Shown: positions 1 to 64,000, counted from the stretch's first letter. The stretch: 64,000 nucleotides of DNA from an uncultured delta proteobacterium (GCA_963717045.1 CAVQVD010000015.1:687747-751746); one strand, 5' to 3'. Made by a program: numbers and translations. The notes: a model not told the origin generated them from the letters alone.

Positions 1-1031
1 AGTTCGCGGCTGGGCGATGCGGTCAGCCGATCAAGCTCAACTTCGGTGACGTGGGTTACTACCGCACCATGTACGACCCTGCCACCGAAGAAGCGCTGGC
101 CAAGGCTATCGAAACGATGTCGCCGGCAGATCGCGTCAACCTGCTCGCCGACGATTGGGCGCTGGTCGAGGCGAATCGCATGACCCCCGGCAGGTATTTC
201 ACGCTGGTCGATGCGGTCGCGGAGGATCGCAACCGCGCGGTGTGGGAGCAGGTGATACACACGATCGGCCGCCTCGACGATCTCGAGCGCGGCCTTCCCG
301 GCAGGGCCGCCTTTCAGGCGTACGGGCGATCACGCCTGCGACCCGTCTTCGATCGGCTCGGATGGGACCATGCGGCGGGGGACTCGGAGGACAATACGAT
401 CCTGCGTTCCAAGGTAATCGCGGAGCTGGGCGGCCTAAACGACGGCTCGATCGTGGCCGAAGCGAAGCGGCGCTTTGCGGAGTTCGTGAAGAACCCGAGA
501 TCGCTCGACGTGAATCTGCGCGGCCCGGTGATCTTTCTTGCTGGCCGCAGTGCAGATCGCGCGACCTACGATGAACTGAGGGCGCTCGGCCGTAAGGCTA
601 CCAGCACGGAGCTTCGCGTGCGCTATTACATCGCGCTCGCCGCCGCCGTAAATCCCGAACTGGCCAAAGAAACGCTCGCGATCACCCTGACGGACGAATT
701 GCCGGTCGACCTCGCCAACGGGGTCATCCTGGAAGTCGCGGCAGGGGAGCATCCCGAACTCGCGCTGGCCTTCGTAAAGGCGCACTTTGAAGCGCTGGCC
801 GCGAAGCGCGGCCCCACCTTCCGCGCGTTCTTCATGCCCTCGTTGATGACCAACTTTGCCGACCGTGCGCATGCCGAGGAACTCGCCCACTTCGCGCCGG
901 CGTACGAGACAGCCGGCGGACGGATCGCGGCCGCGCGCGCCCAGGAGGAGATCCTGGAAGCGGCGGACTTCCGCGCGCGCCAGATCCCAGCCGTCGATCA
1001 GTGGGTGAAGCGTCACACGCCCTTGTCTTAG
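1..1031 (+). CDS. M1-family aminopeptidase N, C-terminal (ERAP1_C-like) domain; 5' end lies outside window (partial)
   Basis: Open frame from base 3 with no stop before 1031; LS..DR..LLADDWALVEANRM pattern typical of aminopeptidase N C-terminal domain. Confidence 0.55.
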   Translation, partial: FAAGRCGQPIKLNFGDVGYYRTMYDPATEEALAKAIETMSPADRVNLLADDWALVEANRMTPGRYFTLVDAVAEDRNRAVWEQVIHTIGRLDDLERGLPGRAAFQAYGRSRLRPVFDRLGWDHAAGDSEDNTILRSKVIAELGGLNDGSIVAEAKRRFAEFVKNPRSLDVNLRGPVIFLAGRSADRATYDELRALGRKATSTELRVRYYIALAAAVNPELAKETLAITLTDELPVDLANGVILEVAAGEHPELALAFVKAHFEALAAKRGPTFRAFFMPSLMTNFADRAHAEELAHFAPAYETAGGRIAAARAQEEILEAADFRARQIPAVDQWVKRHTPLS

Positions 1032-1048
1032 CGAGGCGGAGAGACCTC

Positions 1049-1723
1049 ATGCCTGAGCAGCCAGTCTATGGACCGGTCGCAACGCATCTACGGTTCGAAA
1101 ACGAGCACGTGCGCGTCTGGGAAATGGACCTTGTCCCAGGTCAGATCTGCGGGCTGCACCGGCATACGCTCGACTACGTTTTGTACATCCTCGAGGGCGG
1201 CAGGATTTCGGTCGAGTCTCCCGCGATGACCTCGAACCGATTTCCCGGCCGAACCACGTACGAGCTGGAGGTCAGCGCGCGGGCGATTTCATACGTCCCC
1301 GGAGGTGGCGCCGAGAGCGCTCGCAACGTCAGCGCGGGACGGTTTCGCGAGGCCTTGTTCGAGATTCGCCGGCCGCCGCCGAACGGTATCGCCAATCCTG
1401 GTTTCGCTCTGACCGAAGCCGTCGCGGGAAGACCGCCTGAAAGGGGAGAAGTGATGCTGCTCGAGAACACCCGCATCCGGGCGCTAGAGGTGACTCTTCC
1501 TCCGGGCGACAAAGTCGGGCTGCGGCGGTGTCCGCGCGACGCCGCCGTGTTCGTGATTGAAGGCGGCCGAGTGGGACAGCGCGAGGTGCGTGAAGGTAAG
1601 AACGATACGCAGGAACTCGACCTCGCCTCGAGCACCGTACTCTGGCAGCCCAGTGGCTGCGAGCGCGAACTGATCAATGTGGGCTCACGCACATACCGCG
1701 AGCTGCGCCTCGAGTTCCGCTAA
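1049..1723 (+). CDS. bicupin domain protein
   Basis: Two cupin-like cores (VRVWEMDLVPGQICGLHRHTLDYVLYILEGG and IRALEVTLPPGDKVGLRRCPRDAAVFVIEGG); GGAG RBS before ATG 1049. Confidence 0.5.
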   Translation: MPEQPVYGPVATHLRFENEHVRVWEMDLVPGQICGLHRHTLDYVLYILEGGRISVESPAMTSNRFPGRTTYELEVSARAISYVPGGGAESARNVSAGRFREALFEIRRPPPNGIANPGFALTEAVAGRPPERGEVMLLENTRIRALEVTLPPGDKVGLRRCPRDAAVFVIEGGRVGQREVREGKNDTQELDLASSTVLWQPSGCERELINVGSRTYRELRLEFR

Positions 1724-1812
1724 ACCCCGCCACGCCTTGCGGCGCCGGACGCTCTGTATTAGAGCCTGACCATCAGTCTACGTTTTCCGATCTCCGCTTT
1801 TGGAGTGACATA

Positions 1813-3060
1813 ATGCCTACGAACAGTACGCACAACGGGCACAATGGGAATGACGGCGGGCTGCTTGCGGGCCTCCGGGTTATCGACTGCGGAACCTACG
1901 TCGCCGGCCCTGCGGCCGCCACCATCATGTCCGACTTTGGCGCCGAGGTAATCAAAATCGAGCGTCCCGGTGGCGGCGACCTGTGGCGGCTCTTTTCGAA
2001 GCTTCCCGGCACGGCCAAATCGGAACTCGATTGGTGTTGGGTGCTAACGAGCCGCAACAAGAAGAGTGTCGCGTTGGATCTCGGACGTCCCGAAGGACGC
2101 GAAGCTCTGATCCGCCTCGTACGTACTTCCGATGTCTTCCTCACCAATTACCAGAGAACGCTGCTCGAAAAATTTCATCTCACCTGGGAAGACCTGGCAC
2201 CTGTCAACGACCGGCTGATTTATGCGCACCTTACCGGCTATGGCGACGCCGGGGAGGACGCGGATGATCCGGCGTTCGACGCGCTGGCATACTGGGCGCG
2301 TTCAGGTTTGATGACGAGCGTAACCGGAATCGAGGGCTCGCCCAGCGCACCGCGGCCGGGGATGGGCGATCATCCGACCGCAATGTCGCTCTTTGGAGCG
2401 ATCATGCTCGGCCTGTACAGGCGCGAGCGTACTGGGCGCGGATCCAGGGTCAGTACGTCGTTGCTCGCGAGCGGAGCGTGGGCCAACGCGTGCGATATCC
2501 AGGCGAAGCTGTTGAACGCGGTGTTTCCCGCGCGCGGCGAGGGCACGCATCCGCCCAACCCACTCACCGCCGTGTACCTCAGCCGCGATGGCAAGATGTT
2601 TCTCCTGGTGCTGATCGATCCGGACAACGAGTTTCCGCGCCTGTGCCAGGCTTTCGGCCAGCCGGAGCTGGGTACGGGGGAGCTATTCGCGACCAATGAC
2701 GGCCGCGACCGGAACGCGGCGGCGCTGTATGCAATTCTGCAATCGGAGTTCGAGTCGCGGGACCTCGCGGAGTGGCGCATGATCTTTAAAGGTAACGACA
2801 TCAAATGGGCGCCCCTCCCCAAGCTCGACGACGTCGTCAAAGATCCCCAGATGCGCGCCGCCGAGGCTATCATCGAAATGGACTATCCCGGGGCGGGTAT
2901 CGTCGAGACGGTGAACAGCCCGCTTTTTGTCTCCGGCGTGGAGAAGCGAAAACCCACTGCGGCGGCTGAGGTTGGCGCTCACACTCGCGAAGTATTGCAG
3001 GAACTCGGCTACGGCGCCGACGCGATCGAGTCGATACTGCGCGATAGTGCCCGGGGATAG
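1813..3060 (+). CDS. CoA-transferase family III (CaiB/BaiF-type)
   Basis: N-terminal GLRVIDCGTYVAGPAAATIMSDFGAEVIKIE motif characteristic of family III CoA transferases. Confidence 0.8.
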   Translation: MPTNSTHNGHNGNDGGLLAGLRVIDCGTYVAGPAAATIMSDFGAEVIKIERPGGGDLWRLFSKLPGTAKSELDWCWVLTSRNKKSVALDLGRPEGREALIRLVRTSDVFLTNYQRTLLEKFHLTWEDLAPVNDRLIYAHLTGYGDAGEDADDPAFDALAYWARSGLMTSVTGIEGSPSAPRPGMGDHPTAMSLFGAIMLGLYRRERTGRGSRVSTSLLASGAWANACDIQAKLLNAVFPARGEGTHPPNPLTAVYLSRDGKMFLLVLIDPDNEFPRLCQAFGQPELGTGELFATNDGRDRNAAALYAILQSEFESRDLAEWRMIFKGNDIKWAPLPKLDDVVKDPQMRAAEAIIEMDYPGAGIVETVNSPLFVSGVEKRKPTAAAEVGAHTREVLQELGYGADAIESILRDSARG

Positions 3061-3216
3061 GCGTTTCCTCTCACTCCGCCATTACCGCCGCGGACCCGAG
3101 TGAGATAAGCTGGGGGCGGGGCTTACGGCATTTTTTGGCATTTAAGGAACGTAAAGGCTAAGCAAAAAGCACAGCGATTCCTTCGCACAAGGTCGCTAAA
3201 GGAGCTGAGATAAACG

Positions 3217-4569
3217 ATGCATTTCATGTGGTTTACGGAACGGGCGTACCATTACGATCCTGAGGTTGATCCGGCGAAGTACCATGCGTTGGAGAATCAG
3301 ATCGTCGGACTGCGCAGCTTCTTCAACACTCCTAATCGCTTCTTCGAACGCGAGCACGGGGCGAAACTGCTCAACCAGTATCTCGACGAGAAAATCTACA
3401 CCGATTCCGAGCTCAAGAATTTCGACGGCGTGATGCTCAACGAGCATCATGGCACGCCATTTTGCCTCGGCGCGGTGATGGATGTCGAAGCTTCGATCCT
3501 GGCCAAGACCACCAAGCGGCTGAAGATGGTTCTGCTCGGCAATCCCGTCGCCACCGTCGCCAATCCGCTGCGCCTGGCGGAAGAGCTCGCCATGATTGAT
3601 CTCATCTCGGGCGGACGCCTGGTCTCCGGATGGGTGCGCGGTGCCGGTTCCGAGCAGTTCGCCAACAACACCAATCCGGCGCTTAATCGCGAACTGTTCG
3701 AGGAAGGCGTCGAGTTCATCGTCAAGGCGTGGACCACGCCCGGGCCGTTCCGCTACGAAGGCAAGCACTTCAATTTCCGCAACGTGAATCCCTGGGTGCT
3801 GCCGCTCCAGCGGCCGCATCCGCCGTTCTGGATTCCCGGCCTGGTGAGTCCCGATACCGCCTTCTGGTGCGCCCGTAAGCGCTATCCGTACGTCGCCCTC
3901 GCAACCAGGCTGCAGCCAACGATCGAGCTGTGGGACTTCTATGCCAAGGCCGCGGCTCAGGAGGGCTACCAGGCGGGGCCGGAGAATTTCGGTTACCTGC
4001 AGCCGGTGGTGGTGGCCGATACGCAGGAGCGGGCGGAAGAACTCGGCAAGCGGATTCTCTTCGGCGGCGCCTTTGCGCACTTCGCGCGGCCGGAGTGGAT
4101 GTTCCCGCCGGGATACAATTCCAAGGCCGCGACCAAGCGGCTGGCCGAAGTGAATTTCGGCGCCAACGCGGCGGCCAAGTCGCTTTATGGCGACGGCGGC
4201 AACAACGAATCCCAGGAACAGATCGAGGCCGTCAAGCAGCACATCTACAACGGCTATCCGGACGTCCTTAAAGACTACGTGATGATTGCCGGCACGCCGG
4301 ACAATGTGATTCCCAAGCTCTGCAAAGTGCTCGACGTCCTGCGGCCGGGAATCTTTTCGTTCTGGCTCGACGGACCGGTGCCCGCGAAGGACCGGATGCG
4401 ATGTCTTGAGTTGCTGAACCGCGACGTGATCCCGGCTATGCGTGACTACGGCAAGACGCTCGGACTGGTCGACCCGTTCAAACGCGCGCCCGGCTCGCGC
4501 CTCTTGCGCGCGGGGGTTACACCCGACCCAGTGAGCAATGCCGACGCGCTCGCCTCGATAGGTGCCTGA
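3217..4569 (+). CDS. LLM-class (luciferase-like) flavin-dependent oxidoreductase
   Basis: 450 aa, luciferase-like monooxygenase pattern (LNEHHGTPF, LRLAEELAMIDLISGGRL); strong GGAG RBS. Confidence 0.75.
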   Translation: MHFMWFTERAYHYDPEVDPAKYHALENQIVGLRSFFNTPNRFFEREHGAKLLNQYLDEKIYTDSELKNFDGVMLNEHHGTPFCLGAVMDVEASILAKTTKRLKMVLLGNPVATVANPLRLAEELAMIDLISGGRLVSGWVRGAGSEQFANNTNPALNRELFEEGVEFIVKAWTTPGPFRYEGKHFNFRNVNPWVLPLQRPHPPFWIPGLVSPDTAFWCARKRYPYVALATRLQPTIELWDFYAKAAAQEGYQAGPENFGYLQPVVVADTQERAEELGKRILFGGAFAHFARPEWMFPPGYNSKAATKRLAEVNFGANAAAKSLYGDGGNNESQEQIEAVKQHIYNGYPDVLKDYVMIAGTPDNVIPKLCKVLDVLRPGIFSFWLDGPVPAKDRMRCLELLNRDVIPAMRDYGKTLGLVDPFKRAPGSRLLRAGVTPDPVSNADALASIGA

Positions 4570-4587
4570 AGCGAAATTGACGCAACC

Positions 4588-4620
4588 CCTGGGCCGGACT
4601 GCCAATCCGGTCGGCCCAGG
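4588..4620 (+). terminator. GC-rich stem-loop (9-bp stem CCTGGGCCG/CGGCCCAGG) downstream of LLM gene, no U-tract
   Basis: Perfect inverted repeat seen in sequence 19 nt after stop codon; separates LLM gene from CuMMO operon. Confidence 0.35.
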
Positions 4621-4701
4621 GTTCACACCCCGCCCCCCTCCCTTAATAAGCCGCAAATCCAATCTTGCCTGAGAACTCCCGTTCCCGGAGGTCTTCGGCT
4701 G

Positions 4702-4730
4702 TTGACGGCGGCTGAAAATCGGTCTAAACG
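4702..4730 (+). promoter_or_regulatory. possible sigma70-like promoter for CuMMO operon (TTGACG-17 nt-TAAACG)
   Basis: Hexamers with 17-nt spacing about 40 nt upstream of subunit C start; weak -10, speculative. Confidence 0.2.
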
Positions 4731-4769
4731 GGCATAAGGAAAGCAAATTTCTTAGGCGAGGGTCTGCTT

Positions 4770-5606
4770 ATGAGCTCTATCGAAGAGGTGGCGGCAGGAC
4801 GTCGTCCAACCGATTGGCTGGTCGGTTGGAAAACCTTATTTGTCGGATGCGGGCTGCTGATGGCCTGCAACATTTTCCTCTGGATCTGGGACTATAAATA
4901 CGCCTTCACCGCGGGACTGGATTCCTCGAGCCGCGCCTTCGCGCTTCATTATCGCACGCTGTTCTGGGCTGAACTGCTGAGCGTTGGGGCCTTTGCAGGC
5001 GTGTGGTACGGATGGCTGGTGCGCACCGGCCGGACTCTCGTCGGCGAATCGATACCGCCCGCCGAAGAGACTCGCCGGGTCGTGGTGCTGTGGGGAATTA
5101 TCGGAGTTACCAGTCTCTCGATCTATATCGAGGCGAGCTTTTGGCCCAACTGGGACGGTGCGTGGCATCAGACGATGGTGCGCGACACCGCGCTCACTCC
5201 TACGCACATCCCGATGTTCTATTTTTTCTTTCCGATGTCGGTGGTGCTCGCTTTAGGAGCATACCTCTACGGCCGATTCAGGTTGCCGGCAGTCTACGGC
5301 GGCGAGAAGGGATTTCCATGGTCGTTCTTTCTGCTGATTGCCGCCGCCGTTCTGGAATTCGTCGAGGTCGCCTTCAACGAATGGGGTCACAGCCTCTGGA
5401 TGTCGGAGGAATTCTTCTCGGTGCCGTTCCACTGGCCATTTGTCATTTATGGATGGCTGGCGGGCGGAATGTTCGCGGTGTGGGGCGAAACCATCCTGCA
5501 TCTGTTCCAGATCGAAAAAGAGGGCGCGCGCGGTCGAAGAACTGCCGACGCATACGGCTGCCGCCGGCTAAGTGGGCCAGCGGTCCGCGGCTCTTTTCAA
5601 ACCTGA
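4770..5606 (+). CDS. pmoC: copper membrane monooxygenase subunit C (PmoC/AmoC family)
   Basis: Aligns along whole length to AmoC/PmoC: FWPNWDGAWHQTMVRDTALTPTH (Asp/His/His metal ligands), NEWGHSLWMSEEFFSVPFHWPFV. Confidence 0.9.
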   Translation: MSSIEEVAAGRRPTDWLVGWKTLFVGCGLLMACNIFLWIWDYKYAFTAGLDSSSRAFALHYRTLFWAELLSVGAFAGVWYGWLVRTGRTLVGESIPPAEETRRVVVLWGIIGVTSLSIYIEASFWPNWDGAWHQTMVRDTALTPTHIPMFYFFFPMSVVLALGAYLYGRFRLPAVYGGEKGFPWSFFLLIAAAVLEFVEVAFNEWGHSLWMSEEFFSVPFHWPFVIYGWLAGGMFAVWGETILHLFQIEKEGARGRRTADAYGCRRLSGPAVRGSFQT

Positions 5607-5656
5607 CGTCCTATTGGATCTTGCTGAGATTTTGCTGACATCTTGCGAGGAGAGGC

Positions 5657-6454
5657 ATGGCGACAGCACCATCGATAACGGCGGCCGCCGCGGCGGAAAG
5701 ACAACGCAGGCTTGCGCTGCGTGACCTGCTCAACGCGAAATATCAGTGGATCGATCGCACCTGGGACGCGGTCTTCTGGATCACGGCGATCTTTGTTGTC
5801 GCCGGAGCCGCGGATATAACGCGGCTGCTGTTCGCTGGCGACTGGGATTTCTGGACCGATTGGAAAGATCCGCAATGGTGGCCGGTGGTCACCGCCTTCG
5901 CCACCATCATCATTCCGTCCGCGCTCCAATACATTCAGTGGGCCGCATGGCGCTTTCCCACCGGTGCGACCTACACCTGCGTATGCCTCTTCATGGCTTC
6001 GTGGATCGGACGTTACTTCCAATGGCACGTTGCCGAGGGCTATCCGATGAATTTCGTATGGCCGATATCGACGATCCCGGCGGCCATAATTCTCGACTGG
6101 CTATTGATGAGAACGAAGAGCTTCGTACTGACGTCGCTTTTCGGGGGAGGGATATGGGCGGTGATGGTGTGGAGTTTCAACTACATCCCGCTCGCTCCGT
6201 TCCTCCAGCCGATGCAATTCATGCATCACATTCTTACCGTCGCGGACGTCCAGGGAATCGTTTACATCCGCACCCAGACACCCGAATACATGCGGCATAT
6301 CGAGCGCGGCGCGTTGCGCAGCTTTCTCGGTGAGACGCAGTACGTATCGCTGCTGTTTGGCGGCACGCTGGCGATGCTCGGTTATTGGATCGGCCAGTTC
6401 ATCGGGCGCTATCTCGCCGTGTGGCCGATTGGCAGATACATCAAGACCGTTTAA
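5657..6454 (+). CDS. pmoA: copper membrane monooxygenase subunit A (PmoA/AmoA family)
   Basis: LLFAGDWDFWTDWKDPQWWPVV ... YIRTQTPEYMRHIERGALRSF, near-identical to hallmark AmoA/PmoA blocks; GGAGAGG RBS. Confidence 0.9.
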   Translation: MATAPSITAAAAAERQRRLALRDLLNAKYQWIDRTWDAVFWITAIFVVAGAADITRLLFAGDWDFWTDWKDPQWWPVVTAFATIIIPSALQYIQWAAWRFPTGATYTCVCLFMASWIGRYFQWHVAEGYPMNFVWPISTIPAAIILDWLLMRTKSFVLTSLFGGGIWAVMVWSFNYIPLAPFLQPMQFMHHILTVADVQGIVYIRTQTPEYMRHIERGALRSFLGETQYVSLLFGGTLAMLGYWIGQFIGRYLAVWPIGRYIKTV

Positions 6455-6475
6455 AGCCGCTTCGGGGAAACAGCT

Positions 6476-6709
6476 ATGCGCATCGTCTTTCGCCTCTCGC
6501 GCGCCACGATGGTCGCGCTCTTATGGACCGGTATATTCGCCGCCCGCGCGTATGCTCACGGAGGAATTGCCGGACCCGACGAACTTGGGCCGCCGGTAAT
6601 CACCTCGGCCGTACTTGGCATTGGGGGCTATTGGCTAATGATGCTGTGGCCAGCGCGCAGCCGTCCTGTCGTCAACAACAGACGCAAATCGGCGCGTCAC
6701 GCGCGATGA
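6476..6709 (+). CDS. small hypothetical exported membrane protein encoded between subunits A and B (signal peptide, N-terminal His after predicted cleavage, one TM helix, basic tail)
   Basis: 77-aa ORF with GGGGAA RBS-like element; signal peptide ...ARAYA|HGG mirrors PmoB signal peptide ...PRAFA|HGE; fills otherwise 310-bp A-B gap. Confidence 0.35.
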   Translation: MRIVFRLSRATMVALLWTGIFAARAYAHGGIAGPDELGPPVITSAVLGIGGYWLMMLWPARSRPVVNNRRKSARHAR

Positions 6710-6764
6710 ACGCGATGAAATAGAAGAGTCTTCAGGCGATTTCTACGCCATTCGGGGAGGCGGA

Positions 6765-8015
6765 ATGCGAATGCGACTTCCGGTTGTTTTGTCAGCGGCT
6801 CTCTTCTTGCTGTCCGCGTCGTACGCGCCGCGCGCCTTTGCCCATGGCGAAGCGGCGGACGAGCCGTTCCTCAAGGATCTGACGGTCGCCTTCTATGACG
6901 TGCACATTTCTCCGACCGAGATCAAAGTAGGTGAGCCGGTTACGATCACCGGAGCGGTAAAAATTCTCGAGACCTGGCCCTATACGCTGGATCCGCCGCA
7001 AACCGCCTACATCACGCCGGTAGTTCCAGGACCAGTATTCGCGCTCACTGACCGCGAGGTGAATGGAGCTCAGACCCCCGGCTCAATCCTGGTCGACAAG
7101 GGGGGAATCTATCATTTCAGGATGGTGATAAAGGGCCGCCGTCCCGGAAACTGGCACGTGCATCCGGGAATCGCGATCCAGGGTACCGGAACTCTCATCG
7201 GCCCGGGCGAGTGGGTCGCGGTTGAGCCGGGCGCCGAGCCCTTCAAGATGGACGTGACGCTGCTCACCGGTCAGACCGTCAACCTCGAGCACTATGGCGG
7301 CAGCTTCGTCTGGTGGTGGTCATTCGCCGGATTCCTGATTGGCATGGTCTGGCTGCTCTATTGGACCGTGCCCAAGCGGACTGTCACCCGTCTCGCGGTG
7401 ACCACGCAAATTCCGGTCAACGACGATGCGCCTGACATCGGACTAATCACGCCGCGCGATCACATGTGGATGGACGTGCTAGCCGGCGCGATAATCGCGA
7501 TACTCGTGGTCGGCTGGATTTACATGGCGGTGAAGTTTCCCGTGCGGCTGCCGCAACAGACGGTGCGGTTTGCGCCCGAGGTCATCGACCCCAGTACTCA
7601 CTCGGCCCAGGTGATGAAGGCGGATTCGGTTTACGATGAGCAAAGCGACACCTTGGTTATAAAGGTAACGGTTAAGAACACCGGGACCACTCCGTTGAGA
7701 CTGAAGCAGTACATCATGGCGATGGCTACGTTCGTCAACGGCGACAAAGACGAACTGGCCAAGGCTGGGCCGGCGCATTACGTCGGCCGGATGCAGGTCG
7801 AGCCCGACTCTCCGATCGAGCCCGGCCAGACTGCAAACCTGCAATTGAAGATCAGCAGCCCGCTGTTCGACGAAGAACGGCTTATCCCGCTGCATGATCC
7901 GCAGGAACGAATCGCGGGGCTGTTGCGCTTTACCGATCCGAAGGGCCATGAGGATCTCGTGACCCTGAAGACCGATCTCGTGCCAACGGAGTTTCGCCCG
8001 CAATACCTGCCTTAG
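6765..8015 (+). CDS. pmoB: copper membrane monooxygenase subunit B (PmoB/AmoB family)
   Basis: Signal peptide then HGE (N-terminal His ligand), KGRRPGNWHVHPG (HxH ligands), TLLTGQTVNLEHYGG, two TM helices and C-terminal cupredoxin-like domain. Confidence 0.9.
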   Translation: MRMRLPVVLSAALFLLSASYAPRAFAHGEAADEPFLKDLTVAFYDVHISPTEIKVGEPVTITGAVKILETWPYTLDPPQTAYITPVVPGPVFALTDREVNGAQTPGSILVDKGGIYHFRMVIKGRRPGNWHVHPGIAIQGTGTLIGPGEWVAVEPGAEPFKMDVTLLTGQTVNLEHYGGSFVWWWSFAGFLIGMVWLLYWTVPKRTVTRLAVTTQIPVNDDAPDIGLITPRDHMWMDVLAGAIIAILVVGWIYMAVKFPVRLPQQTVRFAPEVIDPSTHSAQVMKADSVYDEQSDTLVIKVTVKNTGTTPLRLKQYIMAMATFVNGDKDELAKAGPAHYVGRMQVEPDSPIEPGQTANLQLKISSPLFDEERLIPLHDPQERIAGLLRFTDPKGHEDLVTLKTDLVPTEFRPQYLP

Positions 8016-8037
8016 CGCGGACTGGATAAGGAGCGAC

Positions 8038-8583
8038 GTGAAGATCAAACGACGGGAGTTCCTGCACAAGAGTGCACTTGTGGTCGCCGGCGTATCCGCG
8101 GCTGCCGCCGGTGTAGCGGTCACCGGCTTGGCCGCCGAATGGACTGCCCATCTGAAGAAATTTCGCCCGCATGAGGCCGAAGCGCTGCTCAAGATGGCGC
8201 GGCAGATATTTCCGCACGACCGTCTAGACGATAGCTACTATATAAAAGTAGTCGAAGACCTCGATGCAGAGGCGTCAAGCACGCCCGCTACCGCCCGCAT
8301 GATAAGTGCGGGAGTAGCCAATCTCGATCGTTCGGCCAAGGGCAACTTCGCCGCTCAGCCGGCTGTCGACCAGGTCGCCGCGCTCAAGAAGATTGAGGAT
8401 ACGCCATTCTTCGAAAAAGTTCGCAGCACGGAACTGGTTTCGCTCTATAACAACCAGGAAGTCTGGAAGGTTTTCGGATACCAGGGCGCCTCCTATCGCT
8501 TCGGCGGCTACCTGCATCACGGCTTCGACGATTTGAACTGGCTGCCTCAACCACCCGAAGTAGCAAGCCCGAAACCAGGCTGA
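8038..8583 (+). CDS. gluconate 2-dehydrogenase subunit 3 family protein (Tat-exported small subunit of membrane flavoprotein dehydrogenases)
   Basis: Twin-arginine signal KRREFLHKSALVVAGVSAAAAG; 181 aa; immediately precedes GMC flavoprotein. Confidence 0.65.
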   Translation: MKIKRREFLHKSALVVAGVSAAAAGVAVTGLAAEWTAHLKKFRPHEAEALLKMARQIFPHDRLDDSYYIKVVEDLDAEASSTPATARMISAGVANLDRSAKGNFAAQPAVDQVAALKKIEDTPFFEKVRSTELVSLYNNQEVWKVFGYQGASYRFGGYLHHGFDDLNWLPQPPEVASPKPG

Positions 8584-8598
8584 ACGGAGAGTTGCGAC

Positions 8599-10167
8599 GT
8601 GGCTCGATTCGATTCGAAGGACGACTCCGTAGTCGTGATCATCGGTTCGGGGGCGGGCGGAGGTACGCTCGCCAACGAGCTCTGCCAGAAGGGCTTAAAG
8701 GTTGTGCTGCTCGAGGCGGGGCAGCGCCAGTCGCTGCAGACTTTCCACAACGATGAATGGTTCGCATTCAAACAATTGGCCTGGCTCGACAAGCGAACGA
8801 CCTCTGGCAGTTGGCGCGTAGCGAAAGACTTTCCCAATCTTCCGGCCTGGACCTGCAAGACGGTCGGCGGAACGACCGTGCACTGGGCGGGGGCCTCGTT
8901 GCGCTTTCAGGAGCACGAGTTCAAAGCCAAGACTACCTATTCTAGTGTCAGCGGTGCGAACCTTCTCGACTGGCCGATAAGTCTCGCGGAGTTGGCGCCT
9001 TACTATGCCAAGGCCGAAGACAAGATGGGGGTTACGAGGACCAACGACATTCCCGGATTGCCTGGAAATAACAATTTCAAGGTGATGTACAACGGCGCGA
9101 CGCGAGTAGGATACAAGACCGTGCATACCGGGCGCATGGCGATTAACAGCCGGCCCCGCGATCGCCGTTCGTCATGCTGGCAGATGGGATTTTGTTTTCA
9201 AGGGTGCAAGTCGGGAGCTAAATGGTCCACTCTCTATACGGAGATTTCAAAAGCCGAGGCTACCGGCAAACTCGACTTACGGCCTGGATCGCAGGCGCTG
9301 CAGATTCAGCACGACGGCAACGGCAAGGCGACCGGCGTGCTGTATGCCGACAAGGACGGCAAACATTTCGTACAGAAAGCGCGTATCGTGTGTCTGGCGT
9401 GCAATTCGATCGAGAGCGCGCGACTGCTGCTCAACTCGGCCTCGTCGAAATTCCCCCAGGGGCTGGCGAACTCATCCGGCCAGGTCGGCAGGAACTACAT
9501 GCGGCACACGAGCGGATCCGTTTACGGCATTTTCGGCAAGCCGGTGCATATGTATCGCGGTACTGTGATGGCCGGGATTATCACCGACGAAGCCGAGTTG
9601 AATACCAAGCGCGGCTTTGTCGGAGGGTTCGAGATGGAAACCATCTCGCTCGGAATGCCATTTGCGGCCGCGTTCCTGGATCCGGGAGCGTGGGGGCGCG
9701 ACTACGCGAGCGTGCTCGAACAGTTTCCCAACATGGCTGGGATGTGGATCGTCGGAGAGGACATGCCGCAGGCCACTAACGCCGTGACGCTGCATCCAAA
9801 GGAAAAAGATCAATTCGGCTTGCCGATTCCGAACGTGCACTACGACGATCATGCAAACGACGTCGCCATGCGCAACTACGCATATAAAAGAGGCGCCGCG
9901 GTGTATGATGCCGTAGGAGCACTCAAGACGATCGCGGTCCCGCCATATCCTTCGACTCATAACCTCGGCACCTGCCGCATGAGCGAACGGCCCGCCGATG
10001 GCGTTTGCAACAAGTGGGGCCAGACTCACGACGTGAAGAATCTCTTCATCTCGGACGGCAGTCAGTTCACGACCAGCGGCGGAGAAAATCCCACGCTGAC
10101 GATCGTGACCCTGGCCATCAGGCAAGCCGATCACATCGCCGCCGAGAGCACGAGGCGTAACCTCTAG
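8599..10167 (+). CDS. GMC-family FAD-dependent oxidoreductase (flavoprotein dehydrogenase large subunit)
   Basis: N-terminal VVVIIGSGAGGGTLANELCQKGLKVVLLEAG dinucleotide fold and GMC-like C-terminal block. Confidence 0.85.
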   Translation: MARFDSKDDSVVVIIGSGAGGGTLANELCQKGLKVVLLEAGQRQSLQTFHNDEWFAFKQLAWLDKRTTSGSWRVAKDFPNLPAWTCKTVGGTTVHWAGASLRFQEHEFKAKTTYSSVSGANLLDWPISLAELAPYYAKAEDKMGVTRTNDIPGLPGNNNFKVMYNGATRVGYKTVHTGRMAINSRPRDRRSSCWQMGFCFQGCKSGAKWSTLYTEISKAEATGKLDLRPGSQALQIQHDGNGKATGVLYADKDGKHFVQKARIVCLACNSIESARLLLNSASSKFPQGLANSSGQVGRNYMRHTSGSVYGIFGKPVHMYRGTVMAGIITDEAELNTKRGFVGGFEMETISLGMPFAAAFLDPGAWGRDYASVLEQFPNMAGMWIVGEDMPQATNAVTLHPKEKDQFGLPIPNVHYDDHANDVAMRNYAYKRGAAVYDAVGALKTIAVPPYPSTHNLGTCRMSERPADGVCNKWGQTHDVKNLFISDGSQFTTSGGENPTLTIVTLAIRQADHIAAESTRRNL

Positions 10168-10787
10168 TGGCGCGACTTTTTTTCGGTCGAGGTAATGGCG
10201 TATCGTCGGCCTTGCTCGTTTTGGTGGCGATGCTTGCGCTGGCGCTTCCGCTCGCCGCGCGGGCTGAACTCGGCAATTCCGGACGGCCACGCACGGCGCT
10301 CAGTCCCACCGACGGACTGCCAAAAGTAAGCCTGACAGATCAAAATGGCAGGGCGATCTCGCTTTCGTCATTGAAGGGCAAGCCCGCGCTGGTCGCGTTT
10401 ATTCACACCTCGTGCGAGGGACCCTGCGAGCTGATCACCGCACAAATGAAATCGGTGGCGCGCGACCTGGGTCCCGGGTTCAAATCGAAAGTCACGATGG
10501 TCTCGATCACGACCGAACCCAAGGAGGACGGATCGCGCGAGTTGCTTGCCTACGCCAAGGCGCAAGGTGTGGACGCCGATGGATGGGTGTTCCTGACCGG
10601 GGCGCCGGCGAAAATCCGCCGCCTGCTGGCCCTGTACGGAGTATCGGCCGAGGACGACGATTCGGCTCACGTCCTTGAGCTGTTTCTGCTCAGTGCCGAT
10701 GGTGTCGGAATGCGCCGCTACAACGGTGTTGCGACACGACCGGAAACGATCGCCGCGGATATCAAGAAAACCGCCTTGCCTCACTAG
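10167..10787 (+). CDS. SCO1/SenC family copper chaperone (thioredoxin-like)
   Basis: Signal/TM anchor, CEGPC (CxxxC) copper-binding motif and downstream conserved His; GTG start overlaps stop of GMC gene. Confidence 0.8.
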   Translation: MARLFFGRGNGVSSALLVLVAMLALALPLAARAELGNSGRPRTALSPTDGLPKVSLTDQNGRAISLSSLKGKPALVAFIHTSCEGPCELITAQMKSVARDLGPGFKSKVTMVSITTEPKEDGSRELLAYAKAQGVDADGWVFLTGAPAKIRRLLALYGVSAEDDDSAHVLELFLLSADGVGMRRYNGVATRPETIAADIKKTALPH

Positions 10788-10911
10788 ATCGAGCTCTGCG
10801 CATACGGGGCCGCGTGACCGGCGAGAGACAAAGTTTCGCCGGCCGGTCGATCTGGCGCTCGCCCGTTCGACTATAGAACGTAAGACGAACCCGCGAACCA
10901 GGGAGGCGACA

Positions 10912-11259
10912 ATGCAGTACATGCTTTTGATCTATGACGCCGAAGGGCGGCAGATGAGCCCGGAGGAACAGGGCAAGCTTTTTCAGGAATACATGGCCTT
11001 TACCCAAGGCATCGTTAAGGCGGGAAAGTTCAAGGCCGGCGACCCGCTCGAGCCGACCAGCACGGCCACCACCGTCAGGGTGCGCGACGCGAAGACGCTG
11101 ACCACCGACGGTCCGTTCGCGGAAACCAAGGAACAGCTTGGCGGTTACTATATCGTTGAGGCCGATAACCTGGACGAAGCAGTCTCTATTGCCGCGCGGA
11201 TCCCGGGAGCTCGCACCGGATCGATCGAGGTGCGGCCGATCATGAAGATGCACATGTAA
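10912..11259 (+). CDS. YciI-like (DGPF domain) protein
   Basis: MQYMLLIYDAEG...DGPFAETKEQLGGYYIVEA pattern; GGGAGG RBS; typical partner of COG4941 sigma factors. Confidence 0.7.
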   Translation: MQYMLLIYDAEGRQMSPEEQGKLFQEYMAFTQGIVKAGKFKAGDPLEPTSTATTVRVRDAKTLTTDGPFAETKEQLGGYYIVEADNLDEAVSIAARIPGARTGSIEVRPIMKMHM

Positions 11260-11303
11260 GTTATGGCGGATGGGCCACCCGTCGCGGTGGGCTTTGGCGG
11301 GCG

Positions 11304-12563
11304 GTGTTAATGAGTTCATCGGCGATAGAGCGCCTCTACCACGAGGAGTTCGGGCGGATCCTCGCTACTGTGATTCGCCTGGTCGGCGACTTCGACCTGG
11401 CGGAGGAGGCAACGCAGGAGGCATTCGCCGTGGCGCTCGCGCAATGGCCGCGCGATGGCGTGCCTGCCTATCCTCGCGCCTGGGTGGTCAGCACCGCGCG
11501 TCACAAGGCGATCGATCGCTTGCGGCGCCACGGACGCTTTGCCGAGAAGCTGGACGAACTGGCCGGCGGCCTTCACACAACCTACGAGGAAAACGCGATC
11601 GCGGGAGAAGCGCAAAGCTCGGTGCCCGACGAGCGTCTGCGGCTAATCTTCACCTGCTGCCATCCGGCGCTCGCGCTCGAAGCGCAGGTAGCCCTTTCGC
11701 TTAGGACGCTGTGCGGACTCTCGACCGAGGAAATCGCACGCGCCTTCTTCGTGCCCGCCGCCACCATGGCGCAGCGGCTGGTACGGGCCAAGCGCAAGAT
11801 TCGCAAAGCCGGCATCCCCTACGAGATTCCGCGCGCTGACGTGCTGCCCGAGCGCCTCGACGCGGTGCTCGCAGTCATCTACCTGGTCTTTAACGAAGGT
11901 TACTCGGCAACGGCCGGCGAGGCGCTCGTGCGTGCGGAACTATGCCGCGAAGCGATCCGCCTCGGGCGCATCCTGTGCGAGCTTTTGCCCGGCGAGTCAC
12001 TCGGCGCGCGTGACGGGGAATCGAATGGACTGCTGGCGCTGATGATGCTGCACGACTCGCGCCGCGCGGCGCGCACCAACGCCGCCGGCGACTTGGTGCT
12101 GCTCGAAGATCAGGACCGGTCGCTGTGGAACCGCACGCAGATGGAAGAAGGCCTCGCACTGGCCGCCTTAGCGATGCGCGCGCCGGAGCACGGCCCATAC
12201 GCGTTGCAGGCCGCGATTGCCGCGGAGCACGCCAGGGCCCGGCGCTCCGCGGATACCGACTGGCGCGCGATCGCCGGGCTCTACGACGCGCTGCTTCGGG
12301 TGCGGCCGACGGCCGTGGTTGAACTGAACCGGGCGGTGGCGATCGCGATGGCGAACGGGCCGCAGGCTGGCCTCGACGCGATCGCCAGGCTGAAGGCGAA
12401 CCATGAACTGGACTCCTACTACCTACGCTGGTCCGCCGAGGCCGACCTGCTCCGCCGGTTGGGCCGCCGCGCCGAAGCAGAACAATCCTATCGCCAAGCG
12501 CTCGAACTCGTCACTTCAAACCCCGAGCGAAGGTTTCTCGAACGGCGGATTCAGGAGTTGTAG
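11304..12563 (+). CDS. ECF-type RNA polymerase sigma factor with C-terminal TPR-like extension (COG4941-type)
   Basis: Sigma-70 region 2 and 4 features (AFAVALAQW, HKAIDRLRR, LRTLCGLSTEEIARAF) plus about 200-aa C-terminal domain. Confidence 0.8.
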   Translation: MLMSSSAIERLYHEEFGRILATVIRLVGDFDLAEEATQEAFAVALAQWPRDGVPAYPRAWVVSTARHKAIDRLRRHGRFAEKLDELAGGLHTTYEENAIAGEAQSSVPDERLRLIFTCCHPALALEAQVALSLRTLCGLSTEEIARAFFVPAATMAQRLVRAKRKIRKAGIPYEIPRADVLPERLDAVLAVIYLVFNEGYSATAGEALVRAELCREAIRLGRILCELLPGESLGARDGESNGLLALMMLHDSRRAARTNAAGDLVLLEDQDRSLWNRTQMEEGLALAALAMRAPEHGPYALQAAIAAEHARARRSADTDWRAIAGLYDALLRVRPTAVVELNRAVAIAMANGPQAGLDAIARLKANHELDSYYLRWSAEADLLRRLGRRAEAEQSYRQALELVTSNPERRFLERRIQEL

Positions 12564-12757
12564 TTTTTCGTTTCCGTTTGCGCTTGTGGGACCGCAGTGC
12601 CGACCGATGTGTCCGCCCGGAGCGGCTGAAACAAATCGCCGCCGAGAACCGTTTCTATTTCAGCAGAAGCTGTGAAAAGGTGGTAGGCGTTGCGCCCGAC
12701 TGCGGATGAGCGCGGAGGGCGCGCGGAAAGATCAAGAAGAAGCCGGCAAGGGACGCC

Positions 12758-13924
12758 ATGTTTTGGGGCGGCAAGCAGTACGGCAGGCGATGCGAGTGGA
12801 CGGTGACGGCGGTCATCTGCCTCGCGATGTTATTCGTCGCGGCATCGCAGGCGACGCCTCAGCAGGGCAGATTTCCCTCGCCTCCTTCGAACATTCACGG
12901 GCAAGGCGGCTCGGTGCTCGAGGTACCCACCGCGCCTGCGAGCCAGATCGGCAAAGATACCTCCACAATACCGCAGCTTCCGCCGCAGCAGGGCCAGGAA
13001 CTCGAACTTCCGTCGCGCGCGTTGCGCGGCCAGAGCGGCTACGAGCAACTTACCGTCACGGTCACAGATCAGGGCGGGCGCTACGTTACCGGGTTGCAGA
13101 GGGGCGACTTCCGGATCTATGTCGATGGGATCCAGCGGCCGCTCGAGTTCCTGCGCCGCGATACCAACACGCCCGTATCGATTGGTATCCTGGTCGATAC
13201 CTCTGGCAGCATGGAGCCCAAGATCCCGCAGGCTCGCGCGGCGATCGCGCAGTTCATCCGCGATCTCAACCCGCACGACGACATTTTTCTGTTTGCCTTC
13301 TCCGATCAGCAATTTCTATTGCAGCCCTTTACCACGAATCATGAACTGGTAATGCGCCGGCTCGGCCTTCTGCACGCCTACGGCGATACGGCAATCTTCG
13401 ACACGATCATGGATGGCTTGTACACCATCAATCGCGGCCGCTATGACAAAAAAGCGCTCCTGGTCGTGACCGACGGGATGGACAACGCGAGCCAGGCGAC
13501 GCTGTCGCAGGTGGTGGGGCGGGCGCGCCGGATGGGCGTGCTGATCTATTCGATCGGAATCGGCGATCCGAACTCGAGCCGGATCGGCTTTGGCATCGGA
13601 TCGCTGCTGTTGGGCGGCAATCGCGACCACGTCGACGCTGCGATGCTGCGCGAGCTGTCGACCGAGAGCGGCGCGCGCACCTACCTGCTCGGCGAGGTAC
13701 GCGACGGAGAATTGCTGCGACAGGATTGCCTCGCGATCAGCAACGAGCTGCGAGAACAATACTCCGCCGGCTTCGTCGTGCCGGATCCTTCGATGCCGGG
13801 TTATCGCAGCCTGCGCGTGGATATTCCGGGAAGGCCAGAGCTTACGGTGCGCACCCGCAAGGGCGTCACCGTTAGTCCGGGAGCGCCGCCAGCTTACGCG
13901 GGTGCGAGTGTGCCGAATCCATAA
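12758..13924 (+). CDS. von Willebrand factor type A (VWA) domain protein, secreted/membrane anchored
   Basis: N-terminal hydrophobic anchor; VWA MIDAS-like block ILVDTSGSM ... LLVVTDGMDN. Confidence 0.7.
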   Translation: MFWGGKQYGRRCEWTVTAVICLAMLFVAASQATPQQGRFPSPPSNIHGQGGSVLEVPTAPASQIGKDTSTIPQLPPQQGQELELPSRALRGQSGYEQLTVTVTDQGGRYVTGLQRGDFRIYVDGIQRPLEFLRRDTNTPVSIGILVDTSGSMEPKIPQARAAIAQFIRDLNPHDDIFLFAFSDQQFLLQPFTTNHELVMRRLGLLHAYGDTAIFDTIMDGLYTINRGRYDKKALLVVTDGMDNASQATLSQVVGRARRMGVLIYSIGIGDPNSSRIGFGIGSLLLGGNRDHVDAAMLRELSTESGARTYLLGEVRDGELLRQDCLAISNELREQYSAGFVVPDPSMPGYRSLRVDIPGRPELTVRTRKGVTVSPGAPPAYAGASVPNP

Positions 13925-13965
13925 ATGAAATCACGCACGGCGCGCTGGACCGCGCGGCTCGTAGT

Positions 13966-14982
13966 TCAGTGGCCGAGCGGGACCGGAGTTTTTTTCACCT
14001 TGCGGAGCTTGACCACAGTCCGAAACGGCCGCGTGGGATCCTTGCGGGCAAACCACGGACCCGCCGTGGCTGATACCTCTCCCACGTAGATATCGCCTTC
14101 GCGGCCGACCGCGATCCCGTGCGGTGCGATCATCTGATCCGGACCTTCGCCCTGCGCATTGTCCAGCAGCGTCGCGCGCAACGTACCATCGAGCGAGTAG
14201 ATACTCACTCTTGGACCATAGCCGGGCTGATTCTGAATCTCCCAGAGCGCCGGTGCGATTTGACACCACCATGAGGTAGATAGCTCGCCGATATAGCACA
14301 ACTGCGACTGACCGGTATCGATATACATTCCGCATGGGCGGCCCATGTCCGTCCATATATCTTCGAGCTTGCCATTTGGAGTGAAGACCTGGACGCGCTG
14401 ATTCTCGCGGTCGGCGACATAAACGTAGCCGTCGCGGTCGGTGCAGATGTTGTGTGGAAGACAGAACTGTCCAGGTTTGTTTCCGGGCTCTCCCCATGAG
14501 TATAGCAAGCGGCCGTCGGGCGTGTACTTGTGCACCTTGGCGTTGCCGTAGCCATCGGATACGAACAGCTCTCCGGTAGCCGGATGGATCGCCATATGAG
14601 TACAGCGGCACAAGGGTTGCCCACTCATGCCCTTGGAGGGTCTGCCGCTGGTGCCAAGCGTCAGCATCACCTTCCCCTCGGGCGTGCATTTTCTTACGGT
14701 GTGATCGAGGTTGTCGGTCAGCCACACGGCATCGTCGGGGCCGATCGTGACGGCATGCGCATTTGGGAATACCGTCTTATCGCCCCAGGAGCGTAGGAAT
14801 TCTCCATTCTTGTCCAGCACGACTACAGGATGTTCGCCGCGATTGAACAGATAGACGTGCTCATTTGAGTCGATACCCACACCGGCCACGTCGAAGGTCC
14901 CGTCTATGCCAGTAGCCTCCGACATTCCCCAGCCTTCCACAATCTCATAAATGTACTCGTCATTTCCGGTTCGTATCGGCAT
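13966..14982 (-). CDS. NHL-repeat six-bladed beta-propeller protein (peptidyl-alpha-hydroxyglycine amidating lyase-like)
   Basis: Repeated NHL-type blades (GxxxxPxGIAV, YVADxxNxRVQVF). Confidence 0.6.
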   Translation of the reverse strand: MPIRTGNDEYIYEIVEGWGMSEATGIDGTFDVAGVGIDSNEHVYLFNRGEHPVVVLDKNGEFLRSWGDKTVFPNAHAVTIGPDDAVWLTDNLDHTVRKCTPEGKVMLTLGTSGRPSKGMSGQPLCRCTHMAIHPATGELFVSDGYGNAKVHKYTPDGRLLYSWGEPGNKPGQFCLPHNICTDRDGYVYVADRENQRVQVFTPNGKLEDIWTDMGRPCGMYIDTGQSQLCYIGELSTSWWCQIAPALWEIQNQPGYGPRVSIYSLDGTLRATLLDNAQGEGPDQMIAPHGIAVGREGDIYVGEVSATAGPWFARKDPTRPFRTVVKLRKVKKTPVPLGH

Positions 14983-15593
14983 GCTCTATCTCCGCGGGAG
15001 AGGACTGTATGACCATTGATACCTCGCCCCTGGCGGCTTGCCAATGGACTGCCCGCGCCCTGAACTGACAGCGCCACACGGCACACTCCGCCAGACGTCC
15101 CCTTGGACTTGAAGCCACCTCTGACGAGAAAGCGCATCGCGCCCCGGTTGGAGGCCATCACGTCAGCCTCCAGGCGATTGAGCCGCAACTGTTGCGCCAC
15201 CCCGATAAGAGATTCCAGCAAGAGCTTGCCAATGCCTTTCCGTTGATAGGCATCAATGACACTCAGCGCCACCTCGGCCACGGACCTGCATTCTTCCGTC
15301 GCGACGTACCGGCCATCGCTCACGATGTTCTCCGAGTCGTCGTGGTTGGCGGTCGTTACTACCAGAGCCACATGGCGCGGAAAATCCGGCTCCGTAAAAT
15401 AGCGCAGCTCGCGAGAGGTGAAGTCGCGCTTGACGCCAAAGAACCGATGGTAACGAGAGTCGGAACTTAACCCGTACAGGTGACGCGCGAGCCCTTCCTT
15501 GTCATCGGGGCGAATTGCCCGAATGCGTACCGGAGTGCCATCGCGCAAAGTCGCACTCGCGGAGTAATCCGATAGATCGTCGATTGCCCACAT
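14904..15593 (-). CDS. GNAT-family N-acetyltransferase
   Basis: QRKGIGKLLLESLI acetyl-CoA binding motif; paralog of 16057-16641. Confidence 0.6.
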   Translation of the reverse strand: MWAIDDLSDYSASATLRDGTPVRIRAIRPDDKEGLARHLYGLSSDSRYHRFFGVKRDFTSRELRYFTEPDFPRHVALVVTTANHDDSENIVSDGRYVATEECRSVAEVALSVIDAYQRKGIGKLLLESLIGVAQQLRLNRLEADVMASNRGAMRFLVRGGFKSKGTSGGVCRVALSVQGAGSPLASRQGRGINGHTVLSRGDRACRYEPEMTSTFMRLWKAGECRRLLA

Positions 15594-15730
15594 GCTTGCT
15601 CCTCATCATCCTGAATGCCGCTGAAAACTGCTGAGACACCGCTGAGACCCGCTGACACTCTAGCAAACCGCGGTCATTCGAATCCTTCGTCCGTCGCTCA
15701 TAGGCTTCAGTGCGAAACTTTTGGCCATTC

Positions 15731-15755
15731 GCGAAACGCATTGTGTGCGTTGCGC
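15731..15755. promoter_or_regulatory. imperfect 10-bp inverted repeat (GCGAAACGCA-N5-TGCGTTGCGC) in 460-bp intergenic region upstream of GNAT gene; candidate operator
   Basis: Seen directly in sequence; function unknown. Confidence 0.2.
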
Positions 15756-16056
15756 GAACAATGCCAAGACATTGCTGAGTCAAGCAGCATCTATGCCATC
15801 GTTTACCGGCAATCCACGGCCACCAACGCTTTCCTTCAAAGAGCAAGCAGTGCCCATTCGTTGTGCTTGCGCCATTAGCGTGTGCACATGATGTCTACTA
15901 AACGCTACGGGTGCGACTTGAATAGATGTGATATTGAGACGAGGATCGTTGTAGCCTGGGGGTCGAGTAATGAACTCGGCCGCGAGCCCGATAGCTGCGC
16001 AGGCTTGCGCGTTTCAGGCTGGCAGTGTAGTCGCGCGGGTGGGGGGACGCAAAACG

Positions 16057-16641
16057 CTACGCAGTCACTCGATCGCTCAGTCCTTCTAGATCGTGGCTCA
16101 TAATAAGAAGGTCGCGCGGCCGGCCCTGGCGATCGACTACCCAGTCCTGCAGTAGTGCTTCGACAGTGAAACCGATCTTCTCGAACGCGGCTCGCGCACC
16201 CGCCTGATCCGGCGTCATCATCGCGGCCATTTTCTTGAGTCCGCGCGCCTCGCCCAGTCGGAATATCTGCGCGGCAAGTTGCCTGCCGAGGCCCGCACCC
16301 CGGTATGGGACGCCGACCTGAACCCGGATCTCACCTACTCTGCGCGTCCAGCGCGCCTGCTCGAGATGGAGACTCGCGTAACCAGCCAATTTGCCGCCAA
16401 CTTCAGCGAGCACGGTCACGGTCGCGCCCTTTTCAAGATTTGCGATCCATTCGTCAATCAGCGCGGGCTGGGTGATGTCGGTGCGCAGGAATAGCAAATC
16501 ATCGGGCGGGAGCGATTGCGCAAAGGTCAAAAGTTCTTTCTTGTCCGTCGCTTCCATCAGCCGGAGCGATACCCGCCGTCCATCGGAAAGCGCCAACTCT
16601 CTGGCATAGCCAGAACCTTCTCGCGTTTCCTGGTCAACCAT
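16057..16641 (-). CDS. GNAT-family N-acetyltransferase
   Basis: YRGAGLGRQLAAQIF motif; similar N-terminus to neighbouring GNAT. Confidence 0.7.
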   Translation of the reverse strand: MVDQETREGSGYARELALSDGRRVSLRLMEATDKKELLTFAQSLPPDDLLFLRTDITQPALIDEWIANLEKGATVTVLAEVGGKLAGYASLHLEQARWTRRVGEIRVQVGVPYRGAGLGRQLAAQIFRLGEARGLKKMAAMMTPDQAGARAAFEKIGFTVEALLQDWVVDRQGRPRDLLIMSHDLEGLSDRVTA

Positions 16642-16842
16642 CGGATTCTCCTAACGGCGAGCGCCGCCCCAATGACCTGTAGGATCAGAATCGCAACAAC
16701 TATCTGCAACTGAAGGGTATCAAATGATCGACTCTTTGCGGAGCAGTCTGCGCTTCGTCCTCACCAGTTTTTCAATTGACCAAACCGGAGAAATGGCGCA
16801 TCGTTGGGTACCTAAGGCGCAAGATAATAGGGTACCTCAAGA

Positions 16843-18397
16843 ATGGCTGAGGCTAGCAAACTTTCCCGCCGCTTGAGCAGCCAAGACGCCTCATTCCTAT
16901 ACAACGAGACGCCGCACGGCCCGCTTCACGTCGGTCTTCTTCAGACCTTCGAGGGCGAGATCGAGTTTGACCGGCTGATAAATCACCTCGAGCGTCGTAT
17001 CCACCTTTTGCCGCGCTACCGGCAACGCCTGGTGTTCGCACCGTTCAATCTGGCGCACGCGACCCTCGAGGACGATCCCCAGTTTGAACTGCGCAATCAC
17101 GTCAAGCGTCATTTGCTGGAGCGCGGCGCCGGGGACGCCGAACTCGGCCTCGGCGGCGATGCGGGCTAACGAACCCGCGCTCGAGCGGAGCCGGCCGTTA
17201 TGGGAGTTGCATCTATTTCGAGGGCTCGCGGACGGACGTTCGGCGCTGTTGTGGAAGATCCATCATTGTATAGTCGACGGAGTCTCGGCCTTACAACTGA
17301 TTGCGACCGCGATGGATCTGAGGCCCGATGCTCCGGCGCCCGCACCAGAGAAGGAGCCGTGGAAACCTGCGAGACTGCCCGACAGCTCAAGGTCGCTGTT
17401 GGATGCGGCGGTCGCGCTGGTCCAGAGTCGCCTCGACGAATTGCACGAGGCGGGGAAGCTGTTGAGCGCCCCGGCCGACCTGGCCGAGCGGAGCGCGGCG
17501 ATGACCAACGCCGCGGCCCAGATGTTCCAGATGATGTCGCGGCCGGTGGTCGCGGCGCCGTGGAATCTTGGATTCGTAAGCCGGAGCCGCTCGCTCGCCT
17601 GGCTCAGAGTTTCGTTCGGCGACCTGCGCGCAATTCGCAGCGCTCTGGGGGGAACCGTCAACGACGTCGTTCTGAGTATTCTGAGCGAGGGCGCGGCGCG
17701 GTACCTGAAAGATCACGAAGTCGCGACCGAGGGGCTGCCGCTACGAATCGGATGCCCGGTCAACGTGCGGCGCGAGAGCGAAGCCGGCGCGATGGGTAAT
17801 CGGGTTTCGATGATGTTTCCCGAATTGGCCGCGACGCCGATGGACCCGATCGAACGCTATCGCTCTGTGGTCCGCGAGACTGAGCGGATAAAGGCGGCGC
17901 GCGAACCGCAGGGGATGGACTTGCTAACGGCGGCTGCCGACTCAGTTGCGCCGAGCCTGCAGGACCTGAGCTCAAAGATGACCAACGCCGCGATCGAGGC
18001 CGCGACTCGGCTTTCCGAGTTCAGCGGAGGGATCGCCCGAATGATCGCAAGGCCTGCGATAGGAATCAACTTCATCGCGACCAACGTACCGGGGGCGCAG
18101 GTTCCGCTGTACCTGGCGGGGCGGCGGATGCTCGAGTTCATCGGCCTGGTGCCATTGGCGGGCAGCTTCGGTTATGGCGTGGCGATTCTGAGTTACAATA
18201 AGAGCTTGTTTTTCGCGATGGCGGCGGAGCCCCGTTTGATGCCCGACGTGGAATTGATGAAGTCGCGTATCGCCGACGCCTTCGCGGATCTCAAGGCCGC
18301 GGCACAAAGCGTGATGCCCGAGCAAGAGCGATCGATTCGCGCAGCCGGGAACGCGCCGAAGCGCGATTCGGCGATGGCCCGATTAACTGAAGCGTAA
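16843..18397 (+). CDS. wax ester synthase/diacylglycerol acyltransferase (WS/DGAT) family; reading frame broken by apparent 1-nt indel near 17150-17170 (two ORF fragments 16843-17169 and 17084-18397)
   Basis: N-terminal fragment LSSQDASFLYNETPHGPLHVG and C-terminal fragment with catalytic HHCIVDG motif lie in adjacent frames and together give a full-length WS/DGAT. Confidence 0.65.
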
Positions 18398-18510
18398 GAA
18401 CACAAACCGGACAATCGCTCGCGGCGAGAGCTTCACCAGATCCCTGGAGAGCATCGGACCTCCAGCTCGACAAGTTTCCGGCGTCGCCGGCCTCGCAAAG
18501 GGGCCGCAAG

Positions 18511-19026
18511 GTGTCAGGAGAAAGAGCAATGGGACAACCACAGAAAGAGGGTGATATACCGACGTTGTACAAGGCCTTGGGGGCAGAAGTGCAGGAGCTT
18601 CTGCGTAAAGCTACGGCGGCGGGAGGGGAGCGCGGTGAAGTCGAAGCCGCGGCCTGGAAAGCTTATGACGCGTGGGTGCGCGCGACACACGCCTCGATCG
18701 AGAAAGTGGTAGCGATGCCCGCGCTCGGCGATGCCGCCGCGATGGTTCTGAATACTTTTTTGCGCGCGGCGCAGGTAGGCAACTCCGTGGTGGGCTCGCT
18801 GTTCGCGCCGGTGTGGCCCTTGGTCGGGTTGACGCCGCTTACCGAGACCCAGGCGCTGTTCGATAGAATCGAAAGTTTGCGGCGCGAGGTGCGGCAACTT
18901 ACCGCGCCAAGAACGTACAAGCCGGTCGAGCCGGTCGAGCACTCCCGCGCCACTGCGTCTCGCGGCCGGCGCGGGCAAAACGGCAGTCAAACCAGCGAAA
19001 AGAAATCGGCTTCCATCAGCCAATAA
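18511..19026 (+). CDS. putative PHA synthase subunit PhaE-like / phasin-like protein
   Basis: 171-aa Ala-rich helical protein directly upstream of class III phaC; assignment by context only. Confidence 0.35.
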   Translation: MSGERAMGQPQKEGDIPTLYKALGAEVQELLRKATAAGGERGEVEAAAWKAYDAWVRATHASIEKVVAMPALGDAAAMVLNTFLRAAQVGNSVVGSLFAPVWPLVGLTPLTETQALFDRIESLRREVRQLTAPRTYKPVEPVEHSRATASRGRRGQNGSQTSEKKSASISQ

Positions 19027-19071
19027 CACGGCAAGGGGCGCCATCATCGCGTCCCGCAGGAGGCAACCGCT

Positions 19072-20142
19072 ATGTCACTTCTCACTGAACTCCCGATGTA
19101 TTGGATGGACGGCGCCGTGCGCGCACTCGACGGCAACCGTCGTGGATTGAGCGACCATTATCCGCTGAGCGAGGATCCGCCGGGGGTGACCCCGTATGAG
19201 ATTGTTCACGAGGGCGGAAAGGTCAGGCTGCGGCACTACGCCGCGCGCGGCAATGCCCATCGCACGCCACTGGTCTTCGTTTACGCACTAATCAAGCGTC
19301 CTTTCATACTGGATATGTTTCCAGGCCGCAGTGTGATGGCGAACCTGACCCGTCAGGGATTCGATGTTTACATGGTGGAATGGATTCCACCCGCGCGGGC
19401 TGACAGCTGGCGAGGATTCGACGCCTACGTGAACCAGGATCTCGGCGATACCATGCGCGCCGTTCAGCGCCTTACCGGCGAACCGAAAGTCAACCTGCTG
19501 GGCTATTGCTTCGGCGGTCTGCTGACAACCCTGTACGCGGCGCTCCATCCCGGAGATATCAAGAACCTGATCACTCTCACGACGCCCTTCGATACCGCGG
19601 TCGATGACAATCCGCTGTTCAATCTCGAGAGCAGATTCAGCGGCCAGACTGTCGACCTGATAACCTCGGTTTACGGCAACTGCCCGGCCTGGTTCATCAG
19701 AGGGCTGTTCACGGCGACCGCCGTCGTTCATCACGCAGTCGACAAGTACGTCGCGCTTTACCGAAACAAGGAGAAGGAGGACTACGCTGAATTCTTCGAC
19801 TTGTTCGAGCGCTGGATGTCCGGGGACGTGCCATTGGCCGGGCGCATATTCCGCGAGGTGACGCGCGATTTTTTCCAGAACAATCTGCTCAAGAAGGGCG
19901 AGTTCAAGGTCGGCGGCGAGCGCGTGGACTTGACCAACATCATCTGTCCGCTGCTCAATGCGATCGGCGAGTTCGATGACGTCGTGTACCCGGCCTCGAG
20001 CCTCCCGCTAATCGATTTCGTCGGAAGCGAGGACAAGCTCAACCTGACGTTCGCGGCGGGACACGTCGGGATGATCGTGAGCAGCGCGGCGCACAAGAAG
20101 TTTTGGCCGCAGGTCGGCGCGTGGCTCACCGAGCGCGACTGA
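19072..20142 (+). CDS. phaC: class III poly(3-hydroxyalkanoate) synthase subunit PhaC
   Basis: 356 aa; lipase-box GYCFGG; alpha/beta hydrolase pattern of 40-kDa PhaC. Confidence 0.85.
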   Translation: MSLLTELPMYWMDGAVRALDGNRRGLSDHYPLSEDPPGVTPYEIVHEGGKVRLRHYAARGNAHRTPLVFVYALIKRPFILDMFPGRSVMANLTRQGFDVYMVEWIPPARADSWRGFDAYVNQDLGDTMRAVQRLTGEPKVNLLGYCFGGLLTTLYAALHPGDIKNLITLTTPFDTAVDDNPLFNLESRFSGQTVDLITSVYGNCPAWFIRGLFTATAVVHHAVDKYVALYRNKEKEDYAEFFDLFERWMSGDVPLAGRIFREVTRDFFQNNLLKKGEFKVGGERVDLTNIICPLLNAIGEFDDVVYPASSLPLIDFVGSEDKLNLTFAAGHVGMIVSSAAHKKFWPQVGAWLTERD

Positions 20143-20203
20143 AGGCATGCAACTGTGAGTAGAGGGCAGAGTGATATCCCGACTGTGTATAGGGGGAAAG
20201 CAC

Positions 20204-20671
20204 ATGGCAACATTCGCCGCTTCTGAGACTGCGACGTATCAGTTCGATGATCGTAATATTCGATGGTACAAATTTGCGGATTTCGAGCACTTCGTCTTTG
20301 CCATGCTCGACATAGATGTGTCACAGAAGCTCGTCGATCTGATTCTCAAATTCGCGCCAAACAAGCAGATCTTTCTGCATCGACACCTGGCGCTCACCAA
20401 CACGTTGGTCGTCCAGGGTGAGCATCGTCTGTATGAACCCAATGGCGCTCTCAAGGAGGTTCGCCCCGTCGGGAGTTATACCTCCAGTCCTCCAGGGGAG
20501 CCGCATCGAGAGGGAGGAGGAGATGCAGGAGCTGTGGTGTTTTACAGCATTCGCGGAAAGGATGGCGCTTTATTCGAAGTGCTTGACGATGACCGGAAAG
20601 TCCTTGGTACGCTCGACATGAAGGATTTCATTGACGCGCTCAAGGAACAGAAGAACGCGCGGACTTCTTGA
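20204..20671 (+). CDS. cupin domain protein (metal-binding HxH...E...H motifs); locally low GC
   Basis: FLHRHLALTNTLVVQGEH and PPGEPHREG cupin motifs; about 52% GC versus about 65% neighbours. Confidence 0.5.
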   Translation: MATFAASETATYQFDDRNIRWYKFADFEHFVFAMLDIDVSQKLVDLILKFAPNKQIFLHRHLALTNTLVVQGEHRLYEPNGALKEVRPVGSYTSSPPGEPHREGGGDAGAVVFYSIRGKDGALFEVLDDDRKVLGTLDMKDFIDALKEQKNARTS

Positions 20672-20717
20672 CTTGGTATAGTATCGCGGGCGATCCCGAA
20701 AAAATTGGGACACAAGC

Positions 20718-22121
20718 CTAGAGCAGGGCGCGGCGCATATCGGAGAGTATCGCGCTCAAGTAAGTGACGAAACGCGCGGCGAGCGCGCCATCGATCACCC
20801 GGTGATCGTACGCGAGCGAGAGCGGCAGCATCAGGCGCGGAACGAAAGCGCCGTCGCGCCATACTGGTTTTCTCGCGAGCCGCGAGAGCCCGAGAATAGC
20901 CACTTCGGGCGCGTTGATAATCGGCGTGAACGCCGTGCCGCCAATTCCGCCCAAGCTCGACACGGTGAAGCATCCGCCTTGGATGTCGGTCAGCTTGAGC
21001 TTGCCCTCGCGCGCCGTCTGCGCGAGCGTCGCCGTCTCGCTCGCGATCTGTAGCACGCCCTTTTTGTCGACGTCGCGAATGACCGGCACCACCAGCCCCT
21101 CGGGCGTGTCGGCGGCAAAGCCCAGGTGGAAATACTTCTTGAGAATGAGATTGTCGCCGTCGAGCGAGGAGTTGAACTCAGGAAACTCGGTCAGCGCGCG
21201 GACCAGCGCCTTGAGCACGAACGCGAGCAGCGTGACGCGGATGCCGTCGGTCGCGTGTGACTCGCTAAGTTCGTGGCGCAAGGCCTCGAGCTCGGTCACG
21301 TCCGCCTCATCGAACTGGGTGACGTGAGGGATCATCACCCAGTTGCGCGCCAGGTTCGCCTTCGAGGCACGGCGGATGCGCGATAGTGGGCGCGTCTCGA
21401 TCTCGCCGAATTTGGCGAAGTCGATCTTTGGCCAAGGCGGCAGATCCAAAGCGACGCCCGCGCCGGCTCCATTCCCGCGGGCAGGACCTGCGAGCGTTGA
21501 CTTCACGAATCTCTGCACATCGCTTCGAAAGATTCGTCCGTTCAAGCCGGTGCCCGAGACGGCATGCAAATCGACTCCGAGTTCCCGAGCAAATTTGCGC
21601 ACAGACGGACTCGCGTGAGGCTTGTGTTCGGTCTCCGACTCGGGCGCCGGACGCAGGCCCGGTTCGGGCCGCGCCGGCGGACGGGGCGTGGCGGATTTGT
21701 CCGGCGCTGATAAACCATCGGCCGCGGCCGCTGGCGGCTGGACCACGGCGGAAGACCTTCTATTTGTCGACTTGGCCGTCTCGGCGCCAGCTGGCGCTGG
21801 TTTGGCCGCAGCGGGCGCTGCTGCCTCGACGGGCTTGGCGGCGGCAGGGGACTCCGGAGTCGCAGGTTTTCCCGCAGGCGTTGCGGTTTCGATCACGACG
21901 ATTGGCGAGCCCTCCGAAACCTTATCGCCGACCTTGACCCGGATCTCCTTGACCACGCCGGCTTCTGTAGAGGGCACTTCCATCGAGGCCTTGTCGGACT
22001 CGATAGTGACGAGCGAGTCGTCGACCCGGACCGGGTCGCCCGGCTTGACCATCACTTCGATGACTTCGACGTCGGAGAACTCGCCGATGTCGGGAATCTT
22101 GATATCGACCAGCGCGCCCAT
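20718..22121 (-). CDS. aceF: pyruvate dehydrogenase complex E2, dihydrolipoyllysine-residue acetyltransferase
   Basis: Single lipoyl domain (IESDKASMEVPS), Ala/Pro linker, E3-binding domain, catalytic DHRVIDG; start 4 nt after E1 stop. Confidence 0.85.
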   Translation of the reverse strand: MGALVDIKIPDIGEFSDVEVIEVMVKPGDPVRVDDSLVTIESDKASMEVPSTEAGVVKEIRVKVGDKVSEGSPIVVIETATPAGKPATPESPAAAKPVEAAAPAAAKPAPAGAETAKSTNRRSSAVVQPPAAAADGLSAPDKSATPRPPARPEPGLRPAPESETEHKPHASPSVRKFARELGVDLHAVSGTGLNGRIFRSDVQRFVKSTLAGPARGNGAGAGVALDLPPWPKIDFAKFGEIETRPLSRIRRASKANLARNWVMIPHVTQFDEADVTELEALRHELSESHATDGIRVTLLAFVLKALVRALTEFPEFNSSLDGDNLILKKYFHLGFAADTPEGLVVPVIRDVDKKGVLQIASETATLAQTAREGKLKLTDIQGGCFTVSSLGGIGGTAFTPIINAPEVAILGLSRLARKPVWRDGAFVPRLMLPLSLAYDHRVIDGALAARFVTYLSAILSDMRRALL

Positions 22122-22125
22122 CGCA

Positions 22126-24786
22126 TCACACCGTCGCGGGGTTCGGCTTTTCCGGATCGATGCCGTACTTTTTAATCGCAGCATCGACTTTGGAGGCGGG
22201 AACCTGCTCTTCTTCGGCGAGCGCCTTGAGCGCTGCGAGCGCGATGTAATGCCGGTCGATCTCGAAGAAGCTGCGCAGACGGGCGCGATAGTCACTGCGG
22301 CCGTAGCCGTCGGTGCCGAGCACACGATAACGGCGTGGCACGTATGGACGAATCTGATCCGCGAAGGTCCGCATATAGTCAGTCGCCGCCACCACCGGCC
22401 CGGGCCGATCGGCGAGGCAGGTCTCGACGTAGCTCCGTCGCTGGGGCGCGGTGGGGTGCAGCAGATTCCAGCGCTCGGTCTCGATTCCGTCGCGTCTTAA
22501 CTCGGTGAAGCTCGGCACGCTCCAGACATCGGAGACAACGCCGAAGTCGTCTCTCAGTAGATCGGCCGCGGCTATAGCCTCGCGCAGGATGGTTCCCGAA
22601 CCGAGTAACTGCACGCGCGGCCCCTTGCCGTTGCTGCCGCCGTTGGTCAACGGGTACATGCCCTTGAGAATACCTTGCTCCGCACCCTCGGGCATCGCGG
22701 GATGGACGTAATTCTCATTCATCAGAGTGATGTAGTAAAAGACGTCCTCTTGCTCGGCCAGCATCCGCCCCAGACCGTCGTGAATGATTACCGCAAGCTC
22801 GTAAGCGAAGGTCGGATCATAGGCGACGCAATTCGGGACCGTCGAAGCGAGGACGTGACTATGGCCGTCTGCGTGCTGCAGCCCTTCGCCATTGAGCGTG
22901 GTGCGGCCGGAAGTTCCCCCGAGGAGAAAGCCGCGGCATCGCGAGTCGCCGGCGGCCCAGGCCAGGTCGCCAACGCGTTGAAACCCGAACATCGAATAGA
23001 AGATGTAGAAAGGAATCATCGGTAGATTATGGGTACTGTATGAAGTGGCCGCGGCTATCCAGGACGACATCGCGCCCGCCTCGTTGATTCCCTCCTGAAG
23101 AATTTGGCCGTGCTGGTACTCGCGGTAGAACATCAACTGGCCGGCGTCCTCGGGCTTGTAGAGCTGGCCGACCTGCGAGAATATCCCGAGCTGACGGAAC
23201 ATCCCCTCCATGCCAAAAGTGCGCGACTCGTCGGGGACGATTGGTACGACGCGGTTGCCGATGTTCTTATCGCGCACCAGGGCGGAAAGAATCCGCACGA
23301 AGGCCATCGTGGTCGAGACCTCGCGATCGCCGGTGCCTTTGAGCTGCGAGTCGAAGGCCGCCAACAGCGGCACCTGAAGCGGCTGCGAAGTGCGCCGGCG
23401 CTGCGGGAGACTGCCACCCAACGCTTTGCGACGCTCGCGCAGATACTGAATCTCGATGCTGTCTTCGGGCGGGCGATATAGCGGCACGTCGGCAATCTGG
23501 TCGTCCGGCACCGGGATTTTGAAGCGGTCCCGAAAGGCCTTGAGCTCCTCGAGCCCCATCTTCTTCTGCTGATGGGTGATATTCATGCCCTCGCCAGCGG
23601 CGCCCATCCCATAGCCCTTGATGGTTTTGGCGAGGATGACGGTAGGCTGATTGCGTTGGCTGACGGCGGCGGAGTACGCAGCGTAAACCTTGATTGGATC
23701 GTGGCCGCCGCGGCGGAGCTGCCAGATTTCGTCGTCGGTCATGCCCGAGACCATCTCGAGCAACTCCGGATACTTGGCGAAGAATTCCTTGCGCACGTAA
23801 GCGCCGTCGCGCGACTTGAAAGCCTGGTATTCGCCGTCGACGCATTCCTCCATCCGCTTGCGCAGCAAGCCCAGCTTGTCGCGCGCGAGCAATGCGTCCC
23901 AGTTGCTGCCCCAGATGACCTTGATGACGTTCCATCCGGCGCCCCGGAAGTCGGACTCGAGTTCCTGAATAATCTTGCCGTTGCCGCGCACCGGACCGTC
24001 GAGCCGCTGCAGGTTGCAGTTGACGACGAAGATCAGATTATCGAGCTTTTCGCGCGAAGCGAGCGCGATCGCCCCGAGCGACTCCGGCTCGTCCATCTCG
24101 CCGTCACCCATGAAGGCCCATACCTTCCGGTCACCCATCCCGCCAAGGCCCCGGCCCTCGAGGTACTTCATGAAGCGCGCCTGATAGATCGCCATGATCG
24201 GCCCGAGGCCCATCGACACGGTCGGGAACTGCCAGAAATCCGGCATCAGCCAGGGATGCGGATAGGACGAGAGTCCATGGCCGTCGACTTCGCGCCGGAA
24301 GTTGAGCATCTGCTGCTCGGTCAGGCGTCCTTCGACGAATGCGCGCGCGTAAATTCCGGGGGAGGAGTGTCCCTGAATGTAGATGATGTCGCCACCGTGA
24401 CCCTCGGCGGGTGCGCGCCAGAAATGTCCGAAGCCGATGTCGTAGAGGGTCGCGGCGGACTGGAAGCTTGCGATATGACCGCCGAGCTCGGAGTGAGGCT
24501 GGTTTGCCCGCACCACCATCGCGAGCGCGTTCCAGCGAATAATCGAGCTGATGCGACGCTCGATCTCGCGGTCGCCGGGGTAATGCGGCTGACGATCGGC
24601 GGGGATCGTGTTGAGATACGGCGTGTTCGCGTTGTAAGGCAGATACGTGCCGCGCAGGCGCGCCGTGGTAATCAGTTGCTCGAGCAGATAATGAGCCCGA
24701 TCGACACCCTCGGCGTCAATCACAGCCTCCAGCGAATCGAGCCATTCGCGGGTCTCCTCGGGGTCTATGTCCTGAATCGTTTCCAT
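22126..24786 (-). CDS. aceE: pyruvate dehydrogenase E1 component, homodimeric type
   Basis: 886 aa, typical AceE length and N-terminal METIQDIDPEETREWLDSL. Confidence 0.9.
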   Translation of the reverse strand: METIQDIDPEETREWLDSLEAVIDAEGVDRAHYLLEQLITTARLRGTYLPYNANTPYLNTIPADRQPHYPGDREIERRISSIIRWNALAMVVRANQPHSELGGHIASFQSAATLYDIGFGHFWRAPAEGHGGDIIYIQGHSSPGIYARAFVEGRLTEQQMLNFRREVDGHGLSSYPHPWLMPDFWQFPTVSMGLGPIMAIYQARFMKYLEGRGLGGMGDRKVWAFMGDGEMDEPESLGAIALASREKLDNLIFVVNCNLQRLDGPVRGNGKIIQELESDFRGAGWNVIKVIWGSNWDALLARDKLGLLRKRMEECVDGEYQAFKSRDGAYVRKEFFAKYPELLEMVSGMTDDEIWQLRRGGHDPIKVYAAYSAAVSQRNQPTVILAKTIKGYGMGAAGEGMNITHQQKKMGLEELKAFRDRFKIPVPDDQIADVPLYRPPEDSIEIQYLRERRKALGGSLPQRRRTSQPLQVPLLAAFDSQLKGTGDREVSTTMAFVRILSALVRDKNIGNRVVPIVPDESRTFGMEGMFRQLGIFSQVGQLYKPEDAGQLMFYREYQHGQILQEGINEAGAMSSWIAAATSYSTHNLPMIPFYIFYSMFGFQRVGDLAWAAGDSRCRGFLLGGTSGRTTLNGEGLQHADGHSHVLASTVPNCVAYDPTFAYELAVIIHDGLGRMLAEQEDVFYYITLMNENYVHPAMPEGAEQGILKGMYPLTNGGSNGKGPRVQLLGSGTILREAIAAADLLRDDFGVVSDVWSVPSFTELRRDGIETERWNLLHPTAPQRRSYVETCLADRPGPVVAATDYMRTFADQIRPYVPRRYRVLGTDGYGRSDYRARLRSFFEIDRHYIALAALKALAEEEQVPASKVDAAIKKYGIDPEKPNPATV

Positions 24787-25070
24787 CAGACCTTTTCCTG
24801 TGGTTGGGCCTGTTGCTTGCCCTGGGTTTTTAGCGCTGGTCTGGAAGTGCGCCTGCAGCCGCTCTCCTTAAAGCTACATTTTGCGCCGACCATGGCGAAA
24901 GTGCATCCTACGTCGGGCATCTTTTCCCACTGGACGGCTGCCTGTTGGGCCTGGAGCCCCAGCTTTCCGAGCGCGGGCGAAAAGGCGGCGGCCGCCATGA
25001 GCGATCAGCCCTAGCCAGCAGTTCTGTTGACGCGGGCGGATGCTTCGCGTTATCGCCTTGGTTGAAACCT

Positions 25071-26375
25071 ATGCACGACGCGACCTCGCGATGGGATCAC
25101 CTGGTGCAGGAGGGGCGAGTGCATCGCTCGCTCTACACCGACGCCTCGATCTTCGCCGAGGAGATGACCCGGATTTTCGGCGGTACCTGGGTTTATCTCG
25201 GCCACGAGAGCGAAATCAGCAAGCCCAACGATTTCGTCACCCGCAATCTCGGCCTGCGGCCGATTATCCTGACCCGCGATGGCAGCGGCAAAATCAACGC
25301 GCTGATGAACCGCTGCTCGCATCGCGCAGCGACGGTGTGCCGCGCGCGTGAGGGTTCGGCGCGCTATTTCACCTGCGGCTATCACGGATGGACCTACAGC
25401 AATAGCGGCGAGTGCGTCTCCGTGCCGGGCGAGGACGCATACGGGCCCGATTTTCGGATCGCCGACTATAACCTCGCAAGGATTGCTCGCGTAGAGATTT
25501 ACCGGGGATTCATTTTCGGCACTCTGAACCGCGAGGCGCCGGCCCTGGTCGAGCACCTGGGCGCGGCGCGCCCGCTGATCGATCAGTGGCTGGATCGCTA
25601 TCCGGGGGCGGAGGTGGTTGTACGCAGCTCCGCTCAACGGATGGTCATGGGCGCTAACTGGAAACTGGTATACGACAATGCGGGCGACGGCTATCATCCG
25701 CCGTTCTCACATCGTTCGTTACTGCTGATGACCGCGCGTCGCCACGGACCCGACCGCGACATGTCGTACTACGGAACGAGCGCGCCCGACGATTGCGCTA
25801 TGTATACGCAGGCGCTCGGCAACGGCCATACTTTTATCGATCAGCGGCCCGAAATGCATGCGGGTTCGGCCTGGGAGCGGCAGCGGCCGCAGCCGGGGCG
25901 GGAGACCTACGAGGCGCAACTTCGCCGGCGCCTCGGCGATGAGGAGGCGAAACGGCTGCTGGAGGTCGCGGTCGGATCGGGGATGAACCTCAACGTCTTT
26001 CCCAACCTGCTCATCATCGGCAACCAGATTCAGGTGGTCGAGCCGCTAGCGGTCGACCGGGTTCAGGTGACATGGTATGCGACCACGCTCGAAGGAGTGC
26101 CGGACGAGATCAACCTGCTGCGAATGCGCACGCAGGAGGATTTCCCCAATTTCGGCGAGGTCGATGACTGCGCGAATTTCGAGGCCTGTCAGCAGGGTAT
26201 GGCGATTCCGGAGCTCGAGTGGATCGATATCAGCCGCCATCTTCGCACCGGCGTCGAGCGGACCGACGCCCAAGGCGTCATCACCGGACCGATAAGCGAC
26301 GATCTCCATTTCCGCGCCTACTACAAAGAGTGGAAGCGGCTGATGAGCGCGGAGCTGAAGCTTACGGTGGGATAG
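25071..26375 (+). CDS. Rieske non-haem iron ring-hydroxylating oxygenase, alpha subunit
   Basis: Rieske CSHRAATVC...CGYHGW; mononuclear Fe block; start chosen at ATG 25071 (MHDATSRWDHLV). Confidence 0.85.
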   Translation: MHDATSRWDHLVQEGRVHRSLYTDASIFAEEMTRIFGGTWVYLGHESEISKPNDFVTRNLGLRPIILTRDGSGKINALMNRCSHRAATVCRAREGSARYFTCGYHGWTYSNSGECVSVPGEDAYGPDFRIADYNLARIARVEIYRGFIFGTLNREAPALVEHLGAARPLIDQWLDRYPGAEVVVRSSAQRMVMGANWKLVYDNAGDGYHPPFSHRSLLLMTARRHGPDRDMSYYGTSAPDDCAMYTQALGNGHTFIDQRPEMHAGSAWERQRPQPGRETYEAQLRRRLGDEEAKRLLEVAVGSGMNLNVFPNLLIIGNQIQVVEPLAVDRVQVTWYATTLEGVPDEINLLRMRTQEDFPNFGEVDDCANFEACQQGMAIPELEWIDISRHLRTGVERTDAQGVITGPISDDLHFRAYYKEWKRLMSAELKLTVG

Positions 26376-26388
26376 GAGACCGGAGTTC

Positions 26389-26970
26389 GTGACCAGGGAC
26401 GACTCGACCGCTGGGGAGCCCTCGCTCTATGTGAATGACGCGCTGTACGAGAGGCTGATGTCGCTTGATCGTCTGTGGAAGCAGCCTGGCGAGCCGCCGG
26501 CGCGGGAGCTCGAGGAGTATTGCGAGCGTCTGATCAAGCGCGAAGCCCGGCTGCTCGACGACGGTGAGTTCGAGCGCTGGCTCGAACTGTTCAGCCGCGA
26601 ATGTATCTATTGGATACCGCTTGGGCGGGGCAACGATCCCCGGCGCGAGGTGACGATCGAGTTTCACGATCGGCGGCGGCTGGTGGATCGGGTCGCGCGG
26701 CTGCGCACCGGGAGCGCCTATTCGCAAATTCCGCCCACCCGCACCTGTCATCTTCTGAGCAATCTGGAGATTTTCCCGAGCGGCGCGGACGAACTCGCGG
26801 CCCGGGCGAATTTTACGATTCACACCTACCGGTGCGGCGTTCGTCGTACGCTGGCTGGCTGGTGCGGGTACCTTTTTGTCAAAGAGGGCGGTGGCTGGAA
26901 GATTGCGCTGAAACAAATCAACCTGATCGACGCCGACGAGGGCCAGGAGAACAACTCCTTTTTCCTGTGA
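26389..26970 (+). CDS. ring-hydroxylating oxygenase beta subunit (NTF2/SnoaL-like)
   Basis: About 190 aa, immediately downstream of alpha subunit, beta-subunit-like pattern. Confidence 0.75.
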   Translation: MTRDDSTAGEPSLYVNDALYERLMSLDRLWKQPGEPPARELEEYCERLIKREARLLDDGEFERWLELFSRECIYWIPLGRGNDPRREVTIEFHDRRRLVDRVARLRTGSAYSQIPPTRTCHLLSNLEIFPSGADELAARANFTIHTYRCGVRRTLAGWCGYLFVKEGGGWKIALKQINLIDADEGQENNSFFL

Positions 26971-27045
26971 CGCCGCGGTCCGTTGCGGCCGCGCCTGCCG
27001 TTCTCCGACGTCGAGCCGGGACGTGCGGCGATAGCGGGGTGACAA

Positions 27046-28527
27046 TTGGCTGGATCGGATGAGAAGCAACCGTCGGGCCTCTCGCGCCCAGAATTCGTCG
27101 AGCGCCATGGCCTTTGGACGCTAGCGCAAAAAGAGCGTGTTCAGGGGGTTCGCGACACGATCGAGCGTCACCGGATAACCTCGGTGCGGGTCGTATTCGC
27201 CGACCAGCACGGAATCGCGCGCGGCAAAACGCTGACTGCGCGAAACTTTCTGGCCGCCCTCGAACGTGGCCACGCCGTGGTAAGCACGCTGTTCGCGTTC
27301 GATACCTCAAATCATGTCGCCTTCCCGGTTTTCACCGGCCAGGGCGGTCTGCCGCTCGCTGGGGCCGGCGGTTCCGGCGACCTTCTGATGGTTCCTGACC
27401 CGGAGACCTTTCGCGTGCTGCCATGGGTTCCCGCCACGGCCTGGGTGTTGTGCGACCTGTACCTGCCGGACGGCGCGCCGGTGCCTATCGCGCCCCGTTA
27501 CATCTATCGGCGGGCGCTCGAAGAGCTGAAGCGCAAGGGCTACGGATCGATGGTGGGTCTCGAAGTCGAGTTCTATGTGATGAAGCTCGAGGACGCCTGT
27601 CTGCGTCCCGAGCAGTCCGGACAGCCGCCGGATCCGCCGCAGGTCAATTTGCTGTCTCACGGCTTCCAGCATCTGGCCGAGCAGAAGATCGACGAGATGC
27701 AGCCGATACTCGAAACCTTGCGCGAAAATCTGGAGGCGCTTGGTCTTCCGATTCGCAGTCTCGAGACCGAATGGGGCCCGAGCCAATGTGAAGTCACTTT
27801 CGAGCCCGAAACGGGGCTACGACCCGCCGATGACATGCTCCTGTTCAGGAGCGCGGTGAAGCAGATCTGTCGGCGCCACGGATACCATGCGACATTCATG
27901 TGCTGGCCGGCGCTGCAGAACGTCTATGCGAGCGGCTGGCATCTGCATCAATCGCTGTACTCGCTGGCGACCGGCGAAAACGCGTTTGTGGCGCCCGACT
28001 CCTCGCAACTGCTATCGGCTACCGGCCGCGATTTCGTCGGTGGACTGCTGCATCATGCGGCAGCAAGTTGCGTCTTCAGTAACCCGACGATCAACGGCTA
28101 CAAGCGGCTGCGTCCCAACTCTCTCGCGCCACATCGGGCCAACTGGGCCACGGAGAATCGAGGCGCGATGATTCGCGTAATCGGCAGTCCGACGGACCCT
28201 GGCACGCATCTTGAGAACAGGATTGGAGAACCTGCCGCCAATCCATACCTGTACCTGGCGGCAAACCTGATCGCGGGTATGGATGGGGTCGAGAAGCGGA
28301 TCGATCCGGGCCCTCCGACCAGCGATCCCTATGCCGACGCCGACCGCGCGGTACTGCCGCGGTCGCTGATGGATGCGGTGGGCGCGCTCAAACATAGTGC
28401 GCTGTTTCGGGAGAAGATGGGCAACGATTTCATCGACTACCTGGTAGCGCTGAAGGAATTCGAGATTTCGCGTTTCCTTTCGTTCGTTACCGACTGGGAG
28501 CACCGCGAGTACTTCGAGATGTTTTGA
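27046..28527 (+). CDS. glutamine synthetase-like gamma-glutamyl-amine ligase family protein (GmaS/PuuA/AtdA1/IpuC-type)
   Basis: GS catalytic domain blocks (GLEVEFYV, EYGPSQCE, NGYKRLRP); paralog of 57883-59322. Confidence 0.8.
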   Translation: MAGSDEKQPSGLSRPEFVERHGLWTLAQKERVQGVRDTIERHRITSVRVVFADQHGIARGKTLTARNFLAALERGHAVVSTLFAFDTSNHVAFPVFTGQGGLPLAGAGGSGDLLMVPDPETFRVLPWVPATAWVLCDLYLPDGAPVPIAPRYIYRRALEELKRKGYGSMVGLEVEFYVMKLEDACLRPEQSGQPPDPPQVNLLSHGFQHLAEQKIDEMQPILETLRENLEALGLPIRSLETEWGPSQCEVTFEPETGLRPADDMLLFRSAVKQICRRHGYHATFMCWPALQNVYASGWHLHQSLYSLATGENAFVAPDSSQLLSATGRDFVGGLLHHAAASCVFSNPTINGYKRLRPNSLAPHRANWATENRGAMIRVIGSPTDPGTHLENRIGEPAANPYLYLAANLIAGMDGVEKRIDPGPPTSDPYADADRAVLPRSLMDAVGALKHSALFREKMGNDFIDYLVALKEFEISRFLSFVTDWEHREYFEMF

Positions 28528-28679
28528 AGGCCGTCGGCTGTGCCGTTAATAACTGGATCCGCAGGCGGCTGTAGCGATCTCTGTTCGGCGGGTGGTGTCG
28601 ATGCTATATGGAATTCGCCTGGTCGTTTTCGAATCGGTGGAAAAGTGGATTTCCGCAGAGGGTAAGGAGGCTGCGTTAA

Positions 28680-30314
28680 ATGGGCGAGCGTGGAGCACCG
28701 GTCTCACTAGCAGTCGCATCTATCGCGATTTCGTTCTTGAGCGTGATTTCATTTTTAAGTTTGACGGGCGTGGCGGAAGCGCAGCAGAAGAACAACAACA
28801 CGCTGCTGGTATGCACGGCGTGTCATATACCCAAGGACGGCAAGCTGGATTCGATCGAATCGGTGCGGATGACACCCGAGGGCTGGCGGATGACGCTCAG
28901 CCGAATGATTCGCAATCACGGTCTGCAGCTCAAAGAGGACGAGGCTCACAATATTCTCAAGTACCTCAGCGACAATTACGGTTTGGCGCCCTCCGAGATC
29001 GCTCCGTACGAATATGCGCTTGAACAGCGCAACAGCACCTTGCAGGACTTCGATCGGGCGGGTTTGCCGCCCAACGTGATGGGCGCTTGCGTGCAGTGTC
29101 ATTCGTTCGCGCGGATCGCCCTGCAGCGGCGGACGCCGGAGATGTGGAAGCGGCTGCCCGACCTGCATGAGTACTTCGTGCCGTTCGTGGCTTCCGACAC
29201 GTCCTCGGCGGGCAATCTTATCGACCCGTGGCGCAAGGTGGCGACCGGAGAGGCGGTGCCATACTTAGCCAAGCGCTTCCCGTTCGAGGCGCCTGCGTGG
29301 AAGGAATGGCAGGCGGCAGCGAGGCCGGATTATTCGGGGAAATGGATGGTGGTGGGGCACGACCCGGCCAAGGGCGGCGACTATACCGGAGTGCTCACGG
29401 TGACCTCGTCGGGTGACGATCAGTATCGCGGCAAGTTCACCCATGAGTTCGAGGATGGCTCCTCGGTGACGGGCAGCACGGAGGCGGTGCTGTACGCGAA
29501 GTTCGAGTGGCGCGGGCGGGCCAAGGTGGGGGACCGGCAGGAAGCAGAGATTTTCTTCGGGAACGAGAACGGCACCCGGATGCACGGGCGGCGCCTGCTG
29601 ACGCCGGTGGGCGATCTTGGGATGGACGAGACCCTGTACAAGGCTGGGAGCGCAGCCACGCTGCTGACCGCCATCCCCAAGTCGATCCAAGCCGGACAGA
29701 CGGTCAAGGTGCGGCTGTTCGGGATGCATCTGCCCGCCAGCGTGAGCGCGGACGCGATTAGCTTTGGCGATGGCCTAAGGGTGAAATCGGTCAGCCAGTC
29801 CGATGACAACACGGTGGTCGCCGAGGTGGAGGCCGACGCCAACGCCAAGCCAGGACCGCGCAGTGCGAAGATCGCAGGAGTCGAGGGCGAGCAGCCGATT
29901 TACCTGTACAAAACCGTGGATTACATCAGCATTACGCCCGAACGGGGCTATGGGCGGCCGGGCGGGACGCGTGGCCCCAAGGTCAACCAGCAATTCGAGG
30001 CGAGCGCGTTCACCCATGGGCCGGATGGCAAGCCGGTCAACATCGGGCGGGTCGGCCCGCTGACCTGGGACGTGGCGGAGCGGGTGAGCAGAATCGGCGA
30101 CGACGACGTGCTGTACGTCGGGAAGGTCAATCCATACGGAACATTTATTGCCGCCTCCGACGGACCTAACCCGGAGCGCGAGCATAGCGAATCCAACGTG
30201 GGCGACGTGTGGGTCGAAGCATGGTACAAGCCCGACCCGTCGAAGCCGCCGATGGGCGCGCGGGCCTTCATGCTGTTGATGCCGCCGAAGTTCGTGTTCA
30301 ATCCAATAAATTGA
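28680..30314 (+). CDS. qhpA: quinohemoprotein amine dehydrogenase alpha subunit (dihaem cytochrome c)
   Basis: Signal peptide, two CxxCH haem motifs (CTACH, CVQCH) in N-terminal domain, about 540 aa. Confidence 0.8.
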   Translation: MGERGAPVSLAVASIAISFLSVISFLSLTGVAEAQQKNNNTLLVCTACHIPKDGKLDSIESVRMTPEGWRMTLSRMIRNHGLQLKEDEAHNILKYLSDNYGLAPSEIAPYEYALEQRNSTLQDFDRAGLPPNVMGACVQCHSFARIALQRRTPEMWKRLPDLHEYFVPFVASDTSSAGNLIDPWRKVATGEAVPYLAKRFPFEAPAWKEWQAAARPDYSGKWMVVGHDPAKGGDYTGVLTVTSSGDDQYRGKFTHEFEDGSSVTGSTEAVLYAKFEWRGRAKVGDRQEAEIFFGNENGTRMHGRRLLTPVGDLGMDETLYKAGSAATLLTAIPKSIQAGQTVKVRLFGMHLPASVSADAISFGDGLRVKSVSQSDDNTVVAEVEADANAKPGPRSAKIAGVEGEQPIYLYKTVDYISITPERGYGRPGGTRGPKVNQQFEASAFTHGPDGKPVNIGRVGPLTWDVAERVSRIGDDDVLYVGKVNPYGTFIAASDGPNPEREHSESNVGDVWVEAWYKPDPSKPPMGARAFMLLMPPKFVFNPIN

Positions 30315-30330
30315 TACGCTGTTTTTTGAG

Positions 30331-31821
30331 GTGCAACCTGTGCTACCTGACGAACTGGAATTCCGGCCCGAGAACGCTCATGTGGTCAATCACAGCGGAA
30401 TGACCGTGCTGGTGGCCGCGAAGACCATGTCGTTGTTCACGATGGATCCGCTGTCGGAAGCTGTGCTGCAGTACTGCGAGAGCAAGCGGCGGTTCACGCT
30501 GGAAGATGTCGTCAAGCAACTCGCACAACCCGCTGGCGAGTTCGTCGGCGAAGACGTGGCGCACGTGGTGCGGGAATTCATGAACGTGGACGTGCTGATG
30601 GGTGGACAGAACAGCGCCCCAACCGCGCTCCCGTTCGTGGACACGGAAAAGTTTCCGCTAAGTTCCCTGGTGCTCAACGTCACCAATAAGTGCAACCTGC
30701 ACTGCACCTACTGCTACGAGCCGGACGGAGCCAAGTACGGCCCGGCGCCAGTGCGGATGGAATGGGAGACGGCGCGCTCGAGCGTGGACTTTCTGTTCGA
30801 GAAGGCGGGGCGAAACCGCGAGGTCAATATCGTTTTCTTCGGCGGCGAGGCGCTGCTCAATTTCAAGCTGATGAAGCAGGTGGTCGATTACGCCGAAAAT
30901 AAGAGCGTGGCGGTGGGCAAGAAGGTAGACTTTTCGATCACCACCAACGGGACGCTGCTGGTTGACGAGATAATCGACTTTCTGCAGGAGCATCGCTTCG
31001 GCGTGACGATCAGTATCGACGGGCCCAAGGAGATTCATGACCGCCGCCGCTTCTTTCTCAGCCACGCCGGCGAGAAGAAAGGCTCGTACGACCAGATCAT
31101 GAGCCGCGTCGAACGCTTGCTCGAGCGCTACACGGCGCGCCCGATCGTGGCCCGGGTCACAGTGACCAAGGGCGCGGTCGAAATCGTTCGGATTTACGAA
31201 CACCTGAGCGGCCTGGGATTCTTCGAGGTCGGGTTCTCGCCGGTGACCGCGAAGCCGGGACTTGATTACGGCCTCGAAGCGGCCGACCTGCGCGAGGTGC
31301 TGGCCGGGTTCAAGGAACTCGGCGGGCGCTACGTGGAGCGGGCGATCGGCGGTCAGTACACAGGCTTCTCGAACCTGAGCACGATGCTGACCGACCTGCA
31401 TCTTGGGACCAACAAGATGTTCCCGTGCGGCGCGGGCCTGGGGCTTCTCGACGTCGACGGCAACGGCGACGTATACCTGTGTCATCGGTTCCCCGGGGTC
31501 GAGGAACATAAGTACGGCAATGTGAAGCAAGGTGGAATCGAATACGGACGTCTAACCGAATTCGTCAACAGCGTGCAGGTGGGCAACAAGCCAGTGTGCC
31601 AGACCTGCTGGATTCGCGGAATCTGCGGGGGTGGATGTTATCACGAGGCACTGCAGGAGTTCGGTGAAGCGGCGCTGCCCAATTTGCACTATTGCGTATT
31701 TCTGCGCGAGTGGACTGAGTATGGGATCGGGGTGTTTACCGAACTCGAGCAGAAGAACCCGGGCTTTGTCGAAAAATATATCGTGCGAAGCCGTGGAGAT
31801 GTGCCCAAGGAACTGAGTTGA
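30331..31821 (+). CDS. qhpD: radical SAM/SPASM maturase for QHNDH gamma subunit
   Basis: CNLHCTYCY radical-SAM motif plus C-terminal SPASM Cys cluster (CQTCWIRGICGGGCYHE). Confidence 0.85.
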   Translation: MQPVLPDELEFRPENAHVVNHSGMTVLVAAKTMSLFTMDPLSEAVLQYCESKRRFTLEDVVKQLAQPAGEFVGEDVAHVVREFMNVDVLMGGQNSAPTALPFVDTEKFPLSSLVLNVTNKCNLHCTYCYEPDGAKYGPAPVRMEWETARSSVDFLFEKAGRNREVNIVFFGGEALLNFKLMKQVVDYAENKSVAVGKKVDFSITTNGTLLVDEIIDFLQEHRFGVTISIDGPKEIHDRRRFFLSHAGEKKGSYDQIMSRVERLLERYTARPIVARVTVTKGAVEIVRIYEHLSGLGFFEVGFSPVTAKPGLDYGLEAADLREVLAGFKELGGRYVERAIGGQYTGFSNLSTMLTDLHLGTNKMFPCGAGLGLLDVDGNGDVYLCHRFPGVEEHKYGNVKQGGIEYGRLTEFVNSVQVGNKPVCQTCWIRGICGGGCYHEALQEFGEAALPNLHYCVFLREWTEYGIGVFTELEQKNPGFVEKYIVRSRGDVPKELS

Positions 31822-31892
31822 TCGGGAACTGAGTTGCTGCCACCGGGCGCAGAATCCCGCGCCGTGCTCTGGACCCGTAACAGGAGGAGAAC

Positions 31893-32210
31893 ATGAAACA
31901 CTTGAAGGCGGCGAACAAGAAGGCCCGTGCGGTTGAAGCAATTCGCACGGGGGGAGACGTGGTCGGGATGGTGCAGCCGATGGGCTGTACCACGATTTTC
32001 AATCCCGGCTGGGAAGCCGACCCTTGGGGTGGCGCGCATGCGATGTGCAGTCCCACGGAAGCCGATCTGGCGGGATGCTCGGGCGTGTGCTGGTGGCCGG
32101 CACAAGTGCCGGACAGCCTGCAGAACTATCCTGAATGGGCAAAGGGCTGCTCCGGTGTGAACATGGAAGACTGGAGAAGCCTGAACGTGGAGTTCCCCAA
32201 AGTTAAGTAG
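31893..32210 (+). CDS. qhpC: quinohemoprotein amine dehydrogenase gamma subunit (CTQ and thioether-crosslinked peptide) with leader
   Basis: Numbering from Met25, Cys7/Glu16, Cys27/Asp33, Cys37/Trp43 and Cys41/Asp49 fall exactly at published QhpC crosslink/CTQ positions; CSGVCWWPAQV. Confidence 0.8.
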   Translation: MKHLKAANKKARAVEAIRTGGDVVGMVQPMGCTTIFNPGWEADPWGGAHAMCSPTEADLAGCSGVCWWPAQVPDSLQNYPEWAKGCSGVNMEDWRSLNVEFPKVK

Positions 32211-32365
32211 AGACGAACGCCTCGGCCGCCGCTGGCCGAGCAACTACATTGGCTTGTCGAGGGGCGTCGGCCTTGCATGCAAGGTGCGCGAGCCAGTCGC
32301 TTCGTCGCGGCCGCGCGCTCAAAGGGTGATCAGGTAGGCTGCAAGGCGAGTCGCAAAGGATTGTC

Positions 32366-33517
32366 ATGACCAACAAGAATGGTTGGCAGCTACGTCTGTA
32401 CGGTTCGTGGATTTTTGGACTCGCGCTGATGATGTGGGCGGGCACTGCGTCGGCCAAATGGTACATGGTCGTGGGGACGCTGCCCAACCTCATTCAGGTC
32501 GTCGACACCACGACTGACAAAGTTGTCAGGACTATTCCGTTGGAGGGTCCCGGGCCGATTCTGCAGGTCTCGACCGATTCTGCGACGCCGCGGTATGCCT
32601 ACGCGACGACCAACCTGGACCAAGCCGTCGCCGTAGTTGACCTGGAACAGGGTAAGCAGGTCGCGACCTACAAGCTGTCGAGCGATACCGAGACCGTACG
32701 GGTTTCGGCTACCAACCTTAATCCCAAGGGCGACAGGTTGTACATAAGCGAGCTGCCGCTCAAGGTGACCCCGGGCCGCTATCAGCACGAAGAGCAGCGC
32801 TTCGTGGTTTACGACACTGCGACCAACAAGGAAGTAAAGTCCTTTCCGGCGCCGGCGCAGACCCTATCGTTCGCATTCTCGCCTGATGGCAAACGGCTCT
32901 ACGCTTTCTGCGTTGGGCAGGACGTGATGGTGCTCGACGCGAACGACGGCCACGTGCTGGGCACGATTCCGCTCGCCCATCGCAATATCACGGGCATCCG
33001 CGCAACGTATGGGCTGCCCCTCCTGGCGAATTACCAGGAGCAGAATTACCTGATCACTTTCGCGATTATCGTCGAGGATTCAATAACCGATACCGACACG
33101 CTGGCGGTTGGCCTGCTCGACCTCAAGCAGCAGCAGCCGGCGCTGCAGATTATCGAGACCGAACCCTTCGTCGAGAACTGGTATTCGGTCGAAGGCATCG
33201 CCACCCCGCCCAACCTGCACAAGGCGTATTTCGTATGGAACGATCTCTGGAAAATCGATTACCAGACCAAGAAGCGGGAAAAAGCAGTCTCTCTTCCCAA
33301 TAGCCAAGCGGTGCCGCTGCTCTCGCCCGACGGCAAGAAGGTGTATTGCGGCGGCCAGTGGCATGCTCTCTTTGTTTACGATGCCAACACGCTCAATCAC
33401 ATCGACGACGTCGAACTCGGCCATTCGATGGCCGGGATCGGGATGCGGTTCGTGCAGAACGATAAAGATCTGGCGGCACCCGGATCCACCAGCCAGGATC
33501 CGCAAAGCTCACAATAG
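32366..33517 (+). CDS. qhpB: quinohemoprotein amine dehydrogenase beta subunit (seven-bladed beta-propeller)
   Basis: Signal peptide, 383 aa, YVTN-like propeller repeats, position in qhp operon. Confidence 0.7.
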   Translation: MTNKNGWQLRLYGSWIFGLALMMWAGTASAKWYMVVGTLPNLIQVVDTTTDKVVRTIPLEGPGPILQVSTDSATPRYAYATTNLDQAVAVVDLEQGKQVATYKLSSDTETVRVSATNLNPKGDRLYISELPLKVTPGRYQHEEQRFVVYDTATNKEVKSFPAPAQTLSFAFSPDGKRLYAFCVGQDVMVLDANDGHVLGTIPLAHRNITGIRATYGLPLLANYQEQNYLITFAIIVEDSITDTDTLAVGLLDLKQQQPALQIIETEPFVENWYSVEGIATPPNLHKAYFVWNDLWKIDYQTKKREKAVSLPNSQAVPLLSPDGKKVYCGGQWHALFVYDANTLNHIDDVELGHSMAGIGMRFVQNDKDLAAPGSTSQDPQSSQ

Positions 33518-33571
33518 TAAGTCAGGTTTGCGAGCGGATATCTGTTAACCGCATCCGCGAAAATTTAACTG

Positions 33572-34357
33572 GTGAGGAAGCCAACCGGCCGCCGTCTCCG
33601 TATCGCGGCCACGTCGCCGGAATTCGATCCCGAATCATTAGGCGCGCGCACGGGCGCGGGCGTTCGCGTCGCGCTCATCGATAGCGGGATCAACTCCGCC
33701 CATTCACACGTTGGTCCGCTCGCTGGCGGAGTAGCTTTTAGCGCCGGCTCTAACAGCAAGGTGCTGCAGAGCTCTGATTTTAACGACACTCTGGGACACG
33801 GTACCGCGCTGGCCGGAATTCTGAAATTCAAAGCGCCCGAGGCGACATTGTTCGCCGTGAAGGTTTTCACAGACCGCCTGGTGACGTCGATCGAAATTCT
33901 CGAAGCGGCACTCGGCTGGGCGATAGAGCAGAAGATGCACGTGATCAATCTGAGTCTAGGGACCGACAACCCCGCGCATCGTGCGCGGATGGCAAAGATA
34001 GCGGCGAGGGCCAAGCGCGCCGGAACGTTGATCGCCGCCTCGTCTCCACCCGGACGGTCAGACATGCTTCCCGCGGCCCTCGACGGCGTCTTCGGTGTGG
34101 CAGCGAGTGACGATTGTTCGTGGAGCGAGTACCGATACGTCCCGGACGACCCGATTCATTTCAGGGCTCACCCGTCGCCGCGCCCGTTGCCCGGCCTGGA
34201 CCAGTCGCGCAACTATCGCGGGCACAGCTTTGCCTCGGCGCATCTGAGCGCTTTGCTGGCGCTGCTGATTGAGGATCGCCCGGAGTTGGGATTCGCGAAC
34301 GCTCGCGAGCGCTTGTTGAAATGTACCGGACTGCCGCTGCCGTTGAAGAATCCTTGA
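33572..34357 (+). CDS. qhpE: subtilisin-like S8 serine peptidase (QhpC leader peptidase)
   Basis: Catalytic triad blocks ALIDSGI, HGTALAGI, GHSFASAH; GTG start. Confidence 0.8.
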   Translation: MRKPTGRRLRIAATSPEFDPESLGARTGAGVRVALIDSGINSAHSHVGPLAGGVAFSAGSNSKVLQSSDFNDTLGHGTALAGILKFKAPEATLFAVKVFTDRLVTSIEILEAALGWAIEQKMHVINLSLGTDNPAHRARMAKIAARAKRAGTLIAASSPPGRSDMLPAALDGVFGVAASDDCSWSEYRYVPDDPIHFRAHPSPRPLPGLDQSRNYRGHSFASAHLSALLALLIEDRPELGFANARERLLKCTGLPLPLKNP

Positions 34358-34399
34358 TGATCGTTCGCGGGAACGCACGCGGCCGTTGCCCCGCTTGTT

Positions 34400-36140
34400 C
34401 TAGGCAACGCGCTCCTGCGCCCGCATTTTCTGCGACACGCCGTCGGGGTGGTCGCCGTAGCTGCCGCTCCACAACACGCGGCCGTTGTCGAGCACCATCA
34501 CGTGATCGTCCTGCCGGATCGAGGACAGCCGATGCGTGATCATTATCACCGTGCGGCCGGGCAGCGCTCGTTCAACAGCGGCCCGGATTTCAGCTTCGCT
34601 GACCACGTCCAGCGCCGAAAGGGCTTCATCAAGGACCAGGATTTTAGGACCCTTGAGTAGCGCACGAGCGATAGAGATGCGCTGCCGTTGGCCGTCGGAG
34701 AGCGTCGCTCCATGCTCGCCGACCGGGTTATCGTAGCCATCGGGCAACGAGCTAATGAAATCGTGGAGTCCGACCGCGCGCGCGGCGGCGATCACCTGCT
34801 CCCGCGAGGCGTCCGGACAGGCATAGCGGAGGTTTTCGATCATCGGCGCGTGAAACACGAAGGCCTGATGTCCGGTCACTACCAGTTGGTTTCTGAGCCA
34901 TGCCAGATCGAGAGTGCGGAGCTCGTGGCCGTCGAGCAGGATCGAGCCGGCCGCCGGGTTCGATCAACCGGGCCATCAGGTCGACGATCGAGGTCTTACC
35001 GGCGCCGCTTGGGCCAACAATTGTGAATCTCCCGCCTGCGGGAATTTTGAAATTCAGGTCGTCGAGAATCGGTACGGCTGGATCATGGCTGAAGGTGACC
35101 CGCCGAAATTCGATCTCTCCGTGAACCTCGGGCAGCCGGAGGGTTCCTGGCGCGCTTTCGTTTTCGGTTGGCAGGTCAAGGAATTCGAAGATACGGTCCA
35201 CGGAGACGCCCGCGCGCTGCAGCCGCAGGTAGAGATCGATCAGCGCCTGTAATGGACTGAACGCGCGCATCTGATAGGCCGAGAATGCCACCAGACTGCC
35301 GATCGTCATGTGCCCTTCGATTACCAAGTATCCGCCGTAAAGCGTCACCAGTGCGGAACCGAGAAATGTGCTGGCGGCAGAAGCGCTGCTGCCCAGATAC
35401 GCGAGCATCTCGAGCCGCGTGACTGAGTTGACGAATGCGACGCCCAGGGCGGAAAGCCGGGCGTGCTGGACTTTTTCGGCTACAAAAAGCTTTACAAATT
35501 TTATTGCCGACAGTGACTCTACCAAAAATGACGAAATTGCCGCGTTGAGTTCGCGGACGGCGCGAGTCTGATTCACGATCAACGGTCGAAACCGCATCAC
35601 TCCGTACAGTTGCAACGGCACCAGCGCCAAGCTGAGTAAAAACAGCTTCCAGTTCAACCACAGGAGAAAACCGGTCGCGGCGAACAGCGTGAAAATGTTT
35701 GCGATAAAATTGAAGCCAGCGTCGGTCAGCATCGCTTGCACTTCAGCGATGTCGGTATTGAGACGCGAAAGAAGGTCGCCGACTTTTGCCCGCACGTGAA
35801 AACGCATCGGCAGCGCTTGCAGATGCTCGAACAGATGCTGGCGTAGATTGAACAGCACCCGCGCCGTTACACTGGTGTAGTAGTAGCGATTGAACGCGCC
35901 GAGCACATAGCTCGCGACGGTAACGGCGATCATTACGCCGGTGAGAATCCAGAGCAGGCGTAGATTGCGGGCCTGAAGGACATCGTCAATCAGAATCTTG
36001 GTGAAAATAGGCCAGAGCAGGCCCAAAATCGTATTCGAGAACGACAACAGAAAAATGATGGCGAGCTTGGAACGAAATCCCGAAAGAAACGGCAGCAGTC
36101 GGCGAACGCGCGAAAGGCTGACTTTGCTGAGCGGCCTCAT
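34400..36140 (-). CDS. qhpF: ABC exporter, fused permease-ATPase (QhpF-like); frame broken by 1-nt indel near 34940-34960 (fragments 34930-36140 and 34400-34879)
   Basis: Six-TM domain then Walker A GPSGAGKTS in one frame; LSDGQRQR signature, Walker B ILVLDEA and H-loop continue in adjacent frame; start chosen at ATG 36140 with GGAG RBS. Confidence 0.7.
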
Positions 36141-36383
36141 TAAGCTCCATTTTTCTCGAGCTATGAGGCGCATTAGTCCATAACCCGAGCCCCGGCGTAA
36201 TCCGACGCCGCATTCGTTCCTGACCATTCGATCATCATCCGAAGCGGCTATCGACTTTCGCGTGCGCAATGATAGTAATCCGCTCGGCAGGAAAGCAAGA
36301 TAAGAGAGAATCAGTAGAAGATCGACTCAAATCAGTAAAGGACTGACCTAGATCGGTAAGGGACTGCTGTCGAATCGAAGCAA

Positions 36384-37121
36384 ATGGAAAGAACCACCGA
36401 TATCGCCAATCCGAAGGACGGCTCCCAACTGATGCTGATTCCCGAGGGTGAATTCCTGATGGGCAGCGATGATGGCTATCCCAGCGAGCGCCCCGCCCAT
36501 CGCGTCTTCGTGAGCCCGTTTTATATCGCCAGAACCCTTGTCACCAACTCCCAATACCGAAGCTTTGTGCTGGAGACCGGATACGCGGCGCCTTACATGG
36601 ATGATCCCCGGGCCGAGTGGGCGAATTGGGATCGGGACAGCAAAAACTTTCCCGCCGGCCGTGAAACGCACCCGGTGGTGCTCGCCTCGTGGATTGATGC
36701 TTCGGCTTACTGCGAATGGGCAGGGACCAGACTGGCTACCGAGGCCGAGTGGGAAAAGGCGGCTCGCGGAGGCTTGGACGGCAAGCTGTTTCCGTGGGGC
36801 GATGAGGAAATCTCCCACGAGCTAGCCAACTACGACAATCAGGACGGTACCACTCCGGTGGGCGTTTATCCGCCAAATGGCTATGGTCTTTACGACATGG
36901 TGGGTAATGCGTGGGAATGGGTGGCCGACTACTATGACCCCAAATACTATTCGCGGTCGCCCATGCGCGATCCCCGCGGACCGGAGCAAGGCTCATCGCG
37001 GGTGCTGCGCGGTGGTTCGTGGCTGCTGTTTGCCCGTTACTGCCGAGTTTCGTACCGATTCAGGAATAGTCCAAACTTCCACGCTAGCTTGATTGGCTTT
37101 CGTGTGGCTCGGTCGCTATGA
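36384..37121 (+). CDS. formylglycine-generating enzyme (FGE/SUMF1) family protein
   Basis: LMLIPEGEFLMGSDD, YCEWAG, MVGNAWEWVADYY, RVLRGGSW blocks typical of FGE domain. Confidence 0.8.
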   Translation: MERTTDIANPKDGSQLMLIPEGEFLMGSDDGYPSERPAHRVFVSPFYIARTLVTNSQYRSFVLETGYAAPYMDDPRAEWANWDRDSKNFPAGRETHPVVLASWIDASAYCEWAGTRLATEAEWEKAARGGLDGKLFPWGDEEISHELANYDNQDGTTPVGVYPPNGYGLYDMVGNAWEWVADYYDPKYYSRSPMRDPRGPEQGSSRVLRGGSWLLFARYCRVSYRFRNSPNFHASLIGFRVARSL

Positions 37122-38556
37122 GAGCGCCTTCTCGGTAGAGCCGGACCAGGGCCGCACGCACCATGCCGGAATCCGCGCGGGTTCCCTCGCGTCGCTTCAG
37201 ATAGCCCGCCACGATATCGGTTATCGCGGGCTTCTTTTTGATCTCCTTGAGCAGAGCCGGTACGCATACGTTGTGAAGGAATCGAAGACCCCGCGTGTTA
37301 CTGTCGCTCACGAAAACCTCACGGGTTTTCACGCGCGGCCATTCGAGCACTGGGCGCCGCTCGATCCTGACGTCCGAGGCGAGGCGTACGTGCGAAACCT
37401 CGGTAGGTGGCTTGAGCGTCGCTCCGTTGGCCGGCGCGCGCGAGAGCGAAGCCAGCAGGCCGCTGCGCTTCTGCCAGAAAACGGAATCCGGCCATCGCCG
37501 TTCCTGGTCGTAGTATTCGGCGGATTGGCGATAGTGCGTCGAGTAAGCATTGCTCTGTGCGTCGCGATAGAAGCTAAGAGCGCTTGCGGATGACGCCGGG
37601 CTGCTCAGGCTAGTGTTTATCACCGCGGCCCCGGTGATTGCCGACGCCATCGCTGTCTGCACGCCCTCTGAAGAGAGCGGATCGATGAATAGTCCGGCGT
37701 CGCCCAAAAGCAGAAAGCGCTCGCCGGCGAACTGACGAGCGGTATACAAGGTCGCGTCCGAAACCCGGAGCGGGTGCGGTAGGCTGGCGGTCGCAAGAAA
37801 TTTCGAGACGTATGAAAGCCTGTCTATTTCGGACAGATAGAAAGCCCCGAGTCCGAGTTCCCGAATGCGCCGGCCCTCGCTCCAATCGACCAGCAGAGTG
37901 ACGTTGCGCAGCCCGTTCTGCAGCGGGACCGACCATACCACGCCGTTCTCATACGCTTCGAGTAGAGTGTTGCCGAAATCATCGCCCGCGGGCGCCGCGG
38001 CGTCGCGCCAGTAGCCGGTTACCGCAAGCGTTTGGAAGTCCGGGTCGCGTTGGCGAAAATCCTGACGCGCGAGAATTCCGGCATGACCGCTTGCATCGAC
38101 AAAAAATCGCCCCCTGATCGGGGCCTCGCGCGCGGTATGCACCGTCACGCCACGCCTATCGATGCGGACGCCATTGACGCCCGCGCCGAGCCTGACCTCC
38201 ACTTTTTTCTGGCGACGCGCATTCTCCAGCAACAGCATATCGAAGGTCTCGCGCCAGACCTGGAAGCCCATTCTGGATTTGTCTGCGCTGTAGTAACCGG
38301 TGCGCGGCTCGGGAGTGCCCCAGCACACGGTGTGGCCGGCCATTCGGAGGAACCCGCCGCTCTCCACCGTTTGGCGCAACCTGAGAAAATCCAGGACCGA
38401 AAGGATGCTGGGGGTCAGCGATTCACCGATTCGGTAGCGGGGAAATTTGCTTTTGTCCAGCAGCAGGACCCGAAAGCCGAGCCCAGCCAGCAGATAGCCG
38501 GCGGTGCTGCCAGCCGGACCTGCGCCGGCGATTACAACGTCGGGGTTTGTGGCCAC
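37084..38556 (-). CDS. qhpG: FAD-dependent monooxygenase of tryptophan-halogenase-like fold (QhpG-like)
   Basis: VVIAGAGPAGSTAGYLLA GxGxxG motif, about 490 aa, adjacent to qhp genes. Confidence 0.7.
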   Translation of the reverse strand: MATNPDVVIAGAGPAGSTAGYLLAGLGFRVLLLDKSKFPRYRIGESLTPSILSVLDFLRLRQTVESGGFLRMAGHTVCWGTPEPRTGYYSADKSRMGFQVWRETFDMLLLENARRQKKVEVRLGAGVNGVRIDRRGVTVHTAREAPIRGRFFVDASGHAGILARQDFRQRDPDFQTLAVTGYWRDAAAPAGDDFGNTLLEAYENGVVWSVPLQNGLRNVTLLVDWSEGRRIRELGLGAFYLSEIDRLSYVSKFLATASLPHPLRVSDATLYTARQFAGERFLLLGDAGLFIDPLSSEGVQTAMASAITGAAVINTSLSSPASSASALSFYRDAQSNAYSTHYRQSAEYYDQERRWPDSVFWQKRSGLLASLSRAPANGATLKPPTEVSHVRLASDVRIERRPVLEWPRVKTREVFVSDSNTRGLRFLHNVCVPALLKEIKKKPAITDIVAGYLKRREGTRADSGMVRAALVRLYREGALIATEPHESQSS

Positions 38557-38654
38557 TCGGCGATCTTATGCATTCATGAATGGGCGCCGCAAAGGGCTTG
38601 GCGCGCTTACGATCCGCGGCCGCGAACGCGTCCACGTGGATCGCGTTCAACCGC

Positions 38655-40001
38655 TCACTGTACGATTTTCATCAACCCCTCGGGGCTCGCATATTGGCTC
38701 GCATCGAGGTACTGCGGCTGGCAGTCCCCATTGTAGCAGGAGGTTTGAGTCAGGCTTATCGAGACGTGCCTGTCGACAAAATTTATCGACCATCCGGCCT
38801 GCGGGCCATTTGTGCCCAACACCGAGCCCCCACTAGGCACACCAAGGGGGGTCCAGAATTGCGTGATAAATTTGAAAAGGCCGCCCCGCGGGTCGTAAAG
38901 CTCGATCGCCAGCGGCAAGAACGTTTCCTTGTCGATATACAGAACCCTGCGGCCATAACAGTAACCTTGGCTGTGCGCCGGGAGACGGGACATCTCGATC
39001 ACGTAGACATTTCTAAGTTCCCACTTGCCAAGGCTCGGCCTTCCCCAAGGCAGAATTCCCTTGGCCGCGGGGTAGTAGTAGTCGCCTGGCAGTTGAGTGG
39101 ACGTTCCGCACTGCCTGAGAGCGGCCGGCTCGCCATGCACCAGCGCGAGTATCCGCTTTTCGCCCAGGTACTTGATCTCGAACTGCTGCGGAAGACCTGG
39201 AGGTCCCAGCGCCGCATCTTCCCACGTGAAGTCGGAATTTTGCAGGGGCGCACAACGGGCCGCATCCGAGGAACGGATCGGCCGCCGGGAACTCGGGAGA
39301 TAGGTGTAGATGTCGTCGAGCTTGGTGATGTCGTCGTAGGTGAGATCGAGCGAAGTGGTATATTTTCCCTGTTCCGGAGCAATCTGCTGGATGTACTTGG
39401 CAAAGAAGTAGTTGCCCTCGGTCCGGATCGTGGAGGGCATCGCCGGATCGCTTATATGAGTCAGCTGGGAGTATACAACGTCCTCCTGCCCGCTGGCGGT
39501 GAAGTTACCGTAGGAATCGCCTGAGTAGCTGCAGAAGATGGAACGCTGAACGCGCGGATTGTAATGGTAGTATAGGTCGTAAAATATTGCGTATGGCGCA
39601 AGCGCTGACTGGCTAAGTGGATTGGGAAAAGGAATACCAGTGGTATATCCCTCTGGAATGTAGCCGCCATCGGGGAGTTTCCTGAGTGTCGCGTGGCCGG
39701 CGTTCTTTTCGGTAGCGGCCAGGTAACTCGGCGGAAGTGGCATCGGCAGAGTGGGCCCCACTTCCAGTTGAACGTCGGACGGCAGTTTCCAGAAGTATCC
39801 GCCGGCAAAGAGCGCCTGCATGGCGGGTGGCATGAACTGCTTGTAACGCTCCCAGTTAGCGTGGGTGATTTGAGTACCGGGTGGCAGCGTGGCGTCAGAG
39901 CGTGCGGCCTCAGCGGAGTATAATTCGCAACGCAGAGTGAACAGCAGCAGAACGGCGATAGACCCAATGATCGCCGCGTGCGAACGCCTGCCTGGTTTCA
40001 T
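38655..40001 (-). CDS. secreted hypothetical protein (DUF1329-like)
   Basis: Signal peptide; Tyr/Pro-rich 448-aa protein; family call is tentative. Confidence 0.45.
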   Translation of the reverse strand: MKPGRRSHAAIIGSIAVLLLFTLRCELYSAEAARSDATLPPGTQITHANWERYKQFMPPAMQALFAGGYFWKLPSDVQLEVGPTLPMPLPPSYLAATEKNAGHATLRKLPDGGYIPEGYTTGIPFPNPLSQSALAPYAIFYDLYYHYNPRVQRSIFCSYSGDSYGNFTASGQEDVVYSQLTHISDPAMPSTIRTEGNYFFAKYIQQIAPEQGKYTTSLDLTYDDITKLDDIYTYLPSSRRPIRSSDAARCAPLQNSDFTWEDAALGPPGLPQQFEIKYLGEKRILALVHGEPAALRQCGTSTQLPGDYYYPAAKGILPWGRPSLGKWELRNVYVIEMSRLPAHSQGYCYGRRVLYIDKETFLPLAIELYDPRGGLFKFITQFWTPLGVPSGGSVLGTNGPQAGWSINFVDRHVSISLTQTSCYNGDCQPQYLDASQYASPEGLMKIVQ

Positions 40002-40392
40002 GTTCGACGCTCCCCAATCGAGTTGAATTTCTCACTCACACCGGAGCGCAAGCATACAGTGGGCGCCGCGCGCGCGTCAAATCACAGGCTAACGATTGGG
40101 GCGCTGCCGAAACAGGCAGCAGCGGCCAGAGCACTAGGCAGGCAGAGTTATAGGAAATCGCGCTCAACCTGCAAGGGCTGAAACTACGTCGGTTAATCGT
40201 GTGTGTGGCTGACTGGATAATGGAAGTGAATAGTGCGTCTCGGTGGATGCATACTCGTGCCTGGAACGCGACGTCGGTTGTTTACGCGCGTCCGGCCCGC
40301 TTGCAAAGCCAGGGCAGGCGGGTGTTGAATTCCAGTCTAGAGGTGAGCGAGCGGCGGACGCGAAGAGTCTAGTCCCCGTGAGAAGAACTCCA

Positions 40393-41649
40393 ATGCTCTT
40401 CCGGCCAAGAAAGACAAATACACCTAAGCGGAGTGTGGCGGCGGCCGCTTTGCTCGTGGCGGCGGCTTCGCTCGCGCTGGTAGGCTGCAGTCGCGCGGAG
40501 CGTAGATCAAGTTCGGTGTCGCAGACGACGCAAGCCGCCGCTGCCTCAACCGCGACTCCGGCCGGCTACGTCTATGTAACCAACAATGGCGAAGGCACTG
40601 TGTCTGAGTTCAGCCGGCACGCTGACGGCGCGCTCGATTTTCTACGCACGGCAAAAGCCGGAGCAATAAACGGCCCCACTGGAATCGCGATCGATCCGTC
40701 CAGCCGCTTTCTCTACGTGACTAACGAGGGCGACGGCCGGATTTACGAATTCCGCATCAAACGCGACAGCGGCGACCTCGCGGCGATTGGGAATGGACCG
40801 GTGGACGCTGGAGCCGGAAGCCATCCACAGCAGATAGCGATTAGTCCCCGAGGCGACTTCGCATACGTCACCAATTACGGCAAAGGCATTGATGGTTCAA
40901 TTGCGGAATACGCAATCAACAACACGACCGGTGCGCTCAAGCCATTGGAGATATTTCGTGGTGGCGGTCTGCAGCGTCCGCTGGGGATCGCGTGCACGCC
41001 CAACGGCAGATTCGTTTACGTTTCCGACAGTGGCGCCGGAACGCTGGTCGCGTTCGCGGTCGAATCCTCCGGAAAACTTAAGCAGGTAGCGACTTCTCCC
41101 AGCCTTGGTGATAAGCCGGGGCAGCCCGGACTTGTCGCGATTCATCCATCTGGCAAATTTGTCTACACAGTCGACCGTGCGCTGGGTTTTGTGGTGGTGG
41201 CCAAGACCGCCGAGAACGGAAAGCTCAGCGTGATAAACACTTATCATGTTGGAATTTCGACCTCGGGGCCATTCGGTATCGCACTGGCGGCCGTGGGTTC
41301 GAAGATGTTCGTCTACACCGGCAACCGAGGCTCAGACACGATCTCTTCGCTCGAGGTGAAGCCGAACGGACTGGAGGTCGTGGGCGAGTGCCCAACCGGG
41401 ATGGGTTATCCGACCGGTATGGTGACCGATCCAAGCGGCCATCTTCTGTACGTGGTCAATCGCGATGCTTCGACGGTGACGCAGTTCGCGCTCGCCGCGG
41501 ACAATGGTATTGCGATCCTTCCGGCCGCTGCCGTCTTTACCGGGCTGGCACCCAGCGAAGCGAGCCATCCACTATATATTGCGATGACTCGTTGGGACGC
41601 GCCTTCTTCGGTAGCGCACGAAGAAACCCCGGAGCAACGGACGAATTGA
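40393..41649 (+). CDS. lipoprotein, lactonase-like seven-bladed beta-propeller (YVTN repeat family)
   Basis: Lipobox LALVGC; repeated YVTN/YVVN blades (FLYVTNEGDG, FAYVTNYGKG, LLYVVNRDAS). Confidence 0.7.
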   Translation: MLFRPRKTNTPKRSVAAAALLVAAASLALVGCSRAERRSSSVSQTTQAAAASTATPAGYVYVTNNGEGTVSEFSRHADGALDFLRTAKAGAINGPTGIAIDPSSRFLYVTNEGDGRIYEFRIKRDSGDLAAIGNGPVDAGAGSHPQQIAISPRGDFAYVTNYGKGIDGSIAEYAINNTTGALKPLEIFRGGGLQRPLGIACTPNGRFVYVSDSGAGTLVAFAVESSGKLKQVATSPSLGDKPGQPGLVAIHPSGKFVYTVDRALGFVVVAKTAENGKLSVINTYHVGISTSGPFGIALAAVGSKMFVYTGNRGSDTISSLEVKPNGLEVVGECPTGMGYPTGMVTDPSGHLLYVVNRDASTVTQFALAADNGIAILPAAAVFTGLAPSEASHPLYIAMTRWDAPSSVAHEETPEQRTN

Positions 41650-41679
41650 GCTTTCCGCGGATTTAAAAATTCGCGAGTC

Positions 41680-42864
41680 TCAACCGCGCGTGCTTTTGAG
41701 CTCGACCGGGGCATAGAAGGGCCGGTCTCCGAGAGCATCGATAGCGCGGAAGAATTCCGGGCCTGACGCACTACCGTCCTCTTCAAGTTGCATCGTCTGG
41801 CGCAGATAATTCCAGCGCTCCGGGCATAGCCGCCGAGTCTCCTGAAAGTAACGCTTGGCTTCCTCCGCGTGTCCCTGATGATGGAGGTACTGTCCGACTC
41901 TAAAATAGGCCGTGGCAAGCGGATCGACGTTCACGGGCGCATGAATTCGCCTGCGAACCTCTTCGGCGGAGAGCACGTACTCACTGGCTTCACCTTTGGC
42001 CACCCAGTCGCGGATAGCGTCGACGTAAGTTCTGCGGATCGCTCGGCCGCGCTCGATCGCTTCCTTCTTCATCTGGAAGGTGGTGCGATCCATCGAACGG
42101 AACCCATCGTTGGTGCCAGCAGCCTCCGCAGGACGCACGATCTTGCCGCGCTCGTCGATCCACACGGCCATCGGTACGTTGGTCATGTTGTATAGCTCGG
42201 CAACCACGTGGCGTTCGTCGATTAGATTGGGATAAGTGGGAGCCGCCGCGCGATCGCATAGCGCCGCGTCCCATCCCATGATTTCCTGAAACAAGGGATC
42301 GATCCGCACCGGTTCCGGCGGTTTGATGAAATCACGCACCGCGGCAGTCCCGCCGCTATCGAATGCTACAGAGACAATCACAAAGTTGCGGTCTTTCAGT
42401 TCGTTGTAGATAGCCTGCCAGACTGGCAGGTCAAAGCGGCATCCTCACCAGCTTGCCCACGAAAGCAGGAGAACCTTGCGGCCCCGGTAGTCCGAAAGCG
42501 AATGCAAGTTGCCTTCCATATCCGGCAAAGTGAAATCGGGGGCGTCAAGCGACTCGAGGGCGGCGCGCCGCGTATCCGCCGACTCACCAAAGAACCAAAG
42601 TGAATGCGGGTCGTCGTGGACGACGGGTTGGCCGAGCTGCCGAGCCAGGGCTGCTAAGTTGACCAAGTCGCCGGCACGCAAAAAGTCGTCACGGCGGCCG
42701 GGTGGAACCGGCACGCAGCGCTCATCGCGACAAAGGCCCTGTGGCTTGAGCTCCCAGCCCGTCGCGGCACGCAGCTCGCTCACAGGCATCCAGAGATCGT
42801 CAGCCTGGGCCTGGGCGTTCTCGACGGTCACGGGCTGATCTTCGTAAATAATAGTCACTGCCAT
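41680..42864 (-). CDS. TlpA/ResA-like thioredoxin-fold oxidoreductase with in-frame TGA at catalytic position (candidate selenoprotein, W-U-G-C); otherwise two ORFs 42445-42864 and 41680-42381 in the same frame
   Basis: APDFTLPDMEG...RKVLLLSWASW-TGA-GCRFD...NVPMAVWIDERGKIV is a continuous redoxin fold if TGA is read as Sec/Cys; no frameshift. Confidence 0.5.
42414..42430 (-). promoter_or_regulatory. SECIS-like hairpin (CCUGCCA-GUC-UGGCAGG) 14 nt downstream of the in-frame UGA
   Basis: Perfect 7-bp stem with GUC loop, close to E. coli fdhF minimal SECIS (apical GGUC) in shape and spacing. Confidence 0.4.
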
Positions 42865-42948
42865 CGATTTCCCTCCGGCGCGGCGCTTACGGAGTTAATA
42901 CTAGCTCAAAATCAAGCAGATTCTCAAAGCCGGCGCGATAGCCACTAA

Positions 42949-43509
42949 TCAGTTCTTGGCCTGGGTTATGGTGACCGAGGAAATGAGCTTGAGAGCGCGC
43001 TGCTTTTCGGCAGAGGACAGGTTGTCGGCCGGATCCATCGGCGCGTAAGTTACCTGTAGCTCCCATGGTCCGATGTAAGCAATCCGCTGCAGCAGGTAGC
43101 GTTCGCCCTTTTGACCGGGGCATCCGATTCCGCGCATCTCGAAAATCACATTCTCAGCGGTCTTGCTAAGCGTCGTAGCGATGGCTTTCTGACACTGCTG
43201 GTTGGCCGTATGAACGAGGGCGTTGACGACCGCTTGGGGCGAGTCGAACGTGGGCTTGGGAGTCTGAGCAAGCACCACCCGGACCTTTGCGGTCGCCGGC
43301 GCCTCGCCCTTACGCACCAGAACCTTTACCGTCGCGCGTGGAGCGTGCTGGTCGCGGACCACCTGCCAATCTTCCCAGCCCATCGCGGGTGGCAAGTTCA
43401 TCTGATCACCGGCCGGCTCTTTCACGGCCGGAGTGGCCGCGCTCGTGACTGGCCGAGCGACCATCAATGGCAACAGGCAAATCAGGAACGAGAAGCTGGT
43501 AGCTCTCAT
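42949..43509 (-). CDS. secreted hypothetical protein
   Basis: Signal peptide MRATSFSFLICLLPLMVARPVTSAA; no recognisable domain. Confidence 0.4.
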   Translation of the reverse strand: MRATSFSFLICLLPLMVARPVTSAATPAVKEPAGDQMNLPPAMGWEDWQVVRDQHAPRATVKVLVRKGEAPATAKVRVVLAQTPKPTFDSPQAVVNALVHTANQQCQKAIATTLSKTAENVIFEMRGIGCPGQKGERYLLQRIAYIGPWELQVTYAPMDPADNLSSAEKQRALKLISSVTITQAKN

Positions 43510-43591
43510 TGCGCGCGAGATTAACAAAGTCAGGGAACCTGCGCCAGCAAAGACCCCGTATGTCCGGCAATGGCGGCAGACCTACGAACGT

Positions 43592-44605
43592 TTAGCGTTG
43601 ATGTCCCACCCAGTCAGCGCTGTTCAATGAAGACAAAAACTTGTTCAGATACGAATCGCTACGGCCGTTGAACCAGCTTCCCGAAAAATGAGTCTCGATA
43701 CAGCCATAGGCAAGATATTGAAGATTGTTCCATCCAGAGACGTTTGAAGGTGCGTTGGGGTTAGACGCCGCATTGTTGACGGCATTCGCATAGTCGGCTC
43801 CCGATTTCCTGTTTTGTGAATGGAAATAGCTATATTGATCGCCGTTCACGCATCCACGCATCTCGGCGTAGCGATAATCCAAGCTGAAGGAGGTTGACTC
43901 TTCTATCATCGGCCATGTGGCCCACTCGTAATACACTTTGGTCTGGGCGATGCCCCACGAGTCATACTGATTCGTTCCACTTAGTCCGCCAAACCCCTCC
44001 ATCTCACAGAATTGCCCGTTAGGCGTGACCGAAGTTACTACCCCGCCCGTGATCGAGGTCGGGGTACAGCCGGATGGGCTGTTTTCATCCCCACCCTCGT
44101 TGCATCCGGAGCCTCCGTGCGCTGCAGCACAATCTTGATGCCAGCCGCTCTCGATCCATGCCTGCGCACGTATGTAGTCTTCGTCAATCCCCCACTTGCA
44201 CGCGGTGATGCGAATCAGGTCATCTGTCGTCCCCGAGTAATTGCCATCAACCTGGGCGAAGTCCGTTTGTGGAAGTTCGCTGCAACAGGGGGCGTCGGCG
44301 TAGAAATAGGATGGAATCTGCCCGGCCGCATTATTTGAATTCCACTGCGTAGGGCTCCCATCGTTTTCATTCCATGGTGCGTTTTCCGGGAGGGGAGACG
44401 CATTCACTGCTGTAGCGCAGCTTCCTTCGGTAGGCAATTTCGCACCGGGACCGAACATGGAATAGTGTCCTGGCGGAACAGCAGTCGGCGACGGGATGGG
44501 GGTTGGAGTCGGACGAGTAGCTGCCGGCGATGCCAGCGCCATTAGCAACACGCAAAGCAGAACGACAAGGCATGCTACATGAAACGCAGACACCTTAATT
44601 GTCAT
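43592..44605 (-). CDS. secreted Cys-rich hypothetical protein
   Basis: GGGGGA RBS before MTIKV start; signal peptide; Pro/Thr linker; many Cys/Trp. Confidence 0.45.
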   Translation of the reverse strand: MTIKVSAFHVACLVVLLCVLLMALASPAATRPTPTPIPSPTAVPPGHYSMFGPGAKLPTEGSCATAVNASPLPENAPWNENDGSPTQWNSNNAAGQIPSYFYADAPCCSELPQTDFAQVDGNYSGTTDDLIRITACKWGIDEDYIRAQAWIESGWHQDCAAAHGGSGCNEGGDENSPSGCTPTSITGGVVTSVTPNGQFCEMEGFGGLSGTNQYDSWGIAQTKVYYEWATWPMIEESTSFSLDYRYAEMRGCVNGDQYSYFHSQNRKSGADYANAVNNAASNPNAPSNVSGWNNLQYLAYGCIETHFSGSWFNGRSDSYLNKFLSSLNSADWVGHQR

Positions 44606-45080
44606 ATACTCGTCCCCCGCCACGAGCTGCTGCTGCCCTAGTGAACCACGCGCACTGGCCGTCCTTAGAGATGCGCCGGAGAGATACGCCGCTGGCTCGG
44701 GAATGTGCCGCTAGCAAGATCGAACTGATCGCTGCGGGCAGAACCGCCTAAAATTTGTGTATCTACGACGTGGAGCTATAAGGAGGATGCGGAATAAGAA
44801 GATGTCGGCGTGGCCCCCCCAAGTGCCGACGAAATTAAAGTATCATCATGGCGAAGTCAAGCGTTCTGTTCCCGAACGAAATCGCCCAGGCGCCTCCAAG
44901 TCGCCTGGGTGGAAGATATGGAAAATAGCGGGCCAGCTTTGTTGCGTGGTGGAAAATTGTCGCTGCGATCCGCCTGTAACCGAGGGCCGTGCTTTAACGT
45001 CTCATAAGGCATAAATTGATACGAAGAGAACACCCGACCGTGCGCGGTAAAGCTCCGGCTGGTGCTACAAAACGAAGGAA

Positions 45081-46304
45081 ATGATGGATTCAAGCGCTCC
45101 GCCAGGAGGAGGCGCCAGGGATGTGTACCTCGCACAAAGGGGGCGGACGTCCATTCGTTGGGCTTGGGTCACGCTCCTTCTGGTTGCCGTCGTCGTAGCC
45201 GGATACTTTTTGCTGGCCCGACTCGTCGGATCTCATAGCCCCTCCGCCTCGGCCGCGGTTCACCCGGGGGTGCCGGTTTCGGCGATGGCAGTGACGCGCG
45301 GCGACCTCAACCGCTACCTGACCGCGATAGGAACCGTGACTGCCTTCAACACCGTGACGGTGAAGACGAGAGTCGACGGCCAGATCGTCAGAGTCGCCTT
45401 CAAGGAAGGTCAGACAATGCATCAAGGCGACCTGCTGGTGGAAATCGATCCGCGGCCATACCAGGCGACACTGGAACAGGCCGTGGGGCAACTGGCGAAA
45501 GATGAAGCCACGCTGGCCAATGCGAGAATCACCTTGGAGCGGGATCGTGCGTTATTTCAACAGGGGGTGATCGCAGCCCAGGACTTTGACAATCAGCAAT
45601 CGCTGGTAGGCCAGTCCGCGGGAGCGGTGGCAAGCGACAGGGCCAATATCGCGGCTGCCAAGGTGCAGGTGGCATATACCCGGATAACCTCGCCGATCAC
45701 GGGACGCATCGGGTTGCGCCTCGTGGACCAGGGCAACATCGTGCACGCGACCGATGCCACGGGTCTCGCGGTAATTACTCAGTTGCAGCCGATAGCGGTC
45801 GATTTCAGCATTCCCGAAGACAACCTGCCACAAATAATCAAGGACATGCGGCAGGGACAGGAGTTGCCCGCCGACGCGTTCGACCGGGAGCTCAAGACGC
45901 AACTCGCGACGGGTACGCTCGAAACCTTCGATAGCCAGATCGATCAAACTACCGGAACGATCAAGCTGAAAGCGGTCTTTTCTAACTCTGACTATTCGTT
46001 GTTTCCCAACCAGTTCGTCAATATCAAATTGCTGGTGGACACGCTGCGCGATACCCTATTGGTGCCGGCGGCCGCGGTGCAGAGAAATCCGCAGGGTACG
46101 TTTGTATATGTAGTCAAACGAGATAACACGGTCGAGGTGCGCACCGTAGCCGTAGCCGCTTCGCAGGGAGACATGATCGCTCTCAGTTCCGGGTTGGCGG
46201 CGGGCGAGATGGTGGTGACCGACGGACTGGACAAGCTGCAGGCGGGCACCAAGGTGATCGCCCAGGTGCCAGTCAAGGCAACGGTGCAGAGGAGCAGCCA
46301 GTGA
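45081..46304 (+). CDS. mdtA: RND efflux membrane fusion (periplasmic adaptor) protein
   Basis: Biotinyl-lipoyl/beta-barrel MFP pattern, 4-nt overlap with downstream permease. Confidence 0.8.
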
Positions 46305-49300
46305 ATCCGTCGCGGCTGTTCATTCTGCGGCCGGTGGCAACTTCGCTCCTGATGGCCGGTATCCTGCTCGCGGGTCTGGTCGCCTATCGCCAGTTACCGG
46401 TCTCGGCGCTGCCGGAGGTGGACTACCCGACGATCCAAGTTCTCACGTTTTATCCCGGAGCGAGCCCGGACGTGATGGCGTCGTCGGTCACCTCGCCGCT
46501 GGAGCGCCAGTTCGGCCAGGTCCCCGGGCTCAACCAGATGACCTCGAACAGCTCATTCGGCAGTTCGGTCATAACGCTCCAGTTCGTACTCAGTCTCAAC
46601 ATCGACGTGGCTGAGCAGGAAGTGCAGGCTGCGATCAATGCAGCTTCGACCTATTTGCCCACGGATCTGCCTAATCCGCCAATCTACAACAAGATCAATC
46701 CGGCTGACGCTCCGATCCTTACGCTCGCCCTGACCTCGACTCAGCTGCCATTGACCCAGGTGGAAGATTTGGCAGACACGCGCCTGGCGCAAAAAATATC
46801 GCAGGTGTCCGGGGTTGGACTGGTCAGTATCAGCGGCGGGCAAAAGCCGGCGGTGCGGGTCCAGGCCAATCCGACTGCGTTAGCTTCTTACGGCCTGAGC
46901 CTCGAGAGTCTCCGCAGCGCGATCGCGGCGGCCAACATCGACGAGGCCAAGGGAAATTTCGACGGGCCGCAGCAAGCCTACACCATCGGCGACAACGACC
47001 AGTTGCTCACGAGCGCGGACTATCGGCCACTGATAGTGGCCTACCGCAATGGCGCGCCAGTGCGGCTGGAAAACGTGGCTCGGATCATCGACGATGCCGA
47101 GAACGTCAAAGAGGCGGCCTGGATGAATACGGTGCCGGCGGTGATTCTCAACGTTCAGCGGCAGCCGGGCGCCAACATCATCGCGGTGGTGGATAAAGTG
47201 AAGGCGCTGTTGCCGCGCCTGCAGAGCTCGCTGCCGGGATCGGTGAAGGTGGTCGTACTCACGGATCGCACCACTACGATTCGGGCCTCAGTGCAGGACG
47301 TGGAGTTCGAGTTGCTGCTGACTATCGCGCTGGTAGTGATGGTCATCTTTTTGTTCCTGCGCAATCTATCGGCGACGGTCATTCCCAGCGTGGCGGTTCC
47401 GCTTTCCCTAATTGGCACGTTCGGCGTGATGTACCTGCTGGGGTACAGCCTCAACAACCTAACACTCATGGCGCTGACAATCTCGACCGGCTTCGTGGTC
47501 GATGATGCAATCGTCATGATCGAGAATATCGCCCGCTATATCGAGGAAGGTGACGCGCCGCTCGCGGCAGCTTTGAAAGGCTCGCAGCAGATTGGCTTCA
47601 CGATTTTGTCTTTGACCGTCTCGCTGATCGCGGTGCTGATTCCGCTGCTCTTCATGGGTGACATCGTGGGCCGCCTGTTCCGCGAATTCGCGATCACGCT
47701 CGCCGTCACCATCCTGGTTTCGGCGGTGGTTTCGCTGACGCTGACCCCGATGATGTGCGCGAGGCTGCTAAAGCATACGCCCGAGGCCGAACAAGGCCGA
47801 TTCTACCGCGTGACCGGACGAATGTTCGACGCCACCATCGAGTACTATGGGACGACCCTGCAATGGGTGCTGCGCCATCAGAATGCGACGCTATTGGTGG
47901 CGGTGGGCACGTTGGTTCTCACAGTAGTGCTCTACATCATCGCGCCCAAAGGTTTCTTTCCCCTACAGGATACCGGGGTGATTCAAGGAGTATCGGAGTC
48001 GTCGCCCGCCGCGTCCTTTCCGGCGATGGTGGAGCGCCAGCAAGCGTTGGCGCAGGTGATTCTCAAAGACCCCGCGGTCGAAAGCCTGTCCTCGTTCATT
48101 GGCATCGATGGGATCAACACCACCATGAACAGCGGCCGATTTCTGATCAACCTCAAGCCGCTGGCGCAACGCAAAGTCAACATCAGTGCGGTGATTGACC
48201 GCCTGCAGCCGCAACTTGCCAAGGTTCGGGAAATCACGCTGTTTCTGCAGCCGGTCCAGGATTTGACCGTCGAGGACCGGGTCAGCCGCACGCAGTATCA
48301 GTACAGCCTGGAAGACCCCAACGTGAATGAGTTGAACACCTGGACCGCCAAGCTGATGGCGAAACTCGCCACGGTGCCAGAGTTGCGCGACGTAGCTACC
48401 GATCAGCAGAACAACGGTTCACAGGTCGAGTTGGTAATCGATCGCAGCACCGCGTCGCGGCTGGGGATCACGCCGCAGATGATCGACGACACGCTCTATG
48501 ACGCGTTCGGGCAGCGCCAGGTATCCACGATGTTCACGCAGCTAAATCAATATCACGTGGTGCTCGAGGTCGATCCCGAATTCCAGAGCAATCCGCGCGC
48601 GCTTCGCGACATCTATCTCTCGTCGCCGACTGGAGGATCGGTGCCGCTCAGCACCTTCGTGCACTTCGAGCCGAGCAAAGTGCCCTTGATCGTGAGTCAT
48701 CAGGGGCAATTCCCGGCGGTCACTATCTCGTTCAATCTGGCGCCCGGCTATTCGCTCGGCAACGCGGTAACCGCGATCGAGACCGCCCAGCGCGAGATTG
48801 GGATGCCGGCCAGCGTCGAGACCGCATTCCAAGGCACCGCGCAGGCCTTCGAGGCTTCGCTCCGCAACGAACCGCTTTTGATCCTGGCTGCGCTCGTCAC
48901 TGTGTACATCGTCTTGGGCGTGCTGTACGAAAGTTATATCCATCCGATCACGATTCTCTCGACGCTGCCATCGGCAGGGGTCGGAGCGATTCTCGCTCTG
49001 TTGCTTTGCGGCAGCGATCTCAACGTGATCGCCCTCATTGGAATCATTCTGCTGATCGGTATTGTCAAAAAAAACGGCATCATGATTGTCGATTTTGCGC
49101 TCGAAGCCCAGCGAAAGGAGGGCAAGCCCGCGACCGACGCTATTTATCAGGCTTGCCTGCTTCGCTTTCGGCCGATCATGATGACCACGATGGCCGCGCT
49201 GCTCGCCGGCTTGCCGCTGGCGCTGGGCAGCGGCACTGGCTCGGAGTTGCGCCGTCCGCTCGGAATCGCGATGGTCGGGGGACTGCTGCTCAGTCAACTG

Positions 49301-49417
49301 CTGACGCTGTATACGACCCCAGTGATTTTTCTCGCCTTCGAGCGCCTCGCGGCACGGACGACAACGGCGTCTGGTGACTCCGCGCACCCTGAGCCGGACC
49401 TCGCGCGCGCCTCATGA
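46301..49417 (+). CDS. mdtB: RND multidrug efflux permease (MdtB-like)
   Basis: 1038 aa, 12-TM RND pattern, tandem with second permease. Confidence 0.85.
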
Positions 49418-52400
49418 CGTTCTCAGAGACCTTCATCCGCAGACCTGTCGCGACCACGCTTTTGACCGTGGCGATCGCGCTGGCGGGTGCGACAGCATTT
49501 CGGTTGCTGCCGGTTGCTCCATTACCGGAAGTCGATTTTCCAACTATCCAGGTCAGCGGCAATTTGCCCGGCGCCAGTCCAGAGACGATGGCATCTTCGG
49601 TGGCGACACCACTGGAACGGCAGTTCGGGCGCATTGCGGGGTTGACCGAACTTACGTCGACCAGTGCGCTCGGAACTACCAACATCGTGCTGCAGTTCGA
49701 TTTGAACCGTAATATCGACGCAGCGGCGCGCGACGTGCAGGCCGCGATCAATGCTGCGCGCAGTCAACTGCCAGCCAATCTGCCAAGCAACCCGACCTAC
49801 AAGAAAGTAAATCCAGCCGATGCACCGATTCTGATCCTGGCACTGTCTTCCAGTACACTGCGCCGTGGCCTGATCTACGATGCGGCGGATTCGGTTTTGG
49901 CGCAGAAGTTGTCGCAGATTCAAGGTGTGGGTCAGGTTACGGTCGGAGGCAGTGCGCTGCCCGGCGTTCGTGTCGAGCTGAATCTCAACGTCTTGAACAA
50001 CGACGGCATCGGTCTCGAGCAAGTGCGCAGTGCGATCAAGAACGCCAACGCCAACCGCCCCAAGGGAGAGGTCGCCGATCAATCCAATGCCTGGGCGCTA
50101 AACGCCACCGACCAACTACTCAGCGCCGATCAGTACCGCCCGCTGATCATCGCCTATCACAACGGCGCCGCCGTTCGCCTTTCCGACGTAGCCGACGTGG
50201 TGGATTCGGTTGAAGACGTGCGCAACGCGGGAGTCGTTGACGGCACTCCGTCAGTTCTAATCATCATTTTCCGGCAACCCGGCGCCAACATTATCGCCAC
50301 GGTGGATCGGGTGCTCGCGGACCTGCCCCAGTTGCAGGCTTCGATTTCCCCGGCGATCAAGATGTCCGTGGTGCTTGACCGGACCACGACCATTCGCGCG
50401 TCCGTCAATGACGTCGAGTTGACCCTGCTCATCTCGATCGCGCTGGTCATCATGGTGGTATTTTTCTTTCTGCGTAACTGGCGAGCCACCGTGATTCCAG
50501 GCGTGGTAGTTCCGATTTCGCTGATTGGAACCTTCGGCGTCATGTATCTATGCGGGTATAGCCTCGACAACCTCTCACTGATGGCGCTGACTATTTCCAC
50601 CGGCTTCGTCGTCGACGACGCGATCGTGGTTATCGAGAACATCTCTCGCTACCGTGAGGAGGGCATGGCGCCTTTCGAAGCGGCCGTTCGCGGAGCGCGC
50701 GAAATCGGATTCACGGTGGTCTCGATCAGTATTTCGCTGGTCGCGGTGTTTATCCCGATCTTGCTAATGGGCGGAATCGTGGGTCGCCTGTTCCGCGAAT
50801 TCGCAGTCACCCTGTCGACGGCGGTGGTGGTTTCGATGATCGTTTCGTTGACCACTACACCGATGATGTGCGCCAAGCTGCTGCGGTCCGAGGCTGACGA
50901 GCAGCACGGTCGCTTCTACCGGGCGAGCCAGAGAGTTTTCGACCGCGCGCTGGCTGGATATACGATCGGACTCGAGTGGGTGCTGCGGTATTCACGCTTC
51001 ACCCTAGCGATAGCCCTGCTCACGGTCGGTCTTAGCGTGTACCTGTTCTCGGTCATCCCCAAAGGATTTTTTCCACAGCAGGATACTGGCCGTCTGATGG
51101 GCGCTATTCAGGCCGACCAGGACACCTCGTTTCAGTCGATGCGCGATCGGCTCACCGAGTTCGTCCGCGTCATCAAGGCGGACCCGGCCGTCGATCACGT
51201 GATCGGATTTGCCGGAGGAAACGCCGGCAGCACCAACTCGGCCCGCATGTTCATCGCCCTGAAACCGCTCGCGCTGCGCAAACTCAGCGCCGATCAGCTC
51301 ATCGCGCGGCTGCGCAAAAAGACCGCACACATCCCGGGTGCGACGCTCTATCTTCAAGCCGTGCAGGATCTGCGCATCGGCGGCCGCTCGAGCAACGCGC
51401 TCTATCAGTACACCCTCCAAGGATCCGACCTGCAGGAGCTTAACCAATGGGCACCGCGCCTGCTCCAAAAAATGCGCGCTATGCCGATACTGACCGACGT
51501 GAATAGCGATCAGCAGAACAGCGGTCTTCAGGCCGCCCTGGTGGTAGACCGCGATAGCGCATCGCGCCTGGGGCTCACGCAACAGGTGATCGACGATACA
51601 TTGTACGATGCCTTCGGCCAGCGTCAGGTATCGACGATGTATACGCCGCTGAATCAATATCACGTCGTGATGGAAGCCGCGCCCAGGTATTGGCAAGATC
51701 CCACTTCGCTGTCGCAACTCGACGCGCGCTCGACTAATAACACTGAAGTCAAACTTAGTACCTTCACCCACTACCAGCCGACCACCACCGCGCTCTCGGT
51801 GAATCATCAGGGACAATTTCCCTCGGTGACGGTCTCGTTCAACCTGAGGCCGGGCGTTTCTCTCGGCCAAGCGGTGGTGGCGATCGATGCGACTCAGAGG
51901 AAAATCGGTTTTCCAAGCAGCATTCACGGCAGCTTCGCGGGCACCGCCCAGGCCTTCCAGGATTCGCTGGCGAACGAACCGATGCTGGTCCTGTCCGCGC
52001 TCTGCGCCGTCTATATCGTGCTGGGAATTTTGTACGAGAGTTACGTTCATCCGGTAACGATTCTTTCGACTCTGCCTTCCGCCGGTGTCGGTGCGCTGCT
52101 GGCATTGATGGTGTTCCGCATCGACCTGACCGTCATCGCGCTCATCGGTATCATTCTGCTGATTGGTATCGTCAAGAAAAACGCGATCATGATGATCGAC
52201 TTCGCCCTGGAAGCTGAGCGCAAGCATGGCAAAACCTCCCTGGAAGCCATCGAGGAAGCTTGTCGCTTGCGCTTTCGGCCGATCATGATGACCACGATGG
52301 CGGCGCTGCTCGGCGCCTTGCCGCTGGCAGTGGGTAGCGGCACCGGTTCGGAACTGCGCCGACCGCTCGGAATCGCAATTGTCGGCGGTCTGATCGTGAG

Positions 52401-52530
52401 CCAGATGCTCACGCTGTTCACCACGCCGGTGATCTATCTATATATGGAACGGCTTCGACTATGGGGTGAAAGCCTGCGCAGACGCATTTCGCGCAAGCCC
52501 GCGATCGGGCCGGGAATCGCCGACGTCTAG
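49414..52530 (+). CDS. mdtC: RND multidrug efflux permease (MdtC-like)
   Basis: 1038 aa paralog of preceding permease; start overlaps its stop (ATGA). Confidence 0.85.
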
Positions 52531-52588
52531 TTTTGTTTGCGAACCGACCGCAGCATCACAAGGTCGCGCTCAGTTTCCTCTTCCGCAG

Positions 52589-53662
52589 CTAGTACTTCGC
52601 GATAACTTCGTTGCCGAACTCGCGAATCATTTCGCGGCCGTCGGTCCCGGTGAGACGCAGCGCTATGCCCGTCACGCCAGCCTCTTCGAGTTCTTTGACA
52701 CGTTCGATTACCGCCGACGCCGGTCCCGTTATGGTAGTCGCCTCGAGCAGTTGCCGCGTAACGTACCGTTCCTCTCCCGGCTTGGTAAAGATCAGATGCC
52801 CCAGGTGAATTTCCTGGTATCGCTTCTCCCACGGCGTTTTCATTTTCATTATGTATTCGTCGAAGTAGCGTTTGGCCAACGGCTGAAATTCGGGGGGCGC
52901 AAAAGGACCAATCGGGGTGTTTTCCGGATGCCAGATAGTGTGCAAGCTGAGCGCGCCCCAGGAACCAAGGCGAGCGAAAACCCGGGGTGACATGATGTCT
53001 TCCCCTCGGCGCAACACGCATCCCGCCGTCACTATGACGGTCGGAATTTTCTCGAGCGCCCGTCCAGCGCCCTTTGCCGCGTTGCGGATCTCGGTAAGTC
53101 CGTCCCGAATCAATCCCGGGTTCGCGCCCACCGTAATCCAGCCGTCGCCAACTTCGCCCACCACGCGGGTGGCCTTGGGCAGATTGGCGCCTACGTAAAT
53201 CGGAACCGGATCTTTGACGTTGATGAAACCCATCTCGGGATGAAGCAGACGCACCGCTCGCTCCCGATCGTCTTCGCGGTAGAGGCCTTCCTTCCCGGCC
53301 AGCAGTTCGCGCAATAACTTGACCTCTTCGGCCAGCGCTTTGACCGGCGTCGCCGGCATCCCCATGACATTGCGCGCGCTGAAACCGGTTCCTATGCCGG
53401 CGATCACGCGGCCGGGCGCGAGTTCGTTGATCGTAGCTATGGCGGACGCGCTGACCGGCGCCGCGCGGTTGCCCGCGCATAGAACGAAGGTTCCCAGAAC
53501 CGACGTGTGCGAGTGCTCGGCCGCCAGAGCCATGGTGGCGAAGATGTCGCTGTAACACATATGCGAATCGTCGAACCAGGCATGACTGAAGCCGTATTCT
53601 TCCGCCATTTCCACGTCACGCCAGGCGCGAATGTAGGTTGGATAGCTGATTCCGAATTGCAT
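52589..53662 (-). CDS. LLM-class flavin/F420-dependent oxidoreductase
   Basis: 357 aa luciferase-like fold pattern (MQFGISYPT..., GRVIAGIGTG). Confidence 0.7.
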   Translation of the reverse strand: MQFGISYPTYIRAWRDVEMAEEYGFSHAWFDDSHMCYSDIFATMALAAEHSHTSVLGTFVLCAGNRAAPVSASAIATINELAPGRVIAGIGTGFSARNVMGMPATPVKALAEEVKLLRELLAGKEGLYREDDRERAVRLLHPEMGFINVKDPVPIYVGANLPKATRVVGEVGDGWITVGANPGLIRDGLTEIRNAAKGAGRALEKIPTVIVTAGCVLRRGEDIMSPRVFARLGSWGALSLHTIWHPENTPIGPFAPPEFQPLAKRYFDEYIMKMKTPWEKRYQEIHLGHLIFTKPGEERYVTRQLLEATTITGPASAVIERVKELEEAGVTGIALRLTGTDGREMIREFGNEVIAKY

Positions 53663-53878
53663 AGGCGGGTGCCTCCTCGGAGTCGAATGTGTTTACGGCC
53701 TGAAGCATCCTGGCGCGCTTTCCCTCGATAGCGTCACTCGCGGGCAAATGCAACGTCGGCTACCGGTTGTCCGCGGCTTGGCGAAGTGGATAAGATTCAG
53801 CCAGCTTGGCGCCGATAGAATGGCGCCAATCCGAAGGACCTTTCCAACGGCATCGCGGGAACATCCCAGGAGCTTACA

Positions 53879-54769
53879 ATGAGCATTAGACACCTTGCCG
53901 CCTCCGCCAGTGCCGACGACATCGCCGCTGCGCTCGCTGAGGATGGAGCCGCGATCGTCGACGCTCTCGGGCCAGCGTCTCTGATGGACCGAGCCGCCGA
54001 GGAGTTGCAGCCGTACATCGCAGCGACGCGCATCGGCCGCGATGATTTCGCGGGGCGCCACACGCGCAGAACAGGTGGACTGATAGCGCGCTCGGAAACC
54101 TGCCGCGAGCTGGTGATGAACCCGCTCGTACTGTCGACGGCCAAGAAGATGCTGGCGCATGCCGCAACTTTTCAAATCCATCTGACGCAAGTCATCACGA
54201 TCGAGCCGGAAGCGCCGCCTCAGGCAATTCATCGCGACCAGTGGGTATTCGATTTTTTCAAGTTTCCGAAGGGCTTCGAGGTTCAACTCAACACGATTTG
54301 GGCGATGACTGATTTCACGGCGCAAAATGGCGCGACTCGCGTCATTCCCAAGAGTCATCTGTTCGATGACGGACTCAAGTTCGAGGAAAAGGATAGTGAA
54401 CCGGCCGAGATGGCCAAGGGTTCGGCACTGTTCTACACCGGAAGCGTTTATCACGGCGGCGGCGCCAATCGCTCGAACATGACTCGATGCGGTATCAATC
54501 TAACCTACAGTCTTTCGTGGTTGCGGCAGGAAGAAAACCAATATTTGTCGGTGCCGTTGGAGATCGCGCAAACCTTGCCGGTCGAATTGCTGCGCTTGAT
54601 GGGCTATGCATACGGCGGCTATGCGCTCGGTTACGTGGACGACGTTCGCGATCCGATTAAAGTCGTGAAACCCGACCTGGCAAAGACTCGCACCACAAAC
54701 CTTGCCGATGCGGAATCGCGTTTTCGCGATCAAGCGAAGCAGTGGCGGGGCGAAAACAAGAACGCCTGA
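53879..54769 (+). CDS. phytanoyl-CoA dioxygenase (PhyH) family Fe(II)/2-oxoglutarate oxygenase
   Basis: PhyH-family pattern including HRDQ and HGGGAN blocks. Confidence 0.7.
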   Translation: MSIRHLAASASADDIAAALAEDGAAIVDALGPASLMDRAAEELQPYIAATRIGRDDFAGRHTRRTGGLIARSETCRELVMNPLVLSTAKKMLAHAATFQIHLTQVITIEPEAPPQAIHRDQWVFDFFKFPKGFEVQLNTIWAMTDFTAQNGATRVIPKSHLFDDGLKFEEKDSEPAEMAKGSALFYTGSVYHGGGANRSNMTRCGINLTYSLSWLRQEENQYLSVPLEIAQTLPVELLRLMGYAYGGYALGYVDDVRDPIKVVKPDLAKTRTTNLADAESRFRDQAKQWRGENKNA

Positions 54770-54817
54770 AGCTTCCTTTTCGAGTAGACACGGGCCCGTG
54801 ACCATTCTTCCCTTCGT

Positions 54818-55579
54818 TTGACAGTGAGTTCGATTGTGTGTCAGCGTCCGAACGAACGTTCGGACGTACGCGCGAGACTCGGGCTCGCGTTAGGCGCAGA
54901 AATGCCGATGGACAATCGTAAGAGGACCCTGGTTGCATCCAAGACGCGGGCTCCCGCGGTTAGTACTAAAAGCCGTATCGACCGCGGAGCGGCGCGGCTC
55001 TTCGTCCGCAATGGCTACGACGGCACTTCGATGCGCGATCTGGCGCGCAATCTCGGCCTGCAGCCCTCCAGTATCTATGGCCACGTGAAGAGCAAGCAGG
55101 AATTGCTCTTCCGGGTGATGGAACGGCTTATGGACGAAGTGCTGACACGCGCCAACGAGGCGCTAAAGACAGACGGCCGGCCCGAGGAGCTGGTGCGAAG
55201 ATTGGTGGTCACGAATATCTGCCAGCCGGGACCCTATGAAACGGCGCTCTTGCAGTCAGGGCTCAAGAGTCTGCAGCCGTCGTACCGCGCATCGATAGCT
55301 CGCAAGCAAAGAGAATATCGTACCCTATGGCTCAGGGTCCTTGAGGACGGCAAGAAACAAGGAGTCTTCAGGATCAGAGATCCCAAGCTCGCCTTCCTAG
55401 GCATCGACGGAGCGCTTGTCCACATCGAGCGCTGGTTCAATCCCACCGGTCGATTGACGCGCCTGGAGGTAGCCGAGGTGTTCGTCGACTGGATCCTGAA
55501 CTCTCTAGGCTTTCAACCACCGGGGAAAAACCGCAGCGGAGACATTGCTAATGCGAAAAGGGCAAGACTACGTCGATAA
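54818..55579 (+). CDS. TetR/AcrR-family transcriptional regulator (start may be ATG 54902)
   Basis: HTH RIDRGAARLFVRNGYDGTSMRDLARNLGL. Confidence 0.65.
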   Translation: MTVSSIVCQRPNERSDVRARLGLALGAEMPMDNRKRTLVASKTRAPAVSTKSRIDRGAARLFVRNGYDGTSMRDLARNLGLQPSSIYGHVKSKQELLFRVMERLMDEVLTRANEALKTDGRPEELVRRLVVTNICQPGPYETALLQSGLKSLQPSYRASIARKQREYRTLWLRVLEDGKKQGVFRIRDPKLAFLGIDGALVHIERWFNPTGRLTRLEVAEVFVDWILNSLGFQPPGKNRSGDIANAKRARLRR

Positions 55580-56975
55580 TTTAAGTCATTTAAAAAGCCG
55601 CGTTTTCGTGCAGGGACAGCTCGTCGATAATTTGGCAGAGCACCCGCTGTTCCAATCGACGATTTTCGCGTGGGGCAAATGGCTCTGCGACGCGGCCTTC
55701 GAGCCTGAGTTGCAGAGCCTGATGACCGCCAAATCGGAACTCACCGGCGACGAGGTGCACATCTTTTGGCACATCCCCACCGATCGGGACGGGTTGCTCC
55801 AAAATTTCGACGCTGCGATCAAGCTGGCCGAACGCGTGCCGATTACCGGATACACAAGTATCGCGCGGGACGAGCTCGCCGGCCTTCTCTCCGTCCTGCC
55901 GGAAGTCGATCGAAAATACGAAACTGATTACACAGGACGCTTGAAGGAGTATCTGCGAACCTTTCAACGCCGCCAGTTTATCGGCTCCGCCGCCATTACG
56001 GATGTGAAGGGCGACCGCAACCTTCGCCCTTCGCAACAGCCCGACCCGGATATGTATCTACGCGTGGTCGAGCGAAGAAAGGATGGAATCGTCGTGCGCG
56101 GTGCAAAAGCCCACACCAGCGGCGGCGTCGTGTGCGAGGAATTGATCGTGATCGCGCAGCGTGCAATGCGCGAGGATGACCGCGATTATGCAGTCGCTTT
56201 TGCCATTCCTGTCGACACTCCCGGAATTACCCTGGTGGCGCGCGGCATCGGCATGCCGGCGGATGCGGAGCAGGCTCCCTTGAGCCATGGTGGCGCGGTT
56301 GTCGAATCCCTGACTATTTTCGACGACGTGTTCGTGCCGGCGGAACGCATCTTCTTGTGCGGCGAGTACGAATTCTGCGGCGACGTCGCCAACAATTTCG
56401 CAACTATCAATCGTCACGGTTACCTGGGAACGGACTATGGCAAGTTGGAGCTTTTCATCGGCGCTGCGGCGCTCATCGCGGAGTATAACGGAGTCGCCGA
56501 CAAGCCTCACGTCCGCGACAAGATTGCGGAAATGATCAAACTGGCGAGCGCTATTTATGCGCTGGGAATAGCCGCCGCGATGAAACATACGGTCATCAAT
56601 GGCGTGGCCTTCCCCGACGCGGTCATGACAAATGCGGGTAAGCATTTGACCATGGAGGCTCACTACACCTGCTCCCGCCTGCTCAACGAGGTGGCCGGCG
56701 GGGCCGCGGTGACAATGCCATCGGTATTAGACCTGAAGCATCCAGAGGTCGCTCCCTATATCGAAAAGTACTTCAAGGCTGCCCCCGGAGTCTCTGTGAC
56801 CGATCGGATCAAGCTCTTCCATTTCATCGGCGACCTCTGCTCCTCGGAGTATGCGGGATGGTGGTACAACGAGATTATCCACGGTTCGGGATCGCCGGCT
56901 GCGGAACGGATGCAGATGTATCGAGAATTCGACCTTGAATCGACCAAGCGACTAGTCAAGACATTGATTAGCTGA
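55545..56975 (+). CDS. 4-hydroxyphenylacetate 3-hydroxylase (HpaB) family protein, possibly 4-hydroxybutyryl-CoA dehydratase-like
   Basis: N-terminal YVDNLSHLKSRVFVQGQLVDNLAEHPLF typical of HpaB/AbfD family; 476 aa. Confidence 0.65.
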   Translation: MLMRKGQDYVDNLSHLKSRVFVQGQLVDNLAEHPLFQSTIFAWGKWLCDAAFEPELQSLMTAKSELTGDEVHIFWHIPTDRDGLLQNFDAAIKLAERVPITGYTSIARDELAGLLSVLPEVDRKYETDYTGRLKEYLRTFQRRQFIGSAAITDVKGDRNLRPSQQPDPDMYLRVVERRKDGIVVRGAKAHTSGGVVCEELIVIAQRAMREDDRDYAVAFAIPVDTPGITLVARGIGMPADAEQAPLSHGGAVVESLTIFDDVFVPAERIFLCGEYEFCGDVANNFATINRHGYLGTDYGKLELFIGAAALIAEYNGVADKPHVRDKIAEMIKLASAIYALGIAAAMKHTVINGVAFPDAVMTNAGKHLTMEAHYTCSRLLNEVAGGAAVTMPSVLDLKHPEVAPYIEKYFKAAPGVSVTDRIKLFHFIGDLCSSEYAGWWYNEIIHGSGSPAAERMQMYREFDLESTKRLVKTLIS

Positions 56976-57020
56976 GAGCGCGCGGATGGGGAGCGGCACG
57001 GCGCGCTCGCGAGCAAGAAC

Positions 57021-57863
57021 CTAGACTTGGTATTTTTTGCTGGTCTCGAGGATCTCAGGCGCCCCAAGAAGATCGGTGATTTCGGGTAGAATTTCGAAGC
57101 CGGGGCCGCCGGAGATCATGCCCGTGCGCGCAAGCTCCCTCATCGCATCGCGGGTACGCTGATAAATAGCAAAAAGCGTGGCGATATGGATCATCACCTT
57201 GAAGCCGTATTGCGCGATTTCCGTCGGATGCAGTAATTGTCCGTTATACAGGAGCGGCAGTCCTGTGAGCAGCCGCGCACAGTTTCTGAGATCGTCGAGC
57301 GTCTTGATGCCATCGACGAAGATGAGATCGGCGCCGGAGGCGCGGTAAGCGCGCGCCCGCCGCGTCACCTCTTCCCAACCGAGCGGGGCAAGTGCGTCGG
57401 TGCGCGCGATAATCACCAGATTGGGATCGCGCCGGGCATCGAGGGCCGCGCGCAGCTTGGCTTCCATGTTCTCCCGCGGGATGACCTGCTTGCCCTCCAG
57501 AAAGCCGCAACGCTTGGGCCACACCTGGTCTTCGATATGCAATGCCGCCGCGCCCGCGTCCTCGTACTCGCGCACGGTGCGTTGCACATTGATCGCTTCG
57601 CCATAGCCCGTGTCGGCATCGCAGATAAGCGGTATGTCCACCGATCGCGCAAGTGCTCTGACGTTCTCGACCATTTCGCCCATCGTAAGCAGGCCGAGAT
57701 CCGGGAATCCGCGCGCCGCGGCCGTTCCGAAGCCGGTCATGTAGATCGCCTTGAATCCCTCGTGCTGCGCGAGCCTCGCCTGCAGGCAATCGTAAACGAA
57801 CGGAGCGACGACCATATCCGGCCCGTTCAAGAGCTTTCGCAGGCGTGATCGTGTTTCAAGCAT
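57021..57863 (-). CDS. isocitrate lyase/PEP mutase superfamily enzyme (methylisocitrate lyase / carboxyvinyl-carboxyphosphonate phosphorylmutase-like)
   Basis: ICL/PEPM pattern (DADTGYG, KRCGFLEGK). Confidence 0.75.
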   Translation of the reverse strand: MLETRSRLRKLLNGPDMVVAPFVYDCLQARLAQHEGFKAIYMTGFGTAAARGFPDLGLLTMGEMVENVRALARSVDIPLICDADTGYGEAINVQRTVREYEDAGAAALHIEDQVWPKRCGFLEGKQVIPRENMEAKLRAALDARRDPNLVIIARTDALAPLGWEEVTRRARAYRASGADLIFVDGIKTLDDLRNCARLLTGLPLLYNGQLLHPTEIAQYGFKVMIHIATLFAIYQRTRDAMRELARTGMISGGPGFEILPEITDLLGAPEILETSKKYQV

Positions 57864-57882
57864 GTGCGCTATGTCCTTGTGC

Positions 57883-59322
57883 TCAGAAGATCTCGAAGTA
57901 CTCGCGCTGTTCCCATTCGGTAACTTCTAAATCGAAGCGCGCGACCTCGGCCTCTTTGATGAGAGAATAATAATCGACGAATGTGCCGCCGAGTCCGGCG
58001 CGCAAGCATGAGTCTGCGCGCAGCGCCGCGATTGCTTCGGTGAGCGAGCGCGGCAGCATCCTCGCCGCGGCTTCATAGGGCGCGTCGGTCGGTGGTCCCG
58101 GGTCGAGTTGGCGCTCAATCCCGTCGAGACCCGCGAGAATTTGCGACGCCATATACAGGTATGGATTCGCGGCCGGCTCGCCCACGCGGTTCTCGAGCCG
58201 CGTCGCCGAATCCCCAGGCCCGCCAAGCACCCGGACCATAACGTTGCGATGGTCGTGTCCCCAAACCGCGCGGTCGGGTGCCAGGGCATGTCTGCCGAAG
58301 CGTCGATAGCCATTGATGGTCGGTGTCGCAAGCGCGGCCGCGCCCGGCGCGTGCTCGAGAAGACCGGCAAGGTAATGCTGTCCGACCGGCGACAGCACGC
58401 CGGCGTCACCAGCGGGGACGAACGCGTTGGCTCCGGTGCGTTTGTCGCGCAGCGACTGATGCAGGTGCCAGCCGCTGGAGAATACGTTCGGAATTCGCGG
58501 TCGGCACATGAAGCTCGCAAGGTAACCGTGACGGCGGCAAACCTGCTTCATCGCGCTGCGCGCCAGTATCATCATGTCGGCTGGTTCGAGGCCCTGACGC
58601 GGCTGGAACGTGAACTCGCATTGACTCGGTCCGTACTCGACCTCGAGCGTGCGCAAAGGCAGGCCCAGCCCCACGATGTTGCGGCGCAAAATTTCGAGCA
58701 CGGGTTCGAGCTGATCGTAACGCAGCTCCGTCAGGTGCTGATAGCCCTGCGTAAGCAGACTGACCTCGGGCGGCGGTCCAGGCTGACCCGCGTCGCTGAG
58801 CTGAAGTCGCGGGTTTTCAAGCTTGAAGATGTGAAATTCAATTTCCAGTCCGACTACGTAATTGAAGCCTGCTTCAGCGAGTCGGTCCAGCGCGCGCCGG
58901 TACAGGTAGCGAGTCGAGATCGGAACCGGCTGGCCATTGGTGAAATACAGATCGCACAGCAGCCAGGCGGTGCTGGCCGCCCATGGCAGAATATGGAATG
59001 TGGCCGGGTCCGGAACGATGACCACGTCCGCGGCCGCTTCCATGTCGCGCCTGGTGAAACCGGCGCCGCTCAACGAAAGCACGGATGGCACCGTGTGATG
59101 TGCGGTATCTTTCGCCAGCAGCGTCATCGGGAAGGTGCTTCCCTCGCGCATCATCCGCGGCAGTTCGTCGGCGACGATTGTCTTGCCCCGCAGCACTCCA
59201 TGCTGATCGGCGAAGGAGAGCCGCACGACCTCGAGCTGTTGGGACTCGACGCGCTTTTCGGCCTCGTTCGCCGCTTTCGCCCGCTCGTCGGTCCACAGGC
59301 CGTGACGTTCGACGAAACTCAT
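57883..59322 (-). CDS. glutamine synthetase-like gamma-glutamyl-amine ligase family protein (second copy)
   Basis: Same blocks as 27046-28527 (FVERHGLW, VVGLEIEFHIFKLE, EYGPSQCEFTF). Confidence 0.8.
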   Translation of the reverse strand: MSFVERHGLWTDERAKAANEAEKRVESQQLEVVRLSFADQHGVLRGKTIVADELPRMMREGSTFPMTLLAKDTAHHTVPSVLSLSGAGFTRRDMEAAADVVIVPDPATFHILPWAASTAWLLCDLYFTNGQPVPISTRYLYRRALDRLAEAGFNYVVGLEIEFHIFKLENPRLQLSDAGQPGPPPEVSLLTQGYQHLTELRYDQLEPVLEILRRNIVGLGLPLRTLEVEYGPSQCEFTFQPRQGLEPADMMILARSAMKQVCRRHGYLASFMCRPRIPNVFSSGWHLHQSLRDKRTGANAFVPAGDAGVLSPVGQHYLAGLLEHAPGAAALATPTINGYRRFGRHALAPDRAVWGHDHRNVMVRVLGGPGDSATRLENRVGEPAANPYLYMASQILAGLDGIERQLDPGPPTDAPYEAAARMLPRSLTEAIAALRADSCLRAGLGGTFVDYYSLIKEAEVARFDLEVTEWEQREYFEIF

Positions 59323-59385
59323 CTCATCGCGCTCCGCATTTCGGCCCGCGCAGATCCTTCTTTAGCTCATCAACTAACCTGCGTA

Positions 59386-60783
59386 TCATTCGGCGCGCTC
59401 CTGCGCCGCCCAGGCCGAGCTCTGTCGGCGTCGCGTATCGAAATTCTTCCAGTATGCCTCTAGCGCCTGGCTGGGAGCGATTCCGTCGAGCGTAATTGGA
59501 CCACGCATGCGTTCGGCAGCGGCCTCATCCAGGACCATCAGCGGCTGCTTGCCTGCAGCAGCCCCTTCGATCGCGTCGATCAGAATCCTGCGATAAGCCG
59601 TTATTGCTTTATCCGACGCGCCGAGGTGCTCACGCGTGCGATCCTGAATCGGTCCCTGCGATTCGACTGCCCATTGGTCGTGAACGTTTATGTCTTCGCC
59701 CATGCCCGTATACGTCTGCCGGCGCTGCTCCACCGCGTCGAATCCATAATTGTTCGCGGCATTGAGCCGCGGCTTGTAATCCGGCAGCGTGTAGAGCTCG
59801 AGCCGATGACGGCGCATTGCCTCCTTGTCGACCTTTCCGGCAAAGCTGGTGAAAATCGCGTACCAGTAACAACTTACGTCGTCGATCGGTACTTGCCACT
59901 GCGTAACCGTCATCTCGGGACTTAGTGGAATGACGAAGGCGTTGGGAAACAGTAAATTGGTTACGCGAATATGAGTCCACGAATCGTCGAGCTCGCGCAA
60001 GGTTATGATCCGAAAGCCATAATCCGTGTATTCAGTTTCGATGTGCGGGCGCGGATACTCCCGCATGATTTTCGTCATCGGCAGTGTCGAGTCCGCCGAA
60101 GTACTACGAAACTGTATCCCATAGTTCTCAGCGGGGTCATGGTCTTCGAAAAACCGATGTAGAAACGATGCGTGGGCGGGATCGATTCCGACCTCCAGCG
60201 TCTGTAGCCAGTTGCAGCCGACGTATCCTTTAAAGGCGAAGGTGTACGCGTCTGGCGCTATGAAACAGTCGAAATGCGGGAACGCCGGCGGCTCACCGGG
60301 GCCCAGATAGGCAAACAGGATGCCGTTGCGTTCGCGAACAGGGTAGCCATTGTGGCGAATCTTGGTGTGAAGCTTGCTCCCCTCCGGCTCCGCCGGCGTC
60401 TCGAGACATTTTCCGCTGATGTCAAATAACCAGCCGTGGAATGCGCAACGGAGACCGCCGTTTTCGAGGCGGCCGAAAGCGAGATCCGCGCCGCGATGCG
60501 GACAGGAGCGGTCGACGAGTCCATAGCGCCCCTGCTCGTCACGAAAAAGCACCAATTTCTGCCCGAGTAGCTCGATCGCCTTGACCCGGCGCTCCGTCGC
60601 CAGCTCTTCGACCAATGCGGCAGGCTGCCAGTAAAGCCGCATCAGTTTTCCGGCTGGCGTACCCTGCCCGGTCCGGGTGATCGTCTCGTTGCGTTGGGCG
60701 CTCATCATATGAGAGGGCTCGTGAACGATCGGCGCGCGATGCGCAGGTCCGTCCGTTAAGCTAATCGCGGTCGAGCTTATCAA
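59386..60783 (-). CDS. Rieske oxygenase alpha subunit, single-component VanA/phthalate-family type (no beta subunit)
   Basis: LYWQPAALVEEL then Rieske CPHRGADL...CAFHGW. Confidence 0.8.
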   Translation of the reverse strand: MISSTAISLTDGPAHRAPIVHEPSHMMSAQRNETITRTGQGTPAGKLMRLYWQPAALVEELATERRVKAIELLGQKLVLFRDEQGRYGLVDRSCPHRGADLAFGRLENGGLRCAFHGWLFDISGKCLETPAEPEGSKLHTKIRHNGYPVRERNGILFAYLGPGEPPAFPHFDCFIAPDAYTFAFKGYVGCNWLQTLEVGIDPAHASFLHRFFEDHDPAENYGIQFRSTSADSTLPMTKIMREYPRPHIETEYTDYGFRIITLRELDDSWTHIRVTNLLFPNAFVIPLSPEMTVTQWQVPIDDVSCYWYAIFTSFAGKVDKEAMRRHRLELYTLPDYKPRLNAANNYGFDAVEQRRQTYTGMGEDINVHDQWAVESQGPIQDRTREHLGASDKAITAYRRILIDAIEGAAAGKQPLMVLDEAAAERMRGPITLDGIAPSQALEAYWKNFDTRRRQSSAWAAQERAE

Positions 60784-60831
60784 GCGCGATGCGGTGGTGA
60801 CAAACCAGCCCTCCAGTGGCCGGACCGTTGC

Positions 60832-61800
60832 TCAGAGCTTCGGAATAACCTCGCTGGCCAGCAGTTCCAGATGCTCAATTTCATCGAAGACCGGATTCAA
60901 TAATAAGTGTCGGGCGCCGGCGCGAACGATCTCTCCCAACTTGTCTATACACTCCGCGCGATTGCCCCAGATGGAGACGCGCGAAGCCATCTCTGCGTTC
61001 TTGTAGCGCATGCCAAACCAATCGCGCAGCCGGCGCTCCGCACGCGCCCGATCGTCGTCGATGGCTATGTAGACACGCTTCGAGATCGTGAATTCGTCGG
61101 GGTCGCGTTTGGCTTCTTCAAGGAAGCGCCGCAACTGCTCGGCCTGCAGGACGAAGTCAGCCGAGGAAGAGGAGCCGGCTCCCATCCAGCCGTTGCCAAG
61201 GCGGGCCGCGCGCTTCAGGGCCACAGCGTCACGAGCGCCAAACCATAGCGGTGGATGCGGCTTTTGCGCGGGCTTCGGTTCCATGGCCACGTTCTCAAAC
61301 CGCCAGAATTCGCCGTTCATTGTCGCCCTGGGCTGCGTCCATAGTTCTTTCATGACCTGAAGCCCTTCGACGAAACGACGCCCACGGCGTTCGCTGGACA
61401 CGCCGAAGACTGACTCGGGCACGTGTGCGCCGCCAATCCCCACGCCGACGATGAGCCGTCCGCGACTCAGTTGATCCAGCGAGGCCAGGCTTTTGGCTAA
61501 TTGAACGGGATTGCGAATCACGGTTAGCAGCACGGAGGTGCCCAAGTGAGGTTTCGACGTGAGGGCAGCAGCGTATGTGAGTAGCGTAACCGGCTCAAGG
61601 ATCGGAGCGTCACCGATGATCTGCTCCTGGACCCACAAGCCTTCATAGCCGAGCGCTTCCGCTCGCGGAAGAAATCGACGGATGACGCCCGCATCGGTCG
61701 AGGGATCGGCGAAACTTTGGGGGATTGCGATGCCGCAGGGGATATTACCTATAGTCATATAAGCCATGCTCCTTGTAGAACAGATTCTTTCTGTGAGCAC
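60832..61800 (-). CDS. LLM-class F420/flavin-dependent oxidoreductase
   Basis: 322 aa luciferase-like pattern (GRLIVGVGIGG, PHPPLWFGA). Confidence 0.7.
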   Translation of the reverse strand: MLTERICSTRSMAYMTIGNIPCGIAIPQSFADPSTDAGVIRRFLPRAEALGYEGLWVQEQIIGDAPILEPVTLLTYAAALTSKPHLGTSVLLTVIRNPVQLAKSLASLDQLSRGRLIVGVGIGGAHVPESVFGVSSERRGRRFVEGLQVMKELWTQPRATMNGEFWRFENVAMEPKPAQKPHPPLWFGARDAVALKRAARLGNGWMGAGSSSSADFVLQAEQLRRFLEEAKRDPDEFTISKRVYIAIDDDRARAERRLRDWFGMRYKNAEMASRVSIWGNRAECIDKLGEIVRAGARHLLLNPVFDEIEHLELLASEVIPKL

Positions 61801-61821
61801 TTTACATCTTCGCGATGATCA

Positions 61822-62556
61822 TCATGTGAAATGGCCAGCGAAATAGCCGGGTAGCAGGCTGGGGAGCATGCGGACCGGCACTTCTTCGACCGCACCTTGC
61901 GCTAAGCTTCCGAGCTGGAACGGTCCATAGGCGATCCGGATCAGGCGAGTCACGCGCAAGCCGAATATTTCGAGCAACTTCTTTATTTCGCGGTTTTTGC
62001 CTTCGTGCAGCGTCATGGTCAGCCAGCAATTGCTGCCCTGGCGACTATCGAGGACTGTCTGCACAGGGCGGTAGCGGACGCCATCAATAGTCAGTCCTAG
62101 GGCAAGCTTCGCAATCATCGCTTCATCCAGCTCGCCATGAGCCCGAATTCGGTAGCTGCGGGAAATCGCCTGGGCTGGATGTTCGAGATAACGTGCCAGT
62201 TCGCCATCATTGGTCAGTAGCAAAAGACCTTCGGTATTGATGTCGAGGCGTCCGACGGAAATCAAACGCGGCAGCGTTTTGGGAAGCGAGGCGAAGACGG
62301 TCGAGCGTCCCTGAGGATCGCGGGCGGTCGTAACGAGTCCGGCGGGCTTGTGATAACGCCAGAGTTTGGATTGGTCCGGAACAGTTACCGCTTTGCCGTC
62401 GACCGCCAGTGCATCGTCGAGTCCGACCAGCGTTGCGGGATGTTTCACGAGGGCGCCATTCAGCGTCACCCGACCTTCTTCGATGAGCCGTTCGGACTCG
62501 CGGCGGGACGCCACCCCGGCACGCGCCACTAATTTAGCGATTCTTTGCTTTGCCAC
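61822..62556 (-). CDS. pseudouridine synthase, RsuA/RluB family
   Basis: S4 domain plus catalytic GRLDINTEGLLLLTNDG. Confidence 0.8.
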   Translation of the reverse strand: MAKQRIAKLVARAGVASRRESERLIEEGRVTLNGALVKHPATLVGLDDALAVDGKAVTVPDQSKLWRYHKPAGLVTTARDPQGRSTVFASLPKTLPRLISVGRLDINTEGLLLLTNDGELARYLEHPAQAISRSYRIRAHGELDEAMIAKLALGLTIDGVRYRPVQTVLDSRQGSNCWLTMTLHEGKNREIKKLLEIFGLRVTRLIRIAYGPFQLGSLAQGAVEEVPVRMLPSLLPGYFAGHFT

Positions 62557-62567
62557 AGAGCTTGCGA

Positions 62568-63239
62568 TTATTGCGACCGGACGTAGTCGGTGATATCTCG
62601 CACGCCGGCCTTTTCAAACCCGACCTGACGCTCCCTACACTTATTGCATTCACCGCAATGTCTCAGGCCGCGAGGAGCCATGCAGGTCAGAGTCGATTCA
62701 AGCGGCAGATGTTTGAACTGCCGTATAACATCCCATTTGCGTAGATCCCGGAACCCGGCCTTTACTTCGATCTCGTGCCCTAGTCCGCTGCTGAGCGCGG
62801 ACGCGAAGTCGCTGAAGAACTTCGGAGTCGCGTCGGGAAACGGATTTCCCGCGAGCGAGCCGATTGCGATTCTCGAAACATCGTGCGTGCTGCACCACAC
62901 CGCGGCGAGCCCAATTAAAAGGATGTTTCTGCCGGGCAGATAGACGGAGCTATCCGATTCCTCGGCTCCGGGGACCGAGTCGCCGGAAACGCTCCAGTGG
63001 CCGCCATACATAGTCTCGATTGGCGCGGACAACGTCGTTACCGCTTTCACGTGAAAGTTGTTTAAATCCCGCAGGAACACCCCGAGCGCTTCACGCTCCA
63101 TCTCCTCCCACGCCAGTCCGCATCGCACATAGATTGGATATACTTCGGCCGCTTTGGCTTCTTCCGCAAGCAATACGGAGCTATCTAGACCGCCGCTCGA
63201 CAAGACCGCGATTTTGTCCAAGCAAGTTCTCCCCATCAC
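62568..63239 (-). CDS. queC: 7-cyano-7-deazaguanine synthase
   Basis: PP-loop VLSSGGLDSS and zinc motif CGECNKC. Confidence 0.85.
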   Translation of the reverse strand: MMGRTCLDKIAVLSSGGLDSSVLLAEEAKAAEVYPIYVRCGLAWEEMEREALGVFLRDLNNFHVKAVTTLSAPIETMYGGHWSVSGDSVPGAEESDSSVYLPGRNILLIGLAAVWCSTHDVSRIAIGSLAGNPFPDATPKFFSDFASALSSGLGHEIEVKAGFRDLRKWDVIRQFKHLPLESTLTCMAPRGLRHCGECNKCRERQVGFEKAGVRDITDYVRSQ

Positions 63240-63399
63240 TGAGTCGATCGGATATGAAAAGCTTCGGCCGACAACACGAGAGCTAAATTACGTATCGAAA
63301 TCGCAAACGCACTTATGCTTTGAGGTTACACTTTCAAATTCTTCAATACCACTTGAGCCTCGACCTTCGCCTTTGCGTCTATATCACGACGTTTCGCAA

Positions 63400-64000
63400 T
63401 TACTCCCTCGAGGCCTTGGCTCCTGCCGCATCTGTTACTTTCCGAGCCCGTTCCCTTTCAAGTCGGAGCATTGGAAACAGCTTTGGCGCCATTTGTGACG
63501 CGAATTCCTTGAACAAGCGCACCGGCTTCGGGATATAACGGTTGCCGAGATGAACCACAGAAAGATTGAAGCTGCGGAAGCGCCACTTTGGCATAACCTC
63601 GACGAGCCGCCCGTCGCGCAGCAGATCCGGCTGCACCACCGGCGGAAGGTCGCCGATGCCGGCGCCCGCGAGCAGTGCATGCGCAAGGCCGGTGTAATCG
63701 TTCATCGAGAGGTAAGGTTTGAACGTCAGAGTTTTCTTGTCCCTTCCGTTAGCATTAACAAAGCTCCAGCGATTTTCGGGCTTCCAATGCGAGAACGCGA
63801 GCAGCCGATGCCCAAGCAGAAGATCTTGCGGTGCTTTGGGCGGCTTGCAGTTCTCGAGATAGGCGCGGCTCGCTACAAGCTGATGCCGGTAGGTCAGGAT
63901 CCGCCGCGCGATGAGCGTCGAGTCCCTGAGGGCGCCGAACCTGAACATGAGGTCGACGGCATCGGCAATATGATCGACGGACCGGCGGCGGTCCAGCGGA
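63400..64000 (-). CDS. LysR-family transcriptional regulator (C-terminal substrate-binding domain; N-terminus beyond window end)
   Basis: LysR substrate-binding-domain-like pattern; frame remains open to base 64000. Confidence 0.55.
   Translation of the reverse strand, partial: PLDRRRSVDHIADAVDLMFRFGALRDSTLIARRILTYRHQLVASRAYLENCKPPKAPQDLLLGHRLLAFSHWKPENRWSFVNANGRDKKTLTFKPYLSMNDYTGLAHALLAGAGIGDLPPVVQPDLLRDGRLVEVMPKWRFRSFNLSVVHLGNRYIPKPVRLFKEFASQMAPKLFPMLRLERERARKVTDAAGAKASRE

Follow-up and report, generated by a model that had tools for sequence, protein, structure and literature searches.

The window, by which we mean the whole 64,000-nucleotide stretch of DNA that was analysed, carries two adjacent genes on the minus strand at 57883-60783, one for a Rieske oxygenase and one for a ligase resembling glutamine synthetase (GS). 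Neither ORF has a frameshift, and the catalytic motifs are intact. The pair represents, in intact form, a two-gene module that is widespread in bacteria. Since a module of this kind has already been shown to deaminate 4-aminobenzenesulfonate, we regard it as an ordinary step of aromatic-amine breakdown and not as a new system. The features of the locus, with the supporting match or reading in brackets, are:

57021..57863, minus strand: gene of the PEP-mutase/isocitrate-lyase family (PEP_mutase, 2.6e-47)
57883..59322, minus strand: sadB-like gene for a GS-like ligase of 479 aa, a predicted gamma-glutamyl-arylamide synthetase (Gln-synt_C, 1.4e-77)
59323..59385, minus strand: 63-nt spacer separating the oxygenase gene from the ligase gene; GGAG precedes the ligase ATG (sequence read)
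59386..60708, minus strand: sadA-like gene for a Rieske non-haem-iron oxygenase, alpha subunit only, probably 440 aa (Pfam Rieske and LigXa_C)
60709..60831, minus strand: 123-nt intergenic region on the upstream side of the oxygenase gene, candidate promoter/operator site (sequence read)
60832..61800, minus strand: gene for an F420-dependent LLM-class oxidoreductase, Rv2161c family (Bac_luciferase, 2.8e-55)

The GS-like gene adjoins the oxygenase gene on the same strand, one of the features that mark members of the SadAB-type system. The 123-nt region is the most likely location of a promoter and operator for the module. A sigma-70 consensus scan of 56800-62000 returned zero matches, so a promoter at 60709..60831 is putative.

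Both ORFs of the preliminary description are real, but the oxygenase start it gave, 60783, is the TTG at which the longest ORF (59386-60783) opens. The roughly 240 homologues listed are all 434-455 aa long, with N-termini of the form MMS/MLS..QNE, so the true start is probably the ATG at 60708. Pfam recognised a Rieske domain (1.2e-19) and a LigXa_C domain (2.9e-28) in the protein, and the motifs C69-x-H71 ... C88-x-x-H91 and D176/H179/H184/D344 are present. The best PDB matches were phthalate 4,5-dioxygenases (7fhr/7fjl, E ~1e-62), and these matches to solved structures are decisive for the predicted fold. The scan of the neighbouring ORFs turned up no gene for a Ring_hydroxyl_B (beta) subunit. 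The oxygenase had been assigned to the phthalate/VanA family; it is indeed an alpha-only phthalate-family enzyme, but it is not VanA-type, since its C-terminal domain is LigXa_C and not VanA_C. Residues D176, P177, H179, H184, R238, R248, W282, D339 and D344 are invariant in 78/78 members of the oxygenase family.

The best structural relative of the oxygenase is the phthalate 4,5-dioxygenase PDO_KF1 (7fjl/7v25, E ~1e-62 to 1e-72; PMC8649396), but at only ~35% identity. The Rieske motif, the bridging Asp (PDO D178, here D176) and the 2-His-1-Asp iron site are kept, as are two arginines (the PDO pocket residue Arg231 and PDO Arg244, here R238 and R248). In contrast, the phthalate-binding PDO residues Arg207, Ser179, Ser182, Phe280 and Phe339 correspond in the window family to L/M/I, Pro, Ala, Ala and, invariantly, Asp, respectively; in the window protein itself the first three positions are L209, P177 and A180. 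PDO also has no ligase partner, whereas the window oxygenase is paired with one.

For the two GS-like proteins in the window we use the labels GS2 (the ligase at 57883-59322) and GS1 (the copy at 27046-28527). They are 50% identical (238/478), which bears out the earlier estimate of about half. They had also been called paralogous, but they are not recent paralogues: in a neighbour-joining tree, GS2 is nested inside a clade of 77 Rieske-linked ligases and GS1 falls outside it. Against the ammonia-GS models TIGR00653 and PRK09469, GS2 scored 219 bits (cutoff 429) and 95 bits (cutoff 845), and it stayed under the cutoff of every NCBIfam GS and PuuA model. Among proteins of solved structure, the arylamine glutamylase NpaA1 (8wwu; 434.7 bits, 43.5% identity) matches it best by a wide margin. 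The canonical GSI flap motif is GYEAP; in GS2 the flap Glu is replaced by Arg, within the motif NGYRRF. The same loss of the ammonium-site flap Glu is reported for NpaA1 (PMC11335346). GS2 residues E227 and E229 align with NpaA1 E232/E234, and their retention is what would be expected of an active ligase. Taken together, the TIGR00653 score, the match to NpaA1 and the flap Arg exclude for GS2 an ammonia-specific glutamine synthetase, which the preliminary description had named as the finding that would tell against its reading. Because the ligase is not an ammonia GS and NpaA1 is its best solved relative, the "gamma-glutamyl-amine oxidation strategy" proposed there is the right frame. The closest described system is the ring-deaminating SadA/SadB.

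In this family, the ligase loop that corresponds to V68'-M81' of NpaA1 has a distinctive composition. K71 is invariant, H75 occurs in 74/75 sequences and R/K76 in 72/75; the K71 position is Phe both in NpaA1 (F75') and in GS1. K71 and H75 of the window ligase fit this family-specific cationic loop. At other tunnel positions the window clade (window, L001 and L013) carries P65, M66, P79, L82 and H196 against a family consensus of T, T, F, F and Y, and at position 76 the window alone has H where the consensus is R/K.

Gene content and order, conservation and residue patterns were observed directly across the family. Among 78 assessable non-redundant loci, the GS-like gene lies immediately downstream of the Rieske gene on the same strand in 72, is split in one and is absent in five. 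The sources of these loci are Alpha- and Betaproteobacteria and a "delta proteobacterium" MAG; this MAG, L013, is nearest to the window, with 87% identity for the oxygenase and 91% for the ligase; L001 follows with 83% and 91%. Alpha- and Betaproteobacterial oxygenases, including that on plasmid pSA3 of N. resinovorum SA1, are 63-69% identical to the window protein, and the ligases of SA1, JS666 and M. nodulans are 57-65% identical (SA1: 59%). Pairwise identities of oxygenase and ligase correlate (Pearson 0.89), and in a distant member at ~50% identity a GS-family gene is still only 1.5 kb away. The next tier of homologues is represented by a P. caribensis Rieske protein (~36% identity) that has no GS neighbour; a PDR/VanB reductase beside ligAB is found there instead, whereas the window oxygenase has no such reductase nearby. 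In a one-genome-per-species collection of 185,579 genomes, at least about 600 stretches gave a match to the two-gene unit, which is not named by any NCBIfam model.

The surroundings of the pair vary across the family. The catabolic plasmid pSA3 of the sulfanilate degrader N. resinovorum SA1 carries a Rieske gene (63-64% identical) and, after it, a GS-family gene, in an IS-rich region with maleylacetate reductase, 2Fe-2S ferredoxin, FAD reductase and glutaminase genes. The full operon, on a plasmid of Polaromonas JS666, reads Rieske, GS, ferredoxin, reductase, five Liv-type ABC genes and a type 1 glutamine amidotransferase, next to a GntR gene; the amidotransferase also has a match in L085. The M. 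nodulans pair, like that of JS666, is accompanied by a 2Fe-2S ferredoxin and an FAD reductase. When the JS666 ferredoxin and reductase were used as tblastn queries, they were present in 10 related loci and absent throughout the 64-kb window. With the majority of family loci lacking them, linkage to these genes may therefore not define a SadAB-type system. PnbB (4-hydroxylaminobenzoate lyase) is encoded within 10 kb of the pair in four genera; regulators of the IclR or GntR type and ABC transporters with Peripla_BP_6 are recurrent neighbours. There were no Hydrogenophaga entries among the homologues listed for the SA1 and Polaromonas proteins, nor among the cluster members. Hydantoinase A/B and RidA genes, considered as pathway partners (e.g., in 5-oxoproline salvage), were set aside, being near the pair in three lineages only.

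Near the window pair we found no ferredoxin, reductase, GAT-like hydrolase, transporter, IclR/GntR regulator or pnbB gene. The neighbours listed in the preliminary description do exist: PhyH (53879-54769), TetR (54818-55579), HpaB-like (55545-56975) and the PEP-mutase/ICL-family gene (57021-57863). However, PhyH, HpaB and TetR are not conserved partners, as HpaB and TetR are missing in L013 and all three are missing in L001. The PEP-mutase-family gene starts 19 nt downstream of the ligase and is probably co-transcribed with it. Its product scored 224 bits against the prpB model (cutoff 354), with 2,3-dimethylmalate lyase and oxaloacetate acetylhydrolase as best PDB matches. Only the window and L013 have this gene after the ligase; L001 and every other locus lack it. 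On the other side, the LLM oxidoreductase scored 185 bits against TIGR03619 (cutoff 166.9), and L001 and L013 share with the window the gene order QueC, pseudouridine synthase, LLM, Rieske, GS, which the other loci lack. The LLM gene is thus a conserved neighbour in this lineage only, and any functional tie to the module would be hypothetical. We considered and rejected recent horizontal acquisition of the pair, of which neither the uniform GC content (0.57-0.64 over 50-64 kb) nor the conserved QueC/pseudouridine-synthase synteny of the flank gives any hint.

Another cluster in the window, at 24945-28527, pairs GS1 with an alpha-plus-beta oxygenase of the naphthalene/biphenyl type (beta gene 26389-26970, 4.3e-28). 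The two GS-like copies are therefore differently partnered, as had been noted: cluster 1 with alpha and beta subunits, cluster 2 with alpha only. One genome holds both "glutamylate, then dioxygenate" architectures within the same window.

Of the described systems, the closest in layout is Sad, the 4-aminobenzenesulfonate 3,4-dioxygenase system. According to PMC5632844, deamination of 4-aminobenzenesulfonate in Hydrogenophaga intermedia PBC involves SadA (oxygenase), SadB (GS-like) and SadD, and accession numbering suggests that their genes are consecutive. In Novosphingobium, Group I oxygenases that have a GS gene next to them are reported to be monophyletic with SadA (PMC3704786). Sad and the window share an alpha-only Group I Rieske gene followed directly by a GS-like gene (Gan et al. 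2012, cited through PMC5632844 and PMC3704786). The window proteins may be orthologues of the PBC proteins, for which the SA1 pair (63-64% for the oxygenase, 59% for the ligase) and the reported monophyly speak indirectly. The two differ in that Sad has a ferredoxin, SadD, and a reductase, SadC, whereas the window has neither within its 64 kb and no 4-sulfocatechol genes nearby. The Sad host belongs to the Comamonadaceae, while the window comes from a "delta proteobacterium"-type MAG lineage with diverged ligase tunnel residues.

The aniline and 1-naphthylamine systems Atd (AtdA1-A5), TdnQTA1A2B and NpaA1-A5 follow the same logic of ligase then Rieske oxygenase, converting a gamma-glutamyl-arylamide to a catechol (PMC11335346). 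However, their oxygenases are alpha3beta3 enzymes of the naphthalene/biphenyl family, in contrast to the beta-less phthalate-family enzyme of the window pair. They also include a GAT-like hydrolase, whereas the window pair has neither a GAT-like gene nor a reductase among its neighbours. The ligase tunnel is cationic in the window pair (K71/H75) and hydrophobic in Atd/Npa (F75'). The resemblance to Atd/Npa belongs instead to the window's other cluster, at 24945-28527.

Our preferred reading, to which we give a probability of roughly 70%, is that by analogy with these systems the pair is a SadA/SadB-type module that would take the amino group off an aromatic amine in two steps. The order of reaction and the products that we infer are as follows. 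The ligase would use ATP to form gamma-glutamyl phosphate and join it to the arylamine nitrogen, giving an N-gamma-glutamyl-anilide, for which AtdA1/NpaA1 are the precedent. Electrons from an unlinked ferredoxin and reductase would then reach the alpha-only Rieske oxygenase, which would add O2 to two adjacent carbons, one of them the carbon that carries the amide nitrogen. Collapse of the resulting hemiaminal diol would release glutamine and a catechol. The glutamine would be recycled to glutamate, and the catechol would enter ring-cleavage pathways encoded elsewhere.

For the family as a whole, an anionic para-substituted aniline is the probable preferred substrate, given that the amine tunnel of the ligase has an invariant Lys/His/Arg patch, the oxygenase has an invariant Arg and pnbB recurs as a neighbour; the recurrent regulators and transporters are a further hint. 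The invariant oxygenase residue R248 aligns with Arg244 of phthalate dioxygenase, which binds the substrate carboxylate (PMC8649396). These residue arguments are drawn from sequence alignments at 35-45% identity. A xenobiotic conversion, 4-aminobenzenesulfonate to 4-sulfocatechol, has been demonstrated for Sad (PMC5632844, PMC3704786). As the natural substrate of the family, 4-aminobenzoate, converted to protocatechuate, is the best candidate. Our literature search found no report of 4-aminobenzoate turnover by the SadAB-type family, nor of gamma-glutamyl-4-carboxyanilide or "pab". In the pab operon of Paraburkholderia terrae KU-15, the GS-like PabA reportedly forms gamma-glutamyl-4-carboxyanilide, the multicomponent dioxygenase PabB1-B3 is said to convert this to protocatechuate and PabC to hydrolyse the amide. 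That system would fit the JS666-type operon content and the pnbB neighbourhoods; the window lacks such ferredoxin, reductase and hydrolase genes.

The window pair itself might use the same chemistry on a different substrate, such as a neutral or otherwise different arylamine or a non-aromatic amine, perhaps together with the PEPM-family lyase and the LLM oxidoreductase. Tunnel positions 65, 66, 79, 82 and 196 have diverged in the window clade, as has 76 in the window alone (H76), so the substrate may differ. The conserved lineage neighbours (LLM in L001 and L013, PEPM in L013) and the missing regulator and transporter genes point the same way. However, K71 and H75 of the ligase and every pocket residue checked in the oxygenase (R238, R248, W282, A284 and D339) are unchanged, the PEPM gene is absent in L001, and a 123-nt gap separates the LLM gene, so we consider this unlikely. 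The more specific version, in which the pair of the window, L001 and L013 has been retuned to an amine that is neither 4-aminobenzoate nor sulfanilate and works with the dimethylmalate-lyase-like and LLM genes in an undescribed pathway, we hold to be a little less likely still.

The two steps could also run in reverse, with the free arylamine dihydroxylated first and the GS-like protein then removing or transferring the amino group. The original sad study proposed that SadB acts after hydroxylation, as reported in PMC3704786. The gamma-glutamyl-first order, however, has been demonstrated for the NpaA1 system, and in the related systems for aniline and naphthylamine the oxygenase has been proven to act on the gamma-glutamyl amide, after the ligase (PMC11335346, citing Takeo 2013). 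In addition, GS2 keeps the equivalents of NpaA1 E232/E234, and the JS666 GAT-like hydrolase and SA1 glutaminase suit gamma-glutamyl and glutamine chemistry. A reversed order is thus distinctly improbable.

We find it more doubtful still that the Rieske enzyme acts as N-demethylases or N-dealkylases of the GbcA, Stc2, CntA or NdmA type do, hydroxylating a methyl or alkyl group of a gamma-glutamylated aliphatic amine with release of an aldehyde and glutamine. N-demethylation of methylated amines had been suggested initially; N-demethylases do occur within the broad alpha-only Rieske group, the ligase clade containing NpaA1 also includes an isopropylamine enzyme (PMC11335346), and no aromatic ring-cleavage genes adjoin the window pair. 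Yet the matches to NdmA/NdmB (weak, ~47 bits) and to DdmC cover chiefly the N-terminal Rieske part and not the catalytic domain, which is LigXa_C, nearest to phthalate dioxygenase, with no VanA_C. The NCBIfam GbcA model did not match the oxygenase. Formaldehyde or C1 genes are not among the recurrent neighbours, which are pnbB, IclR/GntR regulators and transporters of the aromatic-acid type, and the described Sad relatives deaminate an aromatic ring (PMC5632844, PMC3704786). Adjacency without coupling, with the GS-like gene serving nitrogen or polyamine metabolism at large beside an independent phthalate-type dioxygenase, would suit the generic database names "phthalate 4,5-dioxygenase" and "glutamine synthetase" but is scarcely credible given the gene order held in 72/78 loci across classes, the GS-free P. 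caribensis homologue, the non-conserved phthalate-binding Arg207, Ser179 and Ser182, and a ligase that scores under the curated GS and PuuA cutoffs.

As a SadA/SadB-type pair, the module itself would be an ordinary peripheral step of aromatic-amine catabolism, and its wider value lies in the family picture. The cationic ligase gate, the oxygenase Arg and the pnbB neighbourhoods predict anionic para-substituted anilines as substrates, 4-aminobenzoate foremost. That prediction could aid genome annotation and the bioremediation of sulfanilate and other anilines.

The gene pair noticed at first is confirmed and consists of:

57883-59322, minus strand, GS-like ligase (479 aa; Gln-synt_C, E 1.4e-77)
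59386-60783, minus strand, longest ORF of the Rieske oxygenase (Rieske [2Fe-2S] domain and LigXa_C catalytic domain)

The long oxygenase ORF starts at a TTG. Because its homologues are 434-455 aa long with N-termini of the form MMS/MLS..QNE, and because an ATG-ATG is found at 60708, this ORF appears too long. The gene is most likely 59386-60708, encoding 440 aa, with the start corrected by 75 nt.

The best solved relatives of the oxygenase are the phthalate 4,5-dioxygenases (PDO) 7fhr and 7fjl (E ~1e-62, and ~1e-72 with the family profile). NdmA/NdmB and DdmC align mainly over its N-terminal Rieske part, and no beta-subunit gene was found among its neighbours. For these reasons the preliminary description was right to place it in the phthalate family as an alpha subunit alone. 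The label "VanA-type" did not stand: we rejected a VanA-like oxygenase, since the protein has LigXa_C instead of VanA_C and its closest solved structures are phthalate 4,5-dioxygenases. Nor is the suggested N-demethylase supported, given the mainly N-terminal demethylase matches and no match to the NCBIfam GbcA model.

The ligase misses all the curated NCBIfam cutoffs, both those for genuine GS and those for gamma-glutamylputrescine synthetase (e.g., 219 bits against TIGR00653, cutoff 429). The canonical GSI flap motif is GYEAP, and at the flap-glutamate position the ligase reads NGYRRF. This fits the loss of ammonium-site residues in NpaA1, which glutamylates 1-naphthylamine and anilines (PMC11335346). 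NpaA1 (8wwu) is also the best solved relative of the ligase, with 434.7 bits, a 240-bit margin and 43.5% identity, and the general idea that gamma-glutamylated amines are oxidised has held up.

The two GS-like proteins of the window (57883-59322 and 27046-28527), described earlier as roughly half identical, share 238/478 residues (50%). In a neighbour-joining tree rooted on NpaA1, 77 Rieske-linked ligases form a clade that includes the second ligase but not the first. The two are therefore anciently related rather than recently duplicated, and each was recruited together with a different type of oxygenase. The first ligase follows a Ring_hydroxyl_A alpha gene (24945-26375) and a Ring_hydroxyl_B beta gene (26389-26970), a cluster of the aniline/naphthylamine-dioxygenase type. 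Directly after it, within 24945-34357 on the plus strand, lies a putative quinohemoprotein amine dehydrogenase operon:

28680-30314, plus strand, haem-binding alpha subunit
30331-31821, plus strand, radical-SAM protein
32366-33517, plus strand, beta-propeller protein
33572-34357, plus strand, subtilase

Cluster and operon combined resemble an island for amine catabolism.

A profile search with the oxygenase in a one-genome-per-species collection gave at least 600 matching stretches. We analysed the best 80 of these together with contigs from an exact look-up. The 83 non-redundant loci include five that end just past the oxygenase gene, leaving 78 assessable. An intact GS-like gene lies immediately downstream on the same strand in 72/78; it is split in one and missing in five. 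Pairwise identities of oxygenase and ligase correlate across the 78 loci (r = 0.89, to which shared phylogeny contributes), which shows that the two proteins are co-inherited. Carriers include Bradyrhizobium, Afipia, Reyranella, Ferrovibrio, Methylobacterium, Novosphingobium, Pigmentiphaga, Caballeronia, Paraburkholderia, Variovorax, Polaromonas and Azoarcus. The closest relative among the matches listed is L013, an "uncultured delta proteobacterium" MAG (oxygenase 87%, ligase 91%); its flanking genes for QueC, a pseudouridine synthase and an LLM oxidoreductase are in synteny with those of the window. Farther out, a Pseudooceanicola plasmid oxygenase (~50% identity) has a GS-family gene 1.5 kb away. 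In the next tier examined, a P. caribensis homologue (~36%) has no GS gene beside it, carries a PDR/VanB reductase and adjoins ligAB.

The split gene, from a MAG (L022, 11499-13090), forms ORFs of 368 and 131 aa; it is a pseudogene unless the assembly has introduced a frameshift. The five loci without an adjacent ligase are L016 (2631-3608), L017 (8753-11314), L072, L014 and L041; they may represent a sub-branch that dispenses with glutamylation or relies on a ligase encoded elsewhere. L016 and L017 share a conserved 282-285-aa ORF upstream and, after the oxygenase on the opposite strand, a gene with a gyrB-like beginning. The oxygenase of L016 is also followed by a 325-aa ORF with a signal-peptide-like start, a putative TctC-type binding protein.

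The arrangement of an oxygenase gene followed by a GS-like gene is that of the sad genes. SadA (4-aminobenzenesulfonate 3,4-dioxygenase), SadB (a GS) and SadD are named as taking part in the deamination of 4-aminobenzenesulfonate in Hydrogenophaga intermedia PBC; the operon is kept throughout the genus, and its original substrate was argued to be probably a natural compound of similar structure (PMC5632844). Novosphingobium Group I (alpha-only) oxygenases whose genes immediately adjoin a GS gene are reported to form a monophyletic group with SadA, and their natural substrate has likewise been raised as a question (PMC3704786). In the plasmid collection, an oxygenase gene of 63-64% identity with a GS-family gene after it was found on pSA3 of N. 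resinovorum SA1, which degrades sulfanilate. The surrounding IS-rich stretch encodes maleylacetate reductase, a 2Fe-2S ferredoxin, an FAD reductase and a glutaminase above its curated cutoff. The operon is complete on a Polaromonas JS666 plasmid, where it reads GntR, oxygenase, ligase, ferredoxin, reductase, five Liv-type ABC transporter genes and a type 1 glutamine amidotransferase. A few kb away (L096, 1078-4668) are a CBASS oligonucleotide cyclase, an AAA ATPase and a DUF6602 protein, anti-phage genes unrelated to the pair. The module is a further example of a type known from earlier work, the SadA/SadB-type arylamine-deaminating oxygenase system, and is neither VanA-like nor N-demethylating. 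Putative orthology to the characterised SadA is based on how the genes are arranged, on the copy in SA1 and on the monophyly reported in PMC3704786.

In the aniline and naphthylamine systems the gamma-glutamyl amide is proven to be the true substrate of the dioxygenase (PMC11335346), and the chemistry of the pair likely follows this precedent. The ligase would glutamylate an arylamine, the oxygenase would dioxygenate the ipso and ortho carbons, and the product would collapse to a catechol and glutamine. The SA1 glutaminase and the amidotransferase-like gene of JS666 fit this chemistry. We keep as a rival the opposite order, in which SadB acts after hydroxylation, as the original sad study proposed in the form quoted in PMC3704786.

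For substrate hints we mapped the NpaA1 amine-tunnel loop V68'-M81' onto the ligase family alignment; the tunnel bottleneck of NpaA1 is F75' and F86' (PMC11335346). At the F75' position the family has an invariant Lys (K71, 75/75), followed by H75 (74/75) and Arg/Lys at position 76 (72/75); the corresponding residues of NpaA1 and of the first ligase in the window are Phe, Ser/Asn and Ser/His. Compared with the PDO structure paper (PMC8649396), the oxygenase keeps the iron ligands and bridging Asp, and R248 (Arg244 of PDO) and R238 (Arg231) are invariant in 78/78 oxygenases. Arg207, Ser179, Ser182, Phe280 and Phe339 of PDO are substituted, the last by an invariant Asp. PnbB, the 4-hydroxylaminobenzoate lyase of 4-nitrobenzoate catabolism, is encoded no more than 10 kb from the pair in Aliidongia, Caballeronia, Paraburkholderia and Methylobacterium; in Methylobacterium it adjoins a nitroreductase. 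A divergent IclR regulator accompanies ~40 loci and GntR 10; Peripla_BP_6/Liv-type ABC transporter genes occur in 22-44, which are not independent because many are from Bradyrhizobium-type genomes. Combined, the ligase tunnel, oxygenase arginines and neighbourhood point to an anionic para-substituted aniline, for which conversion of 4-aminobenzoate to protocatechuate is the obvious natural candidate. A pathway of exactly this kind has reportedly been described in Paraburkholderia terrae KU-15, which we treat as a lead.

In ~14-20 Bradyrhizobium/Xanthobacteraceae loci (e.g., L045 3158-4861, L046 7188-8735, L050 7090-8010) the pair adjoins ORFs that, judged by reading their sequences, resemble a benzoate-CoA ligase, a BoxC-like dihydrodiol lyase and an HTH plus shikimate-kinase-like regulator. 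These would be aerobic benzoyl-CoA (box) genes; the adjacency is probably genus-level synteny and fits an aromatic-acid context. A ~113-aa protein annotated as 5-carboxymethyl-2-hydroxymuconate isomerase, matching no NCBIfam model, adjoins the pair in five loci, including that of SA1:

L095, 11955-12296
L020, ~6772
L034, ~8074
L039, ~8346
L098, 8364-8702

Within the 64-kb window we found no ferredoxin, reductase, hydrolase, transporter, IclR/GntR regulator or pnbB as accessory genes. The previously named neighbours PhyH, TetR, HpaB-like and PEP-mutase/ICL are all present by domain. We rejected them as parts of the module: of the two relatives L001 and L013, which form a clade with the window, both lack HpaB and TetR, and only L013 keeps PhyH and the PEP-mutase-family gene. 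The latter lies 19 nt downstream of the pair (closest solved relatives 2,3-dimethylmalate lyase and oxaloacetate acetylhydrolase). Upstream, after a 123-nt gap, is an F420-dependent LLM oxidoreductase of the Rv2161c family (TIGR03619, 185 bits, cutoff 166.9), kept in both relatives; no other lineage has it immediately before the oxygenase gene:

Window, 60832-61800, minus strand
L001, 6953-7879
L013, 8952-9875

A second luciferase-like gene lies at 52589-53662 (minus strand), and F420 use may help place this "delta proteobacterium"-labelled organism taxonomically. Upstream of the region, 49414-52530 (plus strand) encodes an RND efflux pump at full length (AcrB/AcrD/AcrF family, 1038 aa, 1094 bits). 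Around the pair GC content is even, and a promoter scan of 56800-62000 detected no sigma-70-like promoter. Hydantoinase/oxoprolinase A and B genes adjoin the pair in three unrelated lineages, L001 (11385-15328), Pigmentiphaga and Pseudooceanicola (L004 1882-6921, also L012 and L028; L098 1-3051), with RidA alongside in L001 and Pigmentiphaga. These genes might serve to salvage 5-oxoproline that arises from gamma-glutamyl compounds.

The three members of the window clade retain ligase K71 and H75 and all oxygenase pocket residues checked. Their substrate specificity may be shifted, because they depart from the family consensus at ligase positions 65, 66, 79, 82 and 196, and the window's own ligase has His at position 76, where the family has Arg/Lys. 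One genome holds both architectures of the gamma-glutamyl-amine oxidation strategy; this coexistence and a testable, family-wide prediction of substrate class are the main remaining value of the finding.
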